A stretch of DNA of 51,470 nucleotides from a virus, in the IMG/VR virus record IMGVR_UViG_3300026522_000007, positions 1 through 51,470 of that record. One strand, 5' to 3'. The position numbers were made by a program, and so were the translations under genes. The notes beneath the pieces are model-generated. The model saw only the letters and a list, made by a program, of their open reading frames with translations, did no database searches and was not told the origin of the DNA. How positions within the stretch are numbered: position 1 is the first letter of the stretch; each line of letters starts with the position of its first letter. Shown piece by piece: positions 1 to 51,470 of the stretch.

Positions 1-127
1 TTGAACTACCAAATACACCGTTGCCAATAAACGATGCAAAGTAAGCTGCAAACTGTTCGGCAAGATACACGCGGTCGTATTCCTCACCAACTAACTGTGC
101 GTTAAAAAATCCACATTCCTGAGCCAC
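1..127. repeat. Terminal direct repeat, identical to 51344..51470 (circular closure or assembly overlap)
   Basis: Read base by base: ttgaactaccaaatacacc...cattcctgagccac occurs at both ends of the window. Confidence 0.95.
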
Positions 128-143
128 GCTTCCTCACCTCCTG

Positions 144-1289
144 CTAATTTGTTGCGCGCTTCACTTTTTGTAATATTGTTGGATACGAATATCCAAACGT
201 AAGTATCAAAGCATACTCGTCATCAAAGTCCTCCTCAACACTTGTTACGGTAGCAGATACCTGAACCATCAACTGTTCATCAATAACAGTTACTTTATCA
301 CCTTTTTTGTAATCCACTCCAAACTCATATTGTACATCGCCGAACTGACGTATCTGTGCTTCAAATACTTCTGCTATTGTGTGCTCTGCCAACTTCTGGT
401 CACCACGTTCTACCAACGTTGCTCGATATTGTGTTGGAGTCAACTGTGTTGAACTTCCGTCCTCGCCATGCACTTCAGACTGCAAATCTCTTGCATCAAC
501 ATAAAGCTCTTTTCTCTCGAACCCCGTTCCATTAACAGAACCCGTGGTAACTGATACTCTGGCATGACTGGCGTCTTCTCCTTGAACAAGGGCCATTGTC
601 TTTTCATCTTCATTGTTGGAATAATACGAACTACTCAATATGTCTTCCAACTCCGTACTGAATACTACTGGGTCATTGCCACTCTGGTTATCCATTGTTC
701 GATCTTCGCCAGCTCGTACTTCAAACTTCAATTGCTGGTGGACTGGATCAAACAGGACACTAAAACCAATACCAGCATCATCCGCCAACTGATAAAGTGC
801 ATCATACAACTCTCCACCAGTCTTCTGGTATTGTGTGATCTGCTTTCCAACTTGTGCATCTGTTGCATTAACAAGATACGGTATCTTTCGTTTGGTATCG
901 CTTGGGTTGATTGCACACTTGTCAACCAGATCGTACATGATTGTACTCGTCTTTCCGGACTTAGTGTATCCACCCCAAACAATCCTGTCCGCCAGATACT
1001 TCTCAAGTGTTCTGCCCTTGACATTGTATAGCTTCTCACCATGTTCATCAATCTGAGATTTTACAATCTCGATAACTGCAGCGTTTTCACCACCAGTCCA
1101 TAACACATTTCCTTTTTTGATCAACTGAGCATTTGCATCTGTGATTGGCGCCCATAACTCAAAAAATGCATAACCGTTAAAAGCATCCGGCCATATCAAA
1201 CTCGTAAACTGCCCCAAGTCACCAATTGCTTCGAACTGTGTATTGTCTATTGCAAATACTGTGATCTGAATACTCTTACTTAATAGCAT
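144..1289 (-). CDS. Tail tip/baseplate protein in the Tal position (Siphovirus Gp37-like)
   Basis: 381 aa; GGAGG 7 nt before ATG; overlaps the Dit gene by 10 nt; N-terminus resembles the Gp37-like tail family from memory; synteny TMP-Dit-this-fibres. Confidence 0.55.
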   Translation of the reverse strand: MLLSKSIQITVFAIDNTQFEAIGDLGQFTSLIWPDAFNGYAFFELWAPITDANAQLIKKGNVLWTGGENAAVIEIVKSQIDEHGEKLYNVKGRTLEKYLADRIVWGGYTKSGKTSTIMYDLVDKCAINPSDTKRKIPYLVNATDAQVGKQITQYQKTGGELYDALYQLADDAGIGFSVLFDPVHQQLKFEVRAGEDRTMDNQSGNDPVVFSTELEDILSSSYYSNNEDEKTMALVQGEDASHARVSVTTGSVNGTGFERKELYVDARDLQSEVHGEDGSSTQLTPTQYRATLVERGDQKLAEHTIAEVFEAQIRQFGDVQYEFGVDYKKGDKVTVIDEQLMVQVSATVTSVEEDFDDEYALILTFGYSYPTILQKVKRATN

Positions 1290-2182
1290 CCCTGAACCTC
1301 CAAATACTTGTTATAGAAATACACATACACTTCAAGTGCATCCACATTTGCATCTGCATCATATCTGAACAGATTATCTCCAACACCTAACTGAAGCCAT
1401 GTACTACCAAAATCTCTGTACTTGAAATAGTTGCTTGTAACATCACTCAACGTACCTTTGATAGACTTCTCTCCAATATTGGTGTTAATCGTTATCTGTT
1501 CGCCTGCTACCAACGTCTTGTTGATTTTGAAGTACTCCTGAGTCTCAACATTAGTAAACATTGGCCCAGTAACTGTTCCCAGTGCCTTGAATACCAACTT
1601 CATACCTACACCAACAGCACCGCCATTGTACACATCGATGATCAAACTTGGCTCTCTTAATCCAAAGATTGCTCTTGGCGGATCAAGGTCTGTCTTGTTC
1701 AGGATCATCGGGAAGTGGAACAGTCCTCTTGTTGTGGCTGCTTCAACCAGATTCTCGTTGCTTATTCTGAACAGTGGATCAGGTGCTGTGCCTTCAATCT
1801 TGAACTTACAAACCACATCGTTATTCTCAGCTACTGTTGCACTATACTTAACCGAAGTATCCGGCAAGAAATCCAACTTGTATTCTTTGTAACTTAACGT
1901 CACTAATTGCTGTGGATTGACAAACCGATTGAGGAATGTTTTCAGACTTGTCATCTGGTCCTCGTTGTTTGCAACAATCCATCCTGTTATCTCCACTGGC
2001 CTTGTTTCAAGGCTTGTGCCTGTCACATACACTCCAACCTGGTTTACATACTTATACGAATGATGAGTACTTTGTATCTCACCCCACGTACATACATCAA
2101 GTATGTAGTTGGGAGTGGTGACCTTATCAAGCTCAAGTGTTGCAGACGTAGCATTATTTAGCAACACAATATTCTCTACCAT
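1280..2182 (-). CDS. Distal tail protein (Dit-like)
   Basis: 300 aa immediately after the tape measure gene; AAAGGAG RBS; size and position typical of siphovirus Dit. Confidence 0.6.
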   Translation of the reverse strand: MVENIVLLNNATSATLELDKVTTPNYILDVCTWGEIQSTHHSYKYVNQVGVYVTGTSLETRPVEITGWIVANNEDQMTSLKTFLNRFVNPQQLVTLSYKEYKLDFLPDTSVKYSATVAENNDVVCKFKIEGTAPDPLFRISNENLVEAATTRGLFHFPMILNKTDLDPPRAIFGLREPSLIIDVYNGGAVGVGMKLVFKALGTVTGPMFTNVETQEYFKINKTLVAGEQITINTNIGEKSIKGTLSDVTSNYFKYRDFGSTWLQLGVGDNLFRYDADANVDALEVYVYFYNKYLEVQGCY

Positions 2183-2199
2183 GATGCACCACTCCTTTC

Positions 2200-5100
2200 T
2201 TAGAATCCTTCTGCCATATCTTGCTTCGTCTTCTTCATCTGTTTAGCAGCTTCAATTTCATCAATGGCCTTAGGACTATTGAATATGAATGTATCACCAT
2301 TTCCACCAGTGTCTTTGTCCTTCGGATTTGTTCTATCAATATAACCCTCAGAACCACCAGACTTAGTGAATCCATTATAGCCAATATATCCAAGAGTACC
2401 ATCAGAGTTAACAATCACCTGACCAGCTCTAATAAGCATATCAAGCGACTGCATCATGTTGTCAACAGAGTTTCCGATTCTGCTTTCAATGGACTCAAAC
2501 CAAAGTGCAACCTCATTATAAATCGACTTAAGCTTGTCAGCAAATCCAGATACCGTAATACCAGCACCAACTGAAATGTCATCAGTGTCAATATTATCGA
2601 TTCCCTTATTCAGGTCTTTCTGAATTGCTTTCATAGCCGAAGGCATTGCAGCTTCAAAACCTTGAACAATGCCAGGTGGTATCCAACGACCAACCTCATC
2701 TCTGAATACCTTAGACGGAGAACCAATACCAAGAGCATGTTTCACACCATCAACAATACCGGAAAAGAAGTTTCTAACCTGACTGGTAAACCATCCGGCT
2801 GCATTTCTAATACCATTCCAAACACCAGTAACAATATTAGTACCAATCGACATAACTTTGCCTGAGATTCCGCTTGCTGCCGACATGACATTGTTGATAA
2901 GCGATTGAACTGCCTCTCTACCTTTTTGTCCCATTTGAGCAACCCAGGTGACAAGGTTATTTATCGCAATATCGAGATACTGCTTAATTTTTCCCGGCAG
3001 CTGTTGCATAAAACTTACTACATTACTGATGAAGTTAGCGCCCATCTCGCGTGCTTTGCTGGACATATTAGTGGACCACGTTTGCACGTTATTAAAAGCA
3101 CTTGTAATAAACTGCAATACTTTACCAGGAAGCTGAGTGAAGAAACTAACAACATTGTTGATGAAGTTTGTTCCCATCTCTCGAGCTTTATTTACCATGT
3201 TGGTTGCCCAAATCTGAACATTGTTAAACGCATCGGTAATGAATTGTAGTATCTTGTCCGGAAGCTGGGTAAAGAACGACACCACATTATTGAGGAAATT
3301 CGTTCCCATTTCCCTAGCTTTGGCCACCATGTTACCAACCCAAATTACGATGTTGGTCAGTGTATTACCAATAAAATAGCCAACCTTATACGGCAAATTC
3401 GTAAAGAAACTTACGACTGCATTCAGAAAGTTTTGCCCCATTTCGTTTGCTTTGGCAACCATATTGCTTACCCATGTCACGACCGAGTTATACGCATTCG
3501 TAATTAAGTTTGCAATATTCGTAGGAAGCTGAGCAAAGAAATTTATGATAGTCGTAATGAAATTGGACACTGCCATCTTAATGAAACTTATTACATTCGA
3601 GAAGAACGAAGTAATTCCATTCCAAATATCTACAAAGAACTGCTTGATATTTGTCCAAGTCTCATCCCATGTAGTTCCAAACCAGCCTAACACAGTATCA
3701 GCAATTCCTTTGAATACTATAGTCCAAGATTCGAAAGTTCCCTCAATCAAATCCCAAACAGCACCAAATATCTCTTTGACACCTTGCCAAGCTTGGTCCC
3801 AATTACCGGTAAAGATACCGATAAACACATCAAAGATTCCGATCAATGCATCGAGCACCGAGCCAAGAATCACACTTATCTGATTGAATACCCCTTCGAA
3901 TATCGGGGCAAGTAAACTACAGAAGCCGTCCCAAATTGCTTTTACGACCTCACCAAAATTCTCAAAATCAAAACCAAGAGCATTTAGCCTATCGACTATG
4001 CCTTGAGCAAATGATTCGAACTTGGATTTTATACCGTCCCAAATTGCTGTCATCTTGTTTCTGAACTCTTCATTAGTTTTCCACAAGTGTGCAAATGCAG
4101 CAATTAGAACAACAATCACAGCAACCACAGCTACAACCGGAGCAGAAATTCCACCAATAGCAGCGCCAAGCTTTGATGCTTGAGCTGCAAACCCAGGAAA
4201 ACCTGCTCTAGCAAGAGCTATACCCTCACCAATATTCTTAAAGCTAGTAACCATCTTGGTCATTCCTCCGGAAATTGCAGAAACTGCTCCAGGAATTTTA
4301 CCGAATGTAGTAATTATACTACCAACACTCGATGTCAGTTTACCAAGTACAATAAGTACCGGACCAATAGCTGCAACTATTGCTGCTATTTTAATTACTT
4401 GCTGTTTCTCTTCTTCAGACAGACTAGACAACCAATCATTCAGCTTCTGTATTAATGCTACACCCTTCTCAATAAAAGGTAACAACATTTCTTTTAATGT
4501 ATCACCAAGCTGAATCAATGCATTCTTACCATTCTGAAGTGCTACACCCAATTTATGCTGAGTTGTATCAGCCATAGTTTCAAATGCCGATTCTGTATCG
4601 CCTTGTGTTGTCTGAAAATCTTTTAATGTAGAGTTATAATCCTCAGTCTCAGTATTAAGTAACGCCAATGCTGCTTTGCTTGCTTCTTGACTACTCCACA
4701 AATCATTAAAACCTACACCAGTATCATCTGTTTCCTGCTGCAGTATGTCAAGTACATCTCTTAATGATGCACCACTATCCATCAACTCTTGGAAACTCTT
4801 TCCTGTCCTTGCTTTTAATATATCAGATACAGTGGTTCCACTTTTACCAAGTTCATTAAACATACTATTCAAGTATGTAGTAGATTCTGCAGTTCCAATA
4901 CCACCAGCAGTCAAATATGAGTAAGCTGTACCTAAGTCTTCAAGCGATACTCCCATTGCATTTGCAGTAGGAATAACTTTACCCATAGTCTGTGCCAACT
5001 CGTTCACAGTTGTTTTACCTTTGTTCTGTGTACTGATTAACACATCACTAATATGTGTTGCATCATCGGCTGACAAACCATAAGCATTTATAATTGTCGT

Positions 5101-5586
5101 CAACGCATCAACTGCTGTCGTTGTATCTGAAAAACCTGCTGTTGCAAGTTTAGACGCATTTGCTACAAACTGAACTGAACTAGCTGTATCTACACCAGCA
5201 GATATTGCTTGATATGTTGCCTCTGCAATATCTGATGCGGATGCGCCAGTCTCGTTCGATAACTTAACTATTTCAGACTTGATTGAGTCAATTGATTTCT
5301 CAGTTGTATCAGCAATTGTTTCAACTTTTGCCATTGCTGTTTCAAACTGGGTCGAAAATGTAAAAGCTGTCGTTCCAGCTGTTACCAGCGGTACTGTCAA
5401 AATCTTGGTAAGAGTCGAACCTGCAGAAGTCAAGCTCTTACCTGCACTGGAAAGATTGTTTCCAATTTTTGTTGTGATATTCTTACTTGCGGTGTTAGCT
5501 TGACTTTGAGCAGACCGTAAACCTGATAGAAAACCAGAAATATCCAAGTCAAGGTAACCAACAGCAGAACCAACATCAATAGCCAC
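2200..5586 (-). CDS. Tape measure protein
   Basis: About 1128 aa, the longest ORF; Ala/Gly/Ser-rich helical N-terminus, central hydrophobic block, tandem 44-aa repeats; GTG at 5586 sits 8 nt after GGAGG (the track start 5595 has no spacer). Confidence 0.9.
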   Translation of the reverse strand: MAIDVGSAVGYLDLDISGFLSGLRSAQSQANTASKNITTKIGNNLSSAGKSLTSAGSTLTKILTVPLVTAGTTAFTFSTQFETAMAKVETIADTTEKSIDSIKSEIVKLSNETGASASDIAEATYQAISAGVDTASSVQFVANASKLATAGFSDTTTAVDALTTIINAYGLSADDATHISDVLISTQNKGKTTVNELAQTMGKVIPTANAMGVSLEDLGTAYSYLTAGGIGTAESTTYLNSMFNELGKSGTTVSDILKARTGKSFQELMDSGASLRDVLDILQQETDDTGVGFNDLWSSQEASKAALALLNTETEDYNSTLKDFQTTQGDTESAFETMADTTQHKLGVALQNGKNALIQLGDTLKEMLLPFIEKGVALIQKLNDWLSSLSEEEKQQVIKIAAIVAAIGPVLIVLGKLTSSVGSIITTFGKIPGAVSAISGGMTKMVTSFKNIGEGIALARAGFPGFAAQASKLGAAIGGISAPVVAVVAVIVVLIAAFAHLWKTNEEFRNKMTAIWDGIKSKFESFAQGIVDRLNALGFDFENFGEVVKAIWDGFCSLLAPIFEGVFNQISVILGSVLDALIGIFDVFIGIFTGNWDQAWQGVKEIFGAVWDLIEGTFESWTIVFKGIADTVLGWFGTTWDETWTNIKQFFVDIWNGITSFFSNVISFIKMAVSNFITTIINFFAQLPTNIANLITNAYNSVVTWVSNMVAKANEMGQNFLNAVVSFFTNLPYKVGYFIGNTLTNIVIWVGNMVAKAREMGTNFLNNVVSFFTQLPDKILQFITDAFNNVQIWATNMVNKAREMGTNFINNVVSFFTQLPGKVLQFITSAFNNVQTWSTNMSSKAREMGANFISNVVSFMQQLPGKIKQYLDIAINNLVTWVAQMGQKGREAVQSLINNVMSAASGISGKVMSIGTNIVTGVWNGIRNAAGWFTSQVRNFFSGIVDGVKHALGIGSPSKVFRDEVGRWIPPGIVQGFEAAMPSAMKAIQKDLNKGIDNIDTDDISVGAGITVSGFADKLKSIYNEVALWFESIESRIGNSVDNMMQSLDMLIRAGQVIVNSDGTLGYIGYNGFTKSGGSEGYIDRTNPKDKDTGGNGDTFIFNSPKAIDEIEAAKQMKKTKQDMAEGF
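2930..3575 (-). repeat. Tandem 132-bp (44-aa) repeats inside the tape measure gene, about 5 copies
   Basis: Unit boundaries at 3043, 3175, 3307 and 3439 are exactly 132 nt apart; peptide unit NF(L/I)NNVVSFFTQLPxK(I/V)LQFITxAFNNVQxWxTNMVxKAREMGx. Confidence 0.85.
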
Positions 5587-5604
5587 AACTCTCACCTCCC
5601 TTAC

Positions 5605-5799
5605 TTATCCAGTATAATGCTTGTACAAGTCCTTAAAAGAACTAAACTTCAGTCTAAAGCTTGGCTCTTCCCCCTCCTCCATTTTTCTGATGATGTAAGC
5701 GCAAGCTTCGTCAAAGCAGTATGCTGTGTAAGGGTCAGTTATATCTAACAAAGAACTAGGGCGGCAACGATAAACATTTGCCAGCCCCAGCACATTCAA
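5605..5799 (-). CDS. Tail assembly chaperone, downstream (T-like) segment
   Basis: 64-aa ORF between the chaperone and TMP genes; in +1 frame relative to the upstream ORF; weak RBS and a TTG start, so it may be made by frameshifting. Confidence 0.45.
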   Translation of the reverse strand: MNVLGLANVYRCRPSSLLDITDPYTAYCFDEACAYIIRKMEEGEEPSFRLKFSSFKDLYKHYTG

Positions 5800-5806
5800 A
5801 ATCTTT

Positions 5807-6298
5807 TTACTCTTTACGAAAGGATTCCAGAGCTTTTACTCCATTCTGAGTGTAATTGAAGATAGCCATAATCTGGTCATCAGAAAGCTCCATACCGGCC
5901 TGCTGAATCTCATCATACGTAGGCTGAACCAAAGAGGCTCTTGCAATTACTTCACAGATGCCATACACATCAGAGAGCATATTCTCATTGTCGGCATCCA
6001 TACCTGCACCACCATTAGAGAACAACTCTCCTGCAGCAGTCAGCAAAGTATTCGGAATCTTGCCCTGTTTAGCCAAAACAAGCATACTCGGTCTACGAAC
6101 ACGAGCAACAAAAGGCTGACCTTCCGCAAAATCAGGGAAACGAACTACAGTGCCAGCAGCATAACTCTGCAAGTCTGCCAGTGTAGTGATATTCATAGGA
6201 GTATCACAATTCACCGGCTTAACCTGCTGAGGCTGAGGCATCATCTGTCCCCCAAACTGACCATTCACAACTCCATTATTTCCATACATGTTATCCAT
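5807..6298 (-). CDS. Tail assembly chaperone (G-like)
   Basis: 163 aa between the major tail and TMP genes; ATG at 6298 follows AAAGGAA. Confidence 0.55.
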   Translation of the reverse strand: MDNMYGNNGVVNGQFGGQMMPQPQQVKPVNCDTPMNITTLADLQSYAAGTVVRFPDFAEGQPFVARVRRPSMLVLAKQGKIPNTLLTAAGELFSNGGAGMDADNENMLSDVYGICEVIARASLVQPTYDEIQQAGMELSDDQIMAIFNYTQNGVKALESFRKE

Positions 6299-6323
6299 GA
6301 TTCTCAATTTCCTTTCTTATTAT

Positions 6324-6899
6324 TTACGTAGTCTGCAATACAGGAAGTGCTTCTACGTAGCTGATGTCATAAGGTGCTTCGCCTGTCTTAGGCGCACTGT
6401 TGATAGTATATTCCGGAGCGCGGAAAACACCATCTTCCGAACCAAACGCAACAGGAACACCCTGGCAGTTCGGATACGTAATCTTCTCGTACTGAACAAT
6501 CTGACCAGACGCATCATACTGGGCAGAATAAGCATTCAGCTTAAATACTTCGCCCTTGTCAGCAGAACCTGCAATAGGCGGAGTATATCCAACAACCTTT
6601 GTCGGAGTTTTACCATCATACTTGATAGTACCACCCTGGAGAATCAGAACGAGTTCAGGATTGAAGACATTATCGGTAAGAGTAATCTTATTACCAGTAA
6701 TGGTTGTAATCTTCGGTTTCTGAGCACGAAGGATGCCTTTTACAACCAGCTTAACGGCATCTTCCTCTTCAATCTGAGGCTCGACTTCAATCTTGTTTGC
6801 AGTGTCAAAACCAAATTCACCATCACTGGTTTCAATGGTAACAAGGCAACAATCAATAGTCGCAATTTCAGCTTTGGACTTTTTAACAGTACCAGCCAT
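6324..6899 (-). CDS. Major tail protein
   Basis: 191 aa; AGGAGG 9 nt before ATG; lies upstream of the chaperone pair; beta-rich composition. Confidence 0.7.
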   Translation of the reverse strand: MAGTVKKSKAEIATIDCCLVTIETSDGEFGFDTANKIEVEPQIEEEDAVKLVVKGILRAQKPKITTITGNKITLTDNVFNPELVLILQGGTIKYDGKTPTKVVGYTPPIAGSADKGEVFKLNAYSAQYDASGQIVQYEKITYPNCQGVPVAFGSEDGVFRAPEYTINSAPKTGEAPYDISYVEALPVLQTT

Positions 6900-6913
6900 C
6901 GTTATTTTCCTCC

Positions 6914-7291
6914 TTATAGAATTTTCTTGTGATTCTTGTATTCAATACTAATCATGTGAGCTTTGTAGCTATCATCATAATAGCTCGGAGTTTGACTTCC
7001 ATACGGCATAATCATCGGTTCTAACTCCTTCATGGCCTTTTTGACCTTTTGAACCAGCGGCTCAAGTGTACTATATGCTTGTTTAGGCACATAACACATT
7101 ACTGCATATAAGTCATCATCCGTACTGAAGTTCGGAAGTTTTAAAGAACCATCATTCTTTACAACTATGTATTCCTTAGTACAATCACCAGTTTTTACAC
7201 CAGGCGAATATACATCAAAACCTGATTTCTTCAAATGCAAGTACATGTCCTGCCATCTTGAATCAGCATATTCAAAATTTGCATCAACCAT
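6914..7291 (-). CDS. Tail completion/terminator-like protein
   Basis: 125 aa; GAGGTG 6 nt before ATG at 7291; call rests on synteny only. Confidence 0.4.
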   Translation of the reverse strand: MVDANFEYADSRWQDMYLHLKKSGFDVYSPGVKTGDCTKEYIVVKNDGSLKLPNFSTDDDLYAVMCYVPKQAYSTLEPLVQKVKKAMKELEPMIMPYGSQTPSYYDDSYKAHMISIEYKNHKKIL

Positions 7292-7301
7292 ACTTATCAC
7301 C

Positions 7302-7664
7302 TCACAGTTTTAGTTTGCTCATAAGATTGTCAAGGTCACTTACGATTCTTGGACCTTCCTCTCTAACTGTTGGAGCAATAATCGCATAGTTCTTTTCGTG
7401 TGCAAGCTCAAGCCAAATACCATAATCTACACCATGAGCAAGTGTAATACGAACTATGGTCGGACTTGGTTTCGATACTTTCGCATTCAGCAAAGCTTTC
7501 GCCATACCAGTTCTATCGGTCCAAGGACGATTCATTTTCATCTTTGCTTGCAACTCTCTTGCTTTAGTTGCCGAATACATCAAAATAACTGCACCAAGCT
7601 TTACGGACATCTTATCCAAATTCTTTTTTAATGAGCTGCTATCATAATCAAGCTTGAACGACAT
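7302..7664 (-). CDS. HK97 gp10-like neck/tail component
   Basis: 120 aa; GGAGG 9 nt before ATG at 7664; NRPWTDRTG...GVDYGIWLE resembles the gp10 family. Confidence 0.55.
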   Translation of the reverse strand: MSFKLDYDSSSLKKNLDKMSVKLGAVILMYSATKARELQAKMKMNRPWTDRTGMAKALLNAKVSKPSPTIVRITLAHGVDYGIWLELAHEKNYAIIAPTVREEGPRIVSDLDNLMSKLKL

Positions 7665-8031
7665 TATCAACCACCTCCAAAGATATATCTGCAATGATGT
7701 TCCATTCCTGGATATTCACTACACCGGTAACCTTGAGAGTTTTATTGTTGATTTTTAGTTCATCACCGACCTGTAAAACTAAGCTAGCGGCATCTTCATA
7801 CAAGCACAAAATCATTGGAATTTTCTTTGTACGAACCTGAGTTGTGTCTCCAGTCGTAACTTGGACACTGCTATTTTGCTCGTGATACAATCCTCGAATT
7901 GTACCAACCACAATAGGCTCACCAACCGGCTCACCAAAGTCATTCACACCAGACCTCTTAAACTCGTAATCAATACCGCTTCGCTTTAACTCTCTTTTGA
8001 TTTTGTATGCTTCAAACTGAGTGTTTATCAT
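7648..8031 (-). CDS. Head closure / head-tail adaptor protein
   Basis: 127 aa; AGGAGG RBS; call rests on position in the connector block. Confidence 0.45.
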   Translation of the reverse strand: MINTQFEAYKIKRELKRSGIDYEFKRSGVNDFGEPVGEPIVVGTIRGLYHEQNSSVQVTTGDTTQVRTKKIPMILCLYEDAASLVLQVGDELKINNKTLKVTGVVNIQEWNIIADISLEVVDNVVQA

Positions 8032-8294
8032 CTTGGCACCTCCTGCTCATTGAGGATGCCTGAATTAAACGGTTTGAAGCGAGATGCTAATCGCTTAAAA
8101 TAAGCTGAAGTATTTTGTGTGGATAAACCACTGACAGATATTGTAGAATCTTCAGACTTAATGATAAGCATCTCATAAATGGTAGCATTTACGTTACCAT
8201 TATTCTTATCCAGATAATACTGGAAGTCATCCTCTTCAAAATAAGGTGACTGAGCCTCTCGTACTTCTTTCTTGATTCTTTCAATATCCGTCAT
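8028..8294 (-). CDS. Head-tail connector protein (gp6-like)
   Basis: 88 aa; ATGA-type coupling to the next gene; call rests on synteny. Confidence 0.4.
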   Translation of the reverse strand: MTDIERIKKEVREAQSPYFEEDDFQYYLDKNNGNVNATIYEMLIIKSEDSTISVSGLSTQNTSAYFKRLASRFKPFNSGILNEQEVPR

Positions 8295-8305
8295 AGGCTC
8301 ACCTC

Positions 8306-8611
8306 TTACTCACCGTCAATGAAAGACTTGATAATCTCCTTAGCTTCGTTGGCGTTCTTAGTACCGGAGATGTCAATCTTCTTAATAGCTGCAAAACGCT
8401 TTACCTCTTCCTTATTCCACTGAGAAATAGGCTTTTCGAGAATCTCTTCTACGAAAATATCATCCTCAGATTTTTCAGGAGCAGCAGGTGCTTCAGGAGC
8501 TTTAGCTTCAGCCTTCTCGTCTACCAGCTTGTACCCCTGACGAGAATAAATCCCGTCAAAGGCACCTCTGGTTACTTCAAACACATTCACACCATTCGTA
8601 ATCTTAACCAT
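8306..8611 (-). CDS. Hypothetical protein after the capsid gene, with an HeH/SAP-like C-terminus
   Basis: 101 aa; GAGGAGG RBS; Ala/Pro/Glu linker followed by WNKEEVKRFAAIKKIDISGTKNANEAKEII. Confidence 0.5.
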   Translation of the reverse strand: MVKITNGVNVFEVTRGAFDGIYSRQGYKLVDEKAEAKAPEAPAAPEKSEDDIFVEEILEKPISQWNKEEVKRFAAIKKIDISGTKNANEAKEIIKSFIDGE

Positions 8612-8629
8612 AGTTCAGTCCTCCTCTGC

Positions 8630-9664
8630 TTATTTTGCATCAGTGTCCAGAATGTAAACCTGGTCAGCAGCTTCAAAGGAAGGCAGACAAATCATAGAAA
8701 CAATAGTCTCAACCTGAACAGGGTCTGCTTTCTGAACAGTAGTAACGGCAACACCGGTATCAGTGATAGATACATTCGCAACAGAACCAGACATGAGGTC
8801 AGATTCAGCAGGAGTAGTACCAAACCAGGTCTTACCAAGGTCACCGTCAGGGAACATGACGAAAGTGTTCTCAGGCATAAACTTAGCAGCTGTGCCAGCT
8901 TCATCCTTGTAACGCTTGTCGTTAACAACAACATCGATTTCAAGCTCGTCCATAATGTACTGGCGAAGCTGCTTATCAGAAATAGCACCAGCACCATTAG
9001 TAAGAACGAAGATTGCTTTCTTAATCTTTTCATTGTTGCGGATGTTTCTCCAAGTCTTGCCATCACACATAGCACGAGTGATAACAGCACCTGTCTCGTC
9101 CTGAATCTTTTCTTTAGCTACTCTGATGTCCTCAATAGGATCAGATGTGTCATGATTAGACCAAGATACAGCCGCATTACCCTTATGAGTTACACCATAG
9201 TCAAAAGTAAAGCTCTGGCCATTTGCAGCCATAGAGATAATACCGGTAGTGAGTGCCATCATACGCATTCTCTCACGAGAAGCGCGAGCACCACGAAGCA
9301 GACGAGTTTCATCGTCAAAAATCTTGTTCATTACTGAATCGATGTAAGCCTGGTTGCCAGTCTCAAGAACAAGATTGAGTTCCTGACGAAGCTCTTCATC
9401 GATATATGTAGACTCTTTGAAGTACGGCATCTCTGCAGTAAGCTTTTCAAAGCCAATACGTGCACGAGGAATTGCATGTACATCAAACGCGGAAGTCTTA
9501 AGCACAACAGGCAGACCTTTACTACCCTTAATCCACTTGAGTGAAATGCCACGCTTCTTGTCATCAGGGAACAGCTCTTCGCAAGGATACGGAGCTTCGT
9601 CCTGAGTGAGCTCTTCCCAATATGCAACGAGTTCAGTGCTCTGCATTAAATCGAAAATAGTCAT
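8630..9664 (-). CDS. Major capsid protein (lambda gpE-like family)
   Basis: 344 aa; GAGGAGG RBS; lies after the scaffold and decoration genes; N-terminal pattern recalls the capsid protein E family. Confidence 0.8.
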   Translation of the reverse strand: MTIFDLMQSTELVAYWEELTQDEAPYPCEELFPDDKKRGISLKWIKGSKGLPVVLKTSAFDVHAIPRARIGFEKLTAEMPYFKESTYIDEELRQELNLVLETGNQAYIDSVMNKIFDDETRLLRGARASRERMRMMALTTGIISMAANGQSFTFDYGVTHKGNAAVSWSNHDTSDPIEDIRVAKEKIQDETGAVITRAMCDGKTWRNIRNNEKIKKAIFVLTNGAGAISDKQLRQYIMDELEIDVVVNDKRYKDEAGTAAKFMPENTFVMFPDGDLGKTWFGTTPAESDLMSGSVANVSITDTGVAVTTVQKADPVQVETIVSMICLPSFEAADQVYILDTDAK

Positions 9665-9687
9665 CTGTTTATCCTCCTCTTCTTCCT

Positions 9688-9736
9688 TAGCATCGTCGAC
9701 TGGAATCTATAGATTAGTCAGGTACATTATAATGCC
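9688..9736 (-). repeat. 49-nt imperfect direct repeat, copy B (3' end and downstream untranslated region of the 9727..10110 gene)
   Basis: tagcatcgtcgactggaatct is identical to 9912..9932; the flanks match at about 40/49 overall. Confidence 0.85.
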
Positions 9737-10110
9737 TGATCCCTGATTAGGATGACATGGCCAGTATCCTTAAGATTGAGCAGTTTATCCGCCACATCAC
9801 TGTCAACACGATTGAGATTTACTACACCGAAATACAGTGCTGTACCATTGGCTTTGCCATCAGTCACATCCACATCATGGAGAAGCACTGCATTAGCCGT
9901 CCCCATCTCCGTAGCATCGTCGACTGGAATCTTTCGACTAATCAGGGACATTATAATCGGCGTACCAGCCTTTGCAATCAGTCTGGGCCCTACGGGCACA
10001 CCAAGACTCTCAGGAACGATACAACCGACAGAAGCCTGAAGCTCTACGTTCGCCAGAATCTGTTTTGGTGCAGTATACCGTTCTTTTGTTACACCACTTC
10101 TATTCAGCAT
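9727..10110 (-). CDS. Head decoration-like protein
   Basis: 127 aa between the scaffold and major capsid genes; AAGGAGG RBS; function inferred from position only. Confidence 0.4.
   Translation of the reverse strand: MLNRSGVTKERYTAPKQILANVELQASVGCIVPESLGVPVGPRLIAKAGTPIIMSLISRKIPVDDATEMGTANAVLLHDVDVTDGKANGTALYFGVVNLNRVDSDVADKLLNLKDTGHVILIRDQAL
9912..9960 (-). repeat. 49-nt imperfect direct repeat, copy A (internal to the 9727..10110 gene)
   Basis: Counterpart of 9688..9736, offset by 224 nt. Confidence 0.85.
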
Positions 10111-10129
10111 TTCTTATTCCTCCTTATGC

Positions 10130-10843
10130 TTATTTGTTGTTGCCCCAGTAGCTGGACTTTTTACCAGTACCACGGCGCTGCGCAGCAAGACGAGCACCGA
10201 AACCTTTTTCTTCACCTTTGACTTCCTTAGAAGTCTTAACAGAAGAACCTGTTCCCTTCTGACCAGTCTTACCTTTTTCTTTGTTTTTTCCACCCTTGTC
10301 ATCGTCTTCGGATTCACCGAACCAAACAGGGTACTTGGTCTTAAACTCACCGATAATAGTTTTCAGGTCAGAATCTTCAGTCATCTTTGCAAGCGCAAGA
10401 GTAACCACATCTTCAACATACTGAGTTTTTACACCCAGCATCATAGCTTCAGCTTTAGCTTCAGCAATCTGAGCTCTCTGCTCAGCTTCGTTCATTTTGG
10501 TCTGATTTTCAGCATCCTTTTCGGCAGCCTTCTGCTCATCAGTCTTCTGACTTTCGATAAGTGCCTTAACCATTGCAACCATCTTGGAGTCCTTAGGGTC
10601 AATACCAAGTTCCTTAAGAGCAGCACTGCGACCCTGATTCTTTTCGCGGGTCATCATCTTATTTACCTGCTCCTGGGTGAAAGTCTTGCCAGACTTGCCC
10701 TTATCGTCTCCACCTTTGTCCTTACCAGATTTATCATCCTTACCGGACTTTCCAGAATCACCCTTGTTGTCGTCCTGGTCCTCAACGTCCTCGTTCTCTT
10801 TAATTTCCTCTTCAGTGAGGTTGTCTTTCTTTTCTTCAGCCAT
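10130..10843 (-). CDS. Scaffolding protein
   Basis: 237 aa, highly charged and helical; FTQEQVNKMMTREKNQ motif typical of DUF4355-type scaffolds; lies upstream of the capsid gene. Confidence 0.75.
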   Translation of the reverse strand: MAEEKKDNLTEEEIKENEDVEDQDDNKGDSGKSGKDDKSGKDKGGDDKGKSGKTFTQEQVNKMMTREKNQGRSAALKELGIDPKDSKMVAMVKALIESQKTDEQKAAEKDAENQTKMNEAEQRAQIAEAKAEAMMLGVKTQYVEDVVTLALAKMTEDSDLKTIIGEFKTKYPVWFGESEDDDKGGKNKEKGKTGQKGTGSSVKTSKEVKGEEKGFGARLAAQRRGTGKKSSYWGNNK

Positions 10844-10880
10844 TGTGAATTTTCTCCTTTCAAGTCAAGCTCCATGATAC

Positions 10881-11273
10881 TCATGGTAGATATTTGATCT
10901 CCTTCGAGTTGTTTTCAGACGCTACAAAGGTGAACGTCCCATTGTACTTCGCCAATAATTTCTTGCAGTGATTTTCCAGCCTTTTAGCTTTCTTAAGCAC
11001 CATATTGTTTAGCATCCTCGCAAACTCTACGTTATTGCTACCCTGATTTCTTCGTATTCTCTTTTTTGTTTTCTCGAGGTCCACTTTAAGTTCTTCGTAG
11101 TGTGCATCTTTCAACAACACACGGTAAATCTTATTACACTTTGGACACGTAAAGAATATCAATGATAGCTGTTCATTCTCACATTTTACAGATTGTTCCT
11201 GTATATTTACGGATTCAAGAGGAAACTCATAACCACATTCATCACACACGATTATTGCTTTTTCCTGACTCAT
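10881..11273 (-). CDS. Zinc-ribbon protein, paralogue B
   Basis: 130 aa; CDEC...CPKC pairs then a basic helical tail; start overlaps the stop of paralogue A. Confidence 0.6.
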   Translation of the reverse strand: MSQEKAIIVCDECGYEFPLESVNIQEQSVKCENEQLSLIFFTCPKCNKIYRVLLKDAHYEELKVDLEKTKKRIRRNQGSNNVEFARMLNNMVLKKAKRLENHCKKLLAKYNGTFTFVASENNSKEIKYLP

Positions 11274-11689
11274 ACCGAAAACCTCAGCACAAAGTCAGAA
11301 TCCGTTTCGTTGTCGTGCAGCAACTTACCGGTATATTCTTTCATGAGATTCATCCTGTAGTCAGACAGGTTCTGTCGAGCTTTCTTGAATTTTGCCGATT
11401 GTTTTTGTGGAATTTCTTTGCCCTTTTTCTTTAACACAGCAAGCTTTACAAACTGTCTGGAAACTTCCTTAAGTTTATTAAGCGATGTTGCGTCATCAAT
11501 TTGTACGTAATGGCGTCTGCCACACTTAGGACAATCGTAATATGTGAGAAATATTGATTGCCCATTTACATTGAACTCTTTTTTATGAGTAACTGCATTT
11601 GCTGCATTACCTGCTGTGATTCGAAATTTTTCTTTGCAATCTTCACACTCAACAAGCAATGACATTGTTTCTCTGTCGATTGTACTCAC
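11270..11689 (-). CDS. Zinc-ribbon protein, paralogue A
   Basis: 139 aa from GTG at 11689 (AGGAGG 7 nt upstream); CEDC...CPKC, same layout as 10881..11273. Confidence 0.6.
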   Translation of the reverse strand: MSTIDRETMSLLVECEDCKEKFRITAGNAANAVTHKKEFNVNGQSIFLTYYDCPKCGRRHYVQIDDATSLNKLKEVSRQFVKLAVLKKKGKEIPQKQSAKFKKARQNLSDYRMNLMKEYTGKLLHDNETDSDFVLRFSV

Positions 11690-11738
11690 TTGATTTCCTC
11701 CTTTTCTTGGAAATTGGTCCACATAACCACTTGTTTAT

Positions 11739-11767
11739 ATTATACCACACAAAATTAGATTTGTAAA
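11739..11767 (-). promoter_or_regulatory. Sigma-A-type promoter P1 (TTTACA-17-TGGTATAAT)
   Basis: Minus strand: TTTACA, a 17-nt spacer ending in TGG, then TATAAT; the -35 box and upstream A/T block lie inside the 3' end of the ARH gene. Confidence 0.7.
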
Positions 11768-12567
11768 TAGGAAAATACAAAATTTTTGAACTTTTCCAAA
11801 TAAATTTTGACCTCAGAATCCAGCTGGTCAATCCATCTTTGCGGTATAGCATCATAACCGAATCTTGCTCCTGCAATACTGCCAGTAATAGCAGCTATCG
11901 TGTCTGCATCACCACCATCATTTACGGCACCAATTATGGCTTTTTCAAATGACGGTTTATTTGCCCAATATAATGAATTATTGAATGTATCTCTGATATA
12001 TCCAGAAGGCTCCAGAATTGATTTTACTTTATAGGTATATAAATTATTATATAATATATTCTGAATCAATCTGGTATACTCCAGAATTATCTGGGAACAT
12101 TCTGAATTATTATGGGTTAGTTTACCCTGTGCCACATTCAAATCAGGCCTATTTATCAAAGCACATGGCATAGCTCTCATCAAACTACCATTACCAAGAG
12201 CAGCATCATCTTTTTCAATGAAATGACCTGTTGACATTGCACAAACTATTCCTTTTTGACATTGGCCACCTACATCCTTTGGTCCCATTCTATACCATTC
12301 AATGAAGTTACACATGCAATATTCTTCAAATAATTCAATATTACTCATCAAAGCATCCATAACACAGATAGTCATTTGGGTATCATCAGTCACCTTACCG
12401 GCTTCAAGATTTAGCCAGCCACCACCAATGATGTCGGTCACCTGACCATATTGCTTTTTGATTTGCTCACGATTCATGAACTCAGTGGTTGCACCCATTG
12501 CATCACCAATAGCAAACCCGTATATTGCACCTGCAATCTTATTCTTTATCTTCTTTATCGTACTCAA
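11755..12567 (-). CDS. ADP-ribosylglycohydrolase (DraG/ARH family)
   Basis: GAIYGFAIGDAMGATTEF, DDTQMT, GNGSLMR and GGDADTIAAITGSIAGARFG motifs; TTG at 12567 lies 8 nt after GGAGG (the track start 12594 is also possible). Confidence 0.85.
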   Translation of the reverse strand: MSTIKKIKNKIAGAIYGFAIGDAMGATTEFMNREQIKKQYGQVTDIIGGGWLNLEAGKVTDDTQMTICVMDALMSNIELFEEYCMCNFIEWYRMGPKDVGGQCQKGIVCAMSTGHFIEKDDAALGNGSLMRAMPCALINRPDLNVAQGKLTHNNSECSQIILEYTRLIQNILYNNLYTYKVKSILEPSGYIRDTFNNSLYWANKPSFEKAIIGAVNDGGDADTIAAITGSIAGARFGYDAIPQRWIDQLDSEVKIYLEKFKNFVFSYLQI

Positions 12568-12766
12568 TACACTCACCTCCATCAAGGACTTCATCAGGCT
12601 TTACTTCATACTTGGCACATTTAGATGTGTTGCAAGGCATTCCTTCATCTTTGAAACGATTTCGGCAATCCTTACAAACCAAGTCATCGTTTGTTATCAA
12701 ACCAAAGCTTAGCTTGTCTTTTTGAAACTTCTCATCAATAGCACTTAGATTTTTGTTTGCTGCCAT
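12539..12766 (-). CDS. Small Cys-rich protein
   Basis: 75 aa; AAGGAGG RBS; CKDC...C...C...C; first gene behind promoter P2. Confidence 0.55.
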   Translation of the reverse strand: MAANKNLSAIDEKFQKDKLSFGLITNDDLVCKDCRNRFKDEGMPCNTSKCAKYEVKPDEVLDGGECIEYDKEDKE

Positions 12767-12794
12767 AGTAGCACCTCCTTTTACTTCTGTAAAT

Positions 12795-12823
12795 ATTATA
12801 CCACATCACGATTAATTTGTACA
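12795..12823 (-). promoter_or_regulatory. Sigma-A-type promoter P2 (TGTACA-17-TGGTATAAT)
   Basis: Minus strand: CCTATGTACAAATTAATCGTGATGTGGTATAAT, immediately after the stop of the minor head/ART gene. Confidence 0.75.
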
Positions 12824-12838
12824 TAGGCTTTTGCAAAT

Positions 12839-14821
12839 TTATTTCGGGCCTTTCAAGTTTTTCAAAGTCATGTATATTCGTTTTACGTCACCATAACTAT
12901 CAAACTCAACATCATCAATAATGTATTTGCCTCCCCTATTTATAAGAAGCTCTTTCTCACCACGATTTCGTGATATAGTATCAACATACATTGCTTGGCT
13001 TCCTTTTGGAACCTTTATAACATATTCAATGTCTCTACTAAAACCACCACCAGAAGCAGGGCTCGTTGACATGAATCCTTTGTCGGAAACGATGCCACCA
13101 ACCAACCTGTCCTTATTCGCTTCTGAAATATCAAGACCAAGCTCTTCAAGCATATTATAATCAGAACCACGTCTAACTATTACTTCCTCAGGAAGACTTG
13201 CTTTCTTAAGAGCTGCCGTAGCTTGCTTAATTTCGTCTGCGTATCTTGTGGTCGTCCTTTGACCTCTCAAATATTTATTCATATCGATATAGGCAGAACC
13301 AGTATAAATCTCTACGCCATTTCGTTCTGCAGAAGATATTGCTCTAAGCCAATCATCACACCAAGATTCCATTTCTCTAAGATTATTATTTCGAATAGCT
13401 TGATGCCAAGCAGCAGAATCAAACTGAGCACCAACAGTCTTTGTAGTACTTGCAACCTTCTTGGTAGTCGTTGCAGTCTTCATAACGAAGTTCTTGTCAG
13501 TCAAATGCTGATTGTAGAATTTCATTAGCTGCTGATATGGATGCGGGTCAGACCAGCTTGTTCCCATACTCTTAAGAATTTCGCTTGCTTGTTCATAACT
13601 AACTTTGTGAGACCAATCATCAAAATCATACGGCATCTTGTCCTTGGTAAATCCATACGGCTTAAGATATTTCTCTTGAACATCACTAAATGCCTGAATC
13701 TTTTTCTTTCCACCAAGATTAGAACCATCACCATTGTAGATGTTCTTTTCGTACCATTCATTCCAGGTAAGACCGGACTGGTTCTTAAGAGCTTTAGCTT
13801 CAGCTTTCTGAATCTGTGTCAAACTATTGAACCAAGAAGAAGGTGACTTGGATGACATACCATACTTGGCAATAAAATCCTGAACAGTACCAGTTTTAGA
13901 AGCTTGATAGCCGAAGTTACCAGCAAATGCATCAATTTCAGGATATGTCCCATCAGGACTATTGAACCAGTCTGCAAGCTGGTCAATCATATCATCTGCT
14001 ACAACAGGTTCCATTGTACACATTCCATTCGGGTGGTCCATAGGAAGCTCTGTCTTCTTATAATGAACACCATCACGAGCTTTACATAATTCACACACTC
14101 GGCTTCCATTACTTCTCCAAACGTATTCGGTAATAAATGGATTTTTCTGAGTGGTTGCGATAAAGCTTTGCTGATACCCATGTTGAACTAAAGTCCTTGC
14201 CAATCGTTGAGCATTGTAATCAACCTGCTTTTTGTAGATTTTCTTACCGTCAGCCATTCGTAAATTCCAAGGCAACTTAGCACTTGGTCTTACATAAGAT
14301 TCAAGGTCCTTAGCAATCTCATAAATAGGTTTATTCTCAGCCAGCCCTTTTGCCATAACCTGATAAATGTCTTTGAGTGTTTGTTCATTATCACCCCAGA
14401 TTCTAGAGCTCAAACTCCAACCACTGTCATAGATTTGACCGGTTACCAGATTCTGTACAATTTCATGCGGCACATAACTGAATGCTGCGTTCAAACCATC
14501 AGAAGAAAAGCCGAAGCTCTCTAGCCACTTAACATTATCTGACACAACTGCATCAGCAACAGTGTAAATATTCGACTTAATCTTCTTGTAAACTTCATTG
14601 GAAACTTCCTGACTCGTCTGCCTCAATTGCTTCTGCAATTCTCTGTAATATCGCTCAGACACTGGAGCACTCGCAGTGGATTTGTGAGAGTAGTATTTGG
14701 CTCTCTCACCAATCTCATCTGCCCAATCTTCATAGAGCTTGGCAATCTCTTTTTTTTGGGATGCCATAATAGCATTCCTCGCCTCTTCAGCATTCTTGAA
14801 TATCAGCTTGTTACCTGCCAT
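12839..14821 (-). CDS. Minor head protein (SPP1 gp7 / Mu F-like) fused to a C-terminal ADP-ribosyltransferase toxin domain
   Basis: 660 aa directly after portal; CELCKARDG...HPNGMCTMEP (gp7/Mu F signature); C-terminal YTGSAYIDMNKYLRG, VIVRRG, GFMSTSP and GEKELLINRGG form the R-S-ExE triad of C3/Vip2-type ARTs. Confidence 0.85.
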   Translation of the reverse strand: MAGNKLIFKNAEEARNAIMASQKKEIAKLYEDWADEIGERAKYYSHKSTASAPVSERYYRELQKQLRQTSQEVSNEVYKKIKSNIYTVADAVVSDNVKWLESFGFSSDGLNAAFSYVPHEIVQNLVTGQIYDSGWSLSSRIWGDNEQTLKDIYQVMAKGLAENKPIYEIAKDLESYVRPSAKLPWNLRMADGKKIYKKQVDYNAQRLARTLVQHGYQQSFIATTQKNPFITEYVWRSNGSRVCELCKARDGVHYKKTELPMDHPNGMCTMEPVVADDMIDQLADWFNSPDGTYPEIDAFAGNFGYQASKTGTVQDFIAKYGMSSKSPSSWFNSLTQIQKAEAKALKNQSGLTWNEWYEKNIYNGDGSNLGGKKKIQAFSDVQEKYLKPYGFTKDKMPYDFDDWSHKVSYEQASEILKSMGTSWSDPHPYQQLMKFYNQHLTDKNFVMKTATTTKKVASTTKTVGAQFDSAAWHQAIRNNNLREMESWCDDWLRAISSAERNGVEIYTGSAYIDMNKYLRGQRTTTRYADEIKQATAALKKASLPEEVIVRRGSDYNMLEELGLDISEANKDRLVGGIVSDKGFMSTSPASGGGFSRDIEYVIKVPKGSQAMYVDTISRNRGEKELLINRGGKYIIDDVEFDSYGDVKRIYMTLKNLKGPK

Positions 14822-14838
14822 TATGGCATCCTCCTTTC

Positions 14839-16413
14839 TTATTCTTCAGTCATATCGATTTCTTCAATGTCCTCAACCTTTTCTTCCGGATTGTTATCAC
14901 CAGAAGGATATGGCTCAGTATCGCCACTAACTGCAAATGAGCTTTCCTCAAGCATCTGCCTTTCGAGTGCAATCTGTTCAAGTTCCTCCTGAACCTCATC
15001 ATCAGTAAGACCTCTCCACTTCTTCATATAAGCTTTACGGCTCATAGTCTTAGATTCAACCTCGGACAAGTCCATGTTCTTTTCCTCGATTTCATCCTCA
15101 GGGATAGGAAGGTTACCAACAATAGAAATTTCGTATGCAACAGAACTAATTACATCATTTGTATATTTCTCAATGCAGTTTGGATAAACCATTGCACCTT
15201 GCAGAATGATGTCAACCATATTTCTGAGCTGTGGTCCCCACATCTTCATTTTCTCTTTACACCTTACAATCAGCGGCCAATAAATCGCTTTAAGTGCTTT
15301 GCCACTTGTGATTGTAGCTTGCACCTCCTCAATATCAGGCACGTCAACTTGGTCATAAGCTGATTTCTTTATTCGTTTAAGTGTAATGTCAAGAGAAGAA
15401 CTATAGTTCATACTTGGCTCAAGCAAACCAACTTGCGGATATGCTTTGTCCAAGTTCTGGTCTGAACCCAAATCCCAGAAAGCACCAGCTGCGGTAGAAA
15501 GATTCTTGGTAGAATTTGATTCCATATCCACAGTATACTTAGTAGGATTCATTGATTTTCTCTGAGCATCAATATCTGCATTTGACAACTTACTATACCA
15601 AGATTCTTCATCCTGTAGAGTCTCAATTTCAGATTCACCTTTATCCTCACCAGACAGACCATCATTGATGAAGATACTTACTGGAATCATAGGCATCAGA
15701 GTTTCCTGATATTCAGTCACTTCTTCAATCAGACCTCCAGCACCATCGTACATTGCCTCTTCCAGATACACCACATCATCGACAAGCTCAAACTTCTTTT
15801 TGAAGATTCGTTTCTCACTCAATGTGATGCTGTCCTTTACAATGATAAAGCACACAAACTTAGTTATTATATTCGGATTGCCTATCTTTGTGTCATAGAT
15901 AAACTGTGTAGAGGGGAGGAATGTGATTGTCACCCCATCCTCTTCATTGAAATTTACCAAACCGGCAACTCTCTTACCAATGAAGCAATCTTTAGCTGCT
16001 TTGATAAGAGCTTCTTCAAAGTTATTAGCATCCAAAATCGTTTTAACCAAGTCGTTCATAGTTGTCAATGCATTCTTTGCATCTTCGGTAATCTTACCAA
16101 CATCGCCTTTCGGCTCAACCGTAATGTCAGGTGGCTCAGCAAAGAGGAACCTCGCTTCCTTGTTGATGAGGGAAGCATCCATCTTATAATTAAGCTTGGC
16201 AGGTATATAGTCACCGTTTGTTCCCTCTACCGTAAAACTTGCACCTTTCTTATACACTTTATAGTATTTGCAGATTTGTGTCAGCTCGTCCAATGTGTCC
16301 TTTGCTGCACCTGAAACTTCTGCGTTTATCAATGCATAAGGAATACGGTTGAAAGCTGTCAAGACTTCAGTACTATTCTCGGCCTTAATGACCTTAGCTT
16401 CTTCACTAGCCAT
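14839..16413 (-). CDS. Portal protein (SPP1 gp6-like)
   Basis: 524 aa; AAGGAGG RBS; acidic C-terminus; lies upstream of the gp7-like gene. Confidence 0.8.
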   Translation of the reverse strand: MASEEAKVIKAENSTEVLTAFNRIPYALINAEVSGAAKDTLDELTQICKYYKVYKKGASFTVEGTNGDYIPAKLNYKMDASLINKEARFLFAEPPDITVEPKGDVGKITEDAKNALTTMNDLVKTILDANNFEEALIKAAKDCFIGKRVAGLVNFNEEDGVTITFLPSTQFIYDTKIGNPNIITKFVCFIIVKDSITLSEKRIFKKKFELVDDVVYLEEAMYDGAGGLIEEVTEYQETLMPMIPVSIFINDGLSGEDKGESEIETLQDEESWYSKLSNADIDAQRKSMNPTKYTVDMESNSTKNLSTAAGAFWDLGSDQNLDKAYPQVGLLEPSMNYSSSLDITLKRIKKSAYDQVDVPDIEEVQATITSGKALKAIYWPLIVRCKEKMKMWGPQLRNMVDIILQGAMVYPNCIEKYTNDVISSVAYEISIVGNLPIPEDEIEEKNMDLSEVESKTMSRKAYMKKWRGLTDDEVQEELEQIALERQMLEESSFAVSGDTEPYPSGDNNPEEKVEDIEEIDMTEE

Positions 16414-16427
16414 CTTCCATTACCTCC

Positions 16428-18023
16428 TTATTTTACTCTGAACTTCTGTCCAACGTAAATCAGATTCGGATTAGAAATATTATTCCACTTCACAATCTGA
16501 TTTACAGTAGTTCCATATTCATTGGCAATTTTAGAAAGAGTATCGCCTTTCTTGACTGTGTAATATACAGCAGACGATGAACTCGTTCCTGCACACAACT
16601 CATTTACTTTTGCCTGAACTTTTACGTAGTCGTAGCCGGCATTTGTAAGAGCTGTCTTTCGGGCATCTCCGTTACCCCACTTACCAGCAATGACCTCTTT
16701 TGCAAGTTCATTTACAGATTTCTTAAGTACAGCACTTCCACCACCAAGAATACGATTCACCTCAGCCTGAACTGCGGCATAGTCATAACCAGCTACAGTT
16801 AACGCATTCTTTCTGGCATCACCATTACCCCATGCACCTTGAATAACTTCCTGAGCTACCTCACTAATAGACTTATCAGGGTTAGGCTTAGGAGCAGCAC
16901 CATCAGATGCATACTTAGGACGAGCAAATCCTCTAATATAACCCCATCCTACATTGATAGTTCTTCGTCCAACCCTCTCGCTCATGTTTCCTTCAATACA
17001 AGTAATTGTGTTTCCACTTACCTGCTCAACATAACCAATATGGTCAGACCAACCGTCATTCGGCTGAGAACTATCGTCCCAGTTAAACACGATAATGTCA
17101 CCTGCTTGAGGCTTAATCGAACCATCTTCAATCCAAATGCCTTTCTTCTTAAAGATGTCTACGTGCTTTTCAACACCAACCTCAGTACCAATCAAATCAA
17201 CTGCTCCTGCTTTAATAGCGGCAGCTGATACAGTAGCATCGCACCATTCATCGCTTGGTTTAATAGCATAGCCACGAGCCAATGGTTTATGACTGTTGTA
17301 CACATTCAAAATTTCAATATACTTACCATTCGCTTCGCTATACCCAATCCAACTACGCATTACGTTCAATACATCTTGAGCTGTAACTCCTACTTTAGTG
17401 TCCTCTTTTCCACCATCATTAGAAAGCATGCTCTCTTCATAGAGAGTGTCCATATCAACATTGCCATTGATTCCGCTTACCTTACCTGTGCTACCTGTCT
17501 GCTGAATTACACACTCAACATCAGGGCCACCAGTATAATCTGCCAACCAAAGATTCTTACGATACTCAGAAAGCTGAGCCCAATCGTAATAGTTCTTATA
17601 ATAATCCAGATTCGAATAGATACCGAGTTTCTTACAACCAGCAGCTTTGAGAATGTCAAGGAACTCTTTAGTGTACTGAGTACATAATGCCTTGGTAACC
17701 TTAACACCAGCTTTAGTCCATGTATCATATTCAAGGTCTGCAAAAATCCAGGTATTAGTTGGGTCAAGACCAGCAGCTTTCATATTAGCAATACAAGTAT
17801 TTGCATTCTCAGCGATTGTTGCACCATCTACATAAATGAAATGATACACACCAAGAATAGGAATACCTGCAGCTTTTGCTCCTTTAACATACTCAATGAA
17901 CTGGCCGTCAATAGCTCGTCTATAACCTTCTCTAAAGATGCAGAACTGAATGCCATCAGCTTTTACTTTATTAAAGTCAACTGAGCCTTGCCAATTTGAG
18001 ATGTCGATTCCTTGCTTACCCAT
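16428..18023 (-). CDS. Multidomain endolysin: GH25 muramidase + CHAP + 2x Cpl-7 (CW_7) + LysM
   Basis: N-terminal GIDISNWQG...FCIFREGY (GH25); WCDATVS...GDIIVFNW...HIGYV...IEGN (CHAP); two repeats (AQ/AK)[32 protein letters not shown] (Cpl-7); C-terminal [14 protein letters not shown]...VGQKFRV (LysM). Confidence 0.9.
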
Positions 18024-18082
18024 TACTTTCGGCCTCCTTTACCTTTCTTGTACCTTTCTTAGTGCCATCACACTTAGCCATG

Positions 18083-18313
18083 TTACTCACCTTCTTTCAC
18101 TTCAGGAATGCCAGCAACACTAGTCAAGATACTTACCACACCGGCAAGCAGGCTAGCACTGCCAACCATTACCCAATTCACTTCACCCATGGTAGCAGAA
18201 GCACCAATAGTTGCGATAGCAGTCTGAGCAACAGTCTTGATTGCACGAACACCAGCAGCCTTAAGCCACTTAATAGTATTCACATCAGCCTTAAACACAC
18301 AATTCTTGAACAA
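18083..18313 (-). CDS. Holin (phage r1t-type)
   Basis: 76 aa; TTG start 8 nt after AGGAGG; RAIKTVAQTAI...VVSILTSVAGIPE matches my memory of r1t-family holins; lies immediately upstream of the endolysin. Confidence 0.7.
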   Translation of the reverse strand: MFKNCVFKADVNTIKWLKAAGVRAIKTVAQTAIATIGASATMGEVNWVMVGSASLLAGVVSILTSVAGIPEVKEGE

Positions 18314-18334
18314 GTTTTGTTCCTCCTTTCATAA

Positions 18335-19696
18335 TCAACCAGCTCTACTATTGAAGCCCTTATCTTTAACATCAGCAACTGTCACTGTATCAAGTGCGTA
18401 CCAGATAGCTGAGAAAGAGTGTGGGTCAATATTAAACTCATCATATACTGTATCACCATTCGGCTTTTTTAAGTATGTCAAATCCTTAAGCTCACGTATT
18501 ACATTCTTACACTTAGGGCTACATATTATTTTCTTAAATCGTTTAACTTTTCTTGTATTAGATAAACGACTACCGGCAAACTTATTTCTGCAACCTCTAA
18601 TTTGATACCCATTCTGACGATAATATGTAATCGCTTTAGGGTCCTCATTATCAGCCACTATAACCTTATTCAATCCTTGCTCTTTATATGAATTCAACCT
18701 CTTCTTTAGATTCTGCATTTCATCAATCGTAGCAAACTTATCATCAGTAACATGATTCATATAAATCTCATCCCATATATACAAAATAGACTTCTTTAAA
18801 TCCACACTCATACTGATAACAGCATTATACGATTCCTCAAAACCAAAGTCAAATCCAAAGTACTGAGCACTTGGCCCAAGCTTTGTTACTTCATCCTTAA
18901 ACTTCTTAGCATTATTTGCTACATGGAACTGAGGCAACACTCTTGTACCACTCGGACCAAACCTTCCCCACCTTGCCACTCGATACAATGGATAATCATA
19001 TGTCTTGATTTCTTCTAATCGTTTCTTATAAGCGTCTGGCAAGTAAGGATTGTCGTCCATCACGCTATGATGATAATACACACCGTTGTGAACTAACGTC
19101 CTTTTAGCATATAGTTCTTCATCGTTCAGAATTACGTGTTCTCTTCCTTCTTCGTCTAAACTTACAAAGAAATGTCGATACACCCAATTCTCTTTTCCTA
19201 CCGGATTGCAACTTAAGATGAAATGCATGCTTACGTTTGGAGTACGAATACGACCAAGCATTTCTTTATAACCTTCATACTTGATTTCACTACACTCCTC
19301 AAACCATACAATACTAACACCATTCAAAGACTTTACTTTCTCAGGCTTATCCATTCCTTTGAAGATTATTCTACTTCCGTTTGGAAACTTAAACTCCATT
19401 GGTGATTTCAATGCCCTTACTTTTGTTTTGAATACTCGTCTGTCATCATCCATAGCTAACAAATCCATATCATTTAGGATTTCCTTAAACAGGTCATAAC
19501 ACGATTCAGTCAATGTATCATATACCTCTCTTATTACAAGAACTTTACGCTTTTCTTCTAAACACTTAAGAATGATTTTCAAGGCTACATGATACGACTT
19601 ACCACTACCATATCCACCCAACAATAAGTAAGTCTCATAATACCAATCAAACACAAAGTCGGCAAACCTTTCTGATACCTCCTTTGTAATCTCCAT
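18335..19696 (-). CDS. terL: Terminase large subunit (PBSX/Terminase_3-type)
   Basis: 453 aa; Walker A LLLGGYGSGKS; follows TerS. Confidence 0.9.
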   Translation of the reverse strand: MEITKEVSERFADFVFDWYYETYLLLGGYGSGKSYHVALKIILKCLEEKRKVLVIREVYDTLTESCYDLFKEILNDMDLLAMDDDRRVFKTKVRALKSPMEFKFPNGSRIIFKGMDKPEKVKSLNGVSIVWFEECSEIKYEGYKEMLGRIRTPNVSMHFILSCNPVGKENWVYRHFFVSLDEEGREHVILNDEELYAKRTLVHNGVYYHHSVMDDNPYLPDAYKKRLEEIKTYDYPLYRVARWGRFGPSGTRVLPQFHVANNAKKFKDEVTKLGPSAQYFGFDFGFEESYNAVISMSVDLKKSILYIWDEIYMNHVTDDKFATIDEMQNLKKRLNSYKEQGLNKVIVADNEDPKAITYYRQNGYQIRGCRNKFAGSRLSNTRKVKRFKKIICSPKCKNVIRELKDLTYLKKPNGDTVYDEFNIDPHSFSAIWYALDTVTVADVKDKGFNSRAG

Positions 19697-19698
19697 AC

Positions 19699-20286
19699 TT
19701 ACTCATCCTCCCAATCATCAGGCCAGTAGTTTAAGTCATCAGGCTCTGGTTTCTCTTTTTTAGATTTACGTTTTTTAACGCCTGTGTTTGCAGAAGCAGC
19801 CCAGTCCTCATCTTCATCAGAATCATTAGCACCTTTACGAATGATATTGACAACTATATTGTTATCTTTATCTTCAGTGTGCATCATGTCTCTATTACGC
19901 TTCCACTGTTCTGGCTTTCTATTATTCAGCCAACACATAATAGCTGTTGGATTTGGTGGAACTTCTTTTTCTGTTTTCTCAACTCTTATAGCTCTGTTTC
20001 CATTCCTATCTGGAGGACTGATTATTGTTTTTATATCTGTTGTTGTATACCCTAATGCTACTTTAAGTAGAGCATTCTCAACTCTGTAATCAACAATCTC
20101 TTTTCCATCCTTAATTGCTTTTTCAATCTCAGGATATGTTTTTCTCCATGCGATGAGTGTCTTCTCAGATACCCCTATCTTTTTAGCAATATCAGACAAA
20201 GTAAAATCTCTTGCCCAACAGCTAAGAAGCTCGAGCTTTTCTTCTTTAAGCCACTCATCTACTTTGCTGCTGTTTATGCGTCCCAT
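19699..20286 (-). CDS. terS: Terminase small subunit
   Basis: 195 aa; N-terminal HTH (LSDIAKKIGVSEKTLIAWRK); acidic tail; directly upstream of terL. Confidence 0.7.
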   Translation of the reverse strand: MGRINSSKVDEWLKEEKLELLSCWARDFTLSDIAKKIGVSEKTLIAWRKTYPEIEKAIKDGKEIVDYRVENALLKVALGYTTTDIKTIISPPDRNGNRAIRVEKTEKEVPPNPTAIMCWLNNRKPEQWKRNRDMMHTEDKDNNIVVNIIRKGANDSDEDEDWAASANTGVKKRKSKKEKPEPDDLNYWPDDWEDE

Positions 20287-20287
20287 T

Positions 20288-21190
20288 TTACTTACCTTTA
20301 CCCTTCTTCAATTTATTTTCAGATTCAAGATATTTTTTAGCAAGAACCACTATAGCGTCTTCTTTGTCTGATTTCTTTACCTCACCTTTGGCAATTAATC
20401 TTTCAACCGCTTTATCGAGGATTCGTCCATCTTTAGCTTTAATATCTGACCTACCAATGATAGTACTAATAGGTACATACTCTTTATCTTTAGCATCATC
20501 AATCCAGACTTCTTTTAATTCTGACATGTGATTCTTCACTATCTCAAGCATTGCCATAAAACCAACCGCTGTATTTCTAATTCGTGATGCTTTGCTTACA
20601 TCACTTATTGTATCAAGATACTTGTCATATTCAGCCATTCGTAACATAAGCGTTTCGTTTGACCTTACTTCTTTCATAACATCTTTTAATACAGCTTTAA
20701 TCTCTTCAATCTCAGAAGGAAGAAACAAGATATTCAATACTTGATATTGCAATCCTGAATAAGACATACTTTGAGTGCTTATATTATCTAACAACTTAAG
20801 TGTCTCATCATCTAATCCAGAATACGCTTTCATATTCACATCATCAATACTCTCATATAACTGCTTTAATACAGCCATGTCGTCTTTACCACTGATAGCA
20901 TTATGACTTAATTGAATACCAATACGCTGGTCTTTTGTCAATGGTTCCTCTGTTACTTGAACATCTATCTCTTGTAGCCCTGCTTCAATAGCCGCCTGAA
21001 CTCTATGGTTTCCACTTAACACTACTAAATTCCAATCATCATCATAAACACAAAACGGAAGCTGAGTCAAACAACCATCACGTTTTATATTTTGAACCAA
21101 TCTCTGAAATTCATCAGCATTCATAAACCTTGCATTTACCTCGAGCAACTTTATTTCTCTCGGGTCTACTTTGATGACTTTCGTCTCCAT
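20288..21190 (-). CDS. ParB-like nuclease domain protein
   Basis: 300 aa; ParB N-terminal motif VVLSGNHRVQAAIEAGL; AAGGAGGG RBS. Confidence 0.8.
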   Translation of the reverse strand: METKVIKVDPREIKLLEVNARFMNADEFQRLVQNIKRDGCLTQLPFCVYDDDWNLVVLSGNHRVQAAIEAGLQEIDVQVTEEPLTKDQRIGIQLSHNAISGKDDMAVLKQLYESIDDVNMKAYSGLDDETLKLLDNISTQSMSYSGLQYQVLNILFLPSEIEEIKAVLKDVMKEVRSNETLMLRMAEYDKYLDTISDVSKASRIRNTAVGFMAMLEIVKNHMSELKEVWIDDAKDKEYVPISTIIGRSDIKAKDGRILDKAVERLIAKGEVKKSDKEDAIVVLAKKYLESENKLKKGKGK

Positions 21191-22521
21191 AGTTCGTATC
21201 CCTCCTTAAGACTCCACTGTCCCATTGGCGCTCCATAAGACAGATTCCATTTTTTCACTTTACCATTTTCGTCTTTTTCAATTTCTCTTCTTCCAAATAA
21301 TTCAAATAAACCACGATATTTCATGCTTACAGGATTCTTACTAAATGCATTTGTTGTAATGCTGTTTGCTCTCTTACCTGTTACTTTCTCAGCCAAAAAT
21401 CTTGCTTCTTTACTTAAGATACAATATAGAACAAGCTTACTCAAATTCTTTTCACACGTAGGTCTAATCGAAAAATCAGTCATCAAATATACAGTGGGCT
21501 TCTCAAGCTTTTCACTTCCTTTAAGCATGTAACTACTACCAAAAGCAAATACACCAAATAACTTATCTTCACAAAATAAACCATAACTTGCTATAGGCGT
21601 TCCTACTTTCGTAACATTCGTACTCAAGTATAATGACCTTAATTCTTGAAATTGGTCAATAGTGATAGGTGCAATTGCAATATTTTCTGTAATTACATCA
21701 TGCTTACCAATTCTAATGATGGGCTTAGCATCCGTTGCCCTTACTCCTTGCCTTACATAATGCTTTTTATCTGTCTTACTATAAAAGTAAATCAGTTTAT
21801 TCGGTCCTGTATTTAACGTGCCATTGAAGTATTGTTCAAGCTCTTCAACTGGTCTTTCTGTTCCAATGACAAAATTATCCAACCTGCTTACTTTATGACA
21901 AAACTCAGCAATATGCACATCAGGGTCAAACATCTCATAATCAGGTTCTGTATACTCAAAGAAATTTTCAATCTCCTTCCACATTCTTTCATAGCCACCT
22001 TTGAAAAATGGAGGGAAACTGATAAACCCACAATCTGCAGGTATTTCATCAATCATTTTCATTACATCGCCATGATAAAATGTATCAATGTTTGTCTTCA
22101 TTCCTTCAAGTTTTTTACACAAATCACTATGCATTCTTGAATACTGTTCTTTATATCCTCGCATCATACGTTTACTATACTGGTCATTATGCATTGAATA
22201 TGGCAGAATATCAGACGCTAACATCATTGTTGCTACTTTCTCTGTATCGTTATTCATATAATCTCTCAGAAAGTTACACTCACCATCGTAATCGTCTTTA
22301 ATTTTCAGTTCTTCCAAGCTCTGACCTGAGAAATACTTACCAATGTACGAGCTATAAATAGTCACGTCATTACTCGTAATCTTACAGTCAAGGAATCCAC
22401 TAATAGAACGCTCAATCGTGAAATTGCCTGAGCAACCAACATATACCCTTTTTACATTCCATTCTTTAACGATATTCCCGATGATATTTATCGCTCTATG
22501 CGGTAATGTACCCTGAAACAC
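21166..22521 (-). CDS. Dam (D12-class)-like methyltransferase-fold protein with a non-canonical FPPF motif and an unassigned C-terminal domain
   Basis: GTG at 22521 lies 7 nt after AAGGAGG; RVYVGCSGNF aligns with motif I and DCGFISFPPFF with DFVYVDPPY of T4 Dam (from memory); about 190 extra C-terminal aa. Confidence 0.5.
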   Translation of the reverse strand: MFQGTLPHRAINIIGNIVKEWNVKRVYVGCSGNFTIERSISGFLDCKITSNDVTIYSSYIGKYFSGQSLEELKIKDDYDGECNFLRDYMNNDTEKVATMMLASDILPYSMHNDQYSKRMMRGYKEQYSRMHSDLCKKLEGMKTNIDTFYHGDVMKMIDEIPADCGFISFPPFFKGGYERMWKEIENFFEYTEPDYEMFDPDVHIAEFCHKVSRLDNFVIGTERPVEELEQYFNGTLNTGPNKLIYFYSKTDKKHYVRQGVRATDAKPIIRIGKHDVITENIAIAPITIDQFQELRSLYLSTNVTKVGTPIASYGLFCEDKLFGVFAFGSSYMLKGSEKLEKPTVYLMTDFSIRPTCEKNLSKLVLYCILSKEARFLAEKVTGKRANSITTNAFSKNPVSMKYRGLFELFGRREIEKDENGKVKKWNLSYGAPMGQWSLKEGYELWRRKSSK

Positions 22522-23095
22522 TAGCTTTCCTCCTTTCCTCAATTTTATCTATGGCTTTCTTCCAAGATTCTTCTCCATTAAACTCTTTGAAGTCATCATA
22601 ATCCAAATTATCAGATACGATTTTAATAGAATAAAGACTTCTATACACAAATCTTGCAATATATGCAAGCTCCATATCAAACAAAGCTTTTTCTTCAACG
22701 TTGTCTGCTTTCTCAACAAAATCAATGCTTGTATAGCAATTATATCCTTCGTCAGATAGCTTCACATGATTTTTAACGCTTGTATTTGCTTTTGTCGGAA
22801 ATTCAAAACAACTACACGCTTTTACATTTACAACACAACCAACATCGATTCCTTTTGCACCTGCGTATCCAACATTGATAATGTTAACATCCGAATTCAA
22901 GATTCCTAAACTTATGGCTTTTGATAACGAGCTTATTACATTATTTACACCAGCACCTGTGACTATCAGCTGAAAAACATCATTTGACCACAAATTCATG
23001 CAACTTAGCTCTTGCTTTTTCATTTTATAGTGCTCAATCAAAGATTGGGCTTCTTGCATTTCTGCCACCACAAACAATGCTTCCATCATTTTCAT
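22496..23095 (-). CDS. PNP_UDP_1-family nucleosidase (MTA/SAH nucleosidase-like)
   Basis: LIVTGAGVNNV, VNIINVGYAGA, VGCVVNV and LFDMELAYIA...IKIVSDNLD align with E. coli Pfs/MtnN blocks from memory. Confidence 0.65.
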   Translation of the reverse strand: MKMMEALFVVAEMQEAQSLIEHYKMKKQELSCMNLWSNDVFQLIVTGAGVNNVISSLSKAISLGILNSDVNIINVGYAGAKGIDVGCVVNVKACSCFEFPTKANTSVKNHVKLSDEGYNCYTSIDFVEKADNVEEKALFDMELAYIARFVYRSLYSIKIVSDNLDYDDFKEFNGEESWKKAIDKIEERRKASVSGYITA

Positions 23096-23115
23096 TTTCC
23101 TCGCTTTAATTTCCT

Positions 23116-23149
23116 ATAAACACGAACAAGGCAGCCATTTCTGGCTACC
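23116..23149 (-). terminator. Rho-independent terminator candidate
   Basis: Minus strand: GGTAGCC-AGAAAT-GGCTGCC (7-bp stem with one G.U) followed by TTGTTCGTGTTTAT. Confidence 0.55.
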
Positions 23150-23179
23150 CTATCGTATTAACGCTTAAAATAATTTTAA

Positions 23180-23590
23180 TTACCTGTTATTTTTCAAGAT
23201 TTTCTTCAAGTCTTTCTTGTCATCTCTTAACTCAGGAATTTCAACATCAATTCCTCTTAGCCAAAGTTCTTCTTCTAACCATCTTGCAACAATATGACGA
23301 TGACAGAAGGTTTCTCCCTTCTCAATTTTATCCATACTTTCATGACATAAAATAACTGCATCATGTAAATCTTCCCAAACCTTCATCGGGTCAAGTTTAC
23401 TAAGTATTTGTTCGCGATATGCTTTTTCATATTCTTCCTCATCGGTCATATGAATCATATCCCACGTTGGAAACAATGCCGGATATCTTTCTCCATGAAA
23501 GTACTTTGCACTTCTTGCAATACTTACTAATCGTAAATCTCTGTCACGAAAAGCTTTTGAATTTACTCTTCCAAAATAACTTGTCTTCAT
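23180..23590 (-). CDS. DUF488-like protein
   Basis: 136 aa; ILCHE...FCHRHIVARWL resembles the DUF488 C-terminal signature. Confidence 0.5.
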   Translation of the reverse strand: MKTSYFGRVNSKAFRDRDLRLVSIARSAKYFHGERYPALFPTWDMIHMTDEEEYEKAYREQILSKLDPMKVWEDLHDAVILCHESMDKIEKGETFCHRHIVARWLEEELWLRGIDVEIPELRDDKKDLKKILKNNR

Positions 23591-23644
23591 TTTACCTTTT
23601 CCATCTCCTAGACATTTTATTTGGTTTGTTATTTGCTTGATTAA

Positions 23645-23673
23645 ATTATACCATAATCAAATAGGTTTGTACA
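23645..23673 (-). promoter_or_regulatory. Sigma-A-type promoter P3 (TGTACA-17-TGGTATAAT)
   Basis: Minus strand: GGGTGTACAAACCTATTTGATTATGGTATAAT, with an AAAAACTTTTAAG block upstream. Confidence 0.75.
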
Positions 23674-23746
23674 CCCTTTTCTTAAAAGTTTTTGAAGATT
23701 TTTCAATTTTATTTTATCAGCATCAGGCTGATTTATTTTAAGGCCA

Positions 23747-23853
23747 TTCCAGAAGGTCACCAGATAATCCAGAATGAATCCAATTTATTTTATATATATT
23801 TATATTAAATATTCAATAAAGTTAACCAGAAGTCATTCTGGATTATCCTGGGA
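23747..23853. promoter_or_regulatory. Iteron/AT-core composite element, copy A
   Basis: CCAG at 23749, 23760 and 23769; AT core with tatatatatttatatta; then CCAGAAGTCATTCTGG (perfect 6-4-6 palindrome) and CCTGG. Confidence 0.7.
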
Positions 23854-23856
23854 TTA

Positions 23857-24417
23857 TCATGCATCCTTTACTGATTCATTGTTGTGCTCCTTATAGTAGC
23901 CACAGCTCTTAAACTCTGGACACTCATGACGATATTCACACATAGGAATAAGGAAGCCCTTAAATTCAGGATTGACCTTTTCAACCTCCTTACAGATTTG
24001 TGTCATGATGTATCTGGTAGTTGCATCAGCCATACCACACAGTCTGCGATGTGACATGAACATGAGCTGTTCTGCGTTTACATCAATGATGTGACTTACC
24101 ATTGCATTCTGCGGTGCCAATTCTCTGTCATACATAGTTTGCCTGTCGTTCCTTTGAGACTGAACATAATGCTCAATACCAATCTTATGACGTACCAGAT
24201 GCACTGATGCAAAATACGGAATAGTCAACCTGATTGTGAACATCAACGTTCTGATAGGTGAATGCTGAGCTTTAAGAATCTGTCTCTTCCACTCATCGGT
24301 CACCTCTTTACCGGCATACTTCTTACCCATGGTATTCAGTGCCAGTTCTTTACACCTTGCCCAGTCTGCTTTGGTTGGATTCCTAAGAATTTCAACCTGA
24401 ATATTTTCGTTTGCCAC
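23857..24417 (-). CDS. ThyX-like (flavin-dependent thymidylate synthase fold) protein, short form
   Basis: 186 aa; GTG start 9 nt after GGAG; HSPIRTLMFTIRL...LVRHKIGIEHYVQSQR (RHK-x8-SxR in place of RHR-x7/8-SxRY); Cys-rich C-terminus. Confidence 0.6.
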   Translation of the reverse strand: MANENIQVEILRNPTKADWARCKELALNTMGKKYAGKEVTDEWKRQILKAQHSPIRTLMFTIRLTIPYFASVHLVRHKIGIEHYVQSQRNDRQTMYDRELAPQNAMVSHIIDVNAEQLMFMSHRRLCGMADATTRYIMTQICKEVEKVNPEFKGFLIPMCEYRHECPEFKSCGYYKEHNNESVKDA

Positions 24418-24545
24418 TTAAATTTACTCCTTACTTATAAAATCTGATTCCTTCTGATTCGTATAGAAACTCAAGATTTCTGCTGTGCCAGTTATCTTCA
24501 TCGCAAGCTTCTTTCTGTTCAGCTTTATTTGCTTTTTGTTGCATG

Positions 24546-24692
24546 TTACATAATGATGCTGTAATTATTATAATATGCTATAATCATTATAATAGTAATA
24601 ATAATTATATGCCATACCAGATTCTTGCATGTTGCCCTTTCAAGATTTCTTTGCTGAATGCGTCTTTGCTTAATATATTGTGACTTTTTCAT
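24546..24692 (-). CDS. Small membrane protein (48 aa, below the ORF-track cutoff)
   Basis: Translated by hand: MKKSQYIKQRRIQQRNLERATCKNLVWHIIIITIIMIIAYYNNYSIIM; GGAG-containing RBS (GGAACGGAGAAACAAC) before ATG; one hydrophobic span. Confidence 0.4.
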   Translation of the reverse strand: MKKSQYIKQRRIQQRNLERATCKNLVWHIIIITIIMIIAYYNNYSIIM

Positions 24693-24710
24693 GTTGTTTC
24701 TCCGTTCCTC

Positions 24711-25238
24711 TTAACACTTAAACCTTAGTTGAAAACCAGTTGTGATAGGACACTCATCACAAATGCCATACTCACATGATATTCCTTCTTCTGAACACTT
24801 ACGTAATATCTCAATGTCCTGTCTGAATCTCTCAAGCTTTTCTGCATCTTCTTTCTGAGCTGCCAATTCCTCTTCTATCATTTTGGCTTCTAATTCCTTT
24901 TGCTCCTGCAATTTCTTGGCTTCTGTTTGCTTCTTGCTGATAATCATCAATTGCTTCCAATATTTCTGCATTTTGTTACGTGATTTAGCAAGTTCCCCTT
25001 TTGTTAGTGCCTTATTGGCTTTTATCTTTCTTGCAATGTCTCCCATCTCTTTGGCATCTATTTTATTAAAACCAACACAGTTATTCTCAATACTTTCGCC
25101 TTTGTCTTTTTCTTCAGGCGTTTGATTGTCGTATATCAATACAATAGCTCTGAGTAATGCTTTGTCGTTAGTCTTTAACAAGTCCTTAAGATAAGCTTCC
25201 CATTGTTTTTGACTAGTAAAGTATTCCCATGCTGCCAT
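24711..25238 (-). CDS. Hypothetical protein
   Basis: 175 aa; AAGGAGG RBS; coiled-coil middle; C-terminal CSEEGISCEYGICDEC. Confidence 0.6.
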   Translation of the reverse strand: MAAWEYFTSQKQWEAYLKDLLKTNDKALLRAIVLIYDNQTPEEKDKGESIENNCVGFNKIDAKEMGDIARKIKANKALTKGELAKSRNKMQKYWKQLMIISKKQTEAKKLQEQKELEAKMIEEELAAQKEDAEKLERFRQDIEILRKCSEEGISCEYGICDECPITTGFQLRFKC

Positions 25239-25267
25239 TTGATTTCCTCCTTTACTTTTTAGTATAT

Positions 25268-25375
25268 CACCAGGGATTCCAGAATGACCCCAGATTGATT
25301 TTTATTTATAGGATATATATTTCCTTATCTTAATATAATTAAAATTAAATCTGGGGCCATCTGGAAGCTTCTGGA
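25268..25375. promoter_or_regulatory. Iteron/AT-core composite element, copy B
   Basis: CCAG at 25270, 25279 and 25290; a roughly 55-bp AT core; CTGG at 25351, 25361 and 25371 (10-bp phasing). Confidence 0.75.
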
Positions 25376-25771
25376 CTATAACAGGCCTTTACGTTCAAGC
25401 CAGTCCTCAAGGTCAGCCAAGTACAGAATTAATTCCTGAATACGATTGCTCGGAATAGATACCTCACCATAGTCATCAACTTCAGTGAATCTCTTATCAG
25501 GTACCGGAATGGTTGTACCCTTACCAATCTTATTTGCGTAAGAACGAAGTACGTATGTAATCACACAAAATACAACCGGTATGAACAGCTCACCACCTAC
25601 ACCAAGGTAACCTCTTGTTACACATACATTCTGACCAATGATATACATCAGATACGGAAGAATGAAATTCAAAATCCAAGCAAAGTTTCTAAGGTTGCTT
25701 ATAATGAAATAATCAACAGCTCGTACAGCATCAACAATGATTGCACCCATAATACTAAAGAATCTCTTCAT
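25376..25771 (-). CDS. Membrane protein, hypothetical
   Basis: 131 aa with three hydrophobic spans in the N-terminal 75 aa. Confidence 0.55.
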   Translation of the reverse strand: MKRFFSIMGAIIVDAVRAVDYFIISNLRNFAWILNFILPYLMYIIGQNVCVTRGYLGVGGELFIPVVFCVITYVLRSYANKIGKGTTIPVPDKRFTEVDDYGEVSIPSNRIQELILYLADLEDWLERKGLL

Positions 25772-25779
25772 GTTTATTT

Positions 25780-26163
25780 TTATTCCTCCAATCGCTTTCT
25801 AAGCATTTCTTTGTAGTAGTTCATTTTTATATTTATCTTTTCTTCAAGACGTCTTTGAAAACCAGCAGCACTGCATCTACTACAATGTGTGTCCTCGTTT
25901 ATGAAGAAGCTGTGATGCATCTCTCTACAGCACTGACAATGCTGAGACATTACATCGTTTTCTCCGTCCTGAACTGCAAACAAATGTATCGTAATAGTTG
26001 GATATTCGCCTTTGTTCTCTTTAATAAATTGCACCTGAACATTGACAAATTCAGCTTTACTTAATACATTTGTTGAATACCATTTCACAGCCGACATGTA
26101 TGCCGATTTCATTGTATCGGCTGTGAATGATTTCTTGTAAAACTCTCTTGAGTACTTAATCAT
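25780..26163 (-). CDS. Hypothetical Cys/His-rich protein
   Basis: 127 aa from ATG at 26163 (AAGGAAGGTG 6 nt upstream); HCQCCREMHH...HCSRC. Confidence 0.55.
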   Translation of the reverse strand: MIKYSREFYKKSFTADTMKSAYMSAVKWYSTNVLSKAEFVNVQVQFIKENKGEYPTITIHLFAVQDGENDVMSQHCQCCREMHHSFFINEDTHCSRCSAAGFQRRLEEKINIKMNYYKEMLRKRLEE

Positions 26164-26635
26164 AGTCAACACCTTCCTTTGCTTTGAGTGATTCCTCTTT
26201 AGCTAGCTTATCAACCAGCTCATTGAAGGTGTTGCCGGCATGACCTTTAATCTTTATGATTTTTATGTAAATACCAAGAGACCTTGTTCTGCTTCTTAGG
26301 AATGCAAGTTCTTCCCACAAATCTCTATTCTTCACATCATCGTTTTTAGTTGTCTTCCAATTGTTTTGCTGCCATTTATCAATCCAGCCATTATTGATTG
26401 AGTTAACAACATAAGCACTGTCAGAATACAACTCATATTCGGCATCACTTAGATTCTTACTCAGTACCTTCTTAAATGCTTCAATTACAGCTTTAAGTTC
26501 CATACGATTATTTGTTGTCATCTTTTCATTACCACTAATCGTTGAGCATTTGCTTGCTGTATTGAAGACTGCAGCCCATCCACCTGGGCCAGGATTTTCT
26601 GAGCAAGCACCATCTGTAAAGATTCTTACTCTCAA
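26156..26635 (-). CDS. rnhA: Ribonuclease HI
   Basis: TTG at 26635 lies 8 nt after AGGAGG; IFTDGAC..NPGPGGW, TNNRMEL, YSDSAYV and KGHAGNTFNELVDKLAKE motifs. Confidence 0.85.
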   Translation of the reverse strand: MRVRIFTDGACSENPGPGGWAAVFNTASKCSTISGNEKMTTNNRMELKAVIEAFKKVLSKNLSDAEYELYSDSAYVVNSINNGWIDKWQQNNWKTTKNDDVKNRDLWEELAFLRSRTRSLGIYIKIIKIKGHAGNTFNELVDKLAKEESLKAKEGVDYD

Positions 26636-26648
26636 TGTTTCTTCCTCC

Positions 26649-27098
26649 TTAACTCCAATCTTCTTCATCATCTTCAGCTTCAGTCATTTTAGCATCAGCT
26701 TTCTTTGCAAGTCGTTCTCTTTCCTTTTCTTCCTTGGTAGCTGTCCTTACCGGTATTTTGCCAGACTTTACTTCAGAATACATCTTAATTGCCAGCTTAG
26801 CAAATACCTCATACAGACACATGCCATAGACTGTTCCCAACCATTCATGCTCGGTTGTTGTTTTTACACCGATTGAGTAAATACCAAGAATCGGTTCGAA
26901 ATACGACATTGTCATCCATTGTGGTGTGATTTCATATTTTTGAACCAACACACGAACGAGCTTTTCAATTGCTTCAATAGGAACATCACTCTCATCTGAG
27001 TATTTAGAAAGTGGTTTGATTTTCCTCAGCACCTTCTGAATTATCTCTTGACTTTCTTCTTTTCTGTAGTCAAGGTTTAGAATTTGTTCTGTTTTCAT
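26649..27098 (-). CDS. Hypothetical protein with an acidic-Trp C-terminal tail
   Basis: 149 aa; AGGAGG RBS; ends ...EAEDDEEDWS. Confidence 0.55.
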   Translation of the reverse strand: MKTEQILNLDYRKEESQEIIQKVLRKIKPLSKYSDESDVPIEAIEKLVRVLVQKYEITPQWMTMSYFEPILGIYSIGVKTTTEHEWLGTVYGMCLYEVFAKLAIKMYSEVKSGKIPVRTATKEEKERERLAKKADAKMTEAEDDEEDWS

Positions 27099-27115
27099 AT
27101 ACAGCTTGTACCTCC

Positions 27116-27163
27116 TTAAAACAAGTATAAGCTGGGTACATGCCTCTCACACATACCCAGCTT
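27116..27163 (-). terminator. Rho-independent terminator
   Basis: Minus strand: AAGCTGGGTA-15 nt-TACCCAGCTT (10-bp stem at 27129..27163) followed by ATACTTGTTTTAA. Confidence 0.65.
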
Positions 27164-27203
27164 ACGGCTATCTATTGAGGCGGATTCATATACCGACTGA
27201 ACA

Positions 27204-27863
27204 TTAAATGTCCCAGTCGTCATCTTCCTCAGATTCAGCTTCAGCAGCCTTAGCTTTTGCAGCATCGTCCTTAATAAGCAGGTCAGCGTAGAACTTAGCA
27301 GGCTTCTTAGGAGCTGCCTTAATCTTACGAGCTTTGCACTCCTTAAAAAGCTCCATAGCAGACTTACCATTATAAGGATTTGCTTCAGTCTCAGCTTCTT
27401 CGGTCTCGGCTTCATCATCCTCAGTAGCACTTGCACCGAAAGCCTGCTTGCAAGCCTCAATCAGGTCAGCTTTCTTTGTAGACTTAGCAAGCTTTCTCTT
27501 GCCAGCCTTACCAAGGATGTCCCAAAGCCGCTTAGCACTCATGGACTCATCCCACTGAACAGCCTCAGTTACATCCTCCTCACCTGCATCTTCGGTAGTA
27601 GCTTCAGCTTCAGTGTCCTCAGCATCCTCATTAGAACCAGATTCAGCGATACCAGCTTTGATAGCTGTATTCACTTTGTTTGCAGTGAGGTAATCAGGCA
27701 TGTAACCCATAAGGTCAACAAACTCCTCACCAGCCTTAGCAGTAACAACTGCAATCTTGTGTGCCAGAACCGGATAACGTCTACCGATGTCGGTAATTGC
27801 CTCCAGATCAGTTCCTTTTGCGATAATCTTAACCGCTTCATTGAAAGTGTAATTCTTTGCCAT
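27204..27863 (-). CDS. Acidic protein with two HeH/SAP-like modules
   Basis: 219 aa; AAAGGAG RBS; long D/E tracts; SAKRLWDILGKAGKRKL and SAMELFKECKARKIKAAPKKPAKFY; ends EEDDDWDI. Confidence 0.6.
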   Translation of the reverse strand: MAKNYTFNEAVKIIAKGTDLEAITDIGRRYPVLAHKIAVVTAKAGEEFVDLMGYMPDYLTANKVNTAIKAGIAESGSNEDAEDTEAEATTEDAGEEDVTEAVQWDESMSAKRLWDILGKAGKRKLAKSTKKADLIEACKQAFGASATEDDEAETEEAETEANPYNGKSAMELFKECKARKIKAAPKKPAKFYADLLIKDDAAKAKAAEAESEEDDDWDI

Positions 27864-27956
27864 TTTTAATCTCTCCTTTTCATGTTTTGATTTTTGATTG
27901 ATGTTTCTCCTGAACTCAGGACTTCTATCTCTAAATACCGAAGTATTTTTAGATTC

Positions 27957-28283
27957 TTATTTTGATGATCTTAATATCTTAACTGCAATCATCATCAGTG
28001 GATATTCTTCATCCTCTTCATACTCATTACTAGCCAATACTTCCAAATCACTATTGAGTAGCTGAACATGCTTTGTGTAACTTTTACCATTCCATTTCTG
28101 TGCTCTTGCAACATATAATGTACTACCGTTTTTCATATTCAGTGTAATATAAGCTGCACCTGGATCGCACTTTGTAGCAAGCTTTAATTCTTCTGCATAA
28201 AGTCTTTTTTCAATTTCATTTTCTACTGCAATGATTTTACTCATTGGAAGCTCCTGATAATAATATTCGTATGTGTTTTTCAT
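27957..28283 (-). CDS. Hypothetical protein
   Basis: 108 aa; AGGAGG RBS; first gene behind promoter P4. Confidence 0.55.
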   Translation of the reverse strand: MKNTYEYYYQELPMSKIIAVENEIEKRLYAEELKLATKCDPGAAYITLNMKNGSTLYVARAQKWNGKSYTKHVQLLNSDLEVLASNEYEEDEEYPLMMIAVKILRSSK

Positions 28284-28354
28284 TTTTTTGTCCTCCTAGA
28301 CCACTTTATTTTTAGGTTTCCTGTACCTTGTGATATTATTTATTTTATGATATT

Positions 28355-28383
28355 ATTATACCAGGTTACTTACCATTTGTACA
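28355..28383 (-). promoter_or_regulatory. Sigma-A-type promoter P4 (TGTACA-17-TGGTATAAT)
   Basis: Minus strand: TTCAAAAACTTTCAAAAAGCCTATGTACAAATGGTAAGTAACCTGGTATAAT. Confidence 0.8.
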
Positions 28384-28423
28384 TAGGCTTTTTGAAAGTT
28401 TTTGAAAATATTTTGAACTTTTT

Positions 28424-28693
28424 TTACTCGTCCCATGCATCTGAATCTTCGGAATTTTCTTCAGAAATTTTAATTGCAAGATTTACTGCATCTCTAAGGT
28501 TGTAAAGTCCATGAATATCTTCAACATGGAATGCACCTTTCATGAATACCGAAGTAGTCTTGTCATTTTCCTTGGCCTCAAGCTGCTGAGCAATTGTGAA
28601 GCCGCCTTTGGAACAATTAGAAATAACAATGTTCCTTGAATCGGTTACCTTAGCTCTGGAAAGCTCATGGTACTCAATCTTACTCTTCGCCAT
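28424..28693 (-). CDS. Hypothetical protein with an acidic-Trp tail
   Basis: 89 aa from ATG at 28693 (GGAGG 9 nt upstream); ends SEDSDAWDE. Confidence 0.5.
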   Translation of the reverse strand: MAKSKIEYHELSRAKVTDSRNIVISNCSKGGFTIAQQLEAKENDKTTSVFMKGAFHVEDIHGLYNLRDAVNLAIKISEENSEDSDAWDE

Positions 28694-29063
28694 CTTCAAT
28701 ATCCTCCATTTCGTCTGTTTCGATTTCAGCCTCCATAAGAACAACAAACTCTTTGTTTTCGTCAGAGTTCAAAGGAAGCAAATTCAGATTGTCCATTTCG
28801 ATGTAGTCATTAAGACCATTGAACTTGATTATGGATTCACCATCACCATCGATGACAATCTGCTTTACCCTGAAGAATCCAAGCTTCATAGGACTGCCAC
28901 CAGGGATTTTAGCTTTGATACTCACATCATTATTGAGCATCTGCATAAGCTGAATCGTATTGGAAAGCTCAGAATACTGAGCCTTAAGTGTGAAGTTAAC
29001 TGAACCATTAGCTGATAAGCTGTGGCCACCGTATTTCACTACCTCTTTGACCTTTACTTTCAT
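28680..29063 (-). CDS. Hypothetical protein with an acidic C-terminus
   Basis: 127 aa; beta-rich body; ends ETDEMEDIEDGEE. Confidence 0.5.
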   Translation of the reverse strand: MKVKVKEVVKYGGHSLSANGSVNFTLKAQYSELSNTIQLMQMLNNDVSIKAKIPGGSPMKLGFFRVKQIVIDGDGESIIKFNGLNDYIEMDNLNLLPLNSDENKEFVVLMEAEIETDEMEDIEDGEE

Positions 29064-29539
29064 GTTGCTGACCTCTTTTCTTTTTTGAATCGTTTCTCAT
29101 TTTCTTCGTTGAATTGCTTACGTGCTCTTGAGCTTGATTTGATAGTTTTACCACCAACAGTAGTCGTATCTTCATGCTCACTTAAATCGATACCAACAAA
29201 CTCATTTGCTGATTCGTATTCTCCTGTTTCTATGTACTTAGCTGCTTCACAAAGCATTTCTGGCTTAATTAGTAGATAAACCTCATTGGACTGCAGAAAC
29301 TGTATTGCAAACACAGGTAACTTATGAGCTACTGCAGCATTGTAGCTTAATACATCTAAGTCTTTTTTATTAACCCTAATACTATTTGCATCAGTTGATT
29401 TTAACTGACATATAACTTCTTCTGATTGACCGTCTTCCTTGACAATCCACCCTGAACCAGAATTCGGCGTAGGTTTCAAGCCAAGACTTTTCATAACTTC
29501 TGCTTCATTACGACGATAAAACTTCCCTGTCCTCTTCAT
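29060..29539 (-). CDS. Putative PD-(D/E)XK-type nuclease (Hjc/resolvase-like)
   Basis: 159 aa; NSGSGWIVKEDGQ...VICQLKST resembles the GSG...D...(E/Q)xK layout; weak call. Confidence 0.35.
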   Translation of the reverse strand: MKRTGKFYRRNEAEVMKSLGLKPTPNSGSGWIVKEDGQSEEVICQLKSTDANSIRVNKKDLDVLSYNAAVAHKLPVFAIQFLQSNEVYLLIKPEMLCEAAKYIETGEYESANEFVGIDLSEHEDTTTVGGKTIKSSSRARKQFNEENEKRFKKEKRSAT

Positions 29540-29541
29540 GC

Positions 29542-29880
29542 TTACATACCCTTTAACACATCGCCAAGCATAAAGTCATATTCAGACTTGGTTTGTATCT
29601 CTTCCTTAAGATATAGCTGAAAGTATTTGAGACCAGTTGCTGCAATCAGCTCAAGCGGCAGGTTTGACTTAGGCATGATATACCCGAATGTGTATACCTG
29701 ACTATCAGCATCTCGTGTTCTGTCTAACACAATACGCATTTGCCATTCATTTTCTTCCTGACCTCTTGTAAAGTTTGCCCTGAACTTTGGTTTCCTTTTA
29801 TCGTCTTTCAGAATGTAGCTAAACTCTGAGCAAATCTTACCACTGTAAACTCGATTATCTAAATCCTTTAGTGTTAGCAT
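29542..29880 (-). CDS. Hypothetical protein
   Basis: 112 aa; AGGAGGG 6 nt before ATG. Confidence 0.5.
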   Translation of the reverse strand: MLTLKDLDNRVYSGKICSEFSYILKDDKRKPKFRANFTRGQEENEWQMRIVLDRTRDADSQVYTFGYIMPKSNLPLELIAATGLKYFQLYLKEEIQTKSEYDFMLGDVLKGM

Positions 29881-30241
29881 TTAGTGCCCTCCTTCTTTGT
29901 TCCATTGTGGTCGAATCCTTCCATTGCTTGTACACATGAGATGCGATGTTTGTCAGATACTCACGATCGTATTTAGTTAGCTTTGACGGAATGTCAAAAC
30001 CTGTACTACCATCAAAATCATACATTGCATAGTAGTATGTTGAACGCCTGAACTCTGCAGGATCACATGCTCTTTGCAACTCAACCAATTGATGGGATAT
30101 GCTGTCGTAATATTGGTCAGACACACAGCTCTCATTTTGTTCGTAATACATAATGCTGTATACGATTATGCGCCTTTGCAAATAACTAATCTTAGTTACG
30201 TCGCTCCAATATAAACATGGCATCTTACTGAAGTCTATCAT
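29855..30241 (-). CDS. Hypothetical protein (faint resemblance to NAD-ligase Ia-type helix pair)
   Basis: 128 aa; GGAGG RBS; YSIMYYEQNESCVSDQYYDSISHQLVELQ recalls YY..P.ISD.EYD.L..L; not reliable. Confidence 0.3.
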   Translation of the reverse strand: MIDFSKMPCLYWSDVTKISYLQRRIIVYSIMYYEQNESCVSDQYYDSISHQLVELQRACDPAEFRRSTYYYAMYDFDGSTGFDIPSKLTKYDREYLTNIASHVYKQWKDSTTMEQRRRALNANTKGFR

Positions 30242-30501
30242 TTATATTTACCTCCAGAGCGGAGGCCGATTTTAGTTTTACGCTTACGAATGATTGCCAT
30301 GTCTCTTTGTGATTTTACTCTACCATTCTTCAAACATTCTGCACTTAAGCATTTATTAAACAGCTTTTCATTGCATGCATCACATATTGTAAAGATGTTA
30401 CCACCGATGCACAAGTCAAACATATTCAGAACTTCTTTTTGACTTTCACCACATTCACAGCAGATTGCATCGGGCTTGGTATTATTTCGCATCTTAATCA
30501 A
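30238..30501 (-). CDS. Zinc-ribbon protein
   Basis: TTG at 30501 lies 6-7 nt after AGGAGGGG (ATG at 30492 is the alternative); CCEC...CDAC...C..C. Confidence 0.5.
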   Translation of the reverse strand: MIKMRNNTKPDAICCECGESQKEVLNMFDLCIGGNIFTICDACNEKLFNKCLSAECLKNGRVKSQRDMAIIRKRKTKIGLRSGGKYK

Positions 30502-30749
30502 CGTTTTCCCCTCCTTCTTCCCCTTCTTCCACAACCGCAGCTATGAACAATACCGCTTGTAAGCTGTCCTCTCTGTACCAGCTTTTCTGTACCACAATCA
30601 CAGCGTACTCTGTAGTAGTGACGCATTTTATCACCACCAAGAGTTGCATCATAACGATGTCCTGCATAGCTTATGACTTCAAGCTTACCTGAGCGCTTGC
30701 CGATGATGTCGTTAACATTTATCAGCACTTTTCCTTTTTTATTTGGCAT
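30498..30749 (-). CDS. Small Cys-rich basic protein
   Basis: 83 aa from ATG at 30749 (AGGAGG upstream); CDCG...SCGCGRRGRRRGKR; first gene after element C. Confidence 0.5.
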   Translation of the reverse strand: MPNKKGKVLINVNDIIGKRSGKLEVISYAGHRYDATLGGDKMRHYYRVRCDCGTEKLVQRGQLTSGIVHSCGCGRRGRRRGKR

Positions 30750-30795
30750 ATTTATTCCTCCTTCTGCATTGATATTTATTGTCCTCTTCTGAGGT

Positions 30796-30890
30796 CTCCA
30801 GATCAATCAGGATTGATTTTACTTAATAAACCATATATTTATATAGACTATATATTAAATTCATTCTGGATCAATCTGGATCAATCTGAT
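30796..30890. promoter_or_regulatory. Iteron/AT-core composite element, copy C
   Basis: CCAGATCAATCAGGATTG on the left; AT core catatatttatatagactatatatt; CATTCTGGATCAATCTGGATCAATCTGA on the right (CTGG at 30866 and 30876, CTGA at 30886). Confidence 0.7.
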
Positions 30891-30893
30891 AAA

Positions 30894-30965
30894 CTGGGCT
30901 AGTTGGATTCGAACCAACGAATGCAGGAGTCAAAGTCCCGTGCCTTACCATTTGGCGATAGCCCA
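30894..30965 (-). tRNA. tRNA-Gln (anticodon UUG)
   Basis: Cloverleaf folded by hand: acceptor TGGGCTA/TAGCCCA, D arm GCC..GGC, anticodon stem CGGGA/TCCTG with loop CTTTGAC, T arm GTTGG-TTCGAAT-CCAAC; close to E. coli tRNA-Gln from memory; no encoded CCA. Confidence 0.85.
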
Positions 30966-30984
30966 ATAAATACCAGAGGCTGCA

Positions 30985-32088
30985 TTAAGCAGCCATCTGG
31001 ATTTTTTTGAGTGCATTGTGGTATTTGGTGCTTCCGCTTGGATTGAAAGTATTGATTGTGTCCTTGTCCAATCCCTTAACAATGCTAATCTTCATTGCCA
31101 TTTCTAAGTTCATGCCCTTAGCTTCAAGCTTGGTAATCATTGTCATACATCTGTAAGAGAATGTGGCTCTGATTCCTTTGCTCTCAGCTTCCTTACGCAT
31201 CTGATGGATGAACTCAACCAGCTCTGTATTGTTATGAGTGATTGCCATTTCAATTTTCAAACAGTAATCAAACTCAATGATTGCGAATCTATCAAGTGTT
31301 GCCTGGTCCAGAACCATACGGCCTGTGTACATGTCATCTGCACCGTTTCCTACGGTATTACCAGCAGCTACGAAGTGCACATGGTTAAAATCAACTCGAC
31401 CGTTAGGGAACTCAAAGTAACCATTAGCAATTGCTGCATTAAGAAGAACCAGAACCTCAGGGATTGAAGCATCCATTTCATCCAGGAAGAAGATGCATTC
31501 ATTTTCATCTGTGCAAGCCTTGTAGAACTCTGTTTCGTGGAACTTTCCACCTGCATCAATGAATCCTGTGAGTTTGTATTCCTGCTGAACTGAATTACTG
31601 AAGTAGAAGTTCCAACCAAGTTCCTTTGCAATCTGCTCAACTGTGTGATTCTTACCAGAACCAGCAGGACCAGCAAGGTAAACCGGAATGTTGCATTCCA
31701 AACAGCACTTGATTTCATCGTATCTGTCATGATGAACTTCACCTTTGACCTCAGGAATCTGAGCTTTGACCTCAGGAATCTGAGCTTTAGGAATCTCAAT
31801 GCCTTTGTTCTCGATTTCGTTCTTAATTTTGGTTGATGTGGTACCTACCTGCTTGACAGTGGACAGTTTCTTAATGCCTTTGGTTTCGTATTCACGCTCA
31901 ACCTTTTCTACCTGATAGTTTGCATTGAAGTAAATTCTGCAACCATCAATTACTGTCGTGTTTTTGTATGCTTTACGCACATAAGTGTACTCTTTGCTTG
32001 AACCTTCAAACTTAAGTGTAACAACTACACAACCATGCTTCATTGCCTTTTCAATCTTGATAACTTCGAAATTTACTTTTGTCATCAT
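30985..32088 (-). CDS. AAA+ ATPase (AAA_5 / MoxR-CobS-like)
   Basis: 367 aa; Walker A LAGPAGSGKNHT; Walker B FFLDEMDA; AAGNTVGNGADDMYTGR...LDRF. Confidence 0.75.
   Translation of the reverse strand: MMTKVNFEVIKIEKAMKHGCVVVTLKFEGSSKEYTYVRKAYKNTTVIDGCRIYFNANYQVEKVEREYETKGIKKLSTVKQVGTTSTKIKNEIENKGIEIPKAQIPEVKAQIPEVKGEVHHDRYDEIKCCLECNIPVYLAGPAGSGKNHTVEQIAKELGWNFYFSNSVQQEYKLTGFIDAGGKFHETEFYKACTDENECIFFLDEMDASIPEVLVLLNAAIANGYFEFPNGRVDFNHVHFVAAGNTVGNGADDMYTGRMVLDQATLDRFAIIEFDYCLKIEMAITHNNTELVEFIHQMRKEAESKGIRATFSYRCMTMITKLEAKGMNLEMAMKISIVKGLDKDTINTFNPSGSTKYHNALKKIQMAA
31743..31797 (-). repeat. 21-bp tandem repeat (about 2.6 copies) inside the AAA+ gene
   Basis: ctttgacctcaggaatctgag occurs twice plus a partial copy; encodes IPKAQIPEVKAQIPEVKGE. 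Confidence 0.9.
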
Positions 32089-32156
32089 AATGTTTTTCTC
32101 CTTTTCAACTGAAAACTTTGTGATTTGTTCGTAGGCTTTATGTACCTTATGATATT

Positions 32157-32185
32157 ATAATACCACATAAATAGGAGTTTGTACA
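32157..32185 (-). promoter_or_regulatory. Sigma-A-type promoter P5 (TGTACA-17-TGGTATTAT)
   Basis: Minus strand: GAAAAACTTTTGCAAAAAGTGTGTACAAACTCCTATTTATGTGGTATTATAAT. Confidence 0.75.
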
Positions 32186-32269
32186 CACTTTTTGCAAAAG
32201 TTTTTCAAAAATTGTATAAAAACACTTCGTATTCAGTGCCGTTTGAAAATGGCTTGCTTTCATAGTATT

Positions 32270-32461
32270 TCATGTTTTCTTCCTCCTGATCTCTTCCTGC
32301 ATATCCTGTATCCTGAGGCATCCATGGCAAAGGCCATAAAAACAGCATCTGTAGCAGGCGTGCTTCATTCTTTCACAATAATCCACCAGCGTATCTACCG
32401 CATCATTGACGCGATTTATCATTTCTTCGCTCGGATAATACATACTCTTAATTTCGATCAT
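32270..32461 (-). CDS. Small Cys-rich protein
   Basis: 63 aa; ATGA overlap with the upstream gene; CYRCCFYGLCHGC. Confidence 0.45.
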   Translation of the reverse strand: MIEIKSMYYPSEEMINRVNDAVDTLVDYCERMKHACYRCCFYGLCHGCLRIQDMQEEIRRKKT

Positions 32462-32685
32462 ATTCTGTTATTCCTCTGGCACATCGGCGGGATCTTAACC
32501 CCTGCCTGTTTTTCTTCTGCTGACTTCTGATCGGACAGATCCATGATCTTCTCAATCAGCCTCAGCTTCTCACCGTCTCCAATTCCCTTCTCGTCCATGA
32601 TGATCTTTACAACGTCTAACAGCATCTTTTTTTCCTCCTCCTCGTCTCCAGCGATAATGTTTCCACTCTCATTTGAAACACTCAT
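32458..32685 (-). CDS. Small acidic protein
   Basis: 75 aa from ATG at 32685, overlapping the HTH gene stop. Confidence 0.45.
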   Translation of the reverse strand: MSVSNESGNIIAGDEEEEKKMLLDVVKIIMDEKGIGDGEKLRLIEKIMDLSDQKSAEEKQAGVKIPPMCQRNNRI

Positions 32686-32863
32686 CAAAATAGTCCTCTT
32701 CGAGATCAAGCATCTTGCAGATCTCACTGAGCACTCTCGGTTTCTGGTTCTGCCTCAGCCAATTTAATACTGTCTTGCGGTTGTAACCGGTTTCCTCAAC
32801 AAACTCGTCAAGAGTAATTCCGGTCAGTTCCAGAGTCTCCATGAGCTTTTCTTTAAATGTCAT
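32669..32863 (-). CDS. Small HTH (XRE-like) DNA-binding protein
   Basis: 64 aa; ITLDEFVEETGYNRKTVLNWLRQNQKP fits a helix-turn-helix. Confidence 0.55.
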   Translation of the reverse strand: MTFKEKLMETLELTGITLDEFVEETGYNRKTVLNWLRQNQKPRVLSEICKMLDLEEDYFDECFK

Positions 32864-32950
32864 ATGTGGTTTTCCTTTTCTCCCCGTCTTGCCGATAGGT
32901 CAGCCAATTGTGTTATGATTCTAGTTCTGCGATGTGCCCTCCCAATCAGT

Positions 32951-33763
32951 TTAGATATTCTCAAGGTCGTCGATTGTTTTGATTGTGTTTACGTCCTTCT
33001 TAATGAAGTTAGGCAGCAGATACTCACCTTTGAAAATGTTACGCATCTCACTTGATGTAGCAGGAGTTCCATAACCACGCACAAAACTCTTCGTTACATG
33101 TGGATAAACCTCAATGAATCTGAAGAACAAACGACGAAGCATTGACGGATGAACCAATGGGAATGCCAGTTTTGAAACATTCAGCTTTTCGTTTGCCGAT
33201 TTGATTCTCACTTTCACAACGAACTGTTTTGAAGGATGACCAGCAGTTGTACCAAGCACGATGTTCAGATTGCATCTGTAACCTTGAGCCTCAAGCTTCT
33301 TGACAATCTGCATTGCCTTAATGCTCTCTTCGATTATCTGGTCTGCACTTACACCACCATTGTAGTCGATTGATTTATTCAGGGTAATGACTTTCTGCTT
33401 TACAGGTATCATTTTCTTTGTGACCATGTTATTTGGTACACCTTGCAGATACAAGGGAACGATTGCTTGATAACCTGCAACACCAAGAACGTTTTTAGGC
33501 TTCATCATCGGCTCTGTTTTGCTCTCAATTACCTTGAGCTTCTGAACTAACTTGGTTGCCATATCTGACCAGCCATTCTTAAACAACTCAACTGCTTCAC
33601 TAAAATCTCTCGTTTTTGTGAAGTAGTAGTTACCATCAACACTAGAATGCTTAGCCCAACAGAATGCATCGTTAAATGGTGTGTGAATCAGATACTCGTA
33701 AAATTCATGTAAGCTATCATACTCAACAACTTCAGTTTTGTCTGTGATTTGATTTGCTCTCAT
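32951..33763 (-). CDS. Hypothetical protein (possible partner of the AAA_5 ATPase)
   Basis: 270 aa; GAGGAGG RBS; first gene behind P6; no motif recognised. Confidence 0.5.
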   Translation of the reverse strand: MRANQITDKTEVVEYDSLHEFYEYLIHTPFNDAFCWAKHSSVDGNYYFTKTRDFSEAVELFKNGWSDMATKLVQKLKVIESKTEPMMKPKNVLGVAGYQAIVPLYLQGVPNNMVTKKMIPVKQKVITLNKSIDYNGGVSADQIIEESIKAMQIVKKLEAQGYRCNLNIVLGTTAGHPSKQFVVKVRIKSANEKLNVSKLAFPLVHPSMLRRLFFRFIEVYPHVTKSFVRGYGTPATSSEMRNIFKGEYLLPNFIKKDVNTIKTIDDLENI

Positions 33764-33814
33764 CTTTGTTTCCTCCTCTAAGGATTTGTGTGTTATACCT
33801 TAACCACTATAATT

Positions 33815-33843
33815 ATTATACCACAAGGATTTTGATTTGTACA
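33815..33843 (-). promoter_or_regulatory. Sigma-A-type promoter P6 (TGTACA-17-TGGTATAAT)
   Basis: Minus strand: GGATATGTACAAATCAAAATCCTTGTGGTATAAT. Confidence 0.75.
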
Positions 33844-33921
33844 TATCCTGTGTAAAAATATTTTAGTTAGTTTATTTTAAAAGAAAGAAATATATAAAGA
33901 AATATATAAAGAAAGAAATAG

Positions 33922-34128
33922 CTACCTACGACGTTTGTCTTTACGAGATCTGTGCATACATGCTAGCATCTCAAAGTCACTTGGATATAATATGCTATTG
34001 TAAGTACATCTAGCTTTAGCCTTTTCCTCTTCCCATTTAGCTTTCTCTGCTTTGTACTGCTCACACTTAGCATGACATCCTGGGTACCTTGTTGGAGGCA
34101 CACAATCTTTACAGCACTTAATTGACAT
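33922..34128 (-). CDS. Small Cys-rich protein
   Basis: 68 aa; AAGGAGG RBS; CCKDC...C.AKC...C...C. Confidence 0.5.
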   Translation of the reverse strand: MSIKCCKDCVPPTRYPGCHAKCEQYKAEKAKWEEEKAKARCTYNSILYPSDFEMLACMHRSRKDKRRR

Positions 34129-34129
34129 G

Positions 34130-34744
34130 CTACTTTTCCTCCTTAAGTTTGTCTTGGTCTCCTACAAAACCAAACATAGCTATTCCTGCACTATCTGCAG
34201 CATCGTTGTTGTACATATATTTCTTTCCCTGGCGTATGAATGTGCCTTTGGTCTTTCTGCCCTCTATTGGGATTAAGATGCTATCCTCCCATCCCTGCTT
34301 TAGTAGCCATTTAACTGTAGGCCACTTCTCTTCTGGAACTCCAAACTTATTTGGCATTGGTTTACTGGTCCCTATTACTTGAGCTTTCCAGCACCTTGTA
34401 TCTACACTATAGACTGGGACACAATACTCATGACATTTGTCTACTATGACACTGTTTAGGGCACCAATAGACTTTATGTAATCGATATTGAGAAAGCCTT
34501 GAGAACGAAGTCTGATACGCTCAATGATACAAACAACTTCTCTGGCTTTTGGACAAACTGCCTTAAGGAGACCATCAAGCGTATTACTCAATGCCCTCCT
34601 CTTATCACTATTCGTTTTGTAGCTATCTAGCTGAAGACTTCGTACTTTTACAAGCTTCCTATCTGCTGCAATACTAATACCAGCGTTCTTATATGATTGG
34701 TCTATGCCTATGATGACCTTCTGATATTTATAAGGTCTACCCAC
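34130..34744 (-). CDS. RuvC-like Holliday junction resolvase
   Basis: 204 aa; GTG start 6 nt after AAGGAGGG; IIGIDQS, CIIERI and NNDAADSAGIA fit the D-E-D-D RuvC-fold layout. Confidence 0.65.
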   Translation of the reverse strand: MGRPYKYQKVIIGIDQSYKNAGISIAADRKLVKVRSLQLDSYKTNSDKRRALSNTLDGLLKAVCPKAREVVCIIERIRLRSQGFLNIDYIKSIGALNSVIVDKCHEYCVPVYSVDTRCWKAQVIGTSKPMPNKFGVPEEKWPTVKWLLKQGWEDSILIPIEGRKTKGTFIRQGKKYMYNNDAADSAGIAMFGFVGDQDKLKEEK

Positions 34745-34773
34745 GCCAATCCCTCCTTGATTTTAATGATATA

Positions 34774-34880
34774 CTCCAGGGATTCCAGAATGGTCCAGAA
34801 TGAATTTTAATTATAAAGATATATATTTATATACCTTTTATATTTGAATCAATCTGGTGACATTCTGGGACCTTCTGGTG
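34774..34880. promoter_or_regulatory. Iteron/AT-core composite element, copy D (clearest copy)
   Basis: tCCAGGG, tCCAGAATg and tCCAGAATg at 34776/34785/34795; AT core gatatatatttatatacc; aATCTGG, cATTCTGG and cTTCTGG with CTGG at 34854/34865/34875. Confidence 0.75.
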
Positions 34881-34885
34881 ACCTC

Positions 34886-35755
34886 TTAAAGCCTGACCTT
34901 TCCTTTTCCTATATTCCAACAAGCTTCACGCATAAAACATTCTTTACAGCGTTTGCATGTAGGACTGTTTGCATCCTTTGGCCTACCAACCATCTTATGC
35001 TCTTCAAACACACGGTCATAATGGAACATAATAGATTCTGCTCTACCAGCAAAAGGCTCAATCTTAGTTGGGTCATAGTCATATACCTCAATCTTAAAGT
35101 CCTGAGTGTTCTTATCCTCAGAAAGCACAAAGCCTTTAGTATAGTCTTTACCATTCCACTTGCCAGATTCCTTTGCCTTCTTAATACACAGATGCATGTA
35201 CCACTGGCATTGCTTCCAGGCTGAAGGATGATGCGTCATCTTCTGAAACTGATATGTATTGACTGACTTAATCTCACCAATCATTCTTCCTTCAAAGAAC
35301 TCAGGAATCAAGCAATCAATATCAGGTGTGTAGCTAAGCATATAATCATCACAATATCTTGTGTAGTCCATATCTTTTGCTTTACCATAACCAGCTCTAA
35401 TAAAAAGTCTTTGCCACTTCTCATGAATTGCATTACCTTGCTCAAAGATACGCATAAGACCAACAGGAGTTTGCTGACCTTGTAGCTGCTTGTAAATCAG
35501 ACTGAGAACTTGAGCTCTTAAGCAAAAGTCCTTTTCGCCAACCAACATTGCTGATGCATGAAGACCAACACGTTCCTGAGATTCAAGGCCTCTTGTCATA
35601 ACCTGCTTTACGAATTTGGTTTCCTCCTCAATGTTCTTGTCAAGGTAGAACATAGCATTGAAGATTTTCTCAAGTACAGCAGCGTCAGTACTCTGAATCT
35701 TTGTTTTGTTTCCTTGAGCTTCTCTCTTTATGTTATCAATAAGACCCATTGTCAT
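34886..35755 (-). CDS. PD-(D/E)XK exonuclease with a Cas4/AddB-type 4-Cys cluster
   Basis: About 289 aa from ATG at 35755; DIDCLIP...IGEIKS (D..ExK); one N-terminal Cys (DFCLRAQ) plus C-terminal CKRCKECFMREAC. Confidence 0.65.
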   Translation of the reverse strand: MTMGLIDNIKREAQGNKTKIQSTDAAVLEKIFNAMFYLDKNIEEETKFVKQVMTRGLESQERVGLHASAMLVGEKDFCLRAQVLSLIYKQLQGQQTPVGLMRIFEQGNAIHEKWQRLFIRAGYGKAKDMDYTRYCDDYMLSYTPDIDCLIPEFFEGRMIGEIKSVNTYQFQKMTHHPSAWKQCQWYMHLCIKKAKESGKWNGKDYTKGFVLSEDKNTQDFKIEVYDYDPTKIEPFAGRAESIMFHYDRVFEEHKMVGRPKDANSPTCKRCKECFMREACWNIGKGKVRL

Positions 35756-35774
35756 CTCACCTCCTTTGGTATGT

Positions 35775-36236
35775 TTACAAACATACATCTCCACTCCTAT
35801 TTACTACACGAACAATACCTGCATTCTTAAGCATTCGTGAGCAAATACCACAAGGAACTGGATTCTTATCCTCATGGAAGTCAATAATTTCTTCGTCCCA
35901 TAAATCGGACTTTGCTTTATCCAATCCGTATTCTTCACATGCCAAATAAACCGTAGCACCAATCAATCGTTCTCGACTTGTAGCAATCAGTGCATTCTGT
36001 TCTGCATGAACACTATCACAACTTTCGTATCCTGAATACCTCTCAGCATTTGCTCTTTTGCATGTGCCTCTGTCACAACAGTTTTCTTCGCCTCTTGGAC
36101 TACCATTGTAACCAGTAGCAATGATAATGTCATCCTTAACAATAACACAACCATAATGGCGTTTGAGACATGTGCTTCGTTTGGAAACTGCAAGGGCTAT
36201 GCCAAGATAATACTCGTCCTTTGTTATTCTTGCCAT
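35775..36236 (-). CDS. dCMP deaminase (ComEB/cytidylate deaminase family)
   Basis: 153 aa; VHAEQNAL and PCGICSRML zinc-binding motifs. Confidence 0.85.
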   Translation of the reverse strand: MARITKDEYYLGIALAVSKRSTCLKRHYGCVIVKDDIIIATGYNGSPRGEENCCDRGTCKRANAERYSGYESCDSVHAEQNALIATSRERLIGATVYLACEEYGLDKAKSDLWDEEIIDFHEDKNPVPCGICSRMLKNAGIVRVVNRSGDVCL

Positions 36237-36472
36237 AAGTTCCCCCTTTTAATTTCCTTTGCCTTTGTGAGATACCAATCAGCTTTCTTCATATCCTCTT
36301 CAAAGTTTCCTTTGTATGGGGCTCTGTTCTTATACTTCCAAGCATTGCAAATACAGAAGTGGTAAACAGCTTCAGGACCAAAAGCAATCATCATTTCATC
36401 AATCGACTCAAACTTATTCTGAGTATAATGTGAAGGATGATTGACAGGGTCACGATTCTGATTTTTTGTCAT
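36224..36472 (-). CDS. DUF3310 family protein
   Basis: 82 aa; VNHPSHY...E.ID...F...NAWKYKNRA signature. Confidence 0.7.
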   Translation of the reverse strand: MTKNQNRDPVNHPSHYTQNKFESIDEMMIAFGPEAVYHFCICNAWKYKNRAPYKGNFEEDMKKADWYLTKAKEIKRGNLWQE

Positions 36473-36473
36473 A

Positions 36474-37421
36474 TTAGTCGTCCTCCTCTTCTAAGAACTC
36501 TTTCGGAATGCGCTTACCAAACTGCTGAGCTCTTTGTGCCATGATTTCTTTTCTGATTGACTTAACATCATCAAAACTTACAAAGCCTCTATCAAAGAAT
36601 AATGGTATTTCGCATTCACCCATCGGGTTACTTACCTTTGACTTGACCACCTTACACTTCATAATCAAGCCAATCTTCTCTGTTGTAGCTGAATTGCATG
36701 GATTCTTATTCGGAATCTCAATCCAGGCTTTTCTTGCTACCTGAATACGTAATGAACATGCATGCTTAAGCTTACGTCCTCCAGGCGTATCTGTCTTTTC
36801 ACCAAACAGCATTGCATTCATCTTATCTCTTACCTGATTGATGAAGATTAGTGTTGTTCCTGTCACCTCAATGATTTCCTCAATTGTAGGTAAGTACTTA
36901 TTCATCAGCCTTGCTGTACCACCAATTCGCTGTTCTTCAATCGAATCCTTTTCAGCAGACTTAAGAACCTTTTCAGCATCTTCCTTTGGTACCATACTTG
37001 GCACACTATCAATACCAATAAGAGGGATTCCTGCTTTTGCAAACTGAATTGTTTTATTGAATGCATCTTCACCATACTTAGCGCGATAAATCAGCATTTG
37101 CTTCGGTCTATTACCAAATACTTTTGCACGTTCTGCATCGAATGTGCCTTCAATTGGGATGTCCAAACACAATTGATGAAGTCCACATAAATGATAAAGT
37201 AATGTAGTTTTACCCGAGCCTTCTGGACCAAATATTTCTATAACACGACCCTCAGGCATTCCACCACCAATGATTGCATCAAGGTCCTCAATACCAGTTG
37301 ACCAACGATTGATTTTGAGGTTAGCGTGTTTTGAACCGATTGAATATATAGCACCTTCGCCTTCCTTTTTGTTAATATCATTGCAAAGCTTAATAATAGC
37401 TTCCTTATTGCATTTAGACAC
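36474..37421 (-). CDS. recA: RecA-family recombinase
   Basis: 315 aa; GTG start 8 nt after GGAGG; GGMPEGRVIEIFGPEGSGKTTL and LIFINQVRDKMNAMLFGEKTDTPGGRKLKHACSLRI align with E. coli RecA blocks. Confidence 0.85.
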   Translation of the reverse strand: MSKCNKEAIIKLCNDINKKEGEGAIYSIGSKHANLKINRWSTGIEDLDAIIGGGMPEGRVIEIFGPEGSGKTTLLYHLCGLHQLCLDIPIEGTFDAERAKVFGNRPKQMLIYRAKYGEDAFNKTIQFAKAGIPLIGIDSVPSMVPKEDAEKVLKSAEKDSIEEQRIGGTARLMNKYLPTIEEIIEVTGTTLIFINQVRDKMNAMLFGEKTDTPGGRKLKHACSLRIQVARKAWIEIPNKNPCNSATTEKIGLIMKCKVVKSKVSNPMGECEIPLFFDRGFVSFDDVKSIRKEIMAQRAQQFGKRIPKEFLEEEDD

Positions 37422-37480
37422 TTAATTTACCTCCAATTACTTGGATAGGCGGCCAACCTGTGACCGCCCTCCATTTTCAT

Positions 37481-37870
37481 TTATTTAACCGGCAGGTATT
37501 TCCACGCCGTATATACACATTTCTCTGAGCAATCCCATGTATCATAGATTATACCATCAATGCAGCATGTCCAATGCCCTGCCATATTAAGAATGTATCG
37601 TCCCCTTGGATATGCTTCACAGAATCGTTTACCATTCATTCGAGGTTCACCTTTAATAGCTGGAAAACTAAGCTTATAATAACTATGTTTTGCAACATAT
37701 GTTTTCAGATTCTTATCATCATTGAAAGACTTACAACCAGTTTCTTTCTTCAAACGATTAAGTTCTCTTTGAACCTCCATATAATCTCGATTTTCAACTG
37801 CAGCAATTGCTCTCTTTGCGCAATCACCAACCAGCTTGCCTTGAGGGTGTAAATTCAAAAATTCGTACAT
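37481..37870 (-). CDS. Hypothetical protein with a possible Cys-His-Asp (papain-like) arrangement
   Basis: 129 aa from ATG at 37870 (GGAGG 8 nt upstream); GDCAKRAIA ... AGHWTCCIDGIIYDTWD. Confidence 0.3.
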   Translation of the reverse strand: MYEFLNLHPQGKLVGDCAKRAIAAVENRDYMEVQRELNRLKKETGCKSFNDDKNLKTYVAKHSYYKLSFPAIKGEPRMNGKRFCEAYPRGRYILNMAGHWTCCIDGIIYDTWDCSEKCVYTAWKYLPVK

Positions 37871-37927
37871 TTTTCGTTCCTCCAAACACTCATAAAATTT
37901 AGGATGTATTATTTATCCTCTGATTAT

Positions 37928-37956
37928 ATTATACCATATTGACCAAAGGTTGTACA
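37928..37956 (-). promoter_or_regulatory. Sigma-A-type promoter P7 (TGTACA-17-TGGTATAAT)
   Basis: Minus strand: GGGGTGTACAACCTTTGGTCAATATGGTATAAT. Confidence 0.75.
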
Positions 37957-37971
37957 CCCCAAATTTTAACT

Positions 37972-40671
37972 TTATCGTTGATTTGATTTTGCATACAACG
38001 TACTGTTGTATTTAGTCACACGATTGATGTAAATCCGCTTGTTGAACTCCAAAGCTCCTTGCTCTTTCAGAATCTGAATAACTCTTGATGTGACAGTCCT
38101 TGATTTACATCTATCGTAGAAGTCATCAAAGCTTGTAAACACACCATGAGCTTTTCGTTCCTCTTCAATTGCTGTGGCTGCCTTTTCACCAATTCCTTTG
38201 ATTGAGCTTAATCCTTCCTGAATTACCACCTCACCTTCAACCTTTCGAAGTGTGTAATCAGCTGAGTAATTGACATGTGGCAAGAACAGCACTGCATTAT
38301 CACGAACAGCATTCTCTTTGAACTTAGCTATCTTAGCTTCATCACCACTGTACTTCATCTTCACATACCAGAACTCTGTAGGGTAGTAGATTTTGTAGTA
38401 CATTTCCTCGACTGAGATTAAGCTATATCCTGTAGCATGTCCTTTGTTGAATGCGTAGTTGAAAAACTTATCGAAGATTTCAAATGCCTGTTCCTTGGTC
38501 ATACCGTGCTTCTTTGCACCAGCCTCAAACTTCTTTACAAAGTTGTCGTAGTTCTCTTCAAAGTTTCTGATTGCCTTTTCAGTACCACCACGTTGCATCT
38601 TTATAATCTTATCGGCTTCAGGCCATTCCAATCCACCAATGTTAACTGCAATAGCTTGTACCTGTTCCTGATATATCACACAACCATAAGTTTTCTCAAG
38701 ATATTTTGAGTATGGCAAACTCGTATCGATATGAGCTTGGTCAACCTTATTGGCTGCATATACCTCAGGCATCTTTAAGCTTAGCGGCCCAGGTCTGTTC
38801 ATAGCTGATGCAGCAATCACATCTTCAAAGCAATCACATTGCATTACTCTCAGCATTTCCTGAACTGATTTCTTTTCAAACTGGAATACACCATCACAAT
38901 TGCCTTCACCAAAAGCTTTCATGATTTGTGGGTCATTTACCCAGTTCTCATCGAACTCATCATGACCAGTAAGCTGTCTAAGCTCACCAATACTTGACAT
39001 TGTAGTCAGACCAAGAATGTCAAACTTAATAACTTTAATCTTTTCCATATCATTCAAGTCATAATTCGTAAAATGCTTACCCGTCTTTGAATCGATACGA
39101 ACAGCTGTATAGTCCAGAATGTTTCCACCAGTAATAGCAACACCAGCAGCGTGTGTACCAATAAAACGTATCTTATTGTACAACTTACAGAAGTGCTTGA
39201 TGATGTTATCGTATTGCGCGTTCCACATTTTAGCCTCTGCAGAATTAGCGATAGCTTCAAGGTCAAGTAAACCTTCAGTGATGTATCCATTGATGAAAGT
39301 TTTGATTTGCTTAATCTCTTCTTTATTTCCCTCTAAACCACAAACCTTTGCAAGGTCATTTATGAGATTGTCAACACGATACAAACCATAAGAACAAATC
39401 TGAGCTGCATTATTTGGATACCTGTCAAGCAAATGCTGAATTACTTCTGCTCGACGTGATGTCTCAAAGTCAAGGTCAATATCAGGCATCTTCTTTTTAT
39501 CAATTCGTAAGAATCGGCTAAAGTCAAGGTCAAACAAAATTGGGTCAACGTCTGTAATGTGCAATGCGTAGTTAACCAAGCAGTTGCAACCAGAACCACG
39601 ACCAGGACCAACTTGAATTCCTTGCTCTTTTGCCCATGTTGCATACTCTGCAACCATTAAGAAGTAATCTTCAAAACCATGATACTTGATAACCTCAAGC
39701 TCTTCCTTAATTCGTGCTGCATACTTCTTATTCCACTTACCTCGTTTCTTAAGACCATCTCTAATCTTTTCTTTCAGTAAGTCGAATGAATCTCTTTCAG
39801 GGTCAAACTTAGGAAGCTTAAGCTCAAGCTCATCAAGAATATCACCATCAACTTTGTCCTCGATTTCCTGTAGGTTCCTAACCATTTCTTTTGCCAGGGC
39901 TTTTGCTTTGGCATCACCAAAGTCACTTCTGTGCATTTTATAGAATCGCCGCATGATTTCCTTTTCAGTTGGCATGTAACGTTCTTTGTAGGTTGCCTCA
40001 ATGTCGTCGAAATTATGTTTAGCAACCTCATGCATTTTGAGGTATGTATCAAAATCCTCTTTTCTGCCTCTATGACTATCTGATGTAAGGATACACTTTA
40101 TACCCAATCTATCTGCCAGACCAATCATAGTTACATTTATTCTTTCCTGTGCTTCTGCTTCAGAAACTTTATAGGGCTGAATCTCGGCATATAAATCGTC
40201 ACCAAAGATACTCTGTAACTTTTCCAAATATTTTCTTGCCTGTTTTACATTTCCCTTTAGAATACACTGGCTTGAATAGCTTGCAATGCATGCTGTTGTG
40301 CAAATCAGTCCTTCGTGGTACTTTTCAAGCAGTTCAAACGTCCAGATAGGATTGTAGTACTTGATTTTCTCACCTTCATACTGAAGTGTATTCAGATTTG
40401 TGTACCCTTGCTTTGTCTTAGCAAACAAGCATAAGTGGTAACCTCGTGTCTGAGGTTTATACTTCGGTAAGAAATATCCTTCGCATCCCATGATAGGCTT
40501 GATGCATTCCTCTTTACATGCATAAAAATGTCTCACCAGGCTATTTGTATTACCGTGATTTGAAATGCCCAGAGCCGTATAACCAAGCTTTTTAGCAAGA
40601 GCCGCCAATTCCTCAGGTTTACCAAAACCATCAAATGTTGAACACTCATCGTGTCTGTGCAAGTCTACCAT
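37972..40671 (-). CDS. dnaE: DNA polymerase III alpha subunit (DnaE-type, with PHP domain)
   Basis: 899 aa from ATG at 40671 (AAGGAG 8 nt upstream); PHP motif VDLHRHDECSTFDG...GISNHGN; polymerase core blocks (PDIDLDF, GTHAAGV, KFDILGL); C-terminal HhH-like GIGEKAA. Confidence 0.9.
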   Translation of the reverse strand: MVDLHRHDECSTFDGFGKPEELAALAKKLGYTALGISNHGNTNSLVRHFYACKEECIKPIMGCEGYFLPKYKPQTRGYHLCLFAKTKQGYTNLNTLQYEGEKIKYYNPIWTFELLEKYHEGLICTTACIASYSSQCILKGNVKQARKYLEKLQSIFGDDLYAEIQPYKVSEAEAQERINVTMIGLADRLGIKCILTSDSHRGRKEDFDTYLKMHEVAKHNFDDIEATYKERYMPTEKEIMRRFYKMHRSDFGDAKAKALAKEMVRNLQEIEDKVDGDILDELELKLPKFDPERDSFDLLKEKIRDGLKKRGKWNKKYAARIKEELEVIKYHGFEDYFLMVAEYATWAKEQGIQVGPGRGSGCNCLVNYALHITDVDPILFDLDFSRFLRIDKKKMPDIDLDFETSRRAEVIQHLLDRYPNNAAQICSYGLYRVDNLINDLAKVCGLEGNKEEIKQIKTFINGYITEGLLDLEAIANSAEAKMWNAQYDNIIKHFCKLYNKIRFIGTHAAGVAITGGNILDYTAVRIDSKTGKHFTNYDLNDMEKIKVIKFDILGLTTMSSIGELRQLTGHDEFDENWVNDPQIMKAFGEGNCDGVFQFEKKSVQEMLRVMQCDCFEDVIAASAMNRPGPLSLKMPEVYAANKVDQAHIDTSLPYSKYLEKTYGCVIYQEQVQAIAVNIGGLEWPEADKIIKMQRGGTEKAIRNFEENYDNFVKKFEAGAKKHGMTKEQAFEIFDKFFNYAFNKGHATGYSLISVEEMYYKIYYPTEFWYVKMKYSGDEAKIAKFKENAVRDNAVLFLPHVNYSADYTLRKVEGEVVIQEGLSSIKGIGEKAATAIEEERKAHGVFTSFDDFYDRCKSRTVTSRVIQILKEQGALEFNKRIYINRVTKYNSTLYAKSNQR

Positions 40672-41389
40672 TTGCAATTCTCCTTTTCTTACATATCATC
40701 AATATCTGACGATTGGCTTGAGTAGGGGACAAACAAGCAATTGTTGCTCTTACATAACTTTCAGGAAATGCACCTCTGAGTTTTGAAGCAATCATACTCA
40801 AATTAACATCAGTTTCTAAAAGCTTATTATATTCTCGTTCTTCAAGGCTCCAACCAATCTCCTTATTGATTTTGAATTCCTTGTTTATTATACCATAAAT
40901 CTCAGAATTTGTAAACTCTTCTTTATGGTCAGTTGGCCACACTCTATCTTCATACATTCCTTCGTATGGAGGAGTAGGAGTCGTGAACAACAACATCCCT
41001 TCTGGCACCAACCAGCTTGCAATTCGTTCAAACATTGTCGATGCAAATTCTTTGTCGAGGTGCTCAATAACTTCCATGAACACAACAGCATTAAACGGAC
41101 CAAGCGTATTACACAATAAGTGACATCTTATAGACGTAATATCAATGACGGTAATCTTTTCATCAGATTCGTATCGAGTATCTCCGTCCATCTTATAAAA
41201 ACAAATGTCTTCTCTTTTGAAATTCTTCTTTACTACGTTTTCTAAATCACTCGAGCCTGCACCAAGCTCTAACACCCTTGAATCTACAGGCAGCTGGGCG
41301 ATTTGCCCAGCCACCATAAGAATCCTATTGAAGTTTGAGAAGCTCCAGTGCAAGTTGTAATCGCATTCAGAGAATTTGTCGAATCCCAT
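40646..41389 (-). CDS. Class I SAM-dependent methyltransferase (small-molecule type)
   Basis: About 247 aa; motif I VLELGAGSSD; post-I and II blocks VVFMEVIEHL and LVPEGMLLFTTP. Confidence 0.65.
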   Translation of the reverse strand: MGFDKFSECDYNLHWSFSNFNRILMVAGQIAQLPVDSRVLELGAGSSDLENVVKKNFKREDICFYKMDGDTRYESDEKITVIDITSIRCHLLCNTLGPFNAVVFMEVIEHLDKEFASTMFERIASWLVPEGMLLFTTPTPPYEGMYEDRVWPTDHKEEFTNSEIYGIINKEFKINKEIGWSLEEREYNKLLETDVNLSMIASKLRGAFPESYVRATIACLSPTQANRQILMICKKRRIANGRLAQTR

Positions 41390-41405
41390 TTCTCTATTTG
41401 CATTC

Positions 41406-41849
41406 TTACAATTCACCTTGCTGTACCTCCTTAAGCTTTTCAACAATCAGCTCAACACACTCATCAATGCTTTTGTTTGTAGTATCAAGCTCAAGTGTTT
41501 TCTCTGACTTGTAATACCTACGAACATTGTTACGATAAAGTTTCTGAGCTTTACCGTAATCATACGGGCATTCCTCATTATGCTCATTAAGACGTTTAAT
41601 TGCAACATCTTCAGAAGCAAAGCAATAAACAACCATGAAGTCCTTATTCTTCTTCTTCATAATCTTTCGTGCCTGATGGATAAACTCCTGATTACCAAGT
41701 TTTGTTTCACGACCAAGAATCTTATCAAAAGTCATGTAACCAACAGGACCTCTGTCAATCACAACATGCTTGAAGTTTGTTGCTTTCAGAAACTCCCATT
41801 CCAAAGTCGTTTTGCCGGCCTTATCAAGCCCTTCGAAAATCACCCACAT
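41406..41849 (-). CDS. dNMP (thymidylate-type) kinase, short
   Basis: 147 aa; P-loop FEGLDKAGKTT as in dTMP kinases; IDRGP in the place of the DRY block. Confidence 0.6.
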   Translation of the reverse strand: MWVIFEGLDKAGKTTLEWEFLKATNFKHVVIDRGPVGYMTFDKILGRETKLGNQEFIHQARKIMKKKNKDFMVVYCFASEDVAIKRLNEHNEECPYDYGKAQKLYRNNVRRYYKSEKTLELDTTNKSIDECVELIVEKLKEVQQGEL

Positions 41850-41855
41850 ATATTA

Positions 41856-42767
41856 TTAGTCCTCCCAGCTCTCAATCATTTCAGTTTCGCCAGGAAGCAG
41901 AAGTTCCGGTTCCTCTTTGTAGATTCGCTTAAGCTCTGCATACCAGGCAGATTTACTGTAATCAAACTTACAATTTTCAGTTGCATGAGTTACATGTTCA
42001 TTGCCATCACAGAATCTCTTGAAAGAGTTTCCAAACACATCATCACATGTAAAACACTTCTTAGCTGCAGCACCAAAACAATCACATCTCTCAAGATTCT
42101 TGGTATAAACCAGCTTATCAAGCTCGTCCATTTCATCATCAAGAGCAATTGCCTTTTTGAGCTCCTTAAGCAGAAGTCTGAATGCATAGTTGATTTCATC
42201 AGCTGTATTGTTTTCCAGCCTCTGACCACATACATTCACAAGCTGAGGAAGAGTGAAAGAACAAGAGGCGTCGCACGTCTGACCATGCATCAACAGGTAA
42301 CGTGCATCCTGATAGGGGATGACTGTATGGTCCTTGCCATCATCATTTCCTTTTGTCATATCATCATACAACTTCTGAGATTCCTCAATAAGCTTTACAG
42401 CTCTTTCATAAAACTCAGACTGAACAATATTCAAAGGAAGAACGACGTTGTGCTCAACATGCTGAGGCATCTGAGATTCAACCTGGAACAACCAACCACG
42501 ATGACGAGTAAGCTGCGCAAGATTTACTCTCGATATGTTCTTAAACACACACTGAATAAGTACAGTTTCCTGAGGAGTAGGATTCAGTCTCTTGTCAACC
42601 GAGCCGGTAATGAACTCCTTTACGATAGGAAGCTCCGGATTGTACTCAATGTCATGAAGCTGAATCCAGGTCTGCTTAAGCATATCCCACATTATTTTTG
42701 CAGGATGCTTTGTGTAGCCGATAATCTCTACATCAATTCCTTTGTAGCCGTTCTGAACGCCATTCAT
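41856..42767 (-). CDS. ThyX-like protein, long form with a Cys-rich C-terminal extension
   Basis: 303 aa; AGGAGG RBS; TRHRGWLFQVESQMP (RHR-x7-S but SxRY replaced by SQMP); ARYLL...QRLENN...EI aligns with ThyX second-half blocks; C-terminal CDCF..CFTCD..C..C. Confidence 0.6.
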   Translation of the reverse strand: MNGVQNGYKGIDVEIIGYTKHPAKIMWDMLKQTWIQLHDIEYNPELPIVKEFITGSVDKRLNPTPQETVLIQCVFKNISRVNLAQLTRHRGWLFQVESQMPQHVEHNVVLPLNIVQSEFYERAVKLIEESQKLYDDMTKGNDDGKDHTVIPYQDARYLLMHGQTCDASCSFTLPQLVNVCGQRLENNTADEINYAFRLLLKELKKAIALDDEMDELDKLVYTKNLERCDCFGAAAKKCFTCDDVFGNSFKRFCDGNEHVTHATENCKFDYSKSAWYAELKRIYKEEPELLLPGETEMIESWED

Positions 42768-43265
42768 TTATTTGGCCTCCTTCTCAATTAGTTTGTTGAT
42801 TTCATTCGTGTATCTCTCAAGACGTTCTTTAGATTCGAAGTAAATCTCACCAATACAATCGGAAGAATTACCAAGAGTCTTTTCATTCAAACACCACTGA
42901 TATACACTGTAAGCATCTGCCAACTTAAGAATATTATATACTATCGGTTCAGGTTTGTACACCTCTCCGAGATAATTTTTCCAATGTTCTTTGTAATAGT
43001 CCTGCTCGATCCTGTTGAGTATTTGCTGCATCTCAGGATAGTTTGCTTTGACATCATGAGGAATATCAGATGTACGACTTTCACATGTGTCATGCAAAGC
43101 TGCAAGAATCAGAACCTGTCGTTCCTGCTCGTGAGTAAGATTAAGCTGAGCCATAATCTTAAGACAGAACAAAGAAACAAAACATGTATGCTCTGCAACA
43201 CTCTCATCCTGAAGTCTAATACGATGATTGTACCTGATAATCTTCTTGAGTGGGTACTCACTCAT
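42768..43265 (-). CDS. HD-domain phosphohydrolase (YfbR-like 5'-deoxynucleotidase)
   Basis: 165 aa from ATG at 43265; SVAEHT ... LHDTCESRTSDIPHDVK (H..HD..D). Confidence 0.7.
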   Translation of the reverse strand: MSEYPLKKIIRYNHRIRLQDESVAEHTCFVSLFCLKIMAQLNLTHEQERQVLILAALHDTCESRTSDIPHDVKANYPEMQQILNRIEQDYYKEHWKNYLGEVYKPEPIVYNILKLADAYSVYQWCLNEKTLGNSSDCIGEIYFESKERLERYTNEINKLIEKEAK

Positions 43266-43275
43266 TATGGATTCT

Positions 43276-43749
43276 TTACTCAACAATTCCAGCATAAGCA
43301 AGTCCCTCATTCTTCTCAATCAACTCAGGCAACTTATCAAGGTCTTTATAGTTCTGAATAACAATGTCTCCAGACTGAGCAAGCATCAAATTAAACTGAC
43401 CATTAGGACCAAGAGTTTCACAATAATATACAACAATCTTTCTTTTAGAAGGATAAACAGCTGCATTTAATCCATTTACGTATCCTGCTTCCCAGATTGT
43501 TCCCATGTCTTTTCCATCTGTAATTGCAAATAAAATATCACAGCTTGCAATATTTTCAACATTATCACTAAATACTTTGCTGCGCATTGCTTCATCAGCA
43601 ATTGGACTGCATACACAATTATCCTTTGGGCTCCATACATTAAATCCAAGTTCTCTCAGGCGTCCCTTTACACGTTCCTCACGCTCTGCTTGATCAGGAT
43701 TGAACCAAGGGCTTGCAAAGTACACTTTCATATTTTTAATATCGTTCAT
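43276..43749 (-). CDS. Nucleoside 2-deoxyribosyltransferase family protein
   Basis: 157 aa; KVYFASPWF, DMGTIWEAGY and FNLML motifs. Confidence 0.75.
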   Translation of the reverse strand: MNDIKNMKVYFASPWFNPDQAEREERVKGRLRELGFNVWSPKDNCVCSPIADEAMRSKVFSDNVENIASCDILFAITDGKDMGTIWEAGYVNGLNAAVYPSKRKIVVYYCETLGPNGQFNLMLAQSGDIVIQNYKDLDKLPELIEKNEGLAYAGIVE

Positions 43750-43765
43750 GGCGATTTCTCCTTTT

Positions 43766-43800
43766 CTAAAAATGTAGGGAGGGAGTTTAGCCCCTCCCTA
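43766..43800 (-). terminator. Rho-independent terminator inside the nucleotide cluster
   Basis: Minus strand: TAGGGAGGG-GCTAAACT-CCCTCCCTA (9-bp stem) followed by CATTTTTAG. Confidence 0.7.
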
Positions 43801-43817
43801 TTATGTGAATACTTCCC

Positions 43818-44201
43818 TTATAAAGTTTCAAGACGGTCAGACACAACACTAAGCTTTTGCTGAATTGCATTGGCCAAGTCGTCACCATCAAATCCAGAAA
43901 ACATTGCGATGTTCATAAGTACCACGAAACAATCAGCCAACTCCTCAAGCTTTGCATTCTTATCATACTTATCATTGCGATGTGATTTCCACCTTTTATC
44001 AGCGTCCAACACCTCACCAATCTCGGACATAAGCTGCTGAACATGATATGATGCTAAACCAACATCATCCACGGGAGCAGTAACCGTATGCTCATCCTTG
44101 TATCTATCATAGACACCTTTATGAATGAGCTTATCTTGAGTTATGAGTTGAGTGTTGAACAACTGCTGCAAAGTTATTGCATTAGTCGTCTTCCCATTCA
44201 T
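43818..44201 (-). CDS. All-alpha NTP pyrophosphohydrolase (dimeric dUTPase / MazG-like)
   Basis: 127 aa from ATG at 44201 (GAGGAGG upstream); LQQLFNTQ...SEIGEVLDA..RWK...EELADCFVVLMNIA. Confidence 0.6.
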   Translation of the reverse strand: MNGKTTNAITLQQLFNTQLITQDKLIHKGVYDRYKDEHTVTAPVDDVGLASYHVQQLMSEIGEVLDADKRWKSHRNDKYDKNAKLEELADCFVVLMNIAMFSGFDGDDLANAIQQKLSVVSDRLETL

Positions 44202-45030
44202 CCTCATCTTCCTCCTCTTCGCCCCAGTCTTCCTGGGCAGCATCCCATTCCTCAAGCTGATTGATGTAATACTTAGCAGGTTTCTTTGGAGCTACCTTGA
44301 TGTCGCGTTCCTTACAGAGGTTGTACAACTCTTTGGCAGACATTTCAGAGTAATCGACTGCATCGTCTTCCTCCTCTTCGCCCCAATCCTCATTGTCGTA
44401 ATCGTCCTCATCTTCATCATCTTCCGGCTCAGGCTTACGAGTGCTCTTCTTACCGGTAGACTTCGGAGCGCGTTTCTTAGGTGCCTCGTCCTCGTCTTCA
44501 TCGTCATCATCCTCGGTTGTATCACAAGGGAATGCCTTATCAAGCATCTTAAGGATAGACTTTACAGAATAAGCCTTTGCTTTCTCATTTCTAAACTTAA
44601 CCTTGTCCATAGGAACAACAGAGAACGTCTTGTTCTGCCGCTTACCGGAAACACTAATCACATAGTCACGATCAGTGATTGTGCCATAGTTCTCATACAT
44701 TGCCATCAGTGCAGGAATCGGGCTGCAGTTATTCACAGGGAACATGAACAGCTGAACTTCCTTGGTCTCATAATTCCATACAGACCAGATATACTGAGAA
44801 CGAGTACGAAGACTGTCATCATCACAATAAGGACAATCCCTTCCGAAAAGCTCCTGACAAGGAACATTGATTCCGGCCTCAAAGCTATCATGGAATGTAA
44901 CTTCCATCCCGTCATCCATATCAGTCAGGAAACGAACCCTGATTTTCTGACCTTCTCTGAAGTAGATAAACTTACCTTTGTTCTGACCGGACCTTTTTAC
45001 ATCCTGCTTGATTTTATCAACTAAACCCAT
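44182..45030 (-). CDS. gp32-like zinc-containing ssDNA-binding protein with an HeH-like module and acidic tail
   Basis: 282 aa; KIRVRFL...H...C..LFGRDCPYC...RTRSQYIWSVW...LFMF parallels T4 gp32 blocks from memory; C-terminal SAKELYNLCKERDIKVAPKKPAKYY; ends DEDEWEDD. Confidence 0.6.
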   Translation of the reverse strand: MGLVDKIKQDVKRSGQNKGKFIYFREGQKIRVRFLTDMDDGMEVTFHDSFEAGINVPCQELFGRDCPYCDDDSLRTRSQYIWSVWNYETKEVQLFMFPVNNCSPIPALMAMYENYGTITDRDYVISVSGKRQNKTFSVVPMDKVKFRNEKAKAYSVKSILKMLDKAFPCDTTEDDDDEDEDEAPKKRAPKSTGKKSTRKPEPEDDEDEDDYDNEDWGEEEEDDAVDYSEMSAKELYNLCKERDIKVAPKKPAKYYINQLEEWDAAQEDWGEEEEDEDEWEDD

Positions 45031-46004
45031 TATGGTTTCCTCCTTGTTTTTGATTCATAGATTTCCATAGTTTTCTTAAACATTTTATCGAACAACTCTT
45101 GAGTCATGTCGCCTGGGTCCTTTATTCCTTTAAGATACTTGAATCTCGTTACTTCGAAATGTTTCTCAAGAAATTTAGTACCTTTACGACCACACTCATC
45201 ATTGTCCAATGCACTTATTACTTTCATGATTCCTTTGTCTTTCAGCTTTTGAATTTGCTGAGGTGACATTTTCCAACCTAAAATAGCAACTACATTGTCT
45301 TCACCAAATTGCACAAACTTCAATCTGTCCATGTAACCCTCAACCACAAACACATAGTCTTTAGTTCCATAATCACCTACAAGAGTTGTTGCTCTACTGA
45401 ATCCTTCATTGTACAGGTACTTACGTCGTTCTTCAACTGACTTAATCATCGTACGACATACCCAGCCTTTGAACTTTCCGTTGTCAAGCATTGGGAATAT
45501 GATTCCGTAGCTCTTATTATATGTAACCTTAGCTTTGCATTTATGTAGGGTACTTGGTTTGAATCCTCTCTTGGTCATGTACTCTCTAGCAGCCACCACC
45601 TCAGGTTCATCAGAATCCCTCCAGTTAACTTTTCTTAATCCGTGGTAATAATCGTAGGCCTCATTATACAAGTCCCTTTGAAGTGGCTTCTGTTTAATCA
45701 GAGACCTATTCAGTTTTATACCACTACACTTATCGGATTTCAGAATACGAAGATATTTTTGATAAGCTTGCAAGTCATTCAGTCCATTGTACTTGGACTC
45801 CATAAGCTTTACAAACTTCTTTGCATCACCTGTCAATCCACATCCAAAGCAAAACCAAGAACCATCTTCAAAATTCACAATCATACTTGGGTTTACATCG
45901 TCATGAAAAGGACAAACGATTTTCTGACTTAATGATGCAACATCAGGTATCAGATTATAATACCATAAAACCTTTGCTAATGCTTCACCACTTTTGTTCT
46001 CCAT
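45030..46004 (-). CDS. DNA primase (CHC2 zinc finger + TOPRIM)
   Basis: CPFHDDVNPSMIV...WFCFGCGLTGD; TOPRIM VFVVEGYMD...ALDNDECGRKG. Confidence 0.85.
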   Translation of the reverse strand: MENKSGEALAKVLWYYNLIPDVASLSQKIVCPFHDDVNPSMIVNFEDGSWFCFGCGLTGDAKKFVKLMESKYNGLNDLQAYQKYLRILKSDKCSGIKLNRSLIKQKPLQRDLYNEAYDYYHGLRKVNWRDSDEPEVVAAREYMTKRGFKPSTLHKCKAKVTYNKSYGIIFPMLDNGKFKGWVCRTMIKSVEERRKYLYNEGFSRATTLVGDYGTKDYVFVVEGYMDRLKFVQFGEDNVVAILGWKMSPQQIQKLKDKGIMKVISALDNDECGRKGTKFLEKHFEVTRFKYLKGIKDPGDMTQELFDKMFKKTMEIYESKTRRKP

Positions 46005-46548
46005 CGTCATGCCCTCGTTTCACACCAACAGTGAAATAGGGTTTCTGACGTTTTACAGTGTAGCAACCTTTTACCTGTTCTGCGGTTATCTTCCCAATCT
46101 CCTCAAGCCTATCAAGCTCCTGAGTATCAACTGTTTGTGACACATTCAGAAACGACTTAAAGATTTTAGGGTCCACATCACATTCTTTAAGGTAAGCAAT
46201 CAATGCGTCCATGTCAGTGATTTCGTACTTCTTAATTATTACCTGCTTAGCAAGCTGTTTTCCTAAAGCTTTTGCAAGCTTATCAGGGTCGAACTCAACA
46301 CTTGACTTTTGAATACGATTGACCACCAAGTCGCTTTCGACTAAATCATCATACGAAAACGTAAGTGACTTATCGATGCCTTCACACTCAAAATAGTCCT
46401 CCATATCACTGCTGAATTGTGCTTTCAATTCATTGAACTGTGATTGCACCTGCTTAAATCTCGATTGTCTCTCAAAGAACTTACGAACAGATTGTCTACA
46501 CTCAGTCGAACTAAGTTTAGCTTTTCTGTTCCTCTTTGCCATTCTCAT
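45985..46548 (-). CDS. Hypothetical protein
   Basis: 187 aa; basic N-terminus; no motif recognised. Confidence 0.5.
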   Translation of the reverse strand: MRMAKRNRKAKLSSTECRQSVRKFFERQSRFKQVQSQFNELKAQFSSDMEDYFECEGIDKSLTFSYDDLVESDLVVNRIQKSSVEFDPDKLAKALGKQLAKQVIIKKYEITDMDALIAYLKECDVDPKIFKSFLNVSQTVDTQELDRLEEIGKITAEQVKGCYTVKRQKPYFTVGVKRGHDDGEQKW

Positions 46549-47029
46549 CCACCAATCCTTTCAAAAGCTTATAAACTCCACGAGGCCAACGCTTACCGGT
46601 ACGTACCCACACAATATCATCAAAAGATACGATGTACTCAGCACCATAATCAGTCTCAAGCTTAAGCTTACGATTCTTGGTAGATTTACGAGTGACCTTA
46701 GCAGATTTTACTCTGCCATTTGAAAGACGGAAAGCAACCAAAGTACCGATTTCAATGTTCTCAATATACGGCATCTTCTGAGCCATATCAACATCAACGT
46801 TGGCGGATTCTTTCTCAACTTTATCTTCCACCTCTACGACATCGTGATTGTCAATCTTACATTCGTCTTTAGCACTTTCAGATTCATCGTTCTTCTTCAA
46901 CACTTCCGCTCCTAAGATTGCATCAATCAGCTGGTCCTTGGTCATGTCCCATCTACCAGAGATGTTCATGTCCTTTGCAAGCTCTCTGAGCTCTTTACAG
47001 GTTTTCTTCTGCAGATTTTCTCTTGACAT
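46517..47029 (-). CDS. Hypothetical protein with a Rho_N/SAP-like N-terminal motif
   Basis: 170 aa; AAAGGAGG RBS; KTCKELRELAKDMNISGRWDMTKDQLIDAIL. Confidence 0.5.
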   Translation of the reverse strand: MSRENLQKKTCKELRELAKDMNISGRWDMTKDQLIDAILGAEVLKKNDESESAKDECKIDNHDVVEVEDKVEKESANVDVDMAQKMPYIENIEIGTLVAFRLSNGRVKSAKVTRKSTKNRKLKLETDYGAEYIVSFDDIVWVRTGKRWPRGVYKLLKGLVDENGKEEQKS

Positions 47030-47121
47030 ACCTATGTCCTCCTTTGATAATTTGGTAGCCCTATGCCACCGACCGGCTTATGCCGGTTTCGTCTTAATTT
47101 TCAAAGACTCATCAGGGTGAC

Positions 47122-47415
47122 TTAAAATTTTTCATATTTTTCATAATAATATTTAGAAGAAGCATCATCAGTATTCCAAAATTCTGTTCTAAGCATCTTA
47201 ACTTCGATATTCATCTTGCACATCTTAACTTCAACCTCTTGGGACACATACTCAAGTGACATTGCTTCACACCACTGAGCACCATCTTCAAAAGTGTATG
47301 TTTTCCAATAGCGTCCATACTCATCCATAAAAGATGTATCACATCTAAAATCATTATGATGTTTCTTAAAGAACGCCTTTTTCTCTTCATTGTAAGTATT
47401 GTAGCTAACTGTCAT
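47122..47415 (-). CDS. Hypothetical protein
   Basis: 97 aa; AGGAGGG RBS; behind promoter P8. Confidence 0.55.
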   Translation of the reverse strand: MTVSYNTYNEEKKAFFKKHHNDFRCDTSFMDEYGRYWKTYTFEDGAQWCEAMSLEYVSQEVEVKMCKMNIEVKMLRTEFWNTDDASSKYYYEKYEKF

Positions 47416-47454
47416 TGTTTTGCCCTCCTAAGCATTTGTTTTGTTTGTGATTTT

Positions 47455-47483
47455 ATTATACCATATAGGGTGCAGCTTGTACA
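47455..47483 (-). promoter_or_regulatory. Sigma-A-type promoter P8 (TGTACA-17-TGGTATAAT)
   Basis: Minus strand: AAGGGTGTACAAGCTGCACCCTATATGGTATAAT. Confidence 0.75.
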
Positions 47484-47492
47484 CCCTTAATT

Positions 47493-47783
47493 TTATCTGA
47501 TGAACATATCCACATGAGAATTTCTAAATGTTGCTGTTGAACCATCAACGAAGTTCAGCACTAAATATTCGTGATTCTCATCAATACAGCTTCCATCGGT
47601 TTCAGCTTCAATAGTTGCCGCATCATCACCATCAACAATACTCCAAGATTTTAATCCTGTGTAGTTGACTTCCTTTTCTTCACCGATGTTACCTGAGTAT
47701 TTGCTGTTCTCATACACATACAGCTTTACGTTTGCATCTGCAAGATTCTCAATAAACATTGTTCTCTCATAAGTCTTAATCAT
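47493..47783 (-). CDS. Hypothetical protein (first early gene)
   Basis: 96 aa from ATG at 47783 (AGGAGG 8 nt upstream). Confidence 0.55.
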   Translation of the reverse strand: MIKTYERTMFIENLADANVKLYVYENSKYSGNIGEEKEVNYTGLKSWSIVDGDDAATIEAETDGSCIDENHEYLVLNFVDGSTATFRNSHVDMFIR

Positions 47784-47839
47784 TTTTCGTTCCTCCTGAA
47801 CACTCATTATTTTGTAGGCCTTATCTTTAACCTGATTAT

Positions 47840-47868
47840 ATTATATCATGTTATTTTGAGTTTGTACA
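47840..47868 (-). promoter_or_regulatory. Sigma-A-type promoter P9 (TGTACA-17-TGATATAAT)
   Basis: Minus strand: TTTCAAAAACTTTTTAAAATGTATGTACAAACTCAAAATAACATGATATAAT; lies directly after the late-operon terminator. Confidence 0.8.
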
Positions 47869-47887
47869 TACATTTTAAAAAGTTTTT

Positions 47888-47929
47888 GAAAAAAGTTTCA
47901 GGGCGGCCAGAATCAGCTCCTGACCACCC
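47888..47929 (-). terminator. Rho-independent terminator at the end of the late operon
   Basis: Minus strand: GGGTGGTCAG-GAGCTGATT-CTGGCCGCCC (10-bp stem, two G.U) followed by TGAAACTTTTTTC. Confidence 0.75.
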
Positions 47930-47954
47930 CTACACTCATCAATCAGAAATTCAG

Positions 47955-48263
47955 TTACATACCGATTTGCTGAAACACGAAGCCGATGACAATACCAATG
48001 ATTGCTGTTATGATGTAGCCCGTCACTTTTCTCCACATCTCGCCATCTCGACTTTCAAGCTTCTCGAGTTTTTCTCCTTGTTCTTTCTGGGTCTCTGCCA
48101 TCTGCTTTATGCTTTGCGCGAGTTCTCTCACTGAGAGAGCAAGTTCTGTGACCTGCTTGGTCTGCTCTTCGAGAAGTTTGATTCTTTGATTTTGACGATT
48201 ATTCTCTGCATCTATCCTTTTGCAAAACTCTTCGTGCTCAGCTCTAGTGATTGGACTATCCAT
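47955..48263 (-). CDS. xhlA: XhlA-like protein (coiled coil + C-terminal transmembrane helix)
   Basis: 102 aa; helical N-terminus; C-terminal VTGYIITAIIGIVIGFVFQQI; follows the XkdX-like genes as in PBSX. Confidence 0.65.
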   Translation of the reverse strand: MDSPITRAEHEEFCKRIDAENNRQNQRIKLLEEQTKQVTELALSVRELAQSIKQMAETQKEQGEKLEKLESRDGEMWRKVTGYIITAIIGIVIGFVFQQIGM

Positions 48264-48286
48264 AACATTGTCCTCATGTTAGTTTC

Positions 48287-48412
48287 TTACTGAGCAAGTT
48301 CACCAAGGTCCAGAGCTTCAAGCACAGCCTTAACCTTAGGCTGAATGATAGCAGGTACCTGGTCAAACGTCTTGACACCCTTAATAATAAGAGTAGCATA
48401 AACCTCTGCCAC
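48287..48412 (-). CDS. XkdX-like small protein, copy 2
   Basis: 41 aa from GTG at 48412 (AGGAGG 7 nt upstream): MAEVYATLIIKGVKTFDQVPAIIQPKVKAVL... Confidence 0.6.
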   Translation of the reverse strand: MAEVYATLIIKGVKTFDQVPAIIQPKVKAVLEALDLGELAQ

Positions 48413-48477
48413 TGTCTGTTCCTCCTTTCTTAAAAGTAGTCTTAATATGAAAAGCTTGATTCTACACAGCATTTTCA

Positions 48478-48609
48478 TCACGCATCCTGAGCCAAAATCT
48501 TTTCAACATCAGCTCTAATTACTGAAGGCACATCATCAATCGTATAAGGCTTTCCAGTCTTGGGATTAATAGTTCCTTTTCTGATTAAATCAGCATATAC
48601 GTATGCCAT
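48478..48609 (-). CDS. XkdX-like small protein, copy 1 (not in the ORF track)
   Basis: Translated by hand: MAYVYADLIRKGTINPKTGKPYTIDDVPSVIRADVEKILAQDA; AGGAGG RBS. Confidence 0.6.
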   Translation of the reverse strand: MAYVYADLIRKGTINPKTGKPYTIDDVPSVIRADVEKILAQDA

Positions 48610-48615
48610 AGTAAC

Positions 48616-48954
48616 TTACCTCCTATCTTGCTGCGCTGCAATAAGCGTTTCAAACACTTCAGTAAGTCCTACCTGTGTCTGCGTAAGTTCTGCATTCAAC
48701 CTCTCAATCGTCTTTTCATCTTCAGTCATTTCTCTAAACGAAAAACGAGAACCAGTACCAAAGTCATAAGTAGAATTAAGTACCAGATTTTTATGTACCT
48801 CTCCATCAATGGTAACAGAAGCAAGGTTTTTATCAGTAAAGATTGATGCATCTACCTTTTCCTCTGTCTCATACTCAGTTCCATTCAGCTGACAATTCAA
48901 GACCGTGCCGTCTGCCAGCTGGACAATACTCTGCATTCTATCATTCATCATCAC
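48616..48954 (-). CDS. Hypothetical protein in the fibre-accessory block (XkdW position)
   Basis: 112 aa; start overlaps the upstream stop; call rests on synteny only. Confidence 0.4.
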   Translation of the reverse strand: MMMNDRMQSIVQLADGTVLNCQLNGTEYETEEKVDASIFTDKNLASVTIDGEVHKNLVLNSTYDFGTGSRFSFREMTEDEKTIERLNAELTQTQVGLTEVFETLIAAQQDRR

Positions 48955-49265
48955 ATATCTCCCTTATATCCGAGCACACAGCCATCTACGCCATGATAGT
49001 CACACTCACTGCACTTCATCCGGGTTTGCCACGTATCATACAGACACCGCTTCTCCGGCACGCTGATAAGTGGGCATGTCACCGGCTTGACATACGGACT
49101 GAATATGCTGGTGTGCATAGCCATGCACTGATACTCCTTGTATAACTCACAGTCGATGCACTTTCCTGGCATCTCCTTCATTTTAGTTACTGCTGCGATC
49201 ATCTGCTGCGTCTTCCTTTCCCTCAAGCCCAAGAGCCATGTATAAATCTTTTCTTGTATTTTCAA
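48951..49265 (-). CDS. Cys-rich hypothetical protein
   Basis: Up to 104 aa; start uncertain (TTG at 49265 or an internal ATG); 9 Cys including CIDC and CSEC. Confidence 0.4.
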   Translation of the reverse strand: MKIQEKIYTWLLGLRERKTQQMIAAVTKMKEMPGKCIDCELYKEYQCMAMHTSIFSPYVKPVTCPLISVPEKRCLYDTWQTRMKCSECDYHGVDGCVLGYKGDM

Positions 49266-49290
49266 TTCTCAATCTTGCTCCTCCTTTTAT

Positions 49291-49319
49291 TTTCAGCGGC
49301 TCGTAGCCAACCGCTGAAA
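49291..49319 (-). other. 9-bp-stem hairpin abutting the next RBS, with no U tract
   Basis: Minus strand: TTTCAGCGG-TTGGCTACGAG-CCGCTGAAA followed by ATAAAAGGAGGAGC. Confidence 0.6.
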
Positions 49320-49464
49320 TCCTGTAAATAACAACAAATAACGACACACTATATAATTATAATTGCTTAGTTTATAGTTATTGACTGCTACGATAAAATA
49401 ACGTCAAATGACGATATTCTCATGTTTTCTAAAATCGTCTCCTTAATCAGTAAATCAATCGTAT

Positions 49465-49484
49465 GTGTCGGCTTTCGCCGACAC
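49465..49484 (-). terminator. GC-rich 8-bp hairpin with a GAAA tetraloop, 9 nt after the fibre gene stop
   Basis: Minus strand: GTGTCGGC-GAAA-GCCGACAC followed by ATACGATTGATTT (weak U tract); see findings for an alternative reading. Confidence 0.5.
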
Positions 49485-49493
49485 GATTGACGA

Positions 49494-50474
49494 TTAGGTT
49501 AAAACGATGAGCGGGGCCAAGCCGTCGGGATCGGAGGCGTTGCTGGCGCCCTGCTCGCCGTTGTTGCCGACAGTACAAAATGTCGCGGAATCAACAGTAG
49601 GGTCTGCCAGCCAGTACCACTGATGAGAATCTACAGATTTGTTAAATCCTCTTCCTTTCATAACATGTGCGTTACCACCAGTAAACAACGCCAGACTATG
49701 ACAAACAGGACCACCGGAAAACTGGTCAGTCCAACCTTGATGACCAAGCATCTCAATTATAGACGGAAGTGAAATTCTACGAGATGCCCAAGCCCACGTT
49801 CCTTTATTATTTTCCAGCCTTCTTACAGTGGTCATATAACCCTGCAATTTAGCTGAGAAAGTACCAGCAATTTTTTCCAAAGCTGCCGGCATTAAACTTC
49901 CAGCAAAACCACCAGAGTTTGTGTTTGACGTATTATACCGCTGAACTTCTTCGAGACAGTCACGAGGAACACAGATAATGTTATTGCTTTCAAGAGTACT
50001 TTCAAGAGGCGTATCGCCGCAATGAAGATAGCCATTCTTATCTGCGACTTCCCACATCACCTTTTGCCCATTAGTTCTTGTGTCAATGAAATAGTCACCA
50101 ATAGCGAACTTATCCCACTGACCTGCACGAACATATTTCATCAGAGTATCAAGGTTCTGCTCAATTCCAAAATAACCATAAGGTGCCATGATTTCTCTTT
50201 TCATAATTGCAAAGTCATCATTCATCCCTTTAACCAATGCAGATGAAGGAACTTTTCCAGCTTTATCGGTCTGAATAGATGAGATGCTTGCAATAGTCAT
50301 CATTGCATCTTTATCACCTTTAAGCGATGCTTGAATTACAGCAATCAAATTACTGTAAGTCATCTTTCTTGTGCCACCGTCAGCAAGCTCAACAATAATC
50401 ATGTCGCTTCCAACAAGTCCTGTAGTCGCTTGCAACTCGGGAATCTTTTTAGTTTGTACAGAAAGTACACTCAT
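49494..50474 (-). CDS. Tail fibre / receptor-binding protein with a lectin-like (DUF1566-like) C-terminus
   Basis: 326 aa from ATG at 50474 (AGGAGG 8 nt upstream); C-terminal WAWASRRISLPSIIEML...HQWYWLADP...FCTVGNNG pattern; GC-rich last ~70 nt. Confidence 0.55.
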   Translation of the reverse strand: MSVLSVQTKKIPELQATTGLVGSDMIIVELADGGTRKMTYSNLIAVIQASLKGDKDAMMTIASISSIQTDKAGKVPSSALVKGMNDDFAIMKREIMAPYGYFGIEQNLDTLMKYVRAGQWDKFAIGDYFIDTRTNGQKVMWEVADKNGYLHCGDTPLESTLESNNIICVPRDCLEEVQRYNTSNTNSGGFAGSLMPAALEKIAGTFSAKLQGYMTTVRRLENNKGTWAWASRRISLPSIIEMLGHQGWTDQFSGGPVCHSLALFTGGNAHVMKGRGFNKSVDSHQWYWLADPTVDSATFCTVGNNGEQGASNASDPDGLAPLIVLT

Positions 50475-50519
50475 TATATTTTCCTCCTTGTTCATTTATT
50501 GTTTTATAGTTTGTTAAAC

Positions 50520-51470
50520 TTAACACTGACAACCGATAGACCACTCAAATACAATGACTTCATCATTAGAAGTAGCAAGCAACTCACCAGAAGAAATTTC
50601 AGCAGGAGCAAATGCTTTACCAGAAATGAGCATCTTTTCAATGTTATCCAATCTAGCTTCATGCTCGTCAAGCTCTACCTGAATTTTGCCAGCCACATCT
50701 TCACTAAGCTGACCTTTAACATTTTCAAACCACGTAGTAAACTCATTCTGCCACAAATCAATGTGAGATGCATACCACTCATCGTACTCAGCTTTCTGCT
50801 CATTCGTCCAATTTGTGTAGTCATTCTCTTGCAGAGTAACCCATGTAATATACGCCTGCTTTTGCTCAGCCGTCCAGTTCGCATAGTCATTCTCATAGAA
50901 TTGCTTAAACTCATCAAAGTATGATTCGAACTGATTGTACAGGTCCGTAGTATCAATCTGATCAACAACACCGGTAACAAGACCACAAACACTATTGTCG
51001 AGCCTTGTATCTGTTATCTGTGCTTGAGTGATCTTAATTGCACCTGCAGGGATTGAAACCGTTGCCAACTGTAAATCGTAATAGTCTGCACCACGGCTTA
51101 TTGAAGGTGCAACCGGATTGGCACTCGGTGTTCCTTTGATGACCTGAAGCCACATATCTCTTTCAGTCTGTCCCCAACGAAGTACAATCAAATCGATCCT
51201 GGACAGTGCTCCATGTGCAACATCAATGTCCAATGTGTAGGCGTCTGTATTACGGTACCACCATCCATTGATCCACGCCTGCCCACTTCCAACCTTGACC
51301 GACATATTGGCTGTATCCTGAGCGCGAACTTTCAACTGCTGCATTGAACTACCAAATACACCGTTGCCAATAAACGATGCAAAGTAAGCTGCAAACTGTT
51401 CGGCAAGATACACGCGGTCGTATTCCTCACCAACTAACTGTGCGTTAAAAAATCCACATTCCTGAGCCAC
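50520..51470 (-). CDS. Tail fibre protein (gene spans the circular junction; its RBS is at 132..141)
   Basis: 316 aa; GTG at 51470 (=127) with GGAGGTGAGG at 132..141; N-terminal GFFNA...YDRVYLAEQFAAYFASFIGNGVF is typical of Firmicutes phage fibre N-termini; internal 22-aa duplication. Confidence 0.65.
   Translation of the reverse strand: MAQECGFFNAQLVGEEYDRVYLAEQFAAYFASFIGNGVFGSSMQQLKVRAQDTANMSVKVGSGQAWINGWWYRNTDAYTLDIDVAHGALSRIDLIVLRWGQTERDMWLQVIKGTPSANPVAPSISRGADYYDLQLATVSIPAGAIKITQAQITDTRLDNSVCGLVTGVVDQIDTTDLYNQFESYFDEFKQFYENDYANWTAEQKQAYITWVTLQENDYTNWTNEQKAEYDEWYASHIDLWQNEFTTWFENVKGQLSEDVAGKIQVELDEHEARLDNIEKMLISGKAFAPAEISSGELLATSNDEVIVFEWSIGCQC
51344..51470. repeat. Terminal direct repeat, identical to 1..127
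   Basis: Base-by-base identity with the first 127 nt of the window. Confidence 0.95.

Follow-up and report, generated by a model that had tools for sequence, protein, structure and literature searches.

A MuF–ADP-ribosyltransferase cassette with putative antidote genes beside a conserved zinc-ribbon gene pair in the head module of a siphovirus

Introduction

Gut phages commonly encode MuF-fused toxins, for which roles in the lysogeny decision, in bacterial warfare and in host colonisation are all under debate. To our knowledge, Bxa and Apk2 are the only MuF toxins to have been studied experimentally, and both are prophage-derived. MuF polymorphic toxins bear a variable C-terminal domain, which is an ADP-ribosyltransferase (ART) in 14% of the set, and all those reported came from temperate phages or prophages (Jamet et al., BMC Biol 2017, PMC5576092). 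The closest described system is that of Bxa, a MuF-ART of a Bacteroides stercoris prophage, which is neutralised by Bsi, a small protein without enzymatic activity that blocks the ART by binding to it, and by BAH, an ADP-ribosylglycohydrolase (ARH) that undoes the modification (Alexei et al., J Biol Chem 2024, PMC11699363).

ART and ARH genes are also neighbours in the pairs Tre1-Tri1, DraT-DraG and Lmo0066-Lmo0067, a group with delivery by secretion systems. In the first of these pairs, an N-terminal extension of Tri1 plugs Tre1. A further point of comparison is Alt of phage T4, an ART synthesised late and packaged in the capsid, from which it is injected with the DNA; it has no MuF fusion, and we know of no ARH partner in T4. 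Accessory blocks with their own promoter inside a late operon are described as morons, a concept that stems from temperate phages and from expression out of the prophage.

Here, we describe a locus between the portal and scaffold genes of an apparently virulent siphovirus. We consider it probable that two adjacent units are present, a toxin-antidote cassette (unit A) and a lineage-conserved pair of zinc-ribbon genes (unit B), each with its own promoter. The core logic of the cassette is known from Bxa, Bsi and BAH, and the locus is thus an extension of that system and not a new principle.

Genome setting and gene content

The window, meaning the whole stretch of 51,470 nucleotides that was analysed, holds a complete, circularly assembled phage genome of 51.3 kb (127-bp end overlap). 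No integrase or repressor was found in Pfam and PHROG scans of most ORFs of at least 100 aa, and the virulent lifestyle is an apparent one only. Close relatives in genome collections (72-90% identity over the N-terminal domain of the MuF protein) are mostly phage-sized contigs of 48-54 kb, not inside chromosomes, and the contigs carrying relatives are binned with gut Clostridia. A megablast search with positions 9700-16500 against 50,697 deposited phages gave zero matches, and relatives appear to be detectable at the protein level only. Synteny and co-variation were assessed in a sample of 49 related loci, each spanning the whole MuF-to-scaffold interval.

The first-pass annotation of this DNA had described four ORFs between a gp7-like gene and the scaffold gene, and this gene content was borne out. 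The features of the locus are as follows.

10130..10843, minus strand: scaffold gene, the nearest gene downstream of P1 that is unambiguously structural (phrog_2303, E=5e-23)
10881..11273, minus strand: ZnR2, 130 aa, basic paralog of ZnR1 (phrog_1315, E=5e-10)
11270..11689, minus strand: ZnR1, 139 aa, basic, pI 9.35 (phrog_1315; weak CpXC match, PF14353)
11739..11767, minus strand: promoter-like site P1, TTTACA-N17-(TG)TATAAT (-35 at 11767-11762, -10 at 11744-11739)
11748..13906, minus strand: exchangeable cassette of linker, ART, P2, C75, ARH and the -35/upstream part of P1 (limits from blastn breaks)
11755..12567, minus strand: ARH, DraG-like ADP-ribosylglycohydrolase, 270 aa from TTG 12567 (PF03747, E=1e-50)
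12539..12766, minus strand: C75, ORF of 75 aa with five Cys, acidic, pI 4.7
12795..12823, minus strand: promoter-like site P2, TGTACA-N17-(TG)TATAAT (-35 at 12823-12818, -10 at 12800-12795)
12839-14821, minus strand: MuF/gp7-like gene (phrog_1657, E=2.5e-52)
12839..13906, minus strand: variable C-terminal half of MuF, linker and ART (PF03496)
about 12851-13357, minus strand: ART domain with R, STS and ExE motifs (PF03496, E=2.9e-31, aa 489-657)
13358-13906, minus strand: linker in the C-terminal half of MuF
13907..14821, minus strand: MuF-N, conserved gp7-like head-protein domain, aa 1-305 (phrog_1657)

Rfam and tRNA scans of the region returned nothing, and a repeat search across 10-15 kb gave chance matches only. 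The GC content is 36-39% in the island and 38-42% around it, a gap too small to serve as an argument for foreign origin.

The MuF gene and its ADP-ribosyltransferase domain

The gp7-like gene, with a portal gene (PF05133) directly upstream, also matches phrog_115 (E=2e-22). Pfam Phage_Mu_F is the top match for the 305 aa of MuF-N, but is sub-threshold (E=0.005, 18.1 bits against a cut-off of 29.6), and tblastn leads to head-morphogenesis (MuF) genes in phages of Clostridium, Streptococcus (Dp-1 Gp40) and Bacillus. MuF-N terminates in a junction motif, ...NSPDGTYPEIDAFAGNFGY, which reads ...PEIDxFAxxFGY across relatives.

The C-terminal half that follows this junction carries the ART domain. 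Its best match in the PDB is Lmo0066 (8za7_B, E=1e-22), with VIP2, C3larvin and C3 also matched, and the catalytic R ('VRRGS'), STS and E-x-E ('GEKELL') align with the catalytic residues of Lmo0066 and VIP2. Judged by these motifs, the domain is an ART of the R-S-E type and looks catalytically competent. A weak match of MuF-ART to the 'Alt-like' phrog_802 was also obtained (E=1e-4). In relatives, the same junction is followed by further ART subtypes, by unknown domains or by none; another C-terminus has a weak ATLF-like metallopeptidase match with an HEYGH motif, and one ART subtype (in L030 and L029) is followed by a different ORF of 69-71 aa. The first-pass annotation was silent on the ART domain in the gp7-like gene.

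C75 and the ADP-ribosylglycohydrolase

A lone 75-aa gene, C75, lies between ART and ARH. Four of its Cys residues (C31, C34, C50 and C66) are invariant in the C75 homologs, which number 65, are all close and contain a Pfam domain in no case. Relatives beyond the phage group were not detected, and a C75 profile run against PDB sequences gave chance zinc-finger matches only (E>0.7); an AF2 model of C75, made from 29 sequences, was unusable (pLDDT 49, pTM 0.16). On the basis of its position, of the co-variation described below and of analogy, C75 is proposed as a candidate binding partner or inhibitor of the ART domain. To see in it the counterpart of the N-terminal plug of Tri1 would be speculation, and homology of C75 to Tri1 or Lmo0067 was not detected.

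The full ARH ORF extends over 11755-12594, with the likeliest start at TTG 12567, 6 nt past GGAGGTG. ARH overlaps the 3′ end of C75 by 29 nt, which suggests translational coupling of the two genes. In the PDB, ARH matches DraG (2woc, E=1e-40), Tri1 (6dre, 9e-30) and Lmo0067 (8za7_A, 1e-27), and its metal-site motifs TDDT, DVG and GGDADT align with those of DraG and are intact at the sequence level. The best PDB match of the ART domain and one of the ARH matches are partner chains (8za7_B and 8za7_A) of a single solved complex. The ART domain in the neighbouring MuF gene would explain the presence of ARH at this position.

An exchangeable cassette with defined boundaries

In blastn comparisons with relatives that have no C-terminal domain (L008, L021 and L010) or a different one (L007), and hence lack the ART, homology ends at 13907 and restarts at 11747, the TG of the extended -10 element of P1. 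The limits of the island had originally been set at 10881-12838; the variable unit is instead 11748-13906, so that the C-terminal half of the gp7-like gene falls within it.

Within this unit the genes co-vary. C75 was found in 18 of 22 ART-bearing loci and ARH in 14 of 22, against 0 of 27 loci without ART in either case (Fisher p=6e-10 and p=5e-7, respectively, kinship ignored). The reverse test, with C75 as query, placed MuF-ART directly upstream in 12/12 loci and ARH downstream in 10/12. Neither partner is obligatory, since ARH is missing from 8 of the 22 ART-bearing loci and a detectable C75 from 4. Relatives with a MuF-N that is 86-97% identical bear another C-terminal domain or none, and the module is absent from L007, L008, L010, L013 and L021 despite 94-97% MuF-N identity, but present in L009, L033, L039 and L054 at just 47-63%; simple shared ancestry therefore does not account for its distribution. 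Presence and absence among close relatives was seen for linker-ART-C75-ARH, and not for ZnR1/ZnR2. The genes had been likened to morons. The co-variation of C75 and ARH with the ART domain argues instead that both are functionally tied to the adjoining virion protein.

A zinc-ribbon gene pair conserved before the scaffold gene

The full ZnR1 ORF is 11270-11722, and its likeliest start is GTG 11689, after AAGGAGG. ZnR1 and ZnR2 are joined through an ATGA stop/start overlap, and a gap of 37 nt leads from the ZnR2 stop codon to the scaffold gene. Both proteins match phrog_1315 and are paralogs, as had been recognised from the start, although distant ones (BLASTP E=7e-5). The predicted structure of ZnR1 (AF2 pLDDT 84) combines a zinc-ribbon sheet with a helical hairpin; compared with PDB folds the model gave no match (best E=0.13), and in BFVD it matched uncharacterised homologs with unreliable names. 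ZnR1 has 489 close homologs, the best 120 of which are 73-96% identical. Searching 1.84 billion proteins with a profile yielded 581 clusters at 50% identity, and among the 150 matches listed no large multi-domain homolog was found, all being short (about 70-190 aa).

Relatives with portal, gp7 and scaffold directly adjacent had been suggested as a synteny check. In the 49 loci, gp7 lies directly beside scaffold in none, and one or more ZnR genes precede scaffold in 47, irrespective of ART and including loci with a MuF without C-terminal domain. The ZnR pair therefore belongs to the core genes of the lineage and is not an insertion. Together with the conservation of P1 before the pair, this speaks against a single four-gene island; the idea of an accessory unit with its own promoter holds for ART-C75-ARH with P2, but fails for the ZnR pair. 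In the cultured Clostridium phage CS266P1, ZnR homologs (genes 00055 and 00054) likewise occupy the interval from MuF to scaffold, whereas in Dp-1 they are found between portal and MuF.

Promoters and terminators

P1 and P2 were found where the first-pass annotation had placed them, and its view that they repeat one promoter cassette stands. The motif TKTACA-N17-TATAAT, usually TG-extended, occurs in 10 exact copies, all on the minus (coding) strand, against a chance expectation of 0.04 copies from 100 shuffles, and an 11th, near-copy at 32157 has TATTAT as its -10. The copies other than P1 and P2 fall within 23.6-47.9 kb, interspersed with genes for nucleotide metabolism and replication, and the -35 consensus of the class is TGTACA, not TTGACA. 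With their 17-nt spacing, the TG, an RBS and start codon downstream and their conservation, P1 and P2 are promoter-like and would fit a sigma-A-type extended -10 promoter. The label 'early' for both is drawn from the promoter class only; neither a sigma factor nor a distinct late-promoter type was found in the window.

P1 and its upstream block had been described as embedded in the 3′ end of ARH, and this is the case. The ARH stop codon (11757-11755) sits in the P1 spacer, which places the P1 -35 and the TTCAAAAATTTT block within the final codons of ARH. P2 begins 15 nt past the MuF-ART stop codon, 28 nt separate it from the C75 start codon downstream, and the P2 upstream block overlaps the final MuF-ART codons. 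The motif regex identified P1 orthologs 55-235 nt before the ZnR1 match in 28 related loci, which comprise 23 distinct sequences and include both loci that have the ART module and loci that lack it. Sites orthologous to P2 are found in L001, L002, L003, L005, L006 and L024, and most other ART-bearing loci have a promoter-like site right past the ART stop.

Between 10843 and 12839, no minus-strand terminator-like site was found. Transcription from P1 should consequently extend into scaffold and capsid, and C75 and ARH should in turn be covered by late read-through. Independence from the surrounding operon had been expected for these genes, but the units are not insulated from it, as neither block is followed by a terminator. 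Along the ~15 kb of structural genes downstream, followed via the wrap-around to a terminator at 47930-47900, there is no other copy of the motif and no strong terminator. The same promoter class occurs at 23645, heading the block toward the terminase genes, and a terminator-like hairpin of 13 pairs lies between this copy and the packaging block. The gene that follows the 23645 promoter is monocistronic and weakly DUF488-like (a sub-threshold Pfam match); it was considered as a late-gene regulator and set aside, resembling no known regulator. The SPP1 literature on late regulation provided no usable parallel.

Comparison with described systems

As in Bxa/Bsi/BAH, an N-terminal MuF domain and a C-terminal ART are followed by a small protein and then by an ARH, and as in the Bxa family one MuF N-terminus is combined with differing toxins. 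The setting differs, in that Bxa belongs to a Bacteroidales prophage and the cassette described here to an apparently virulent siphovirus with relatives binned with Clostridia. BAH has been described as ARH1-like, whereas the present ARH is nearest DraG; C75 is of a Cys4 zinc type and has no detectable relatives outside the phage group. The putative antidote genes here also have their own promoter-like cassette.

The MuF toxins of Jamet et al. resemble the present locus in having the MuF gene beside the portal gene, a small ORF downstream and short-MuF relatives without such an ORF. Their description includes neither an enzymatic antidote (ARH) nor dedicated promoters, both of which are present here. 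That family was described from temperate phages, whereas no lysogeny gene was found in the complete 51.3-kb genome; the cassette may therefore be under selection of another kind than Bxa.

The neighbouring ART and ARH genes are shared with Tre1-Tri1 (6dre), DraT-DraG and Lmo0066-Lmo0067 (8za7). The ARH domain of Tri1 begins at about residue 70; the ARH described here has no such extension, and a separate C75 gene precedes it. In place of secretion-system delivery, the toxin is proposed here to be part of a virion protein and, like T4 Alt, to be synthesised late and transported in the head, ready for use upon injection. Like a moron, the ART-C75-ARH block is accessory, has its own promoter in a late operon and is missing in close relatives. 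Unlike morons, it has no terminator and includes a domain of a structural gene, and the ZnR pair does not fit the moron concept at all.

Proposed organisation and alternative explanations

Unit A (11748-13906) would be a cassette of the polymorphic-toxin type, in which a MuF/gp7 protein carries a C-terminal, arginine-type ART. By analogy with SPP1 gp7 and T4 Alt, MuF-ART would presumably be encapsidated and enter the host cell along with the phage DNA. C75, small, acidic and putatively zinc-binding, would bind and block the ART, and the DraG-like ARH would strip the ADP-ribose modification, with both genes under the sigma-A-like P2. Given that P2 belongs to the replication-region class and that late read-through is expected, the antidotes would be present before and during the synthesis of new MuF-ART; they would protect the machinery of the infected cell and also end whatever effects injected ART has at the start of infection. 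Recombination at the MuF junction motif and at the P1 -10/5′UTR would allow the cassette to be swapped between phages. Unit B (10881-11747), consisting of P1, ZnR1 and ZnR2, would form part of the portal-MuF-scaffold neighbourhood. The ZnR pair most likely serves as a non-virion assembly or DNA-handling factor, and P1 would be a conserved internal promoter, from which transcription would proceed to the genes for scaffold, capsid and tail.

A possible alternative, which carries weight without being the reading that we prefer, is that P1 and perhaps P2 are ordinary internal promoters that boost scaffold, capsid and tail genes, with the four small genes riding along in late or constitutive expression. 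The retention of P1 with and without the ART cassette agrees with this, as do the terminator-free 37-nt gap before scaffold, the ~15 kb of downstream structural genes lacking a further motif copy or strong terminator, the 13-pair hairpin behind the 23645 copy before the packaging block, and the failure to find a separate late-promoter type or a phage sigma factor in the window. Yet the ZnR pair of CS266P1 has no promoter in front of it (34-nt gap), so that a promoter is not needed for the ZnR gene order, P2 is cassette-specific and would drive only C75 and ARH until P1 takes over, and the sequence class is identical to that of the replication-gene promoters. This alternative is partly compatible with the two-unit organisation. 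The conservation of P1 and the lack of a terminator fit an ordinary structural-operon promoter equally well, and antidotes-first timing, although plausible, is not required. The original reading, one moron-like island of four unrelated non-structural genes inserted between gp7 and scaffold and expressed early and independently of the late operon, appears unlikely. It does account for promoters of the replication-region class before both gene pairs, and for four genes without a match to structural families, but it conflicts with the presence of ZnR genes in 47/49 relatives and of gp7 directly beside scaffold in none, with a variable unit that takes in half of the gp7-like gene, with the strict co-variation of C75 and ARH with the ART domain, and with the absence of terminators bounding the units.

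Two further alternatives concern single components. ARH might act in counter-defence against host ADP-ribosylating systems (DarT-like or similar), unconnected with the phage's own ART; phage de-ADP-ribosylating enzymes that defeat DarTG are known (PMC11825919), and an early-type promoter would suit a counter-defence gene. We regard this as improbable, as ARH was never seen without MuF-ART upstream (0/27 loci without ART; 10/10 ARH-bearing loci in the reverse test), is of the DraG/Tri1 protein-hydrolase type and is homologous to the ARH chain of the very complex whose ART chain is the best PDB match of the ART domain. That ZnR1 and ZnR2 are orphan immunity proteins of a MuF poly-immunity locus would be in keeping with their place as small ORFs downstream of a polymorphic toxin gene, and poly-immunity loci have been discussed for MuF clusters (PMC11699363). 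It is nevertheless very improbable: ZnR genes are present whatever the C-terminal domain of MuF, even if there is none, the Dp-1 homologs lie elsewhere in the head module, the ZnR proteins are basic and C75 acidic, and the 73-96% identity among the best 120 of 489 ZnR1 homologs indicates a conserved gene and not a hypervariable one.

Returning to the two-unit organisation, a more far-reaching version can be put forward tentatively. In a phage that looks virulent, an immunity pair cannot serve a lysogen, and MuF-ART would then be an infection effector and not an inter-bacterial weapon. Injected together with the DNA, it might ADP-ribosylate host targets within the first minutes, until C75 as blocker and ARH as eraser shut the modification off. 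A self-limited pulse of host takeover would result, with the same pair giving protection late in infection, during the synthesis of new MuF-ART. C75 might represent a new class of zinc-dependent ART inhibitor, the separate-protein equivalent of the Tri1 plug, and ZnR1/ZnR2 a hitherto unrecognised head-assembly or packaging pair of a large group of Firmicutes siphoviruses.

No lysogeny genes were found in this genome, and a complete cassette of ART, putative blocker and putative eraser in such a setting points to a function within the infection cycle itself; the host-type promoter and the clean recombination boundaries add to this picture. The cassette offers a simple test system for ART toxicity, for rescue by C75 and ARH and for a timed pulse of ADP-ribosylation. 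For annotation, the locus shows that an ARH gene in a head module should be interpreted jointly with the C-terminal part of the adjacent MuF gene. The ZnR pair before scaffold (phrog_1315, CpXC-like) belongs to the conserved gene set of the head module in this lineage. For a distant ZnR-like homolog, Dp-1 orf39, a single data point has been reported, a yeast two-hybrid hit to host RuvB (PMC4840434).

A head protein fused to an ADP-ribosyltransferase

The MuF/gp7-like gene and the scaffold gene are separated by four open reading frames, as the first-pass annotation had described: C75 (encoding a 75-aa protein), an ADP-ribosylglycohydrolase (ARH) gene and the zinc-ribbon genes ZnR1 and ZnR2. That annotation had recognised the neighbouring 'gp7-like' head gene correctly as far as its MuF/gp7 part goes, but omitted that the 660-aa product is a fusion. 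Residues 1-305 are a MuF/gp7-type head protein (phrog_1657, E=2.5e-52), and residues 489-657 are an ADP-ribosyltransferase (ART; PF03496, E=3e-31), in which the catalytic motifs R, STS and E-x-E align with those of VIP2 and Listeria Lmo0066, the latter being its best PDB match (E=1e-22). The ARH (Pfam match E=1e-50) has conserved metal-site motifs and PDB matches to DraG (1e-40), Tri1 (9e-30) and Lmo0067 (1e-27). Since Lmo0066 and Lmo0067 form the two chains of the complex solved as PDB 8za7, the ART and ARH of this phage are homologs of two proteins already known to bind one another.

Reading of the sequence suggests TTG 12567, 6 nt past GGAGGTG, as the likeliest ARH start, giving a 29-nt overlap with the 3′ end of the 75-aa gene. 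The likeliest ZnR1 start is GTG 11689, past AAGGAGG, and ZnR1 and ZnR2 overlap by ATGA.

Co-variation and boundaries of the cassette

The MuF protein, used as query against IMG/VR, yielded 64 loci, onto which the window proteins were mapped by tblastn; the 49 loci spanning the entire MuF-to-scaffold interval were used for co-variation. ARH is found in 14 of 22 ART-bearing MuF loci and in 0 of 27 without ART (p=5e-7), and C75 in 18/22 and 0/27, respectively (p=6e-10), both p-values being calculated irrespective of kinship, with no phylogenetic correction. Conversely, a search with a C75 profile returned 12 loci, with MuF-ART directly upstream in all 12 and ARH directly downstream in 10. Phages whose MuF-N, the conserved N-terminal part of MuF, matches that of the window at 94-97% identity lack the module, and phages at only 47-63% identity have it; such a distribution is not simple descent.

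By blastn, the breakpoints against close relatives lacking the ART module fall at 13907 and 11747. The former is MuF codon 305, immediately past the motif ...PEIDAFAGNFGY; the latter is the TG of the extended -10 of P1, the promoter cassette before ZnR1, and the right-hand recombination boundary thus lies within P1. The first-pass annotation had proposed one accessory, moron-like island of four genes, early and independent of the late operon. Its observation of the genes and promoters stands, but the unit was mis-delimited and its link to the ART went unmentioned; nor are the zinc-ribbon genes an inserted part, as ZnR1 is present in 47 of the 49 loci whether or not MuF carries an ART.

Behind the same junction motif, relatives carry further ART subtypes, unknown domains, or a C-terminus with a weak ATLF-like metallopeptidase match and an HEYGH motif; in some, the MuF stop codon follows a few residues past the motif. 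Two related loci, L030 and L029, have another ART subtype with a different ORF of 69-71 aa behind it and, further on, ARH or an ARH remnant. As read from these sequences, the locus has a polymorphic-toxin architecture, in which the delivery domain and junction are conserved, the toxin varies and the genes downstream match it.

Two loci deserve separate mention. In L029, the MuF C-terminus differs (weakly ART-like) and precedes a 71-aa ORF; the 71-nt ARH remnant (L029:1640-1710) is 94% identical to window 12036-12106 and is a scar of cassette exchange. In the distant relative L048, a sigma-70-family protein with regions 2 and 4 (L048:1668-2291) directly follows MuF-ART instead of C75/ARH.

Genome organisation and transcription

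The first and last 127 bases of the window (1-127 and 51344-51470) are identical, so that the window represents the whole of a phage genome assembled as a circle of about 51.3 kb (about 51,343 bp), with tail genes running across the window end. All genes are encoded on the minus strand.

Gene order from the terminator-like hairpin round the circle

47900-47930, minus strand: strong, GC-rich, 13-pair terminator-like hairpin, at the start of the gene order
47840-47868, minus: first promoter cassette, directly after the hairpin (47930-47900)
After the first promoter, minus: replication and nucleotide-metabolism genes (primase, SSB-like, HD nucleotidase, deoxyribosyltransferase, DNA polymerase), continuing with UvsX-like recombinase, Cas4-like exonuclease, dCMP deaminase and RNase H
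After the replication genes, minus: DNA-modification-like block (weak DUF488-like match, DAM-like plus GNAT-like, ParB-like)
After the modification-like block, minus: TerS, TerL, holin, endolysin, portal, MuF, region in question
18083-18313, minus: holin (phrog_443)
16428-18023, minus: endolysin, 531 aa
After the region in question, minus: scaffold, decoration-like gene, major capsid protein, head-tail and tail genes
Last, wrapping to the terminator, minus: tape measure, Dit, minor tail protein

The hairpin and the first promoter look like the end and start of a one-direction transcription programme round the circle. Pfam/PHROG scans covering most ORFs of at least 100 aa found no integrase or repressor in the 51.3-kb genome, nor was a sigma factor found, and close relatives in genome collections are mostly phage-sized contigs (48-54 kb) binned with Oscillospiraceae and other Clostridia; together, this looks like a virulent siphovirus of gut Clostridia.

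The promoter motif TKTACA-N17-TATAAT has 10 exact copies where 0.04 would be expected, and every one of them is on the coding strand; an 11th copy has TATTAT as its -10. Most copies share the TG extension, and several an upstream TTCAAAAACTTTT block. P1 (11739-11767) and P2 (12795-12823, before C75) lie where the first-pass annotation had placed them, and P1 is embedded in the 3′ end of ARH, as it had stated: the ARH stop codon falls within the P1 spacer, so the -35 and upstream block of P1 are coding sequence. The P2 upstream block overlaps the final MuF codons. In the window's clade a P2-type site comes after the ART stop codon, and most other ART-bearing loci have a promoter-like site at the same place, so that the cassette seems regularly to give the antidote genes an independent start.

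As regards the promoters, the chief alternative is that P1 simply serves the structural operon as its promoter. P1 stands upstream of ZnR1 in 28 loci (by motif regex), including loci without any ART module, and no coding-strand terminator-like structure was found at 12839-10843, nor any terminator of note in the downstream structural genes; transcription from P1 should therefore proceed through to the scaffold and capsid genes, just as late transcripts from upstream should also cover C75 and ARH. The promoter class of P1 and P2 predominates in the replication region. One copy (23645) heads the block leading to the terminase genes, although the first gene of that block has a 13-pair terminator-like hairpin behind it. 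In the more distant cultured phage CS266P1, the ZnR pair has no promoter in front. A structural-operon role for P1 is compatible with an antidote promoter at P2.

Across all 11 copies (e.g. 23645-23673, 28355-28383, 47840-47868) the -35 is the palindrome TGTACA (TTTACA in two copies), not TTGACA; this -35 and the TTCAAAAACTTTT block could reflect a host sigma-A preference or another factor's binding site. The copies at 42933 and 40887 are located within ORFs, a position that P1 and P2 share in part. The 5′UTR past P1 (window 11711-11733 and relatives) contains the motif (A)AGTGGTT(A/G)TG-GGACCAA, whose AGTGGTT core is retained in many relatives, even at only about 45% ZnR1 identity; AGTGGTTA also occurs downstream of the promoter at 33815. 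The motif may be an operator, an RNA element or just shared ancestry.

Relation to known systems and proposed mechanism

MuF polymorphic toxins were defined by Jamet et al. (PMC5576092), and Iyer and colleagues catalogued MuF-fused ARTs, presumed to be head-packaged, and noted that phage ARH domains are rare (PMC9503650). ARH homologs occur in 37 of 50,697 deposited phage genomes, at ≤35% identity; the listed ones come mostly from jumbo phages or phages of Streptomyces or Rhodococcus, without any annotation that would place them in a head or MuF gene. The closest system, studied experimentally, is Bxa of a Bacteroides stercoris prophage, a MuF-ART with toxicity neutralised by two adjacent genes: Bsi, a small Bxa-binding protein modelled in its active site, and BAH, an ARH removing the modification (PMC11699363). 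The window has the same three parts, in another setting. In contrast to the Bxa prophage, it lacks recognisable lysogeny genes and its relatives are binned with Clostridia; its ARH is DraG-like, its small partner C75 is an acidic Cys4 protein with no relatives detected outside this phage group, and a promoter-like site of their own precedes its antidote genes.

SPP1 gp7, T4 Alt and Bxa/Bsi/BAH serve as models for the proposed mechanism: MuF-ART would be packaged and injected, C75 would bind and block the ART, ARH would erase its modification, and P2 would supply these antidotes before late MuF-ART synthesis; upstream read-through would add late antidote expression. For a phage that does not lysogenise, it is simplest to suppose that the ART would act at injection on the phage's own host, and that the antidotes would limit its action in time and protect the cell while new particles are built. 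Such a mechanism would extend the MuF toxin-immunity paradigm, in a clear and testable form, to a phage without recognisable lysogeny genes.

The zinc-ribbon pair

ZnR1 and ZnR2 are distant paralogs (BLASTP E=7e-5), both matching phrog_1315 and both basic (pI 9.0-9.35). The family comprises 581 clusters at 50% identity, and the 150 members listed are short (about 70-190 aa). In the predicted ZnR1 model (pLDDT 84), a zinc-ribbon sheet of five strands is accompanied by two long helices and, at the C-terminus, a small sheet; no fold match to it was found in the PDB. One structural match is the 'Zn-finger' protein Gp39 of Dp-1, whose gene lies between portal and MuF and which has no virion-protein label in the Dp-1 record; its only reported interaction is a yeast two-hybrid match to host RuvB (PMC4840434). 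Consistent portal-MuF-scaffold placement in three phage lineages tentatively suggests that the pair takes part in assembling the head or handling DNA. The pair is a conserved core component of the head module in this lineage, not an insertion.

Other features of the genome

The lysis cassette (16428-18313) sits between TerL and portal, within the packaging/head module; among relatives this slot is variable, with endolysin in some and other content in others. Just before TerS, 20288-23590 encodes a weak DUF488-like match, a DAM-like plus GNAT-like protein (PF22555/PF22559) and a ParB-like nuclease, and 35775-44255 includes a nucleoside deoxyribosyltransferase, an HD 5′-deoxynucleotidase and a dCMP deaminase, with weak, sub-threshold MazG/dUTPase matches; together these sets suggest base modification of phage DNA. 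A single tRNA-Gln (anticodon UUG; 30893-30966, minus) lies among early/middle genes. An early protein of 170 aa (46517-47029, minus) matches the N-terminal domain of Rho termination factor (PF07498, E=2e-9) and may bind RNA or modulate transcription termination.

Follow-up and report, generated by a model that had tools for sequence, protein, structure and literature searches.

The 51,470-nt window analysed here (the whole viral stretch, IMGVR_UViG_3300026522_000007) carries a locus that is best read, with a probability of about 0.7, as a MuF-family polymorphic-toxin cassette in the head-morphogenesis operon. The cassette comprises a minor head protein fused to an ADP-ribosyltransferase (ART), a small four-cysteine (Cys4) partner protein, and an ADP-ribosyl hydrolase. 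The three-part arrangement is already known, a 2024 study having reported it, with experimental tests, from a Bacteroides prophage; the locus is a new example of it and not a new kind. New here are a conserved Cys4 family that lies between ART and hydrolase and co-varies with the ART domain, a hydrolase missing from every ART-less locus among 68 MuF-seeded relatives, a predicted sigma-A-type promoter ahead of the Cys4 gene and hydrolase in many relatives and, for a carrier of a MuF toxin, a genome in which no lysogeny genes were detected among the ORFs scanned. An earlier sequence-only reading had proposed a capsid-borne ART near a hydrolase, and all of the sequence features it claimed are present, on the minus strand. 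Its view that such a writer/eraser pair was uncharacterised in phage does not hold, since Bxa, BAH and Bsi were tested in 2024 (PMC11699363) and the MuF-toxin family has been named.

The features of the locus, by position in the window, are as follows.

14839..16413, minus strand: portal gene (PF05133 SPP1_portal, E 2.6e-18; phrog_64, E 8.2e-31), to which a MuF/gp7-type protein would be expected to dock
13907..14821, minus strand: N-terminal head-morphogenesis domain of the fusion, MuF/gp7-like and divergent, aa 1-305 (phrog_1657, phrog_115)
13382..13906, minus strand: middle or linker region of the fusion, aa 306-480, with no family match in Pfam searches
12842..13381, minus strand: predicted C3/Vip2-type (R-S-ExE) ART domain, aa 481-660 (PF03496; PDB alignments)
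13169-13171, minus strand: catalytic R551 (codon verified)
13061-13069, minus strand: S585-T586-S587 (codons verified)
12950-12958, minus strand: E622-K-E624 (codons verified)
12839-12841, minus strand: stop codon of the fusion
12795..12823, minus strand: sigma-70/sigma-A-type promoter-like site, TGTACA-17-TATAAT with TG, located after the ART stop and ahead of the Cys4 gene
12539..12766, minus strand: 75-aa Cys4 small protein, candidate ART-specific (structural) immunity protein or inhibitor, by co-variation and gene position
11755..12567, minus strand: DraG/Tri1-type ADP-ribosyl-(arginine) hydrolase, 270 aa (PF03747, TIGR02662, NF041672, PDB)
12481-12483, minus strand: hydrolase Glu29 (this and the next three numbered from TTG 12567)
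12382-12387, minus strand: hydrolase Asp61/62
12274-12276, minus strand: hydrolase Asp98
11899-11916, minus strand: hydrolase GGDADT, residues 218-223
11739..11767, minus strand: second promoter-like site, TTTACA-17-TATAAT with TG (11/12 matches), at the hydrolase stop
10881..11722, minus strand: two paralogous CpXC-like zinc-ribbon genes (phrog_1315), context outside the cassette

The fusion ORF (12839-14821, minus strand, 660 aa) starts 17 nt past the SPP1-type portal gene. Its N-terminal domain matches the PHROG profiles phrog_1657 'head morphogenesis' (E 2.5e-52, aa 11-290) and phrog_115 'minor head protein' (E 2.3e-22), and the motifs CELCKARDG and HPNGMCTMEP lie at aa 243-251 and 263-272. 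The gp7/Mu F-type identity proposed earlier for this protein is favoured by these PHROG families and by synteny, on which the MuF assignment is based, but PF04233 (E 0.0059, 17.8 bits, curated cut-off 29.6) and TIGR01641 (E 1.7e-7, 31.6 bits, curated cut-off 39.65), both over aa ~170-264, fall under their thresholds. Direct comparison with SPP1 gp7 gave a BLASTP E of 0.015 and an hhalign result without significance. In Clostridium phage CS266P1 and Dulem virus 36 the MuF slot is filled by short homologues of 310-322 aa, annotated 'minor capsid protein'. The linker holds a KYGxSxKSP...GLTWNEWY unit whose copy number differs between strains, and insertions or duplications in this region set apart the variants P0021, P0044 and P0052. 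AlphaFold2 models of the fusion and of the 75-aa protein are of low confidence (pLDDT 44.6 and 47.5).

By profile and catalytic register, the C-terminus of the fusion is assigned to the C3/Vip2-type ARTs. PF03496 (ADPrib_exo_Tox) matches aa 489-657 with E 2.9e-31 (108.8 bits, cut-off 23.4), spanning profile positions 10-195 of 196, and the PDB matches are Lmo0066 8za7_B (9.5e-22) and Vip2 1qs2 (5e-14) as well as C3larvin, Plx2A, iota and CdtA. The Arg / Ser-Thr-Ser / ExE set named in the sequence-only reading is borne out: R551, S585-T-S587 and E622-K-E624 fall on the catalytic R, STS and ExE of 8za7_B and of 1qs2, where the counterparts read ...VYRW, YMSTS and EKEILL, and all are unchanged across 25 relatives. 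The remaining motifs quoted in that reading lie at aa 506-520, 547-552, 582-588 and 621-631. A match to the Alt-like phrog_802 is weak (E 9.6e-5). An ExE motif typifies arginine-modifying ARTs, and protein Arg-ADPr is the substrate of DraG and Tri1 (PMC8120803); the specificity of the present ART is predicted to be of the arginine type.

Two genes downstream of the fusion lies, as had been claimed, a DraG/ARH hydrolase with its motifs intact. It matches PF03747 with E 1.1e-50 (173 bits, cut-off 26.2), TIGR02662 with 2.4e-55 (187.8 bits, short of the equivalog cut-off of 337) and the Tri1 model NF041672 with 3.7e-38 (131.2 bits, short of the equivalog cut-off of 490). Its longest ORF is 11755-12594 on the minus strand, from ATG 12594, but the start is probably TTG 12567, giving 270 aa, because of a GGAGG 8 nt upstream and the N-terminus of the family. 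PDB matches include DraG 2woc (1.2e-40), Tri1 6dre (8.9e-30) and Lmo0067 8za7_A (1.4e-27), so that ART and hydrolase match the two chains (8za7_B and 8za7_A) of one solved ART:ARH entry. The catalytic and metal residues of DraG are E28, D60, D97 and a C-terminal GGDxDT (PMC8120803); E29, D61/D62, D98 and GGDADT of the hydrolase line up with them in 2woc, and the DraG D97N mutant entry 2woe departs from 2woc exactly at the D98 column. The hydrolase also resembles Tri1, the immunity hydrolase that counters the ART toxin Tre1. It aligns to the 361-position Tri1 model only from position 64, and the N-terminal extension of Tri1 is thus absent.

Between ART and hydrolase lies the 75-aa Cys4 gene, which the sequence-only reading overlooked. 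The invariant residues of its family are C31, C34, C50, C66, K56 and P57. Searches of Pfam, PHROG, NCBIfam and PADLOC returned no match for the protein, and the 178 matches of the family are all unnamed. The gene is always found between PF03496 and PF03747 proteins, or straight after the ART if the hydrolase is absent; an HMM finds it in 40 of 51 loci, and divergent forms occur in nine further loci. The promoter-like site at 12795-12823 is followed by the RBS AAGGAGG. The exact 13-mer TGTGGTATAATAT occurs in two places only, in this site and at 11737-11749; 10 near-matches were counted where 1.7 would be expected, and every one is on the coding strand. Among 48 distinct related loci, 28 have a promoter-like site in the same slot (5.4 expected from shuffles). 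The hydrolase had been placed behind its own promoter; a separate promoter-like site is indeed there, but it fronts the 75-aa gene and not the hydrolase itself. The second site, at 11739-11767, precedes the zinc-ribbon genes and bounds the cassette, and homologues of these genes are found also in the toxin-less CS266P1 and in ART-negative loci.

The locus behaves as a MuF polymorphic toxin, with a constant N-domain and alternative C-termini among close relatives. Loci with MuF domains 54-96% identical to the present one have C-termini that are HExxH-type (L171, L247, L196) or of unknown kind (L183, L224), and further such loci have other ART C-termini or none at all. In median identity to this phage the ART (32%) lies below MuF (53%), portal (63%) and capsid protein (74%), making it the most divergent segment compared. 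The three genes also travel together. In a MuF-seeded survey of 68 complete loci, 28 had ART and hydrolase, nine ART only, 31 neither, and none the hydrolase alone. In a hydrolase-seeded survey, an HMM-detected ART was found on the MuF protein just upstream in 50 of 51 loci of the phage family; in the other, L030, no model matched, and R/ST/ExE-like motifs were recognised only by eye. The short-MuF relatives CS266P1 and Dulem virus 36 are without ART, Cys4 gene and hydrolase and retain the flanking zinc-ribbon, scaffold and capsid genes. The trio of ART, small gene and hydrolase recurs on other carrier proteins (L044, L045, L099), one carrier type having a prohead-protease-like N-terminus.

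These distributions bear on the possibility that the hydrolase serves mainly in counter-defence, erasing ADP-ribosylation that anti-phage ARTs of the host, or the toxins of rival elements, place on phage or host proteins, with its adjacency to the ART incidental or secondary. Hydrolases 45-56% identical stand alone among early/replication genes of other phage contigs (L042, L047), and one of them lies in Parvimonas, within a type I restriction-modification operon (L086); the family is therefore not bound to an ART. Stand-alone ARG/ARH domains in ADP-ribosylation conflicts have been discussed (PMC9503650), the unit holding the hydrolase has its own host-type promoter-like site, and the hydrolase tracks the phage backbone (Mantel rho 0.62 with MuF) rather than the ART (rho 0.15), over 44 dereplicated loci in a test that ignores shared ancestry. 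An enzymatic immunity protein would, however, equally look like a generic eraser that tracks the backbone. The hydrolase is at the locus in 0 of 31 ART-negative but 28 of 37 ART-positive loci, toxin-less relatives are without it, and its pairing with ART is seen again on unrelated carrier proteins. Moreover, the homologous pairing of BAH hydrolase and Bxa in a prophage was shown experimentally to be self-immunity (PMC11699363). A mainly counter-defensive hydrolase is thus regarded as improbable.

The Cys4 gene is the steadiest companion of the ART. It is kept in seven of the nine ART-positive loci that have no hydrolase, and where the ART is of another class and a hydrolase is present, the small protein is a different one (L013) or of a divergent Cys4 class. 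Mantel rho, over the same 44 loci and with the same disregard of ancestry, is 0.83 between Cys4 protein and ART and 0.22 between Cys4 protein and hydrolase. The protein is most likely an ART-specific partner and a binding inhibitor. Otherwise it might serve the hydrolase, as its cofactor or regulator, or control the cassette as a small protein that binds DNA or RNA. The overlap of the 3' end of its gene with the hydrolase start suggests translational coupling, and the four invariant cysteines point to a zinc ribbon, which is a frequent fold among nucleic-acid binders. In the very close relatives L008 and L017, where the ART is only 62-65% and the Cys4 protein 86-97% identical, Cys4 identity is nearer to that of the hydrolase than to that of the ART, and the Cys4-ART co-variation is thus not absolute. 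The stronger correlation with ART, the persistence of the gene beside the ART in hydrolase-less loci, and the change of small protein with ART class argue against such roles, which are considered unlikely.

Under the polymorphic-toxin reading, a minor head protein that would normally dock to the portal bears a linker and an arginine-type ART at its C-terminus, and a downstream two-gene unit with its own host-type promoter would supply the Cys4 partner of the ART and a hydrolase able to strip ADP-ribose from arginine, whatever ART variant had added it. The fusion would be made late, with Cys4 protein and hydrolase keeping it harmless in the cytoplasm. The MuF domain would then carry the fusion into the prohead, from which it would exit with the DNA and ADP-ribosylate host proteins in the next cell, and the promoter-driven Cys4/hydrolase unit would there limit or reverse the ART activity. 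The earlier suggestion of a hydrolase that restricts or undoes the ART reaction, or guards the producer, agrees with this best-supported reading.

The phage is apparently a virulent, abundant siphophage of gut Clostridia/Lachnospiraceae. It encodes its own DNA polymerase, primase and recombinase, and its relatives are stand-alone contigs of ~51 kb. No integrase or repressor family was found among the 30 larger ORFs scanned or among the head and lysis genes; together these scans took in all minus-strand ORFs >260 aa except the 1131-aa ORF 2200-5595, the presumed tape measure by size and position. MuF toxins have been described as confined to temperate phages and prophages (PMC5576092, PMC12226406); with neither an integrase nor a repressor detected in these scans, the kin-competition rationale for immunity genes is not directly transferable.

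Lifestyle bears also on whether the ART is delivered by the virion, or acts instead in the producer or, as a Bxa-like fitness factor, on other cells (animal included) after lysis, the downstream genes only guarding the producer until then. Bxa, the best-studied MuF-ART, is described as acting on epithelial cells once released, while its immunity proteins guard the producer (PMC11699363). The present phage family is abundant in gut-type metagenomes, and packaging, ejection or injection of a MuF toxin is without demonstration in the literature (PMC10083569). With no lysogeny genes detected in the scan, however, a host-benefit factor would have no obvious carrier cell, and conservation of the fusion to a portal-associated head protein over several carrier types points to a capsid destination. 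Domain profile searches of the fusion found neither a signal peptide nor a domain for targeting eukaryotes, and Pfam/PHROG scans found no prohead protease gene in the head module that could free the ART domain. Non-delivery is accordingly held to be quite improbable.

MuF-toxin fusions are a named polymorphic-toxin family, with ART in 14% of 191 and the EFV toxin of Enterococcus faecalis V583 as one case (Jamet et al., BMC Biol 2017, PMC5576092). MuF-fused Alt/VIP2 ARTs have been described as head-packaged effectors (PMC9503650), and SEA-PHAGES routinely annotates a 'MuF-like minor capsid & VIP2-like ADP-ribosyltransferase toxin'. Like that family, the present locus has a MuF N-domain, swappable C-terminal toxins among which ARTs are frequent, and small putative immunity ORFs thereafter. 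It differs in that the family is described as temperate only, whereas this phage and its ~51-kb relatives look free and non-integrating, and in that its N-domain is under the PF04233 threshold.

The closest likeness in organisation can be drawn with prophage PhiBxa of Bacteroides stercoris, in which Alexei et al. (J Biol Chem 2024, PMC11699363) described Bxa, a MuF-ART, with BAH as hydrolase immunity and Bsi as small binding immunity; the module also appears in Brown et al. 2021, as cited there. In both loci the head-morphogenesis region encodes a fusion that runs from a MuF N-domain through a middle region to an arginine ART (of predicted specificity in the present phage), and adjoining genes encode an ADP-ribosyl hydrolase that reverses, or here would reverse, the modification and a small non-enzymatic protein that blocks the toxin or here is a candidate blocker; both also have more small ORFs of unassigned role nearby. 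The host phylum is here Bacillota, not Bacteroidota, the MuF lineage differs, and lysogeny genes were not detected in the scan of this phage, unlike PhiBxa. BAH is likened by its authors to ARH1, whereas the present hydrolase scores best on DraG and Tri1. In the Apk2/Aph1/Tis1 system a MuF toxin has one enzymatic and one binding immunity protein (PMC10083569, PMC12226406), the binding protein always being there and the hydrolase variable (PMC10083569). The present loci likewise have a constant small partner and a variable hydrolase.

T4 Alt is packaged in the phage head, by a targeting sequence of its own and not by MuF fusion, and we know of no T4-encoded hydrolase partner for it. The sequence similarity of the fusion to Alt is marginal. 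Right after infection Alt, which is an R-S-E ART, modifies host proteins at their arginines (PMC8120803). Tre1-Tri1 of Serratia proteamaculans joins a T6SS ART effector to a DraG-like immunity protein (PMC8120803) and, as in Listeria Lmo0066-Lmo0067 (PDB 8za7) and the present cassette, an R-S-E ART is paired with a DraG-like eraser of arginine ADP-ribosylation; delivery here would be by phage capsid and not by a secretion system. In Tri1 a single protein acts as hydrolase and, through its N-terminal extension, also occludes the active site. The present hydrolase is without this extension, and occlusion may here be left to the separate Cys4 protein.

All genes of the window (51.5 kb) lie on the minus strand. 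The cassette considered here lies within the head module and is composed of a 660-aa head-protein fusion, a small four-cysteine (Cys4) protein, and an ADP-ribosyl-arginine hydrolase. It is best read as a MuF polymorphic toxin with two antidotes, a small toxin-specific protein and a generic arginine-ADP-ribose hydrolase. The head module is laid out as follows.

Features of the head module, with the cassette
19699-20286, minus strand, terminase small subunit
18335-19696, minus strand, terminase large subunit
16428-18023, minus strand, endolysin (GH25, CHAP, two CW_7 repeats, LysM), between terminase and portal genes
14839-16413, minus strand, SPP1-type portal
12839-14821, minus strand, 660-aa fusion, after the portal
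12539-12766, minus strand, 75-aa Cys4 ORF, between fusion and hydrolase
11755-12594, minus strand, hydrolase (longest ORF), after the 75-aa ORF
11270-11722 and 10881-11273, minus strand, paralogous zinc-ribbon ORFs (CpXC-like, phrog_1315), between cassette and scaffold
10130-10843, minus strand, scaffold
9727-10110, minus strand, decoration-like protein
8630-9664, minus strand, major capsid protein

The motifs that the sequence-only reading reported in the fusion and hydrolase were all found where it had placed them, and the ADP-ribosyltransferase (ART) domain it proposed was recovered by profile (ADPrib_exo_Tox, C-terminal 180 aa, E 2.9e-31). Solved enzymes matched by this domain include Lmo0066 (8za7_B, 9.5e-22), Vip2 (5e-14), C3larvin, Plx2A, C3, iota-Ia, and CdtA, and alignment places their catalytic positions at R551, S585-T-S587, and E622-K-E624 of the fusion. 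Assignment of the N-terminal domain to the SPP1 gp7/Mu F type stands in part: PHROG head families are matched (head morphogenesis, 2.5e-52; minor-head protein, 2.3e-22), but scores fall under the curated Pfam/TIGRFAM MuF thresholds. Direct and profile comparisons of the domain with SPP1 gp7 were not significant, and sequence search with it turned up no solved MuF structure. Family clusters, the motif region, and synteny are the grounds for the name MuF-like used here. An AlphaFold2 model of the full fusion reached pLDDT 44.6 from a shallow alignment (86-96% identity), a quality insufficient for comparing folds. The linker (13382-13906, minus strand) carries the unit KYGxSxKSP...QKAEAKxLK...GLTWNEWY, present in two copies in strain variant P0052; variants P0021 and P0044 are 79-84 aa longer by other insertions in the linker region. 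Domain and PHROG annotation of the head genes gave a scaffold and no protease gene, thus the ART probably remains attached to the head protein. By analogy with SPP1 gp7 and T4 Alt, the fusion would be expected to be packaged through the portal, to leave the head together with the DNA, and to be switched off early.

The second enzyme was correctly named an ADP-ribosylglycohydrolase from sequence (PF03747, 1.1e-50). Solved structures that it matches are DraG (2woc, 1.2e-40), Tri1 (6dre, 8.9e-30), and Lmo0067 (8za7_A, 1.4e-27); since 8za7_B and 8za7_A were both matched, the two enzymes of the window match two chains of one deposited ART:ARH entry. Its metal site is intact as claimed, with the E-D-D residues and the GGDADT metal motif conserved, using the catalytic and metal residues listed in PMC8120803. 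Both the ExE motif of the ART and the DraG/Tri1 type of the hydrolase point to modification of arginine (PMC8120803). In Tri1 the toxin is occluded by an N-terminal extension (PMC8120803), which the window hydrolase lacks, so here the small protein may do the occluding instead. The most likely start of the hydrolase is TTG 12567, judging from a GGAGG 8 nt upstream. From this start its first 29 nt lie within the end of the 75-aa ORF, and the two genes therefore form one unit.

A hydrolase 56% identical to that of the window is found in a Parvimonas MAG (L086; CABRGI010000001.1, 7004-7768) within a type I restriction-modification-like operon, hsdM, hsdS, hydrolase, hsdR, as judged from N-terminal sequences and ORF sizes only. 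This would suggest a host-side defence use of the same enzyme.

The 75-aa gene was passed over by the sequence-only reading. Its product matched nothing in Pfam, PHROGs, NCBIfam, or PADLOC, and an AlphaFold2 model from 51 sequences reached pLDDT 47.5, likewise insufficient for comparing folds. The family has 178 members among 5.8 billion proteins, none of them named, and is seen only beside head-protein-fused ARTs; C31, C34, C50, C66, K56, and P57 are invariant. Independent gene calls elsewhere give a PF03496 protein, a small gene, and a PF03747 protein in that order. The Cys4 protein is probably a toxin-specific antidote acting as a binding inhibitor. A PADLOC search with five cassette and neighbour proteins gave no defence-system match, and one chance-level TniQ match on a zinc-ribbon protein.

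The ART stop is followed by TGTACA and, after a 17-nt spacer, by TATAAT with TG; AAGGAGG and the start codon (ATG) of the 75-aa ORF come next. The zinc-ribbon pair (10881-11722, minus strand) follows a near-identical second promoter-like site of its own, at the stop of the hydrolase gene. The 13-mer TGTGGTATAATAT occurs in exactly two copies, at these two sites; with up to 2 mismatches there are 10 matches, all on the coding strand, versus 1.7 expected by chance, and most near-matches are 40-70 nt upstream of replication-region gene starts. The extended -10 motifs, T[G/A]TGGTATAAT-like, are listed below and probably represent the phage's set of promoters for host RNA polymerase.

The ten extended -10 motifs
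11737-11749, minus strand
12793-12805, minus strand
16477-16489, minus strand
23643-23655, minus strand
32155-32167, minus strand
33813-33825, minus strand
37926-37938, minus strand
40885-40897, minus strand
43423-43435, minus strand
47453-47465, minus strand

The separate promoter proposed for the antidote unit is supported by comparison: a correctly spaced -35/-10 pair is present in 28 of 48 distinct related small-gene upstream regions versus 5.4 (maximum 12) in shuffles. The antidote genes lie behind a conserved host-type promoter within the late operon and may be expressed early. No terminator-like site was found 3' of the ART gene on the minus strand, so transcripts of the late operon may also run on into these genes.

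At the DNA level the region matched no cultured phage, and relatives are found at the protein level only. The fusion is represented in more than 120 metagenome clusters (86-96% identity), many on contigs of about 51 kb, with relatives labelled 'Lachnospiraceae bacterium' or 'Caudoviricetes sp.'. The nearest cultured relatives, Clostridium phage CS266P1 (human faeces) and Dulem virus 36, have the lysin-portal-MuF-zinc-ribbon-scaffold-capsid order in common with the window, and their MuF proteins are 310-322 aa, without ART, small gene, or hydrolase. The odd placement of the lysis gene is also seen in both. The zinc-ribbon genes, conserved in these toxin-less relatives, therefore lie outside the cassette and are ruled out as further immunity genes.

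Two surveys of related loci were carried out. Seeded by alignment-based search with 150 diverse hydrolase relatives, the first yielded 159 loci, in which neighbour domains were tabulated with an E-value filter. By HMM, the MuF protein encoded directly upstream carries an ART in 50 of the 51 phage-family loci; the 51st (L030) has R/ST/ExE-like motifs by eye only, without a model match. A 75-aa homologue is clear in 40 of the 51, and 9 more have at that position a divergent one in which the four cysteines are kept. The trio also occurs on other carrier proteins (L044, L045, L099). In L099 (Ruminococcus MAG, 2364-6536), a 1386-aa protein joins a different MuF-type domain to two ART-like domains and is followed by a Cys4 gene and then a hydrolase. 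L072 combines a prohead-protease-like N-terminus with an ART, and a second ART then precedes a hydrolase (1338-3773, 5483-6796).

The second survey, seeded with MuF and so unbiased for hydrolase, comprised 68 complete loci. ART and hydrolase occur together in 28 of them, the ART occurs by itself in 9, and 31 lack both; no locus has the hydrolase by itself. The small Cys4 gene is kept in 7 of the 9 ART-only loci. Seven loci (L171, L247, L196, L183, L224, L197, L232) carry other C-terminal domains on a head protein whose MuF part is 54-96% identical; these are HExxH metallopeptidase-like (weak anthrax lethal factor match), of unknown type, or weakly ART-like, possibly with QxE, and all seven loci are without the hydrolase.

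Median identity to the window is 32% for the ART, the most divergent part of the module, 47% for the hydrolase, 53% for MuF, and 74% for the capsid protein. In an all-against-all Mantel analysis of 44 dereplicated loci, in whose values phylogenetic dependence (shared ancestry) remains, rho was 0.83 for small protein and ART, 0.22 for small protein and hydrolase, 0.62 for hydrolase and MuF backbone, and 0.15 for ART and hydrolase. The contrast in the values of the small protein is large, and since its gene touches both neighbours, it does not come from physical adjacency. Tracking of the hydrolase by the small protein, as drawn from identities to the window alone, was rejected on this analysis. 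As an eraser the hydrolase is optional and tied to the phage backbone, and it was never found at the locus without an ART.

No integrase or repressor was found among the window ORFs scanned. A nucleotide-metabolism cluster on the minus strand (35775-36236, 41406-41849, 42768-43319, 43276-43749, 43818-44255) encodes dCMP deaminase, thymidylate-kinase-like, dATPase-like, nucleoside deoxyribosyltransferase, and NTP pyrophosphohydrolase proteins, and adjoins genes for DNA polymerase, primase, UvsX-like recombinase, and Cas4-like exonuclease.

The immunity genes of a strictly virulent phage would be of no use in competition between lysogens and non-lysogens, and a more speculative, rather unlikely reading takes the cassette as a timed writer/eraser circuit for takeover with Cys4 inhibitors. 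Within the first minutes of an infection the head-delivered ART would modify host proteins, the operon driven by a host promoter would then turn it off through an undescribed Cys4 inhibitor family, and the generic hydrolase would remove the marks, leaving late development to proceed in an unmodified cell. Such a generic eraser would free the ART to diversify, which would account for no other part of the head module varying as much.

The toxin with two antidotes is of a kind already known, and the sequence-only interpretation, upheld in part, fails in its claim that writer and eraser are an uncharacterised phage module. MuF toxins were defined in 2017, with ARTs, EFV toxin among them, making up 14% of 191 (PMC5576092). 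Alt/VIP2 ARTs fused to MuF have been described as head-packaged effectors (PMC9503650), and exactly such a fusion is annotated in many cultured actinobacteriophages. Hydrolase genes beside Bxa-like genes are known from several gut species (PMC10083569), and Bxa/BAH/Bsi, a MuF-ART with hydrolase and small binding immunity proteins in a Bacteroides prophage, was dissected by experiment in 2024 (PMC11699363). Apk2/Aph1/Tis1 follows the same logic as the window, the binding protein being constant and the hydrolase variable (PMC10083569). The Cys4 mini-proteins, as constant and co-varying ART partners, may be ART inhibitors of a new class, and the Cys4, hydrolase, and promoter points together would offer a test of MuF toxin injection followed by switch-off. 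The window adds an abundant, apparently lytic gut-Bacillota phage family to the short list of MuF-ART toxins with an enzymatic as well as a binding antidote. It differs from the known systems in its Bacillota phage lineage, an apparent absence of lysogeny genes, its Cys4 partner family, and its conserved internal promoter; the Cys4 family, the optional eraser hydrolase, and the antidote promoter go slightly beyond the published Bacteroides case.

Follow-up and report, generated by a model that had tools for sequence, protein, structure and literature searches.

A mobile gene module around a divergent ThyX-fold protein in an uncultivated gut phage, and a possible route to C5-modified dUMP

What is made by six consecutive nucleotide-metabolism genes that lie directly upstream of a DnaE-type polymerase gene in a phage genome? 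A first-pass annotation of this DNA (the window, meaning the whole stretch of 51,470 nucleotides that was analysed) had read the genes as a candidate non-canonical pyrimidine pathway. All six open reading frames were recovered on the minus strand with the coordinates and family assignments given there, as were a dCMP deaminase gene and a second ThyX-like gene elsewhere. The features, with the best profile matches, are as follows.

43818-44201, minus: MazG/dimeric-dUTPase-like NTP pyrophosphatase, all-alpha (longest ORF reaches 44255)
43775-43800, minus: terminator-like hairpin between the pyrophosphatase and NDT genes (10-bp stem, 6 GC pairs, then CATTTTT)
43276-43749, minus: nucleoside 2-deoxyribosyltransferase (NDT), module core (PF05014, 2.4e-17)
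42768-43319, minus: HD phosphohydrolase of the YfbR/DatZ family, module core (PF12917, 3.1e-14; phrog_7076, 1.5e-18)
41856-42767, minus: ThyXL, 303 aa, divergent ThyX fold, module core (PF02511, 1.1e-16)
41406-41849, minus: short Tmk-like P-loop kinase, 147 aa, module core (phrog_761, 2.9e-10; in Pfam, Tmk P-loop only)
40646-41416/41446, minus: class I SAM methyltransferase, small-molecule type (PF13489, 7.3e-7)
37972-40677, minus: DnaE-type replicative polymerase, directly downstream of the cluster (PF07733, 8.7e-65; PHP, finger and HHH_6 domains)
35775-36236, minus: dCMP deaminase (PF00383, 2.6e-16; phrog_174, 5.7e-40)
23857-24417, minus: second Thy1-like gene, 186-aa "mini-ThyX" (PF02511, 1.7e-9)

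The cluster is an operon for nucleotide metabolism in an uncultivated gut phage of ~51.5 kb, and dN/dS values indicate purifying selection on all six of its genes. Contigs of the same phage group are held in MAG bins of Oscillospiraceae and other Clostridia. Phages of this group assemble readily from standard metagenomes, an observation that is neutral with regard to DNA modification. The terminator announced after the first gene was found as a hairpin with a T-run; among the close relatives compared (phages carry L numbers here), its stem was preserved through sequence changes in L014, L020, L029 and L032 and was missing from L016, L017 and L031. Terminator-like sites in the region were not in excess (3 found versus 3.3 expected from shuffles).

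The pyrophosphatase matched dUTPase_2 (3.6e-4) and MazG (8.4e-4) just below both Pfam cut-offs, as well as phrog_173 (1.4e-7); its orthologue in the sister phage L038 meets the dUTPase_2 cut-off. Its dN/dS is 0.05-0.21. It presumably converts dUTP (or dCTP) to the monophosphate, and the dCMP deaminase would likewise supply dUMP. NDT retains the motifs YxASPxF and D..GT.WE.G and matched the NDT of PDB entry 6evs (9.8e-11). The HD hydrolase, for which the ATG at 43310 is the probable true start, matched YfbR (2.1e-4) and DatZ (3.7e-3) in the PDB, and comparison with homologues of 255-256 aa placed the methyltransferase start at the GTG at 41416. The mini-ThyX lacks the helical insert, ends in a CX5CX5CG tail and aligns with canonical ThyX at 95% (hhalign); it keeps equivalents of H53, RH(K), S..R, R147 and R174, a motif nearer to the canonical one than that of ThyXL, and has homologues in Clostridium, Thomasclavelia, Bacteroides and crAss-like phages.

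A divergent ThyX at the centre of the cluster

ThyXL scored above the Pfam Thy1 threshold and far below the cut-off of the TIGR02170 equivalog (33.5 versus 87.9 bits). An AlphaFold2 model (pLDDT, 93.5), Foldseek matches to ThyX and its neofunctionalised paralogue PolB, a UMP/dUMP methylase (TMt, 0.6-0.74; E, ~1e-8 to 1e-9), and an hhalign comparison with canonical ThyX (99.8%) clearly predict a ThyX fold. The family is rare: 74 representative clusters (50% identity) among 1.84 billion matched, no full-length member was present in 50,697 deposited phage genomes and a sequence search of the PDB gave no match. ThyXL is a member of a rare, uncharacterised ThyX subfamily. Atypical ThyX structures are on record (3fnn and 3ge9), and no ThyX-fold enzyme is known to go beyond C5 methylation of dUMP or UMP; both points count against the reading favored below.

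For the residue mapping we relied on a Thermotoga maritima ThyX sequence and a list of FAD-contact residues; the numbering fits the mutant names in PDB titles. Six positions are kept in the window protein (Q75 as Q85, R78 as R88, S88 as S98, R147 as R156, R174 as R183 and E182 as E191), so that, as judged by alignment, equivalents of the residues binding or activating dUMP (Q75, R78, S88, R147 and R174) are retained. In contrast, six others are lost (R90 to M100, Y91 to P101, H53 to N62, N163 to T172, R165 to P174 and H178 to N187). The replacement of SxRY by SQMP, already noted in the first-pass annotation, was borne out: the window reads LTRHR-GWLFQVE-SQMP, and each of the 118 close homologues matched by the search pattern has RHR...SQMP. 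The same annotation had taken RHR for a retained functional motif; at the family level, however, only its first arginine is conserved and the equivalents of H79 and R80 vary. ThyXL has also gained a conserved C-terminal domain of ~95 aa, the previously described Cys-rich extension, which contains six cysteines in the window. Since the count ranges from 0 to 6 across the family, no conserved metal site is implied.

A dN/dS of 0.03-0.13, similar to that of DnaE, reveals strong constraint over the whole protein and marks the gene as functional. By sequence, ThyXL is not an ordinary thymidylate synthase. In ThyX, R174 activates dUMP and deprotonates uracil N3, and methylene transfer is slowed by the substitutions S88A, R90A and Y91A, in the last case more than 100-fold (PMC8316439); 5hmdUMP is an acid-trapped intermediate of the catalysis (PMC3498832).

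A four-gene module in unrelated phages

Comparative evidence identifies NDT, HD, ThyXL and the short, truncated kinase as a horizontally mobile module shared by eight or more phage lineages that are otherwise unrelated. Its carriers are L001, L002, L003/4, L005/6, L010, L033-36 and L038, together with the cultured Geobacillus phage GR1 (OK896991.1), which has a related version; beyond the module genes, the window has only the dCMP deaminase in common with them, plus DnaE in the case of L005/6. NDT homologues adjoin ThyXL or HD in L001, L002, L003, L005, L010, L031, L033, L038 and GR1, HD homologues have a conserved neighbourhood with ThyXL or NDT, and a family HMM placed the short kinase beside the module in L001, L002, L003, L005, L010, L031, L033 and GR1. 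A dUTPase or MazG-type enzyme is near the module in most lineages seen and a dCMP deaminase often is (among others, in L001, L002 and L005). No HD gene was seen in L005, where an NT5C-like domain (a weak match) adjoins NDT, and in L010 HD is fused to a dUTPase, which suggests that these lineages have replaced or fused their nucleotidase rather than lost it.

GR1 has the order NDT, HD, short kinase, 322-aa non-canonical ThyX, PHP/DnaE polymerase and dUTPase, with 30% (kinase), 34% (HD) and 33% (ThyX, over the core) identity to the window proteins. Its ThyX reads RHR-x7-CTGD and scores equally against canonical and ThyXL profiles. GR1 additionally carries an alpha-glucosyltransferase homologue, a nitroreductase and a thioredoxin, with an amidoligase and GGCT elsewhere, and, unlike the window, has no methyltransferase in its module.

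Two parts of the first-pass proposal are not supported by this comparison. One is a dedicated polymerase, since the module is accompanied in different phages by DnaE, PolA, a weak PolB-like match or a Prim-Pol gene. The other is the methyltransferase as a core part. The methyltransferase has at least 120 homologues, those listed all being ≥71% identical and all from the window's phage group; it is missing from L001-L011 and L033, and its Foldseek matches were methyltransferases acting on small molecules, the top 50 including no DNA methyltransferase. It is a lineage-specific enzyme of generic type, outside the module core.

In L038, its slot is occupied by a GT47-like protein, a probable glycosyltransferase (six of seven family members matched; best E, 3e-4). 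The GR1 glycosyltransferase, located between the HD and kinase genes, matched the phrog_2888 alpha-glucosyltransferases (6e-53) and is 35% identical to gp313 of Bacillus phage G, which adjoins a ThyA homologue, a dCMP deaminase and Tmk. L001 and L003 gave TAGT- or HMC-glucosyltransferase-like matches below threshold; most assignments outside GR1 fall below curated thresholds, whereas the GR1 match is strong. The window has no glycosyltransferase.

What the module may make

Close parallels are the pathways for non-canonical pyrimidines built on ThyA homologues: T4 gp42/gp56/gp1/cd with glucosyltransferases, the SPO1-type 5hmdU phages and the 5hodCMP synthase clusters of RB69 and DLP3, in which a homologue of thymidylate synthase is accompanied by glycosyltransferases and a short kinase of the Tmk type (PMC13326640). 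Like these, the present gene set would join a monophosphate supply (NTP pyrophosphatase plus dCMP deaminase) to an altered synthase homologue, a dedicated short Tmk-like kinase and variable adjacent glycosyltransferases; it differs in that the ThyXL fold is unrelated and that NDT and HD belong to the core. The parallel with the Z-genome cluster (PurZ, DatZ and MazZ) drawn in the first-pass annotation is supported for the purge-and-replace logic, with an HD enzyme of the YfbR/DatZ family and a MazG-type enzyme, and no further: the window's central enzyme is of pyrimidine type, HD matches YfbR at least as well as DatZ, and no PurZ-like gene was found among the window ORFs scanned.

The main alternative, itself rather unlikely, is conventional dTTP supply and salvage, with ThyXL a divergent but genuine flavin-dependent thymidylate synthase that perhaps holds or reduces its flavin differently. 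The short kinase would then be a minimal dTMP kinase, the pyrophosphatase and dCMP deaminase would feed dUMP, HD and NDT would salvage deoxynucleosides from degraded host DNA and the methyltransferase would be unrelated. Together, dCMP deaminase, dUTPase, ThyX, a Tmk-like kinase and NDT make a textbook dTMP set; the Pfam Thy1 score and the retained dUMP-binding and -activating residues fit, flavin reductase genes near the module in GR1 and L002 would suit flavin chemistry, and Bacillus and Staphylococcus phages carry a ~245-aa ThyX and MazG near replicative polymerase genes (with a dNMP kinase too in Bacillus phage DZ1). Against this stand the loss of R90 and Y91, whose mutation cripples methylene transfer, and of H53, N163, R165 and H178, the variable H79 and R80 and the low TIGR02170 score. 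ThyXL would, moreover, be redundant with the mini-ThyX in the window and, in L003, with the fully canonical ThyX (HMSPLEH, RHR...STRY) and 217-aa Tmk that coexist with it and the short kinase; the recurrent glycosyltransferase homologues beside the module also weigh against this reading.

It is quite improbable that ThyXL acts on dCMP instead of dUMP in a T4-like cytosine pathway, with the MazG-like enzyme a dCTPase resembling T4 gp56, HD purging dCMP or dCTP and the second ThyX making dTMP as T4 td does. The window and L003 do each have a pair of ThyX-fold genes that mirrors td and gp42, the pyrophosphatase is of MazG type and the glycosyltransferase homologues carry hydroxymethylcytosine-enzyme annotation, but ThyXL conserves the equivalent of R174, the residue that deprotonates uracil N3, nearly every lineage has a dUTPase linked to the module (in L010 as the HD fusion) and the adjacent dCMP deaminase would drain the supposed substrate. 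Equally hard to credit is a ThyXL that modifies no C5 position and binds nucleotides in another role, for example to regulate or scaffold the enzymes of nucleotide metabolism, to act as a sink for dUMP or dTMP, or to inhibit the thymidylate synthase of the host. The loss of many catalysis- and flavin-linked residues alongside retained nucleotide-binding ones, the lack of a flavin reductase among the window ORFs scanned against Pfam and the one lineage (L011) with ThyXL but no partner genes speak for such a role; the constraint across the entire protein, the conserved dUMP-activating arginine and S98 and the consistent pairing with its own kinase, which implies a new dNMP product, speak against it.

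We tentatively favor, at a probability of roughly 0.45, a ThyX-based route to C5-modified dUMP, a modified thymine-like DNA building block, by analogy with the ThyA-homologue pathways. What the analysis establishes is the homology and fold of the proteins, their pattern of residues, the synteny and co-occurrence of the genes and the purifying selection on them; the substrate, the product, any dependence on flavin and the direction of the individual steps we infer. The original proposal is upheld in part, for the altered ThyX and for a gene-set logic that matches known pathways of pyrimidine replacement (a supply of dUMP, an altered enzyme for C5 with a kinase of its own, and a nucleoside-making phosphohydrolase), and both points are strengthened by the core in unrelated phages, the canonical ThyX and Tmk of L003 and the glycosyltransferase-like genes of several lineages.

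Along this ThyX-based route, the pyrophosphatase and dCMP deaminase would channel pyrimidine deoxynucleotides to dUMP, and ThyXL would bind it, activate C5 and make a C5-substituted dUMP. Since the residues driving flavin-mediated methylene transfer and reduction are lost, the product would be other than dTMP, 5-hydroxymethyl-dUMP being the chemically nearest candidate. The short kinase would phosphorylate this new dNMP, after which the phage polymerase and enzymes of the host would take it into DNA. HD would remove phosphate from a canonical nucleotide that competes with it, probably dTMP or dTTP, and so release the nucleoside, whose deoxyribose NDT would reuse via base exchange, and the variable neighbour (the SAM methyltransferase in the window, glycosyltransferase homologues elsewhere) may decorate the new group.

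Gene content upstream of the DnaE-type polymerase

All genes of the window are carried on the minus strand, and the six ORFs next to the polymerase gene are found where the first-pass annotation had placed them, with their family assignments intact; a dCMP deaminase and a second Thy1-like gene, also reported there, were confirmed as well. We refer to four of the six (NDT, HD, ThyXL, and the short kinase) as the module.

Features of the cluster, in order of transcription
43818-44201 (-), MazG- or dimeric-dUTPase-like NTP pyrophosphatase (Pfam match sub-threshold; phrog_173, 1.4e-7)
43775-43800, terminator-like hairpin
43276-43749 (-), nucleoside 2-deoxyribosyltransferase, NDT (PF05014, 2.4e-17)
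42768-43319 (-), YfbR-like HD hydrolase, HD (E = 3.1e-14; top PHROG the DatZ-type "dATP triphosphohydrolase," 1.5e-18)
41856-42767 (-), Thy1-domain protein of 303 aa, ThyXL (PF02511, 1.1e-16)
41406-41849 (-), 147-aa P-loop kinase whose Walker A motif is of Tmk type (phrog_761, 2.9e-10)
40646-41416 (-), class I SAM methyltransferase (PF13489, 7.3e-7)
37972-40677 (-), DnaE-type polymerase, directly downstream of the six-gene cluster

The hairpin lies within the interval (43766..43800) previously proposed to hold a terminator, and its conservation is patchy: some close relatives retain it with changes that preserve the stem, and others lack it. Purifying selection acts on all six genes, with dN/dS values of 0.03 to 0.13 for ThyXL and comparable values for DnaE, and the order MazG, NDT, HD, ThyXL, kinase, methyltransferase, DnaE is kept throughout the window's own phage group (ThyXL 66 to 98% identical), the contigs of which fall in bins of Oscillospiraceae, Faecousia, and other Clostridia MAGs. 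A megablast search of the cluster against phages gave zero matches.

The NDT scores 63.6 bits against a PF05014 cutoff of 28.8 and, when aligned to 6evs, retains the motifs of the catalytic Tyr and Glu (YxASPxF and D..GT.WE.G); it looks, as judged from sequence, like a true NDT with intact catalytic motifs. A role as a dNMP N-glycosidase of the DNPH1/Rcl/MilB type was rejected, since its PDB matches were all true NDTs and none was DNPH1/Rcl or MilB. The kinase, at 147 aa, is shorter than a typical Tmk (about 210 aa) and stays below the cutoffs of both PF02223 (20.5 versus 27 bits, only the P-loop being covered) and TIGR00041 (21.8 versus 83.25 bits), so that a full-length Tmk with its LID was not recovered. 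In nine lineages or phage groups, a member of its family is encoded next to the module. We also dismissed the possibility of a 5-hmdU DNA kinase, as tblastn of deposited phages returned only Geobacillus phage GR1 (OK896991.1) and one faecal contig, and no known hypermodifying phage. The methyltransferase, whose true length according to its homologs is 255 to 256 aa, reaches 29.5 bits against a PF13489 cutoff of 27 and contains a Gly-rich motif I (LELGAGSS). In Foldseek it resembles small-molecule methyltransferases, these making up most of the top 50 matches, although the model used is of moderate quality only (pLDDT 72); with no DNA methyltransferase among those 50 and no match to such a family, the idea of a DNA methyltransferase was rejected.

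By sequence match, the cluster has two candidates for purging a nucleotide, namely, the YfbR/DatZ-type HD protein and the MazG-like enzyme. The analogy to Z-genome phages was not supported: the HD protein matches the "dATP triphosphohydrolase" PHROG, but its match to DatZ is weak and that to YfbR at least as good, the enzyme at the center is a pyrimidine-type one, and a scan of the ORFs for replication and metabolism, outside the probably structural ORFs at 1 to 18 kb, showed no PurZ.

Elsewhere in the window, a DNA-adenine-methylase-like phage domain (PF22555, 1.2e-67) and a GNAT-like one (PF22559, 8.2e-40), also of phage type, occur in a single 458-aa protein (21166-22542, minus strand), which adjoins a ParB-like nuclease-domain protein (20288-21190, minus strand; phrog_7405); the two may form a Mom-like system of their own for adenine hypermodification. 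A stand-alone 128-aa protein (29855-30241, minus strand) corresponds to the DNA-ligase-like N-terminal NAD+-binding domain (PF22745, 4e-17), and the replication region also encodes a CbbQ/MoxR-type AAA+ ATPase (30985-32088, minus strand; phrog_249, 1.2e-52) near a DUF7192 protein (32951-33763, minus strand; PF23822, 2.6e-36).

The ThyX-like protein and its active site

ThyXL has the ThyX fold: its confident AF2 model (pLDDT 93.5) matches ThyX and PolB UMP/dUMP methylase structures in Foldseek with E values of about 1e-8 to 1e-9, and hhalign profile-profile alignment to canonical ThyX gives a probability of 99.8%. The Pfam Thy1 score is above the gathering score (61.6 versus 24.8 bits), while the TIGR02170 equivalog cutoff is not reached (33.5 versus 87.9 bits). 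A sequence search of the PDB returned no match, and among 50,697 deposited phage genomes only partial matches, at 28 to 33% identity, to ordinary ThyX were found. The protein is rare, with only 74 relatives among 1.84 billion cluster representatives in an exhaustive HMMER scan, some 28 of them full-length (280 to 330 aa).

The ThyX motif RHRxxSxxxxSxRY, including R90 and Y91, is not preserved; the window reads RHRGWLFQVESQMP. The claim that RHR is kept stood for the close group, in which RHR...SQMP was present in 118/118 homologs where the search pattern matched, but not for the family as a whole: there, conservation is limited to the motif's first Arg and second Ser, the His position holds Q, G, S, A, D, or E, and loss of the second Arg is frequent. 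A roughly 95-aa C-terminal domain with the motifs D..KSAW..EL and LL.PGE.EMI..W is conserved family-wide; its Cys residues are not, numbering between 0 and 6 per protein, and the idea that the Cys-rich extension houses a metal or Fe-S site was discarded on this ground.

Residues were mapped onto a T. maritima ThyX sequence whose numbering matches the mutant names in PDB titles. Kept in ThyXL are Q75 (Q85 in the window), R78 (R88), S88 (S98), R147 (R156), R174 (R183), and E182 (E191); lost are R90 (M100), Y91 (P101), H53 (N62), N163 (T172), R165 (P174), and H178 (N187). Four of the lost residues, H53, N163, R165, and H178, are presumably flavin (FAD) contacts, all of them substituted. Of 28 family members, at least 90% share the dUMP-binding or -activating residues R88, S98, R156, and R183. 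In ThyX, R174 is reported to activate dUMP, and methylene transfer to be much slower in the S88A, R90A, and Y91A mutants, with a more than 100-fold effect for Y91A (PMC8316439). Read against these mutant effects, the residue pattern makes ThyXL look like a protein that would still bind and activate a dUMP-like nucleotide and for which the standard ThyX methylene-transfer step would be impossible.

The second ThyX-fold gene of the window (23857-24417, minus strand) encodes a 186-aa mini-ThyX that is missing the helical insert of canonical ThyX, ends in a CX5CX5CG tail, and keeps the equivalents of H53, RH(K), S..R, R147, and R174. Phages of Clostridium, Thomasclavelia, and Bacteroides, as well as the crAss-like phage cr116_1, carry homologs of it, which are often unannotated.

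The module in other phages

Distant ThyXL members (27 to 44% identity in tblastn) were found in a range of comparison loci, in which the module genes are homologs of the window genes according to BLAST and purpose-built HMMs.

Arrangement of the module in comparison loci from other phages
L001: NDT, HD, ThyXL, kinase
L002: NDT, HD, 287-aa gene, ThyXL, kinase
L003 and L004: two pairs, ThyXL-HD and NDT-kinase
L005 and L006: NDT, two small ORFs, ThyXL, kinase; weak NT5C-like 5'-nucleotidase domain beside NDT; HD gene not seen
L010: NDT, ThyXL, HD-dUTPase fusion, kinase
L033 to L036: NDT, HD, ThyXL, kinase
L011: ThyXL without partner genes

Beyond the module, these loci share with the window only the dCMP deaminase, plus DnaE in L005. 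As far as gene content indicates, NDT-HD-ThyXL-kinase is a mobile four-gene module, near which most of the lineages seen have a dUTPase or dUTPase_2/MazG gene and often a dCMP deaminase. The polymerase that accompanies it varies by lineage (DnaE, PolA, a weak PolB-like match, or a Prim-Pol gene), and because of this the earlier notion of a dedicated polymerase had to be abandoned. L003 and L004 encode, in addition, a fully canonical ThyX of 222 aa (GHMSPLEH, RHR, STRY, R..LP) together with a Tmk of full length (217 aa), and so carry two parallel synthase-plus-kinase pairs. In L010, the fusion (1942-2880) is a single 312-aa protein with a YfbR-like HD and a trimeric dUTPase domain, immediately following ThyXL. 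Streptococcus phage vB_SagM-GXN1 (PQ819873.1, 7465-9814) has NDT, HD, and then a protein of 432 aa that carries the annotation "thymidylate synthetase" but is only marginally ThyX-like (hhalign, 45%); this analogous order may reflect a module that has diverged even further.

In the cultured Geobacillus phage GR1, the gene order is NDT, thioredoxin, HD, glycosyltransferase, a hypothetical gene, and short kinase, followed by RNase HI, nitroreductase, a 322-aa noncanonical ThyX (RHR-x7-CTGD), PHP/DnaE polymerase, and dUTPase. No thymidylate synthase besides this ThyX is found in its annotation, which further includes an amidoligase, a gamma-glutamylcyclotransferase, a thymidine kinase, and a total of two NDTs. 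Its glycosyltransferase matches the phage alpha-glucosyltransferase PHROG (6e-53) and, distantly, the T-even "alpha glucosyl transferase" (8e-6), and is 35% and 32% identical to gp313 and gp306, respectively, of Bacillus phage G. Taken together, the gene set suggests that GR1 may have hypermodified DNA. A published description of the phage neither mentions DNA modification nor reports a noncanonical virion base. In phage G itself (220956-238140), the paralogous alpha-glucosyltransferases gp313 and gp306 adjoin a ThyA homolog (gp319, DVPCTNLL motif), a dCMP deaminase, and a 331-aa Tmk, with a glucose-1-phosphate thymidylyltransferase and an HAD phosphatase also in the cluster, which looks like a putative glycosylated-pyrimidine pathway.

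Elsewhere the signal is fainter. L001 and L003 have sub-threshold matches to TAGT and HMC-glucosyltransferase, and in the sister phage L038 the place between ThyXL and DnaE is taken not by a methyltransferase but by a 335-aa protein, whose family has an Exostosin_GT47 match in six of seven members (best E, 3e-4, below the cutoff). With a GT47-like protein in the same slot, the methyltransferase no longer qualifies as a fixed part of the pathway. Comparing the candidate glycosyltransferases with one another by single-sequence hhalign yielded no match, and PDB sequence searches with the L038 protein, the L001 protein L001_298, and the GR1 glycosyltransferase gave nothing useful.

A candidate pyrimidine-modification pathway

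The core of the first-pass proposal, a noncanonical pyrimidine pathway, is partly supported and was strengthened by comparative genomics. From its genes, the module is best described as a candidate for pre-replicative pyrimidine modification that relies on the ThyX fold where known modules use the ThyA fold. Supply of dUMP would fall to the dUTPase/MazG enzyme together with the dCMP deaminase, ThyXL would convert it to a C5-substituted dUMP, and the short kinase would phosphorylate the modified dNMP for entry into DNA. HD, acting as a dNMP nucleotidase or a dNTP triphosphohydrolase (both known activities of its family), would release a deoxynucleoside, the substrate of the neighboring NDT. The tight linkage of HD and NDT suggests that the unwanted nucleotide may be dephosphorylated and its sugar recycled through base exchange. 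To our knowledge, such deoxyribose recycling by an HD-NDT pair has not been described.

A hydroxymethyl product would be chemically close, because 5hmdUMP is an acid-trapped intermediate in normal ThyX catalysis (PMC3498832). In layout, the module is like the 5hodC ThyA-homolog clusters, which combine a synthase homolog, a short Tmk-like kinase, and glycosyltransferases (PMC13326640). Pathways of the T4/SPO1/RB69 type likewise use an altered thymidylate synthase homolog and a dedicated, synthase-linked dNMP kinase, for which the short kinase is a candidate counterpart by linkage; theirs, however, has the ThyA fold, and that of the window the ThyX fold, altered at methylene-transfer residues. 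GR1 (nitroreductase), L002 (FMN_red), and perhaps L005 have a flavin reductase gene close to the module, and a Pfam scan of window ORFs showed none.

The same genes could also spell ordinary dTTP supply, and related Bacillus and Staphylococcus phages do have a ThyX of about 245 aa and MazG (in DZ1, also a dNMP kinase) near their polymerase genes. Such a conventional role, which we regard as a serious though doubtful alternative, sits uneasily with the canonical ThyX and Tmk that L003 and L004 carry in parallel with ThyXL and the short kinase, with the mini-ThyX of the window, and with the glycosyltransferase of GR1 and its sub-threshold counterparts in L001, L003, and L038. A version of the pathway directed at cytosine is possible but disfavored, since the R174 equivalent is conserved and the linkage to dUTPase is constant, and a noncatalytic role for ThyXL is likewise disfavored, given the strong constraint on the protein and the dedicated kinase that accompanies it. 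In its most specific form, the modification pathway would make ThyXL the first ThyX-fold enzyme to produce a nonthymine C5-substituted dUMP, most simply 5-hydroxymethyl-dUMP, the new group then being methylated by the methyltransferase, to give a thymidine analog undescribed in any genome (for example, 5-methoxymethyl-dU), or, in sister lineages, glycosylated; to this we assign a probability of only about 15%.

All characterized phage pathways to C5-modified pyrimidines that we know of begin with a ThyA homolog. Were a ThyX-fold enzyme to carry out comparable chemistry, such pathways would have arisen a second time by convergence, which would add an independent evolutionary route to hypermodified pyrimidines, and the fold would gain a new reaction. 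As phage GR1 is in culture, the idea is directly testable. If true, it would also mean that a widespread group of gut Clostridia phages carries modified DNA, which bears on restriction and CRISPR evasion, on virome sequencing bias, and on phage engineering.
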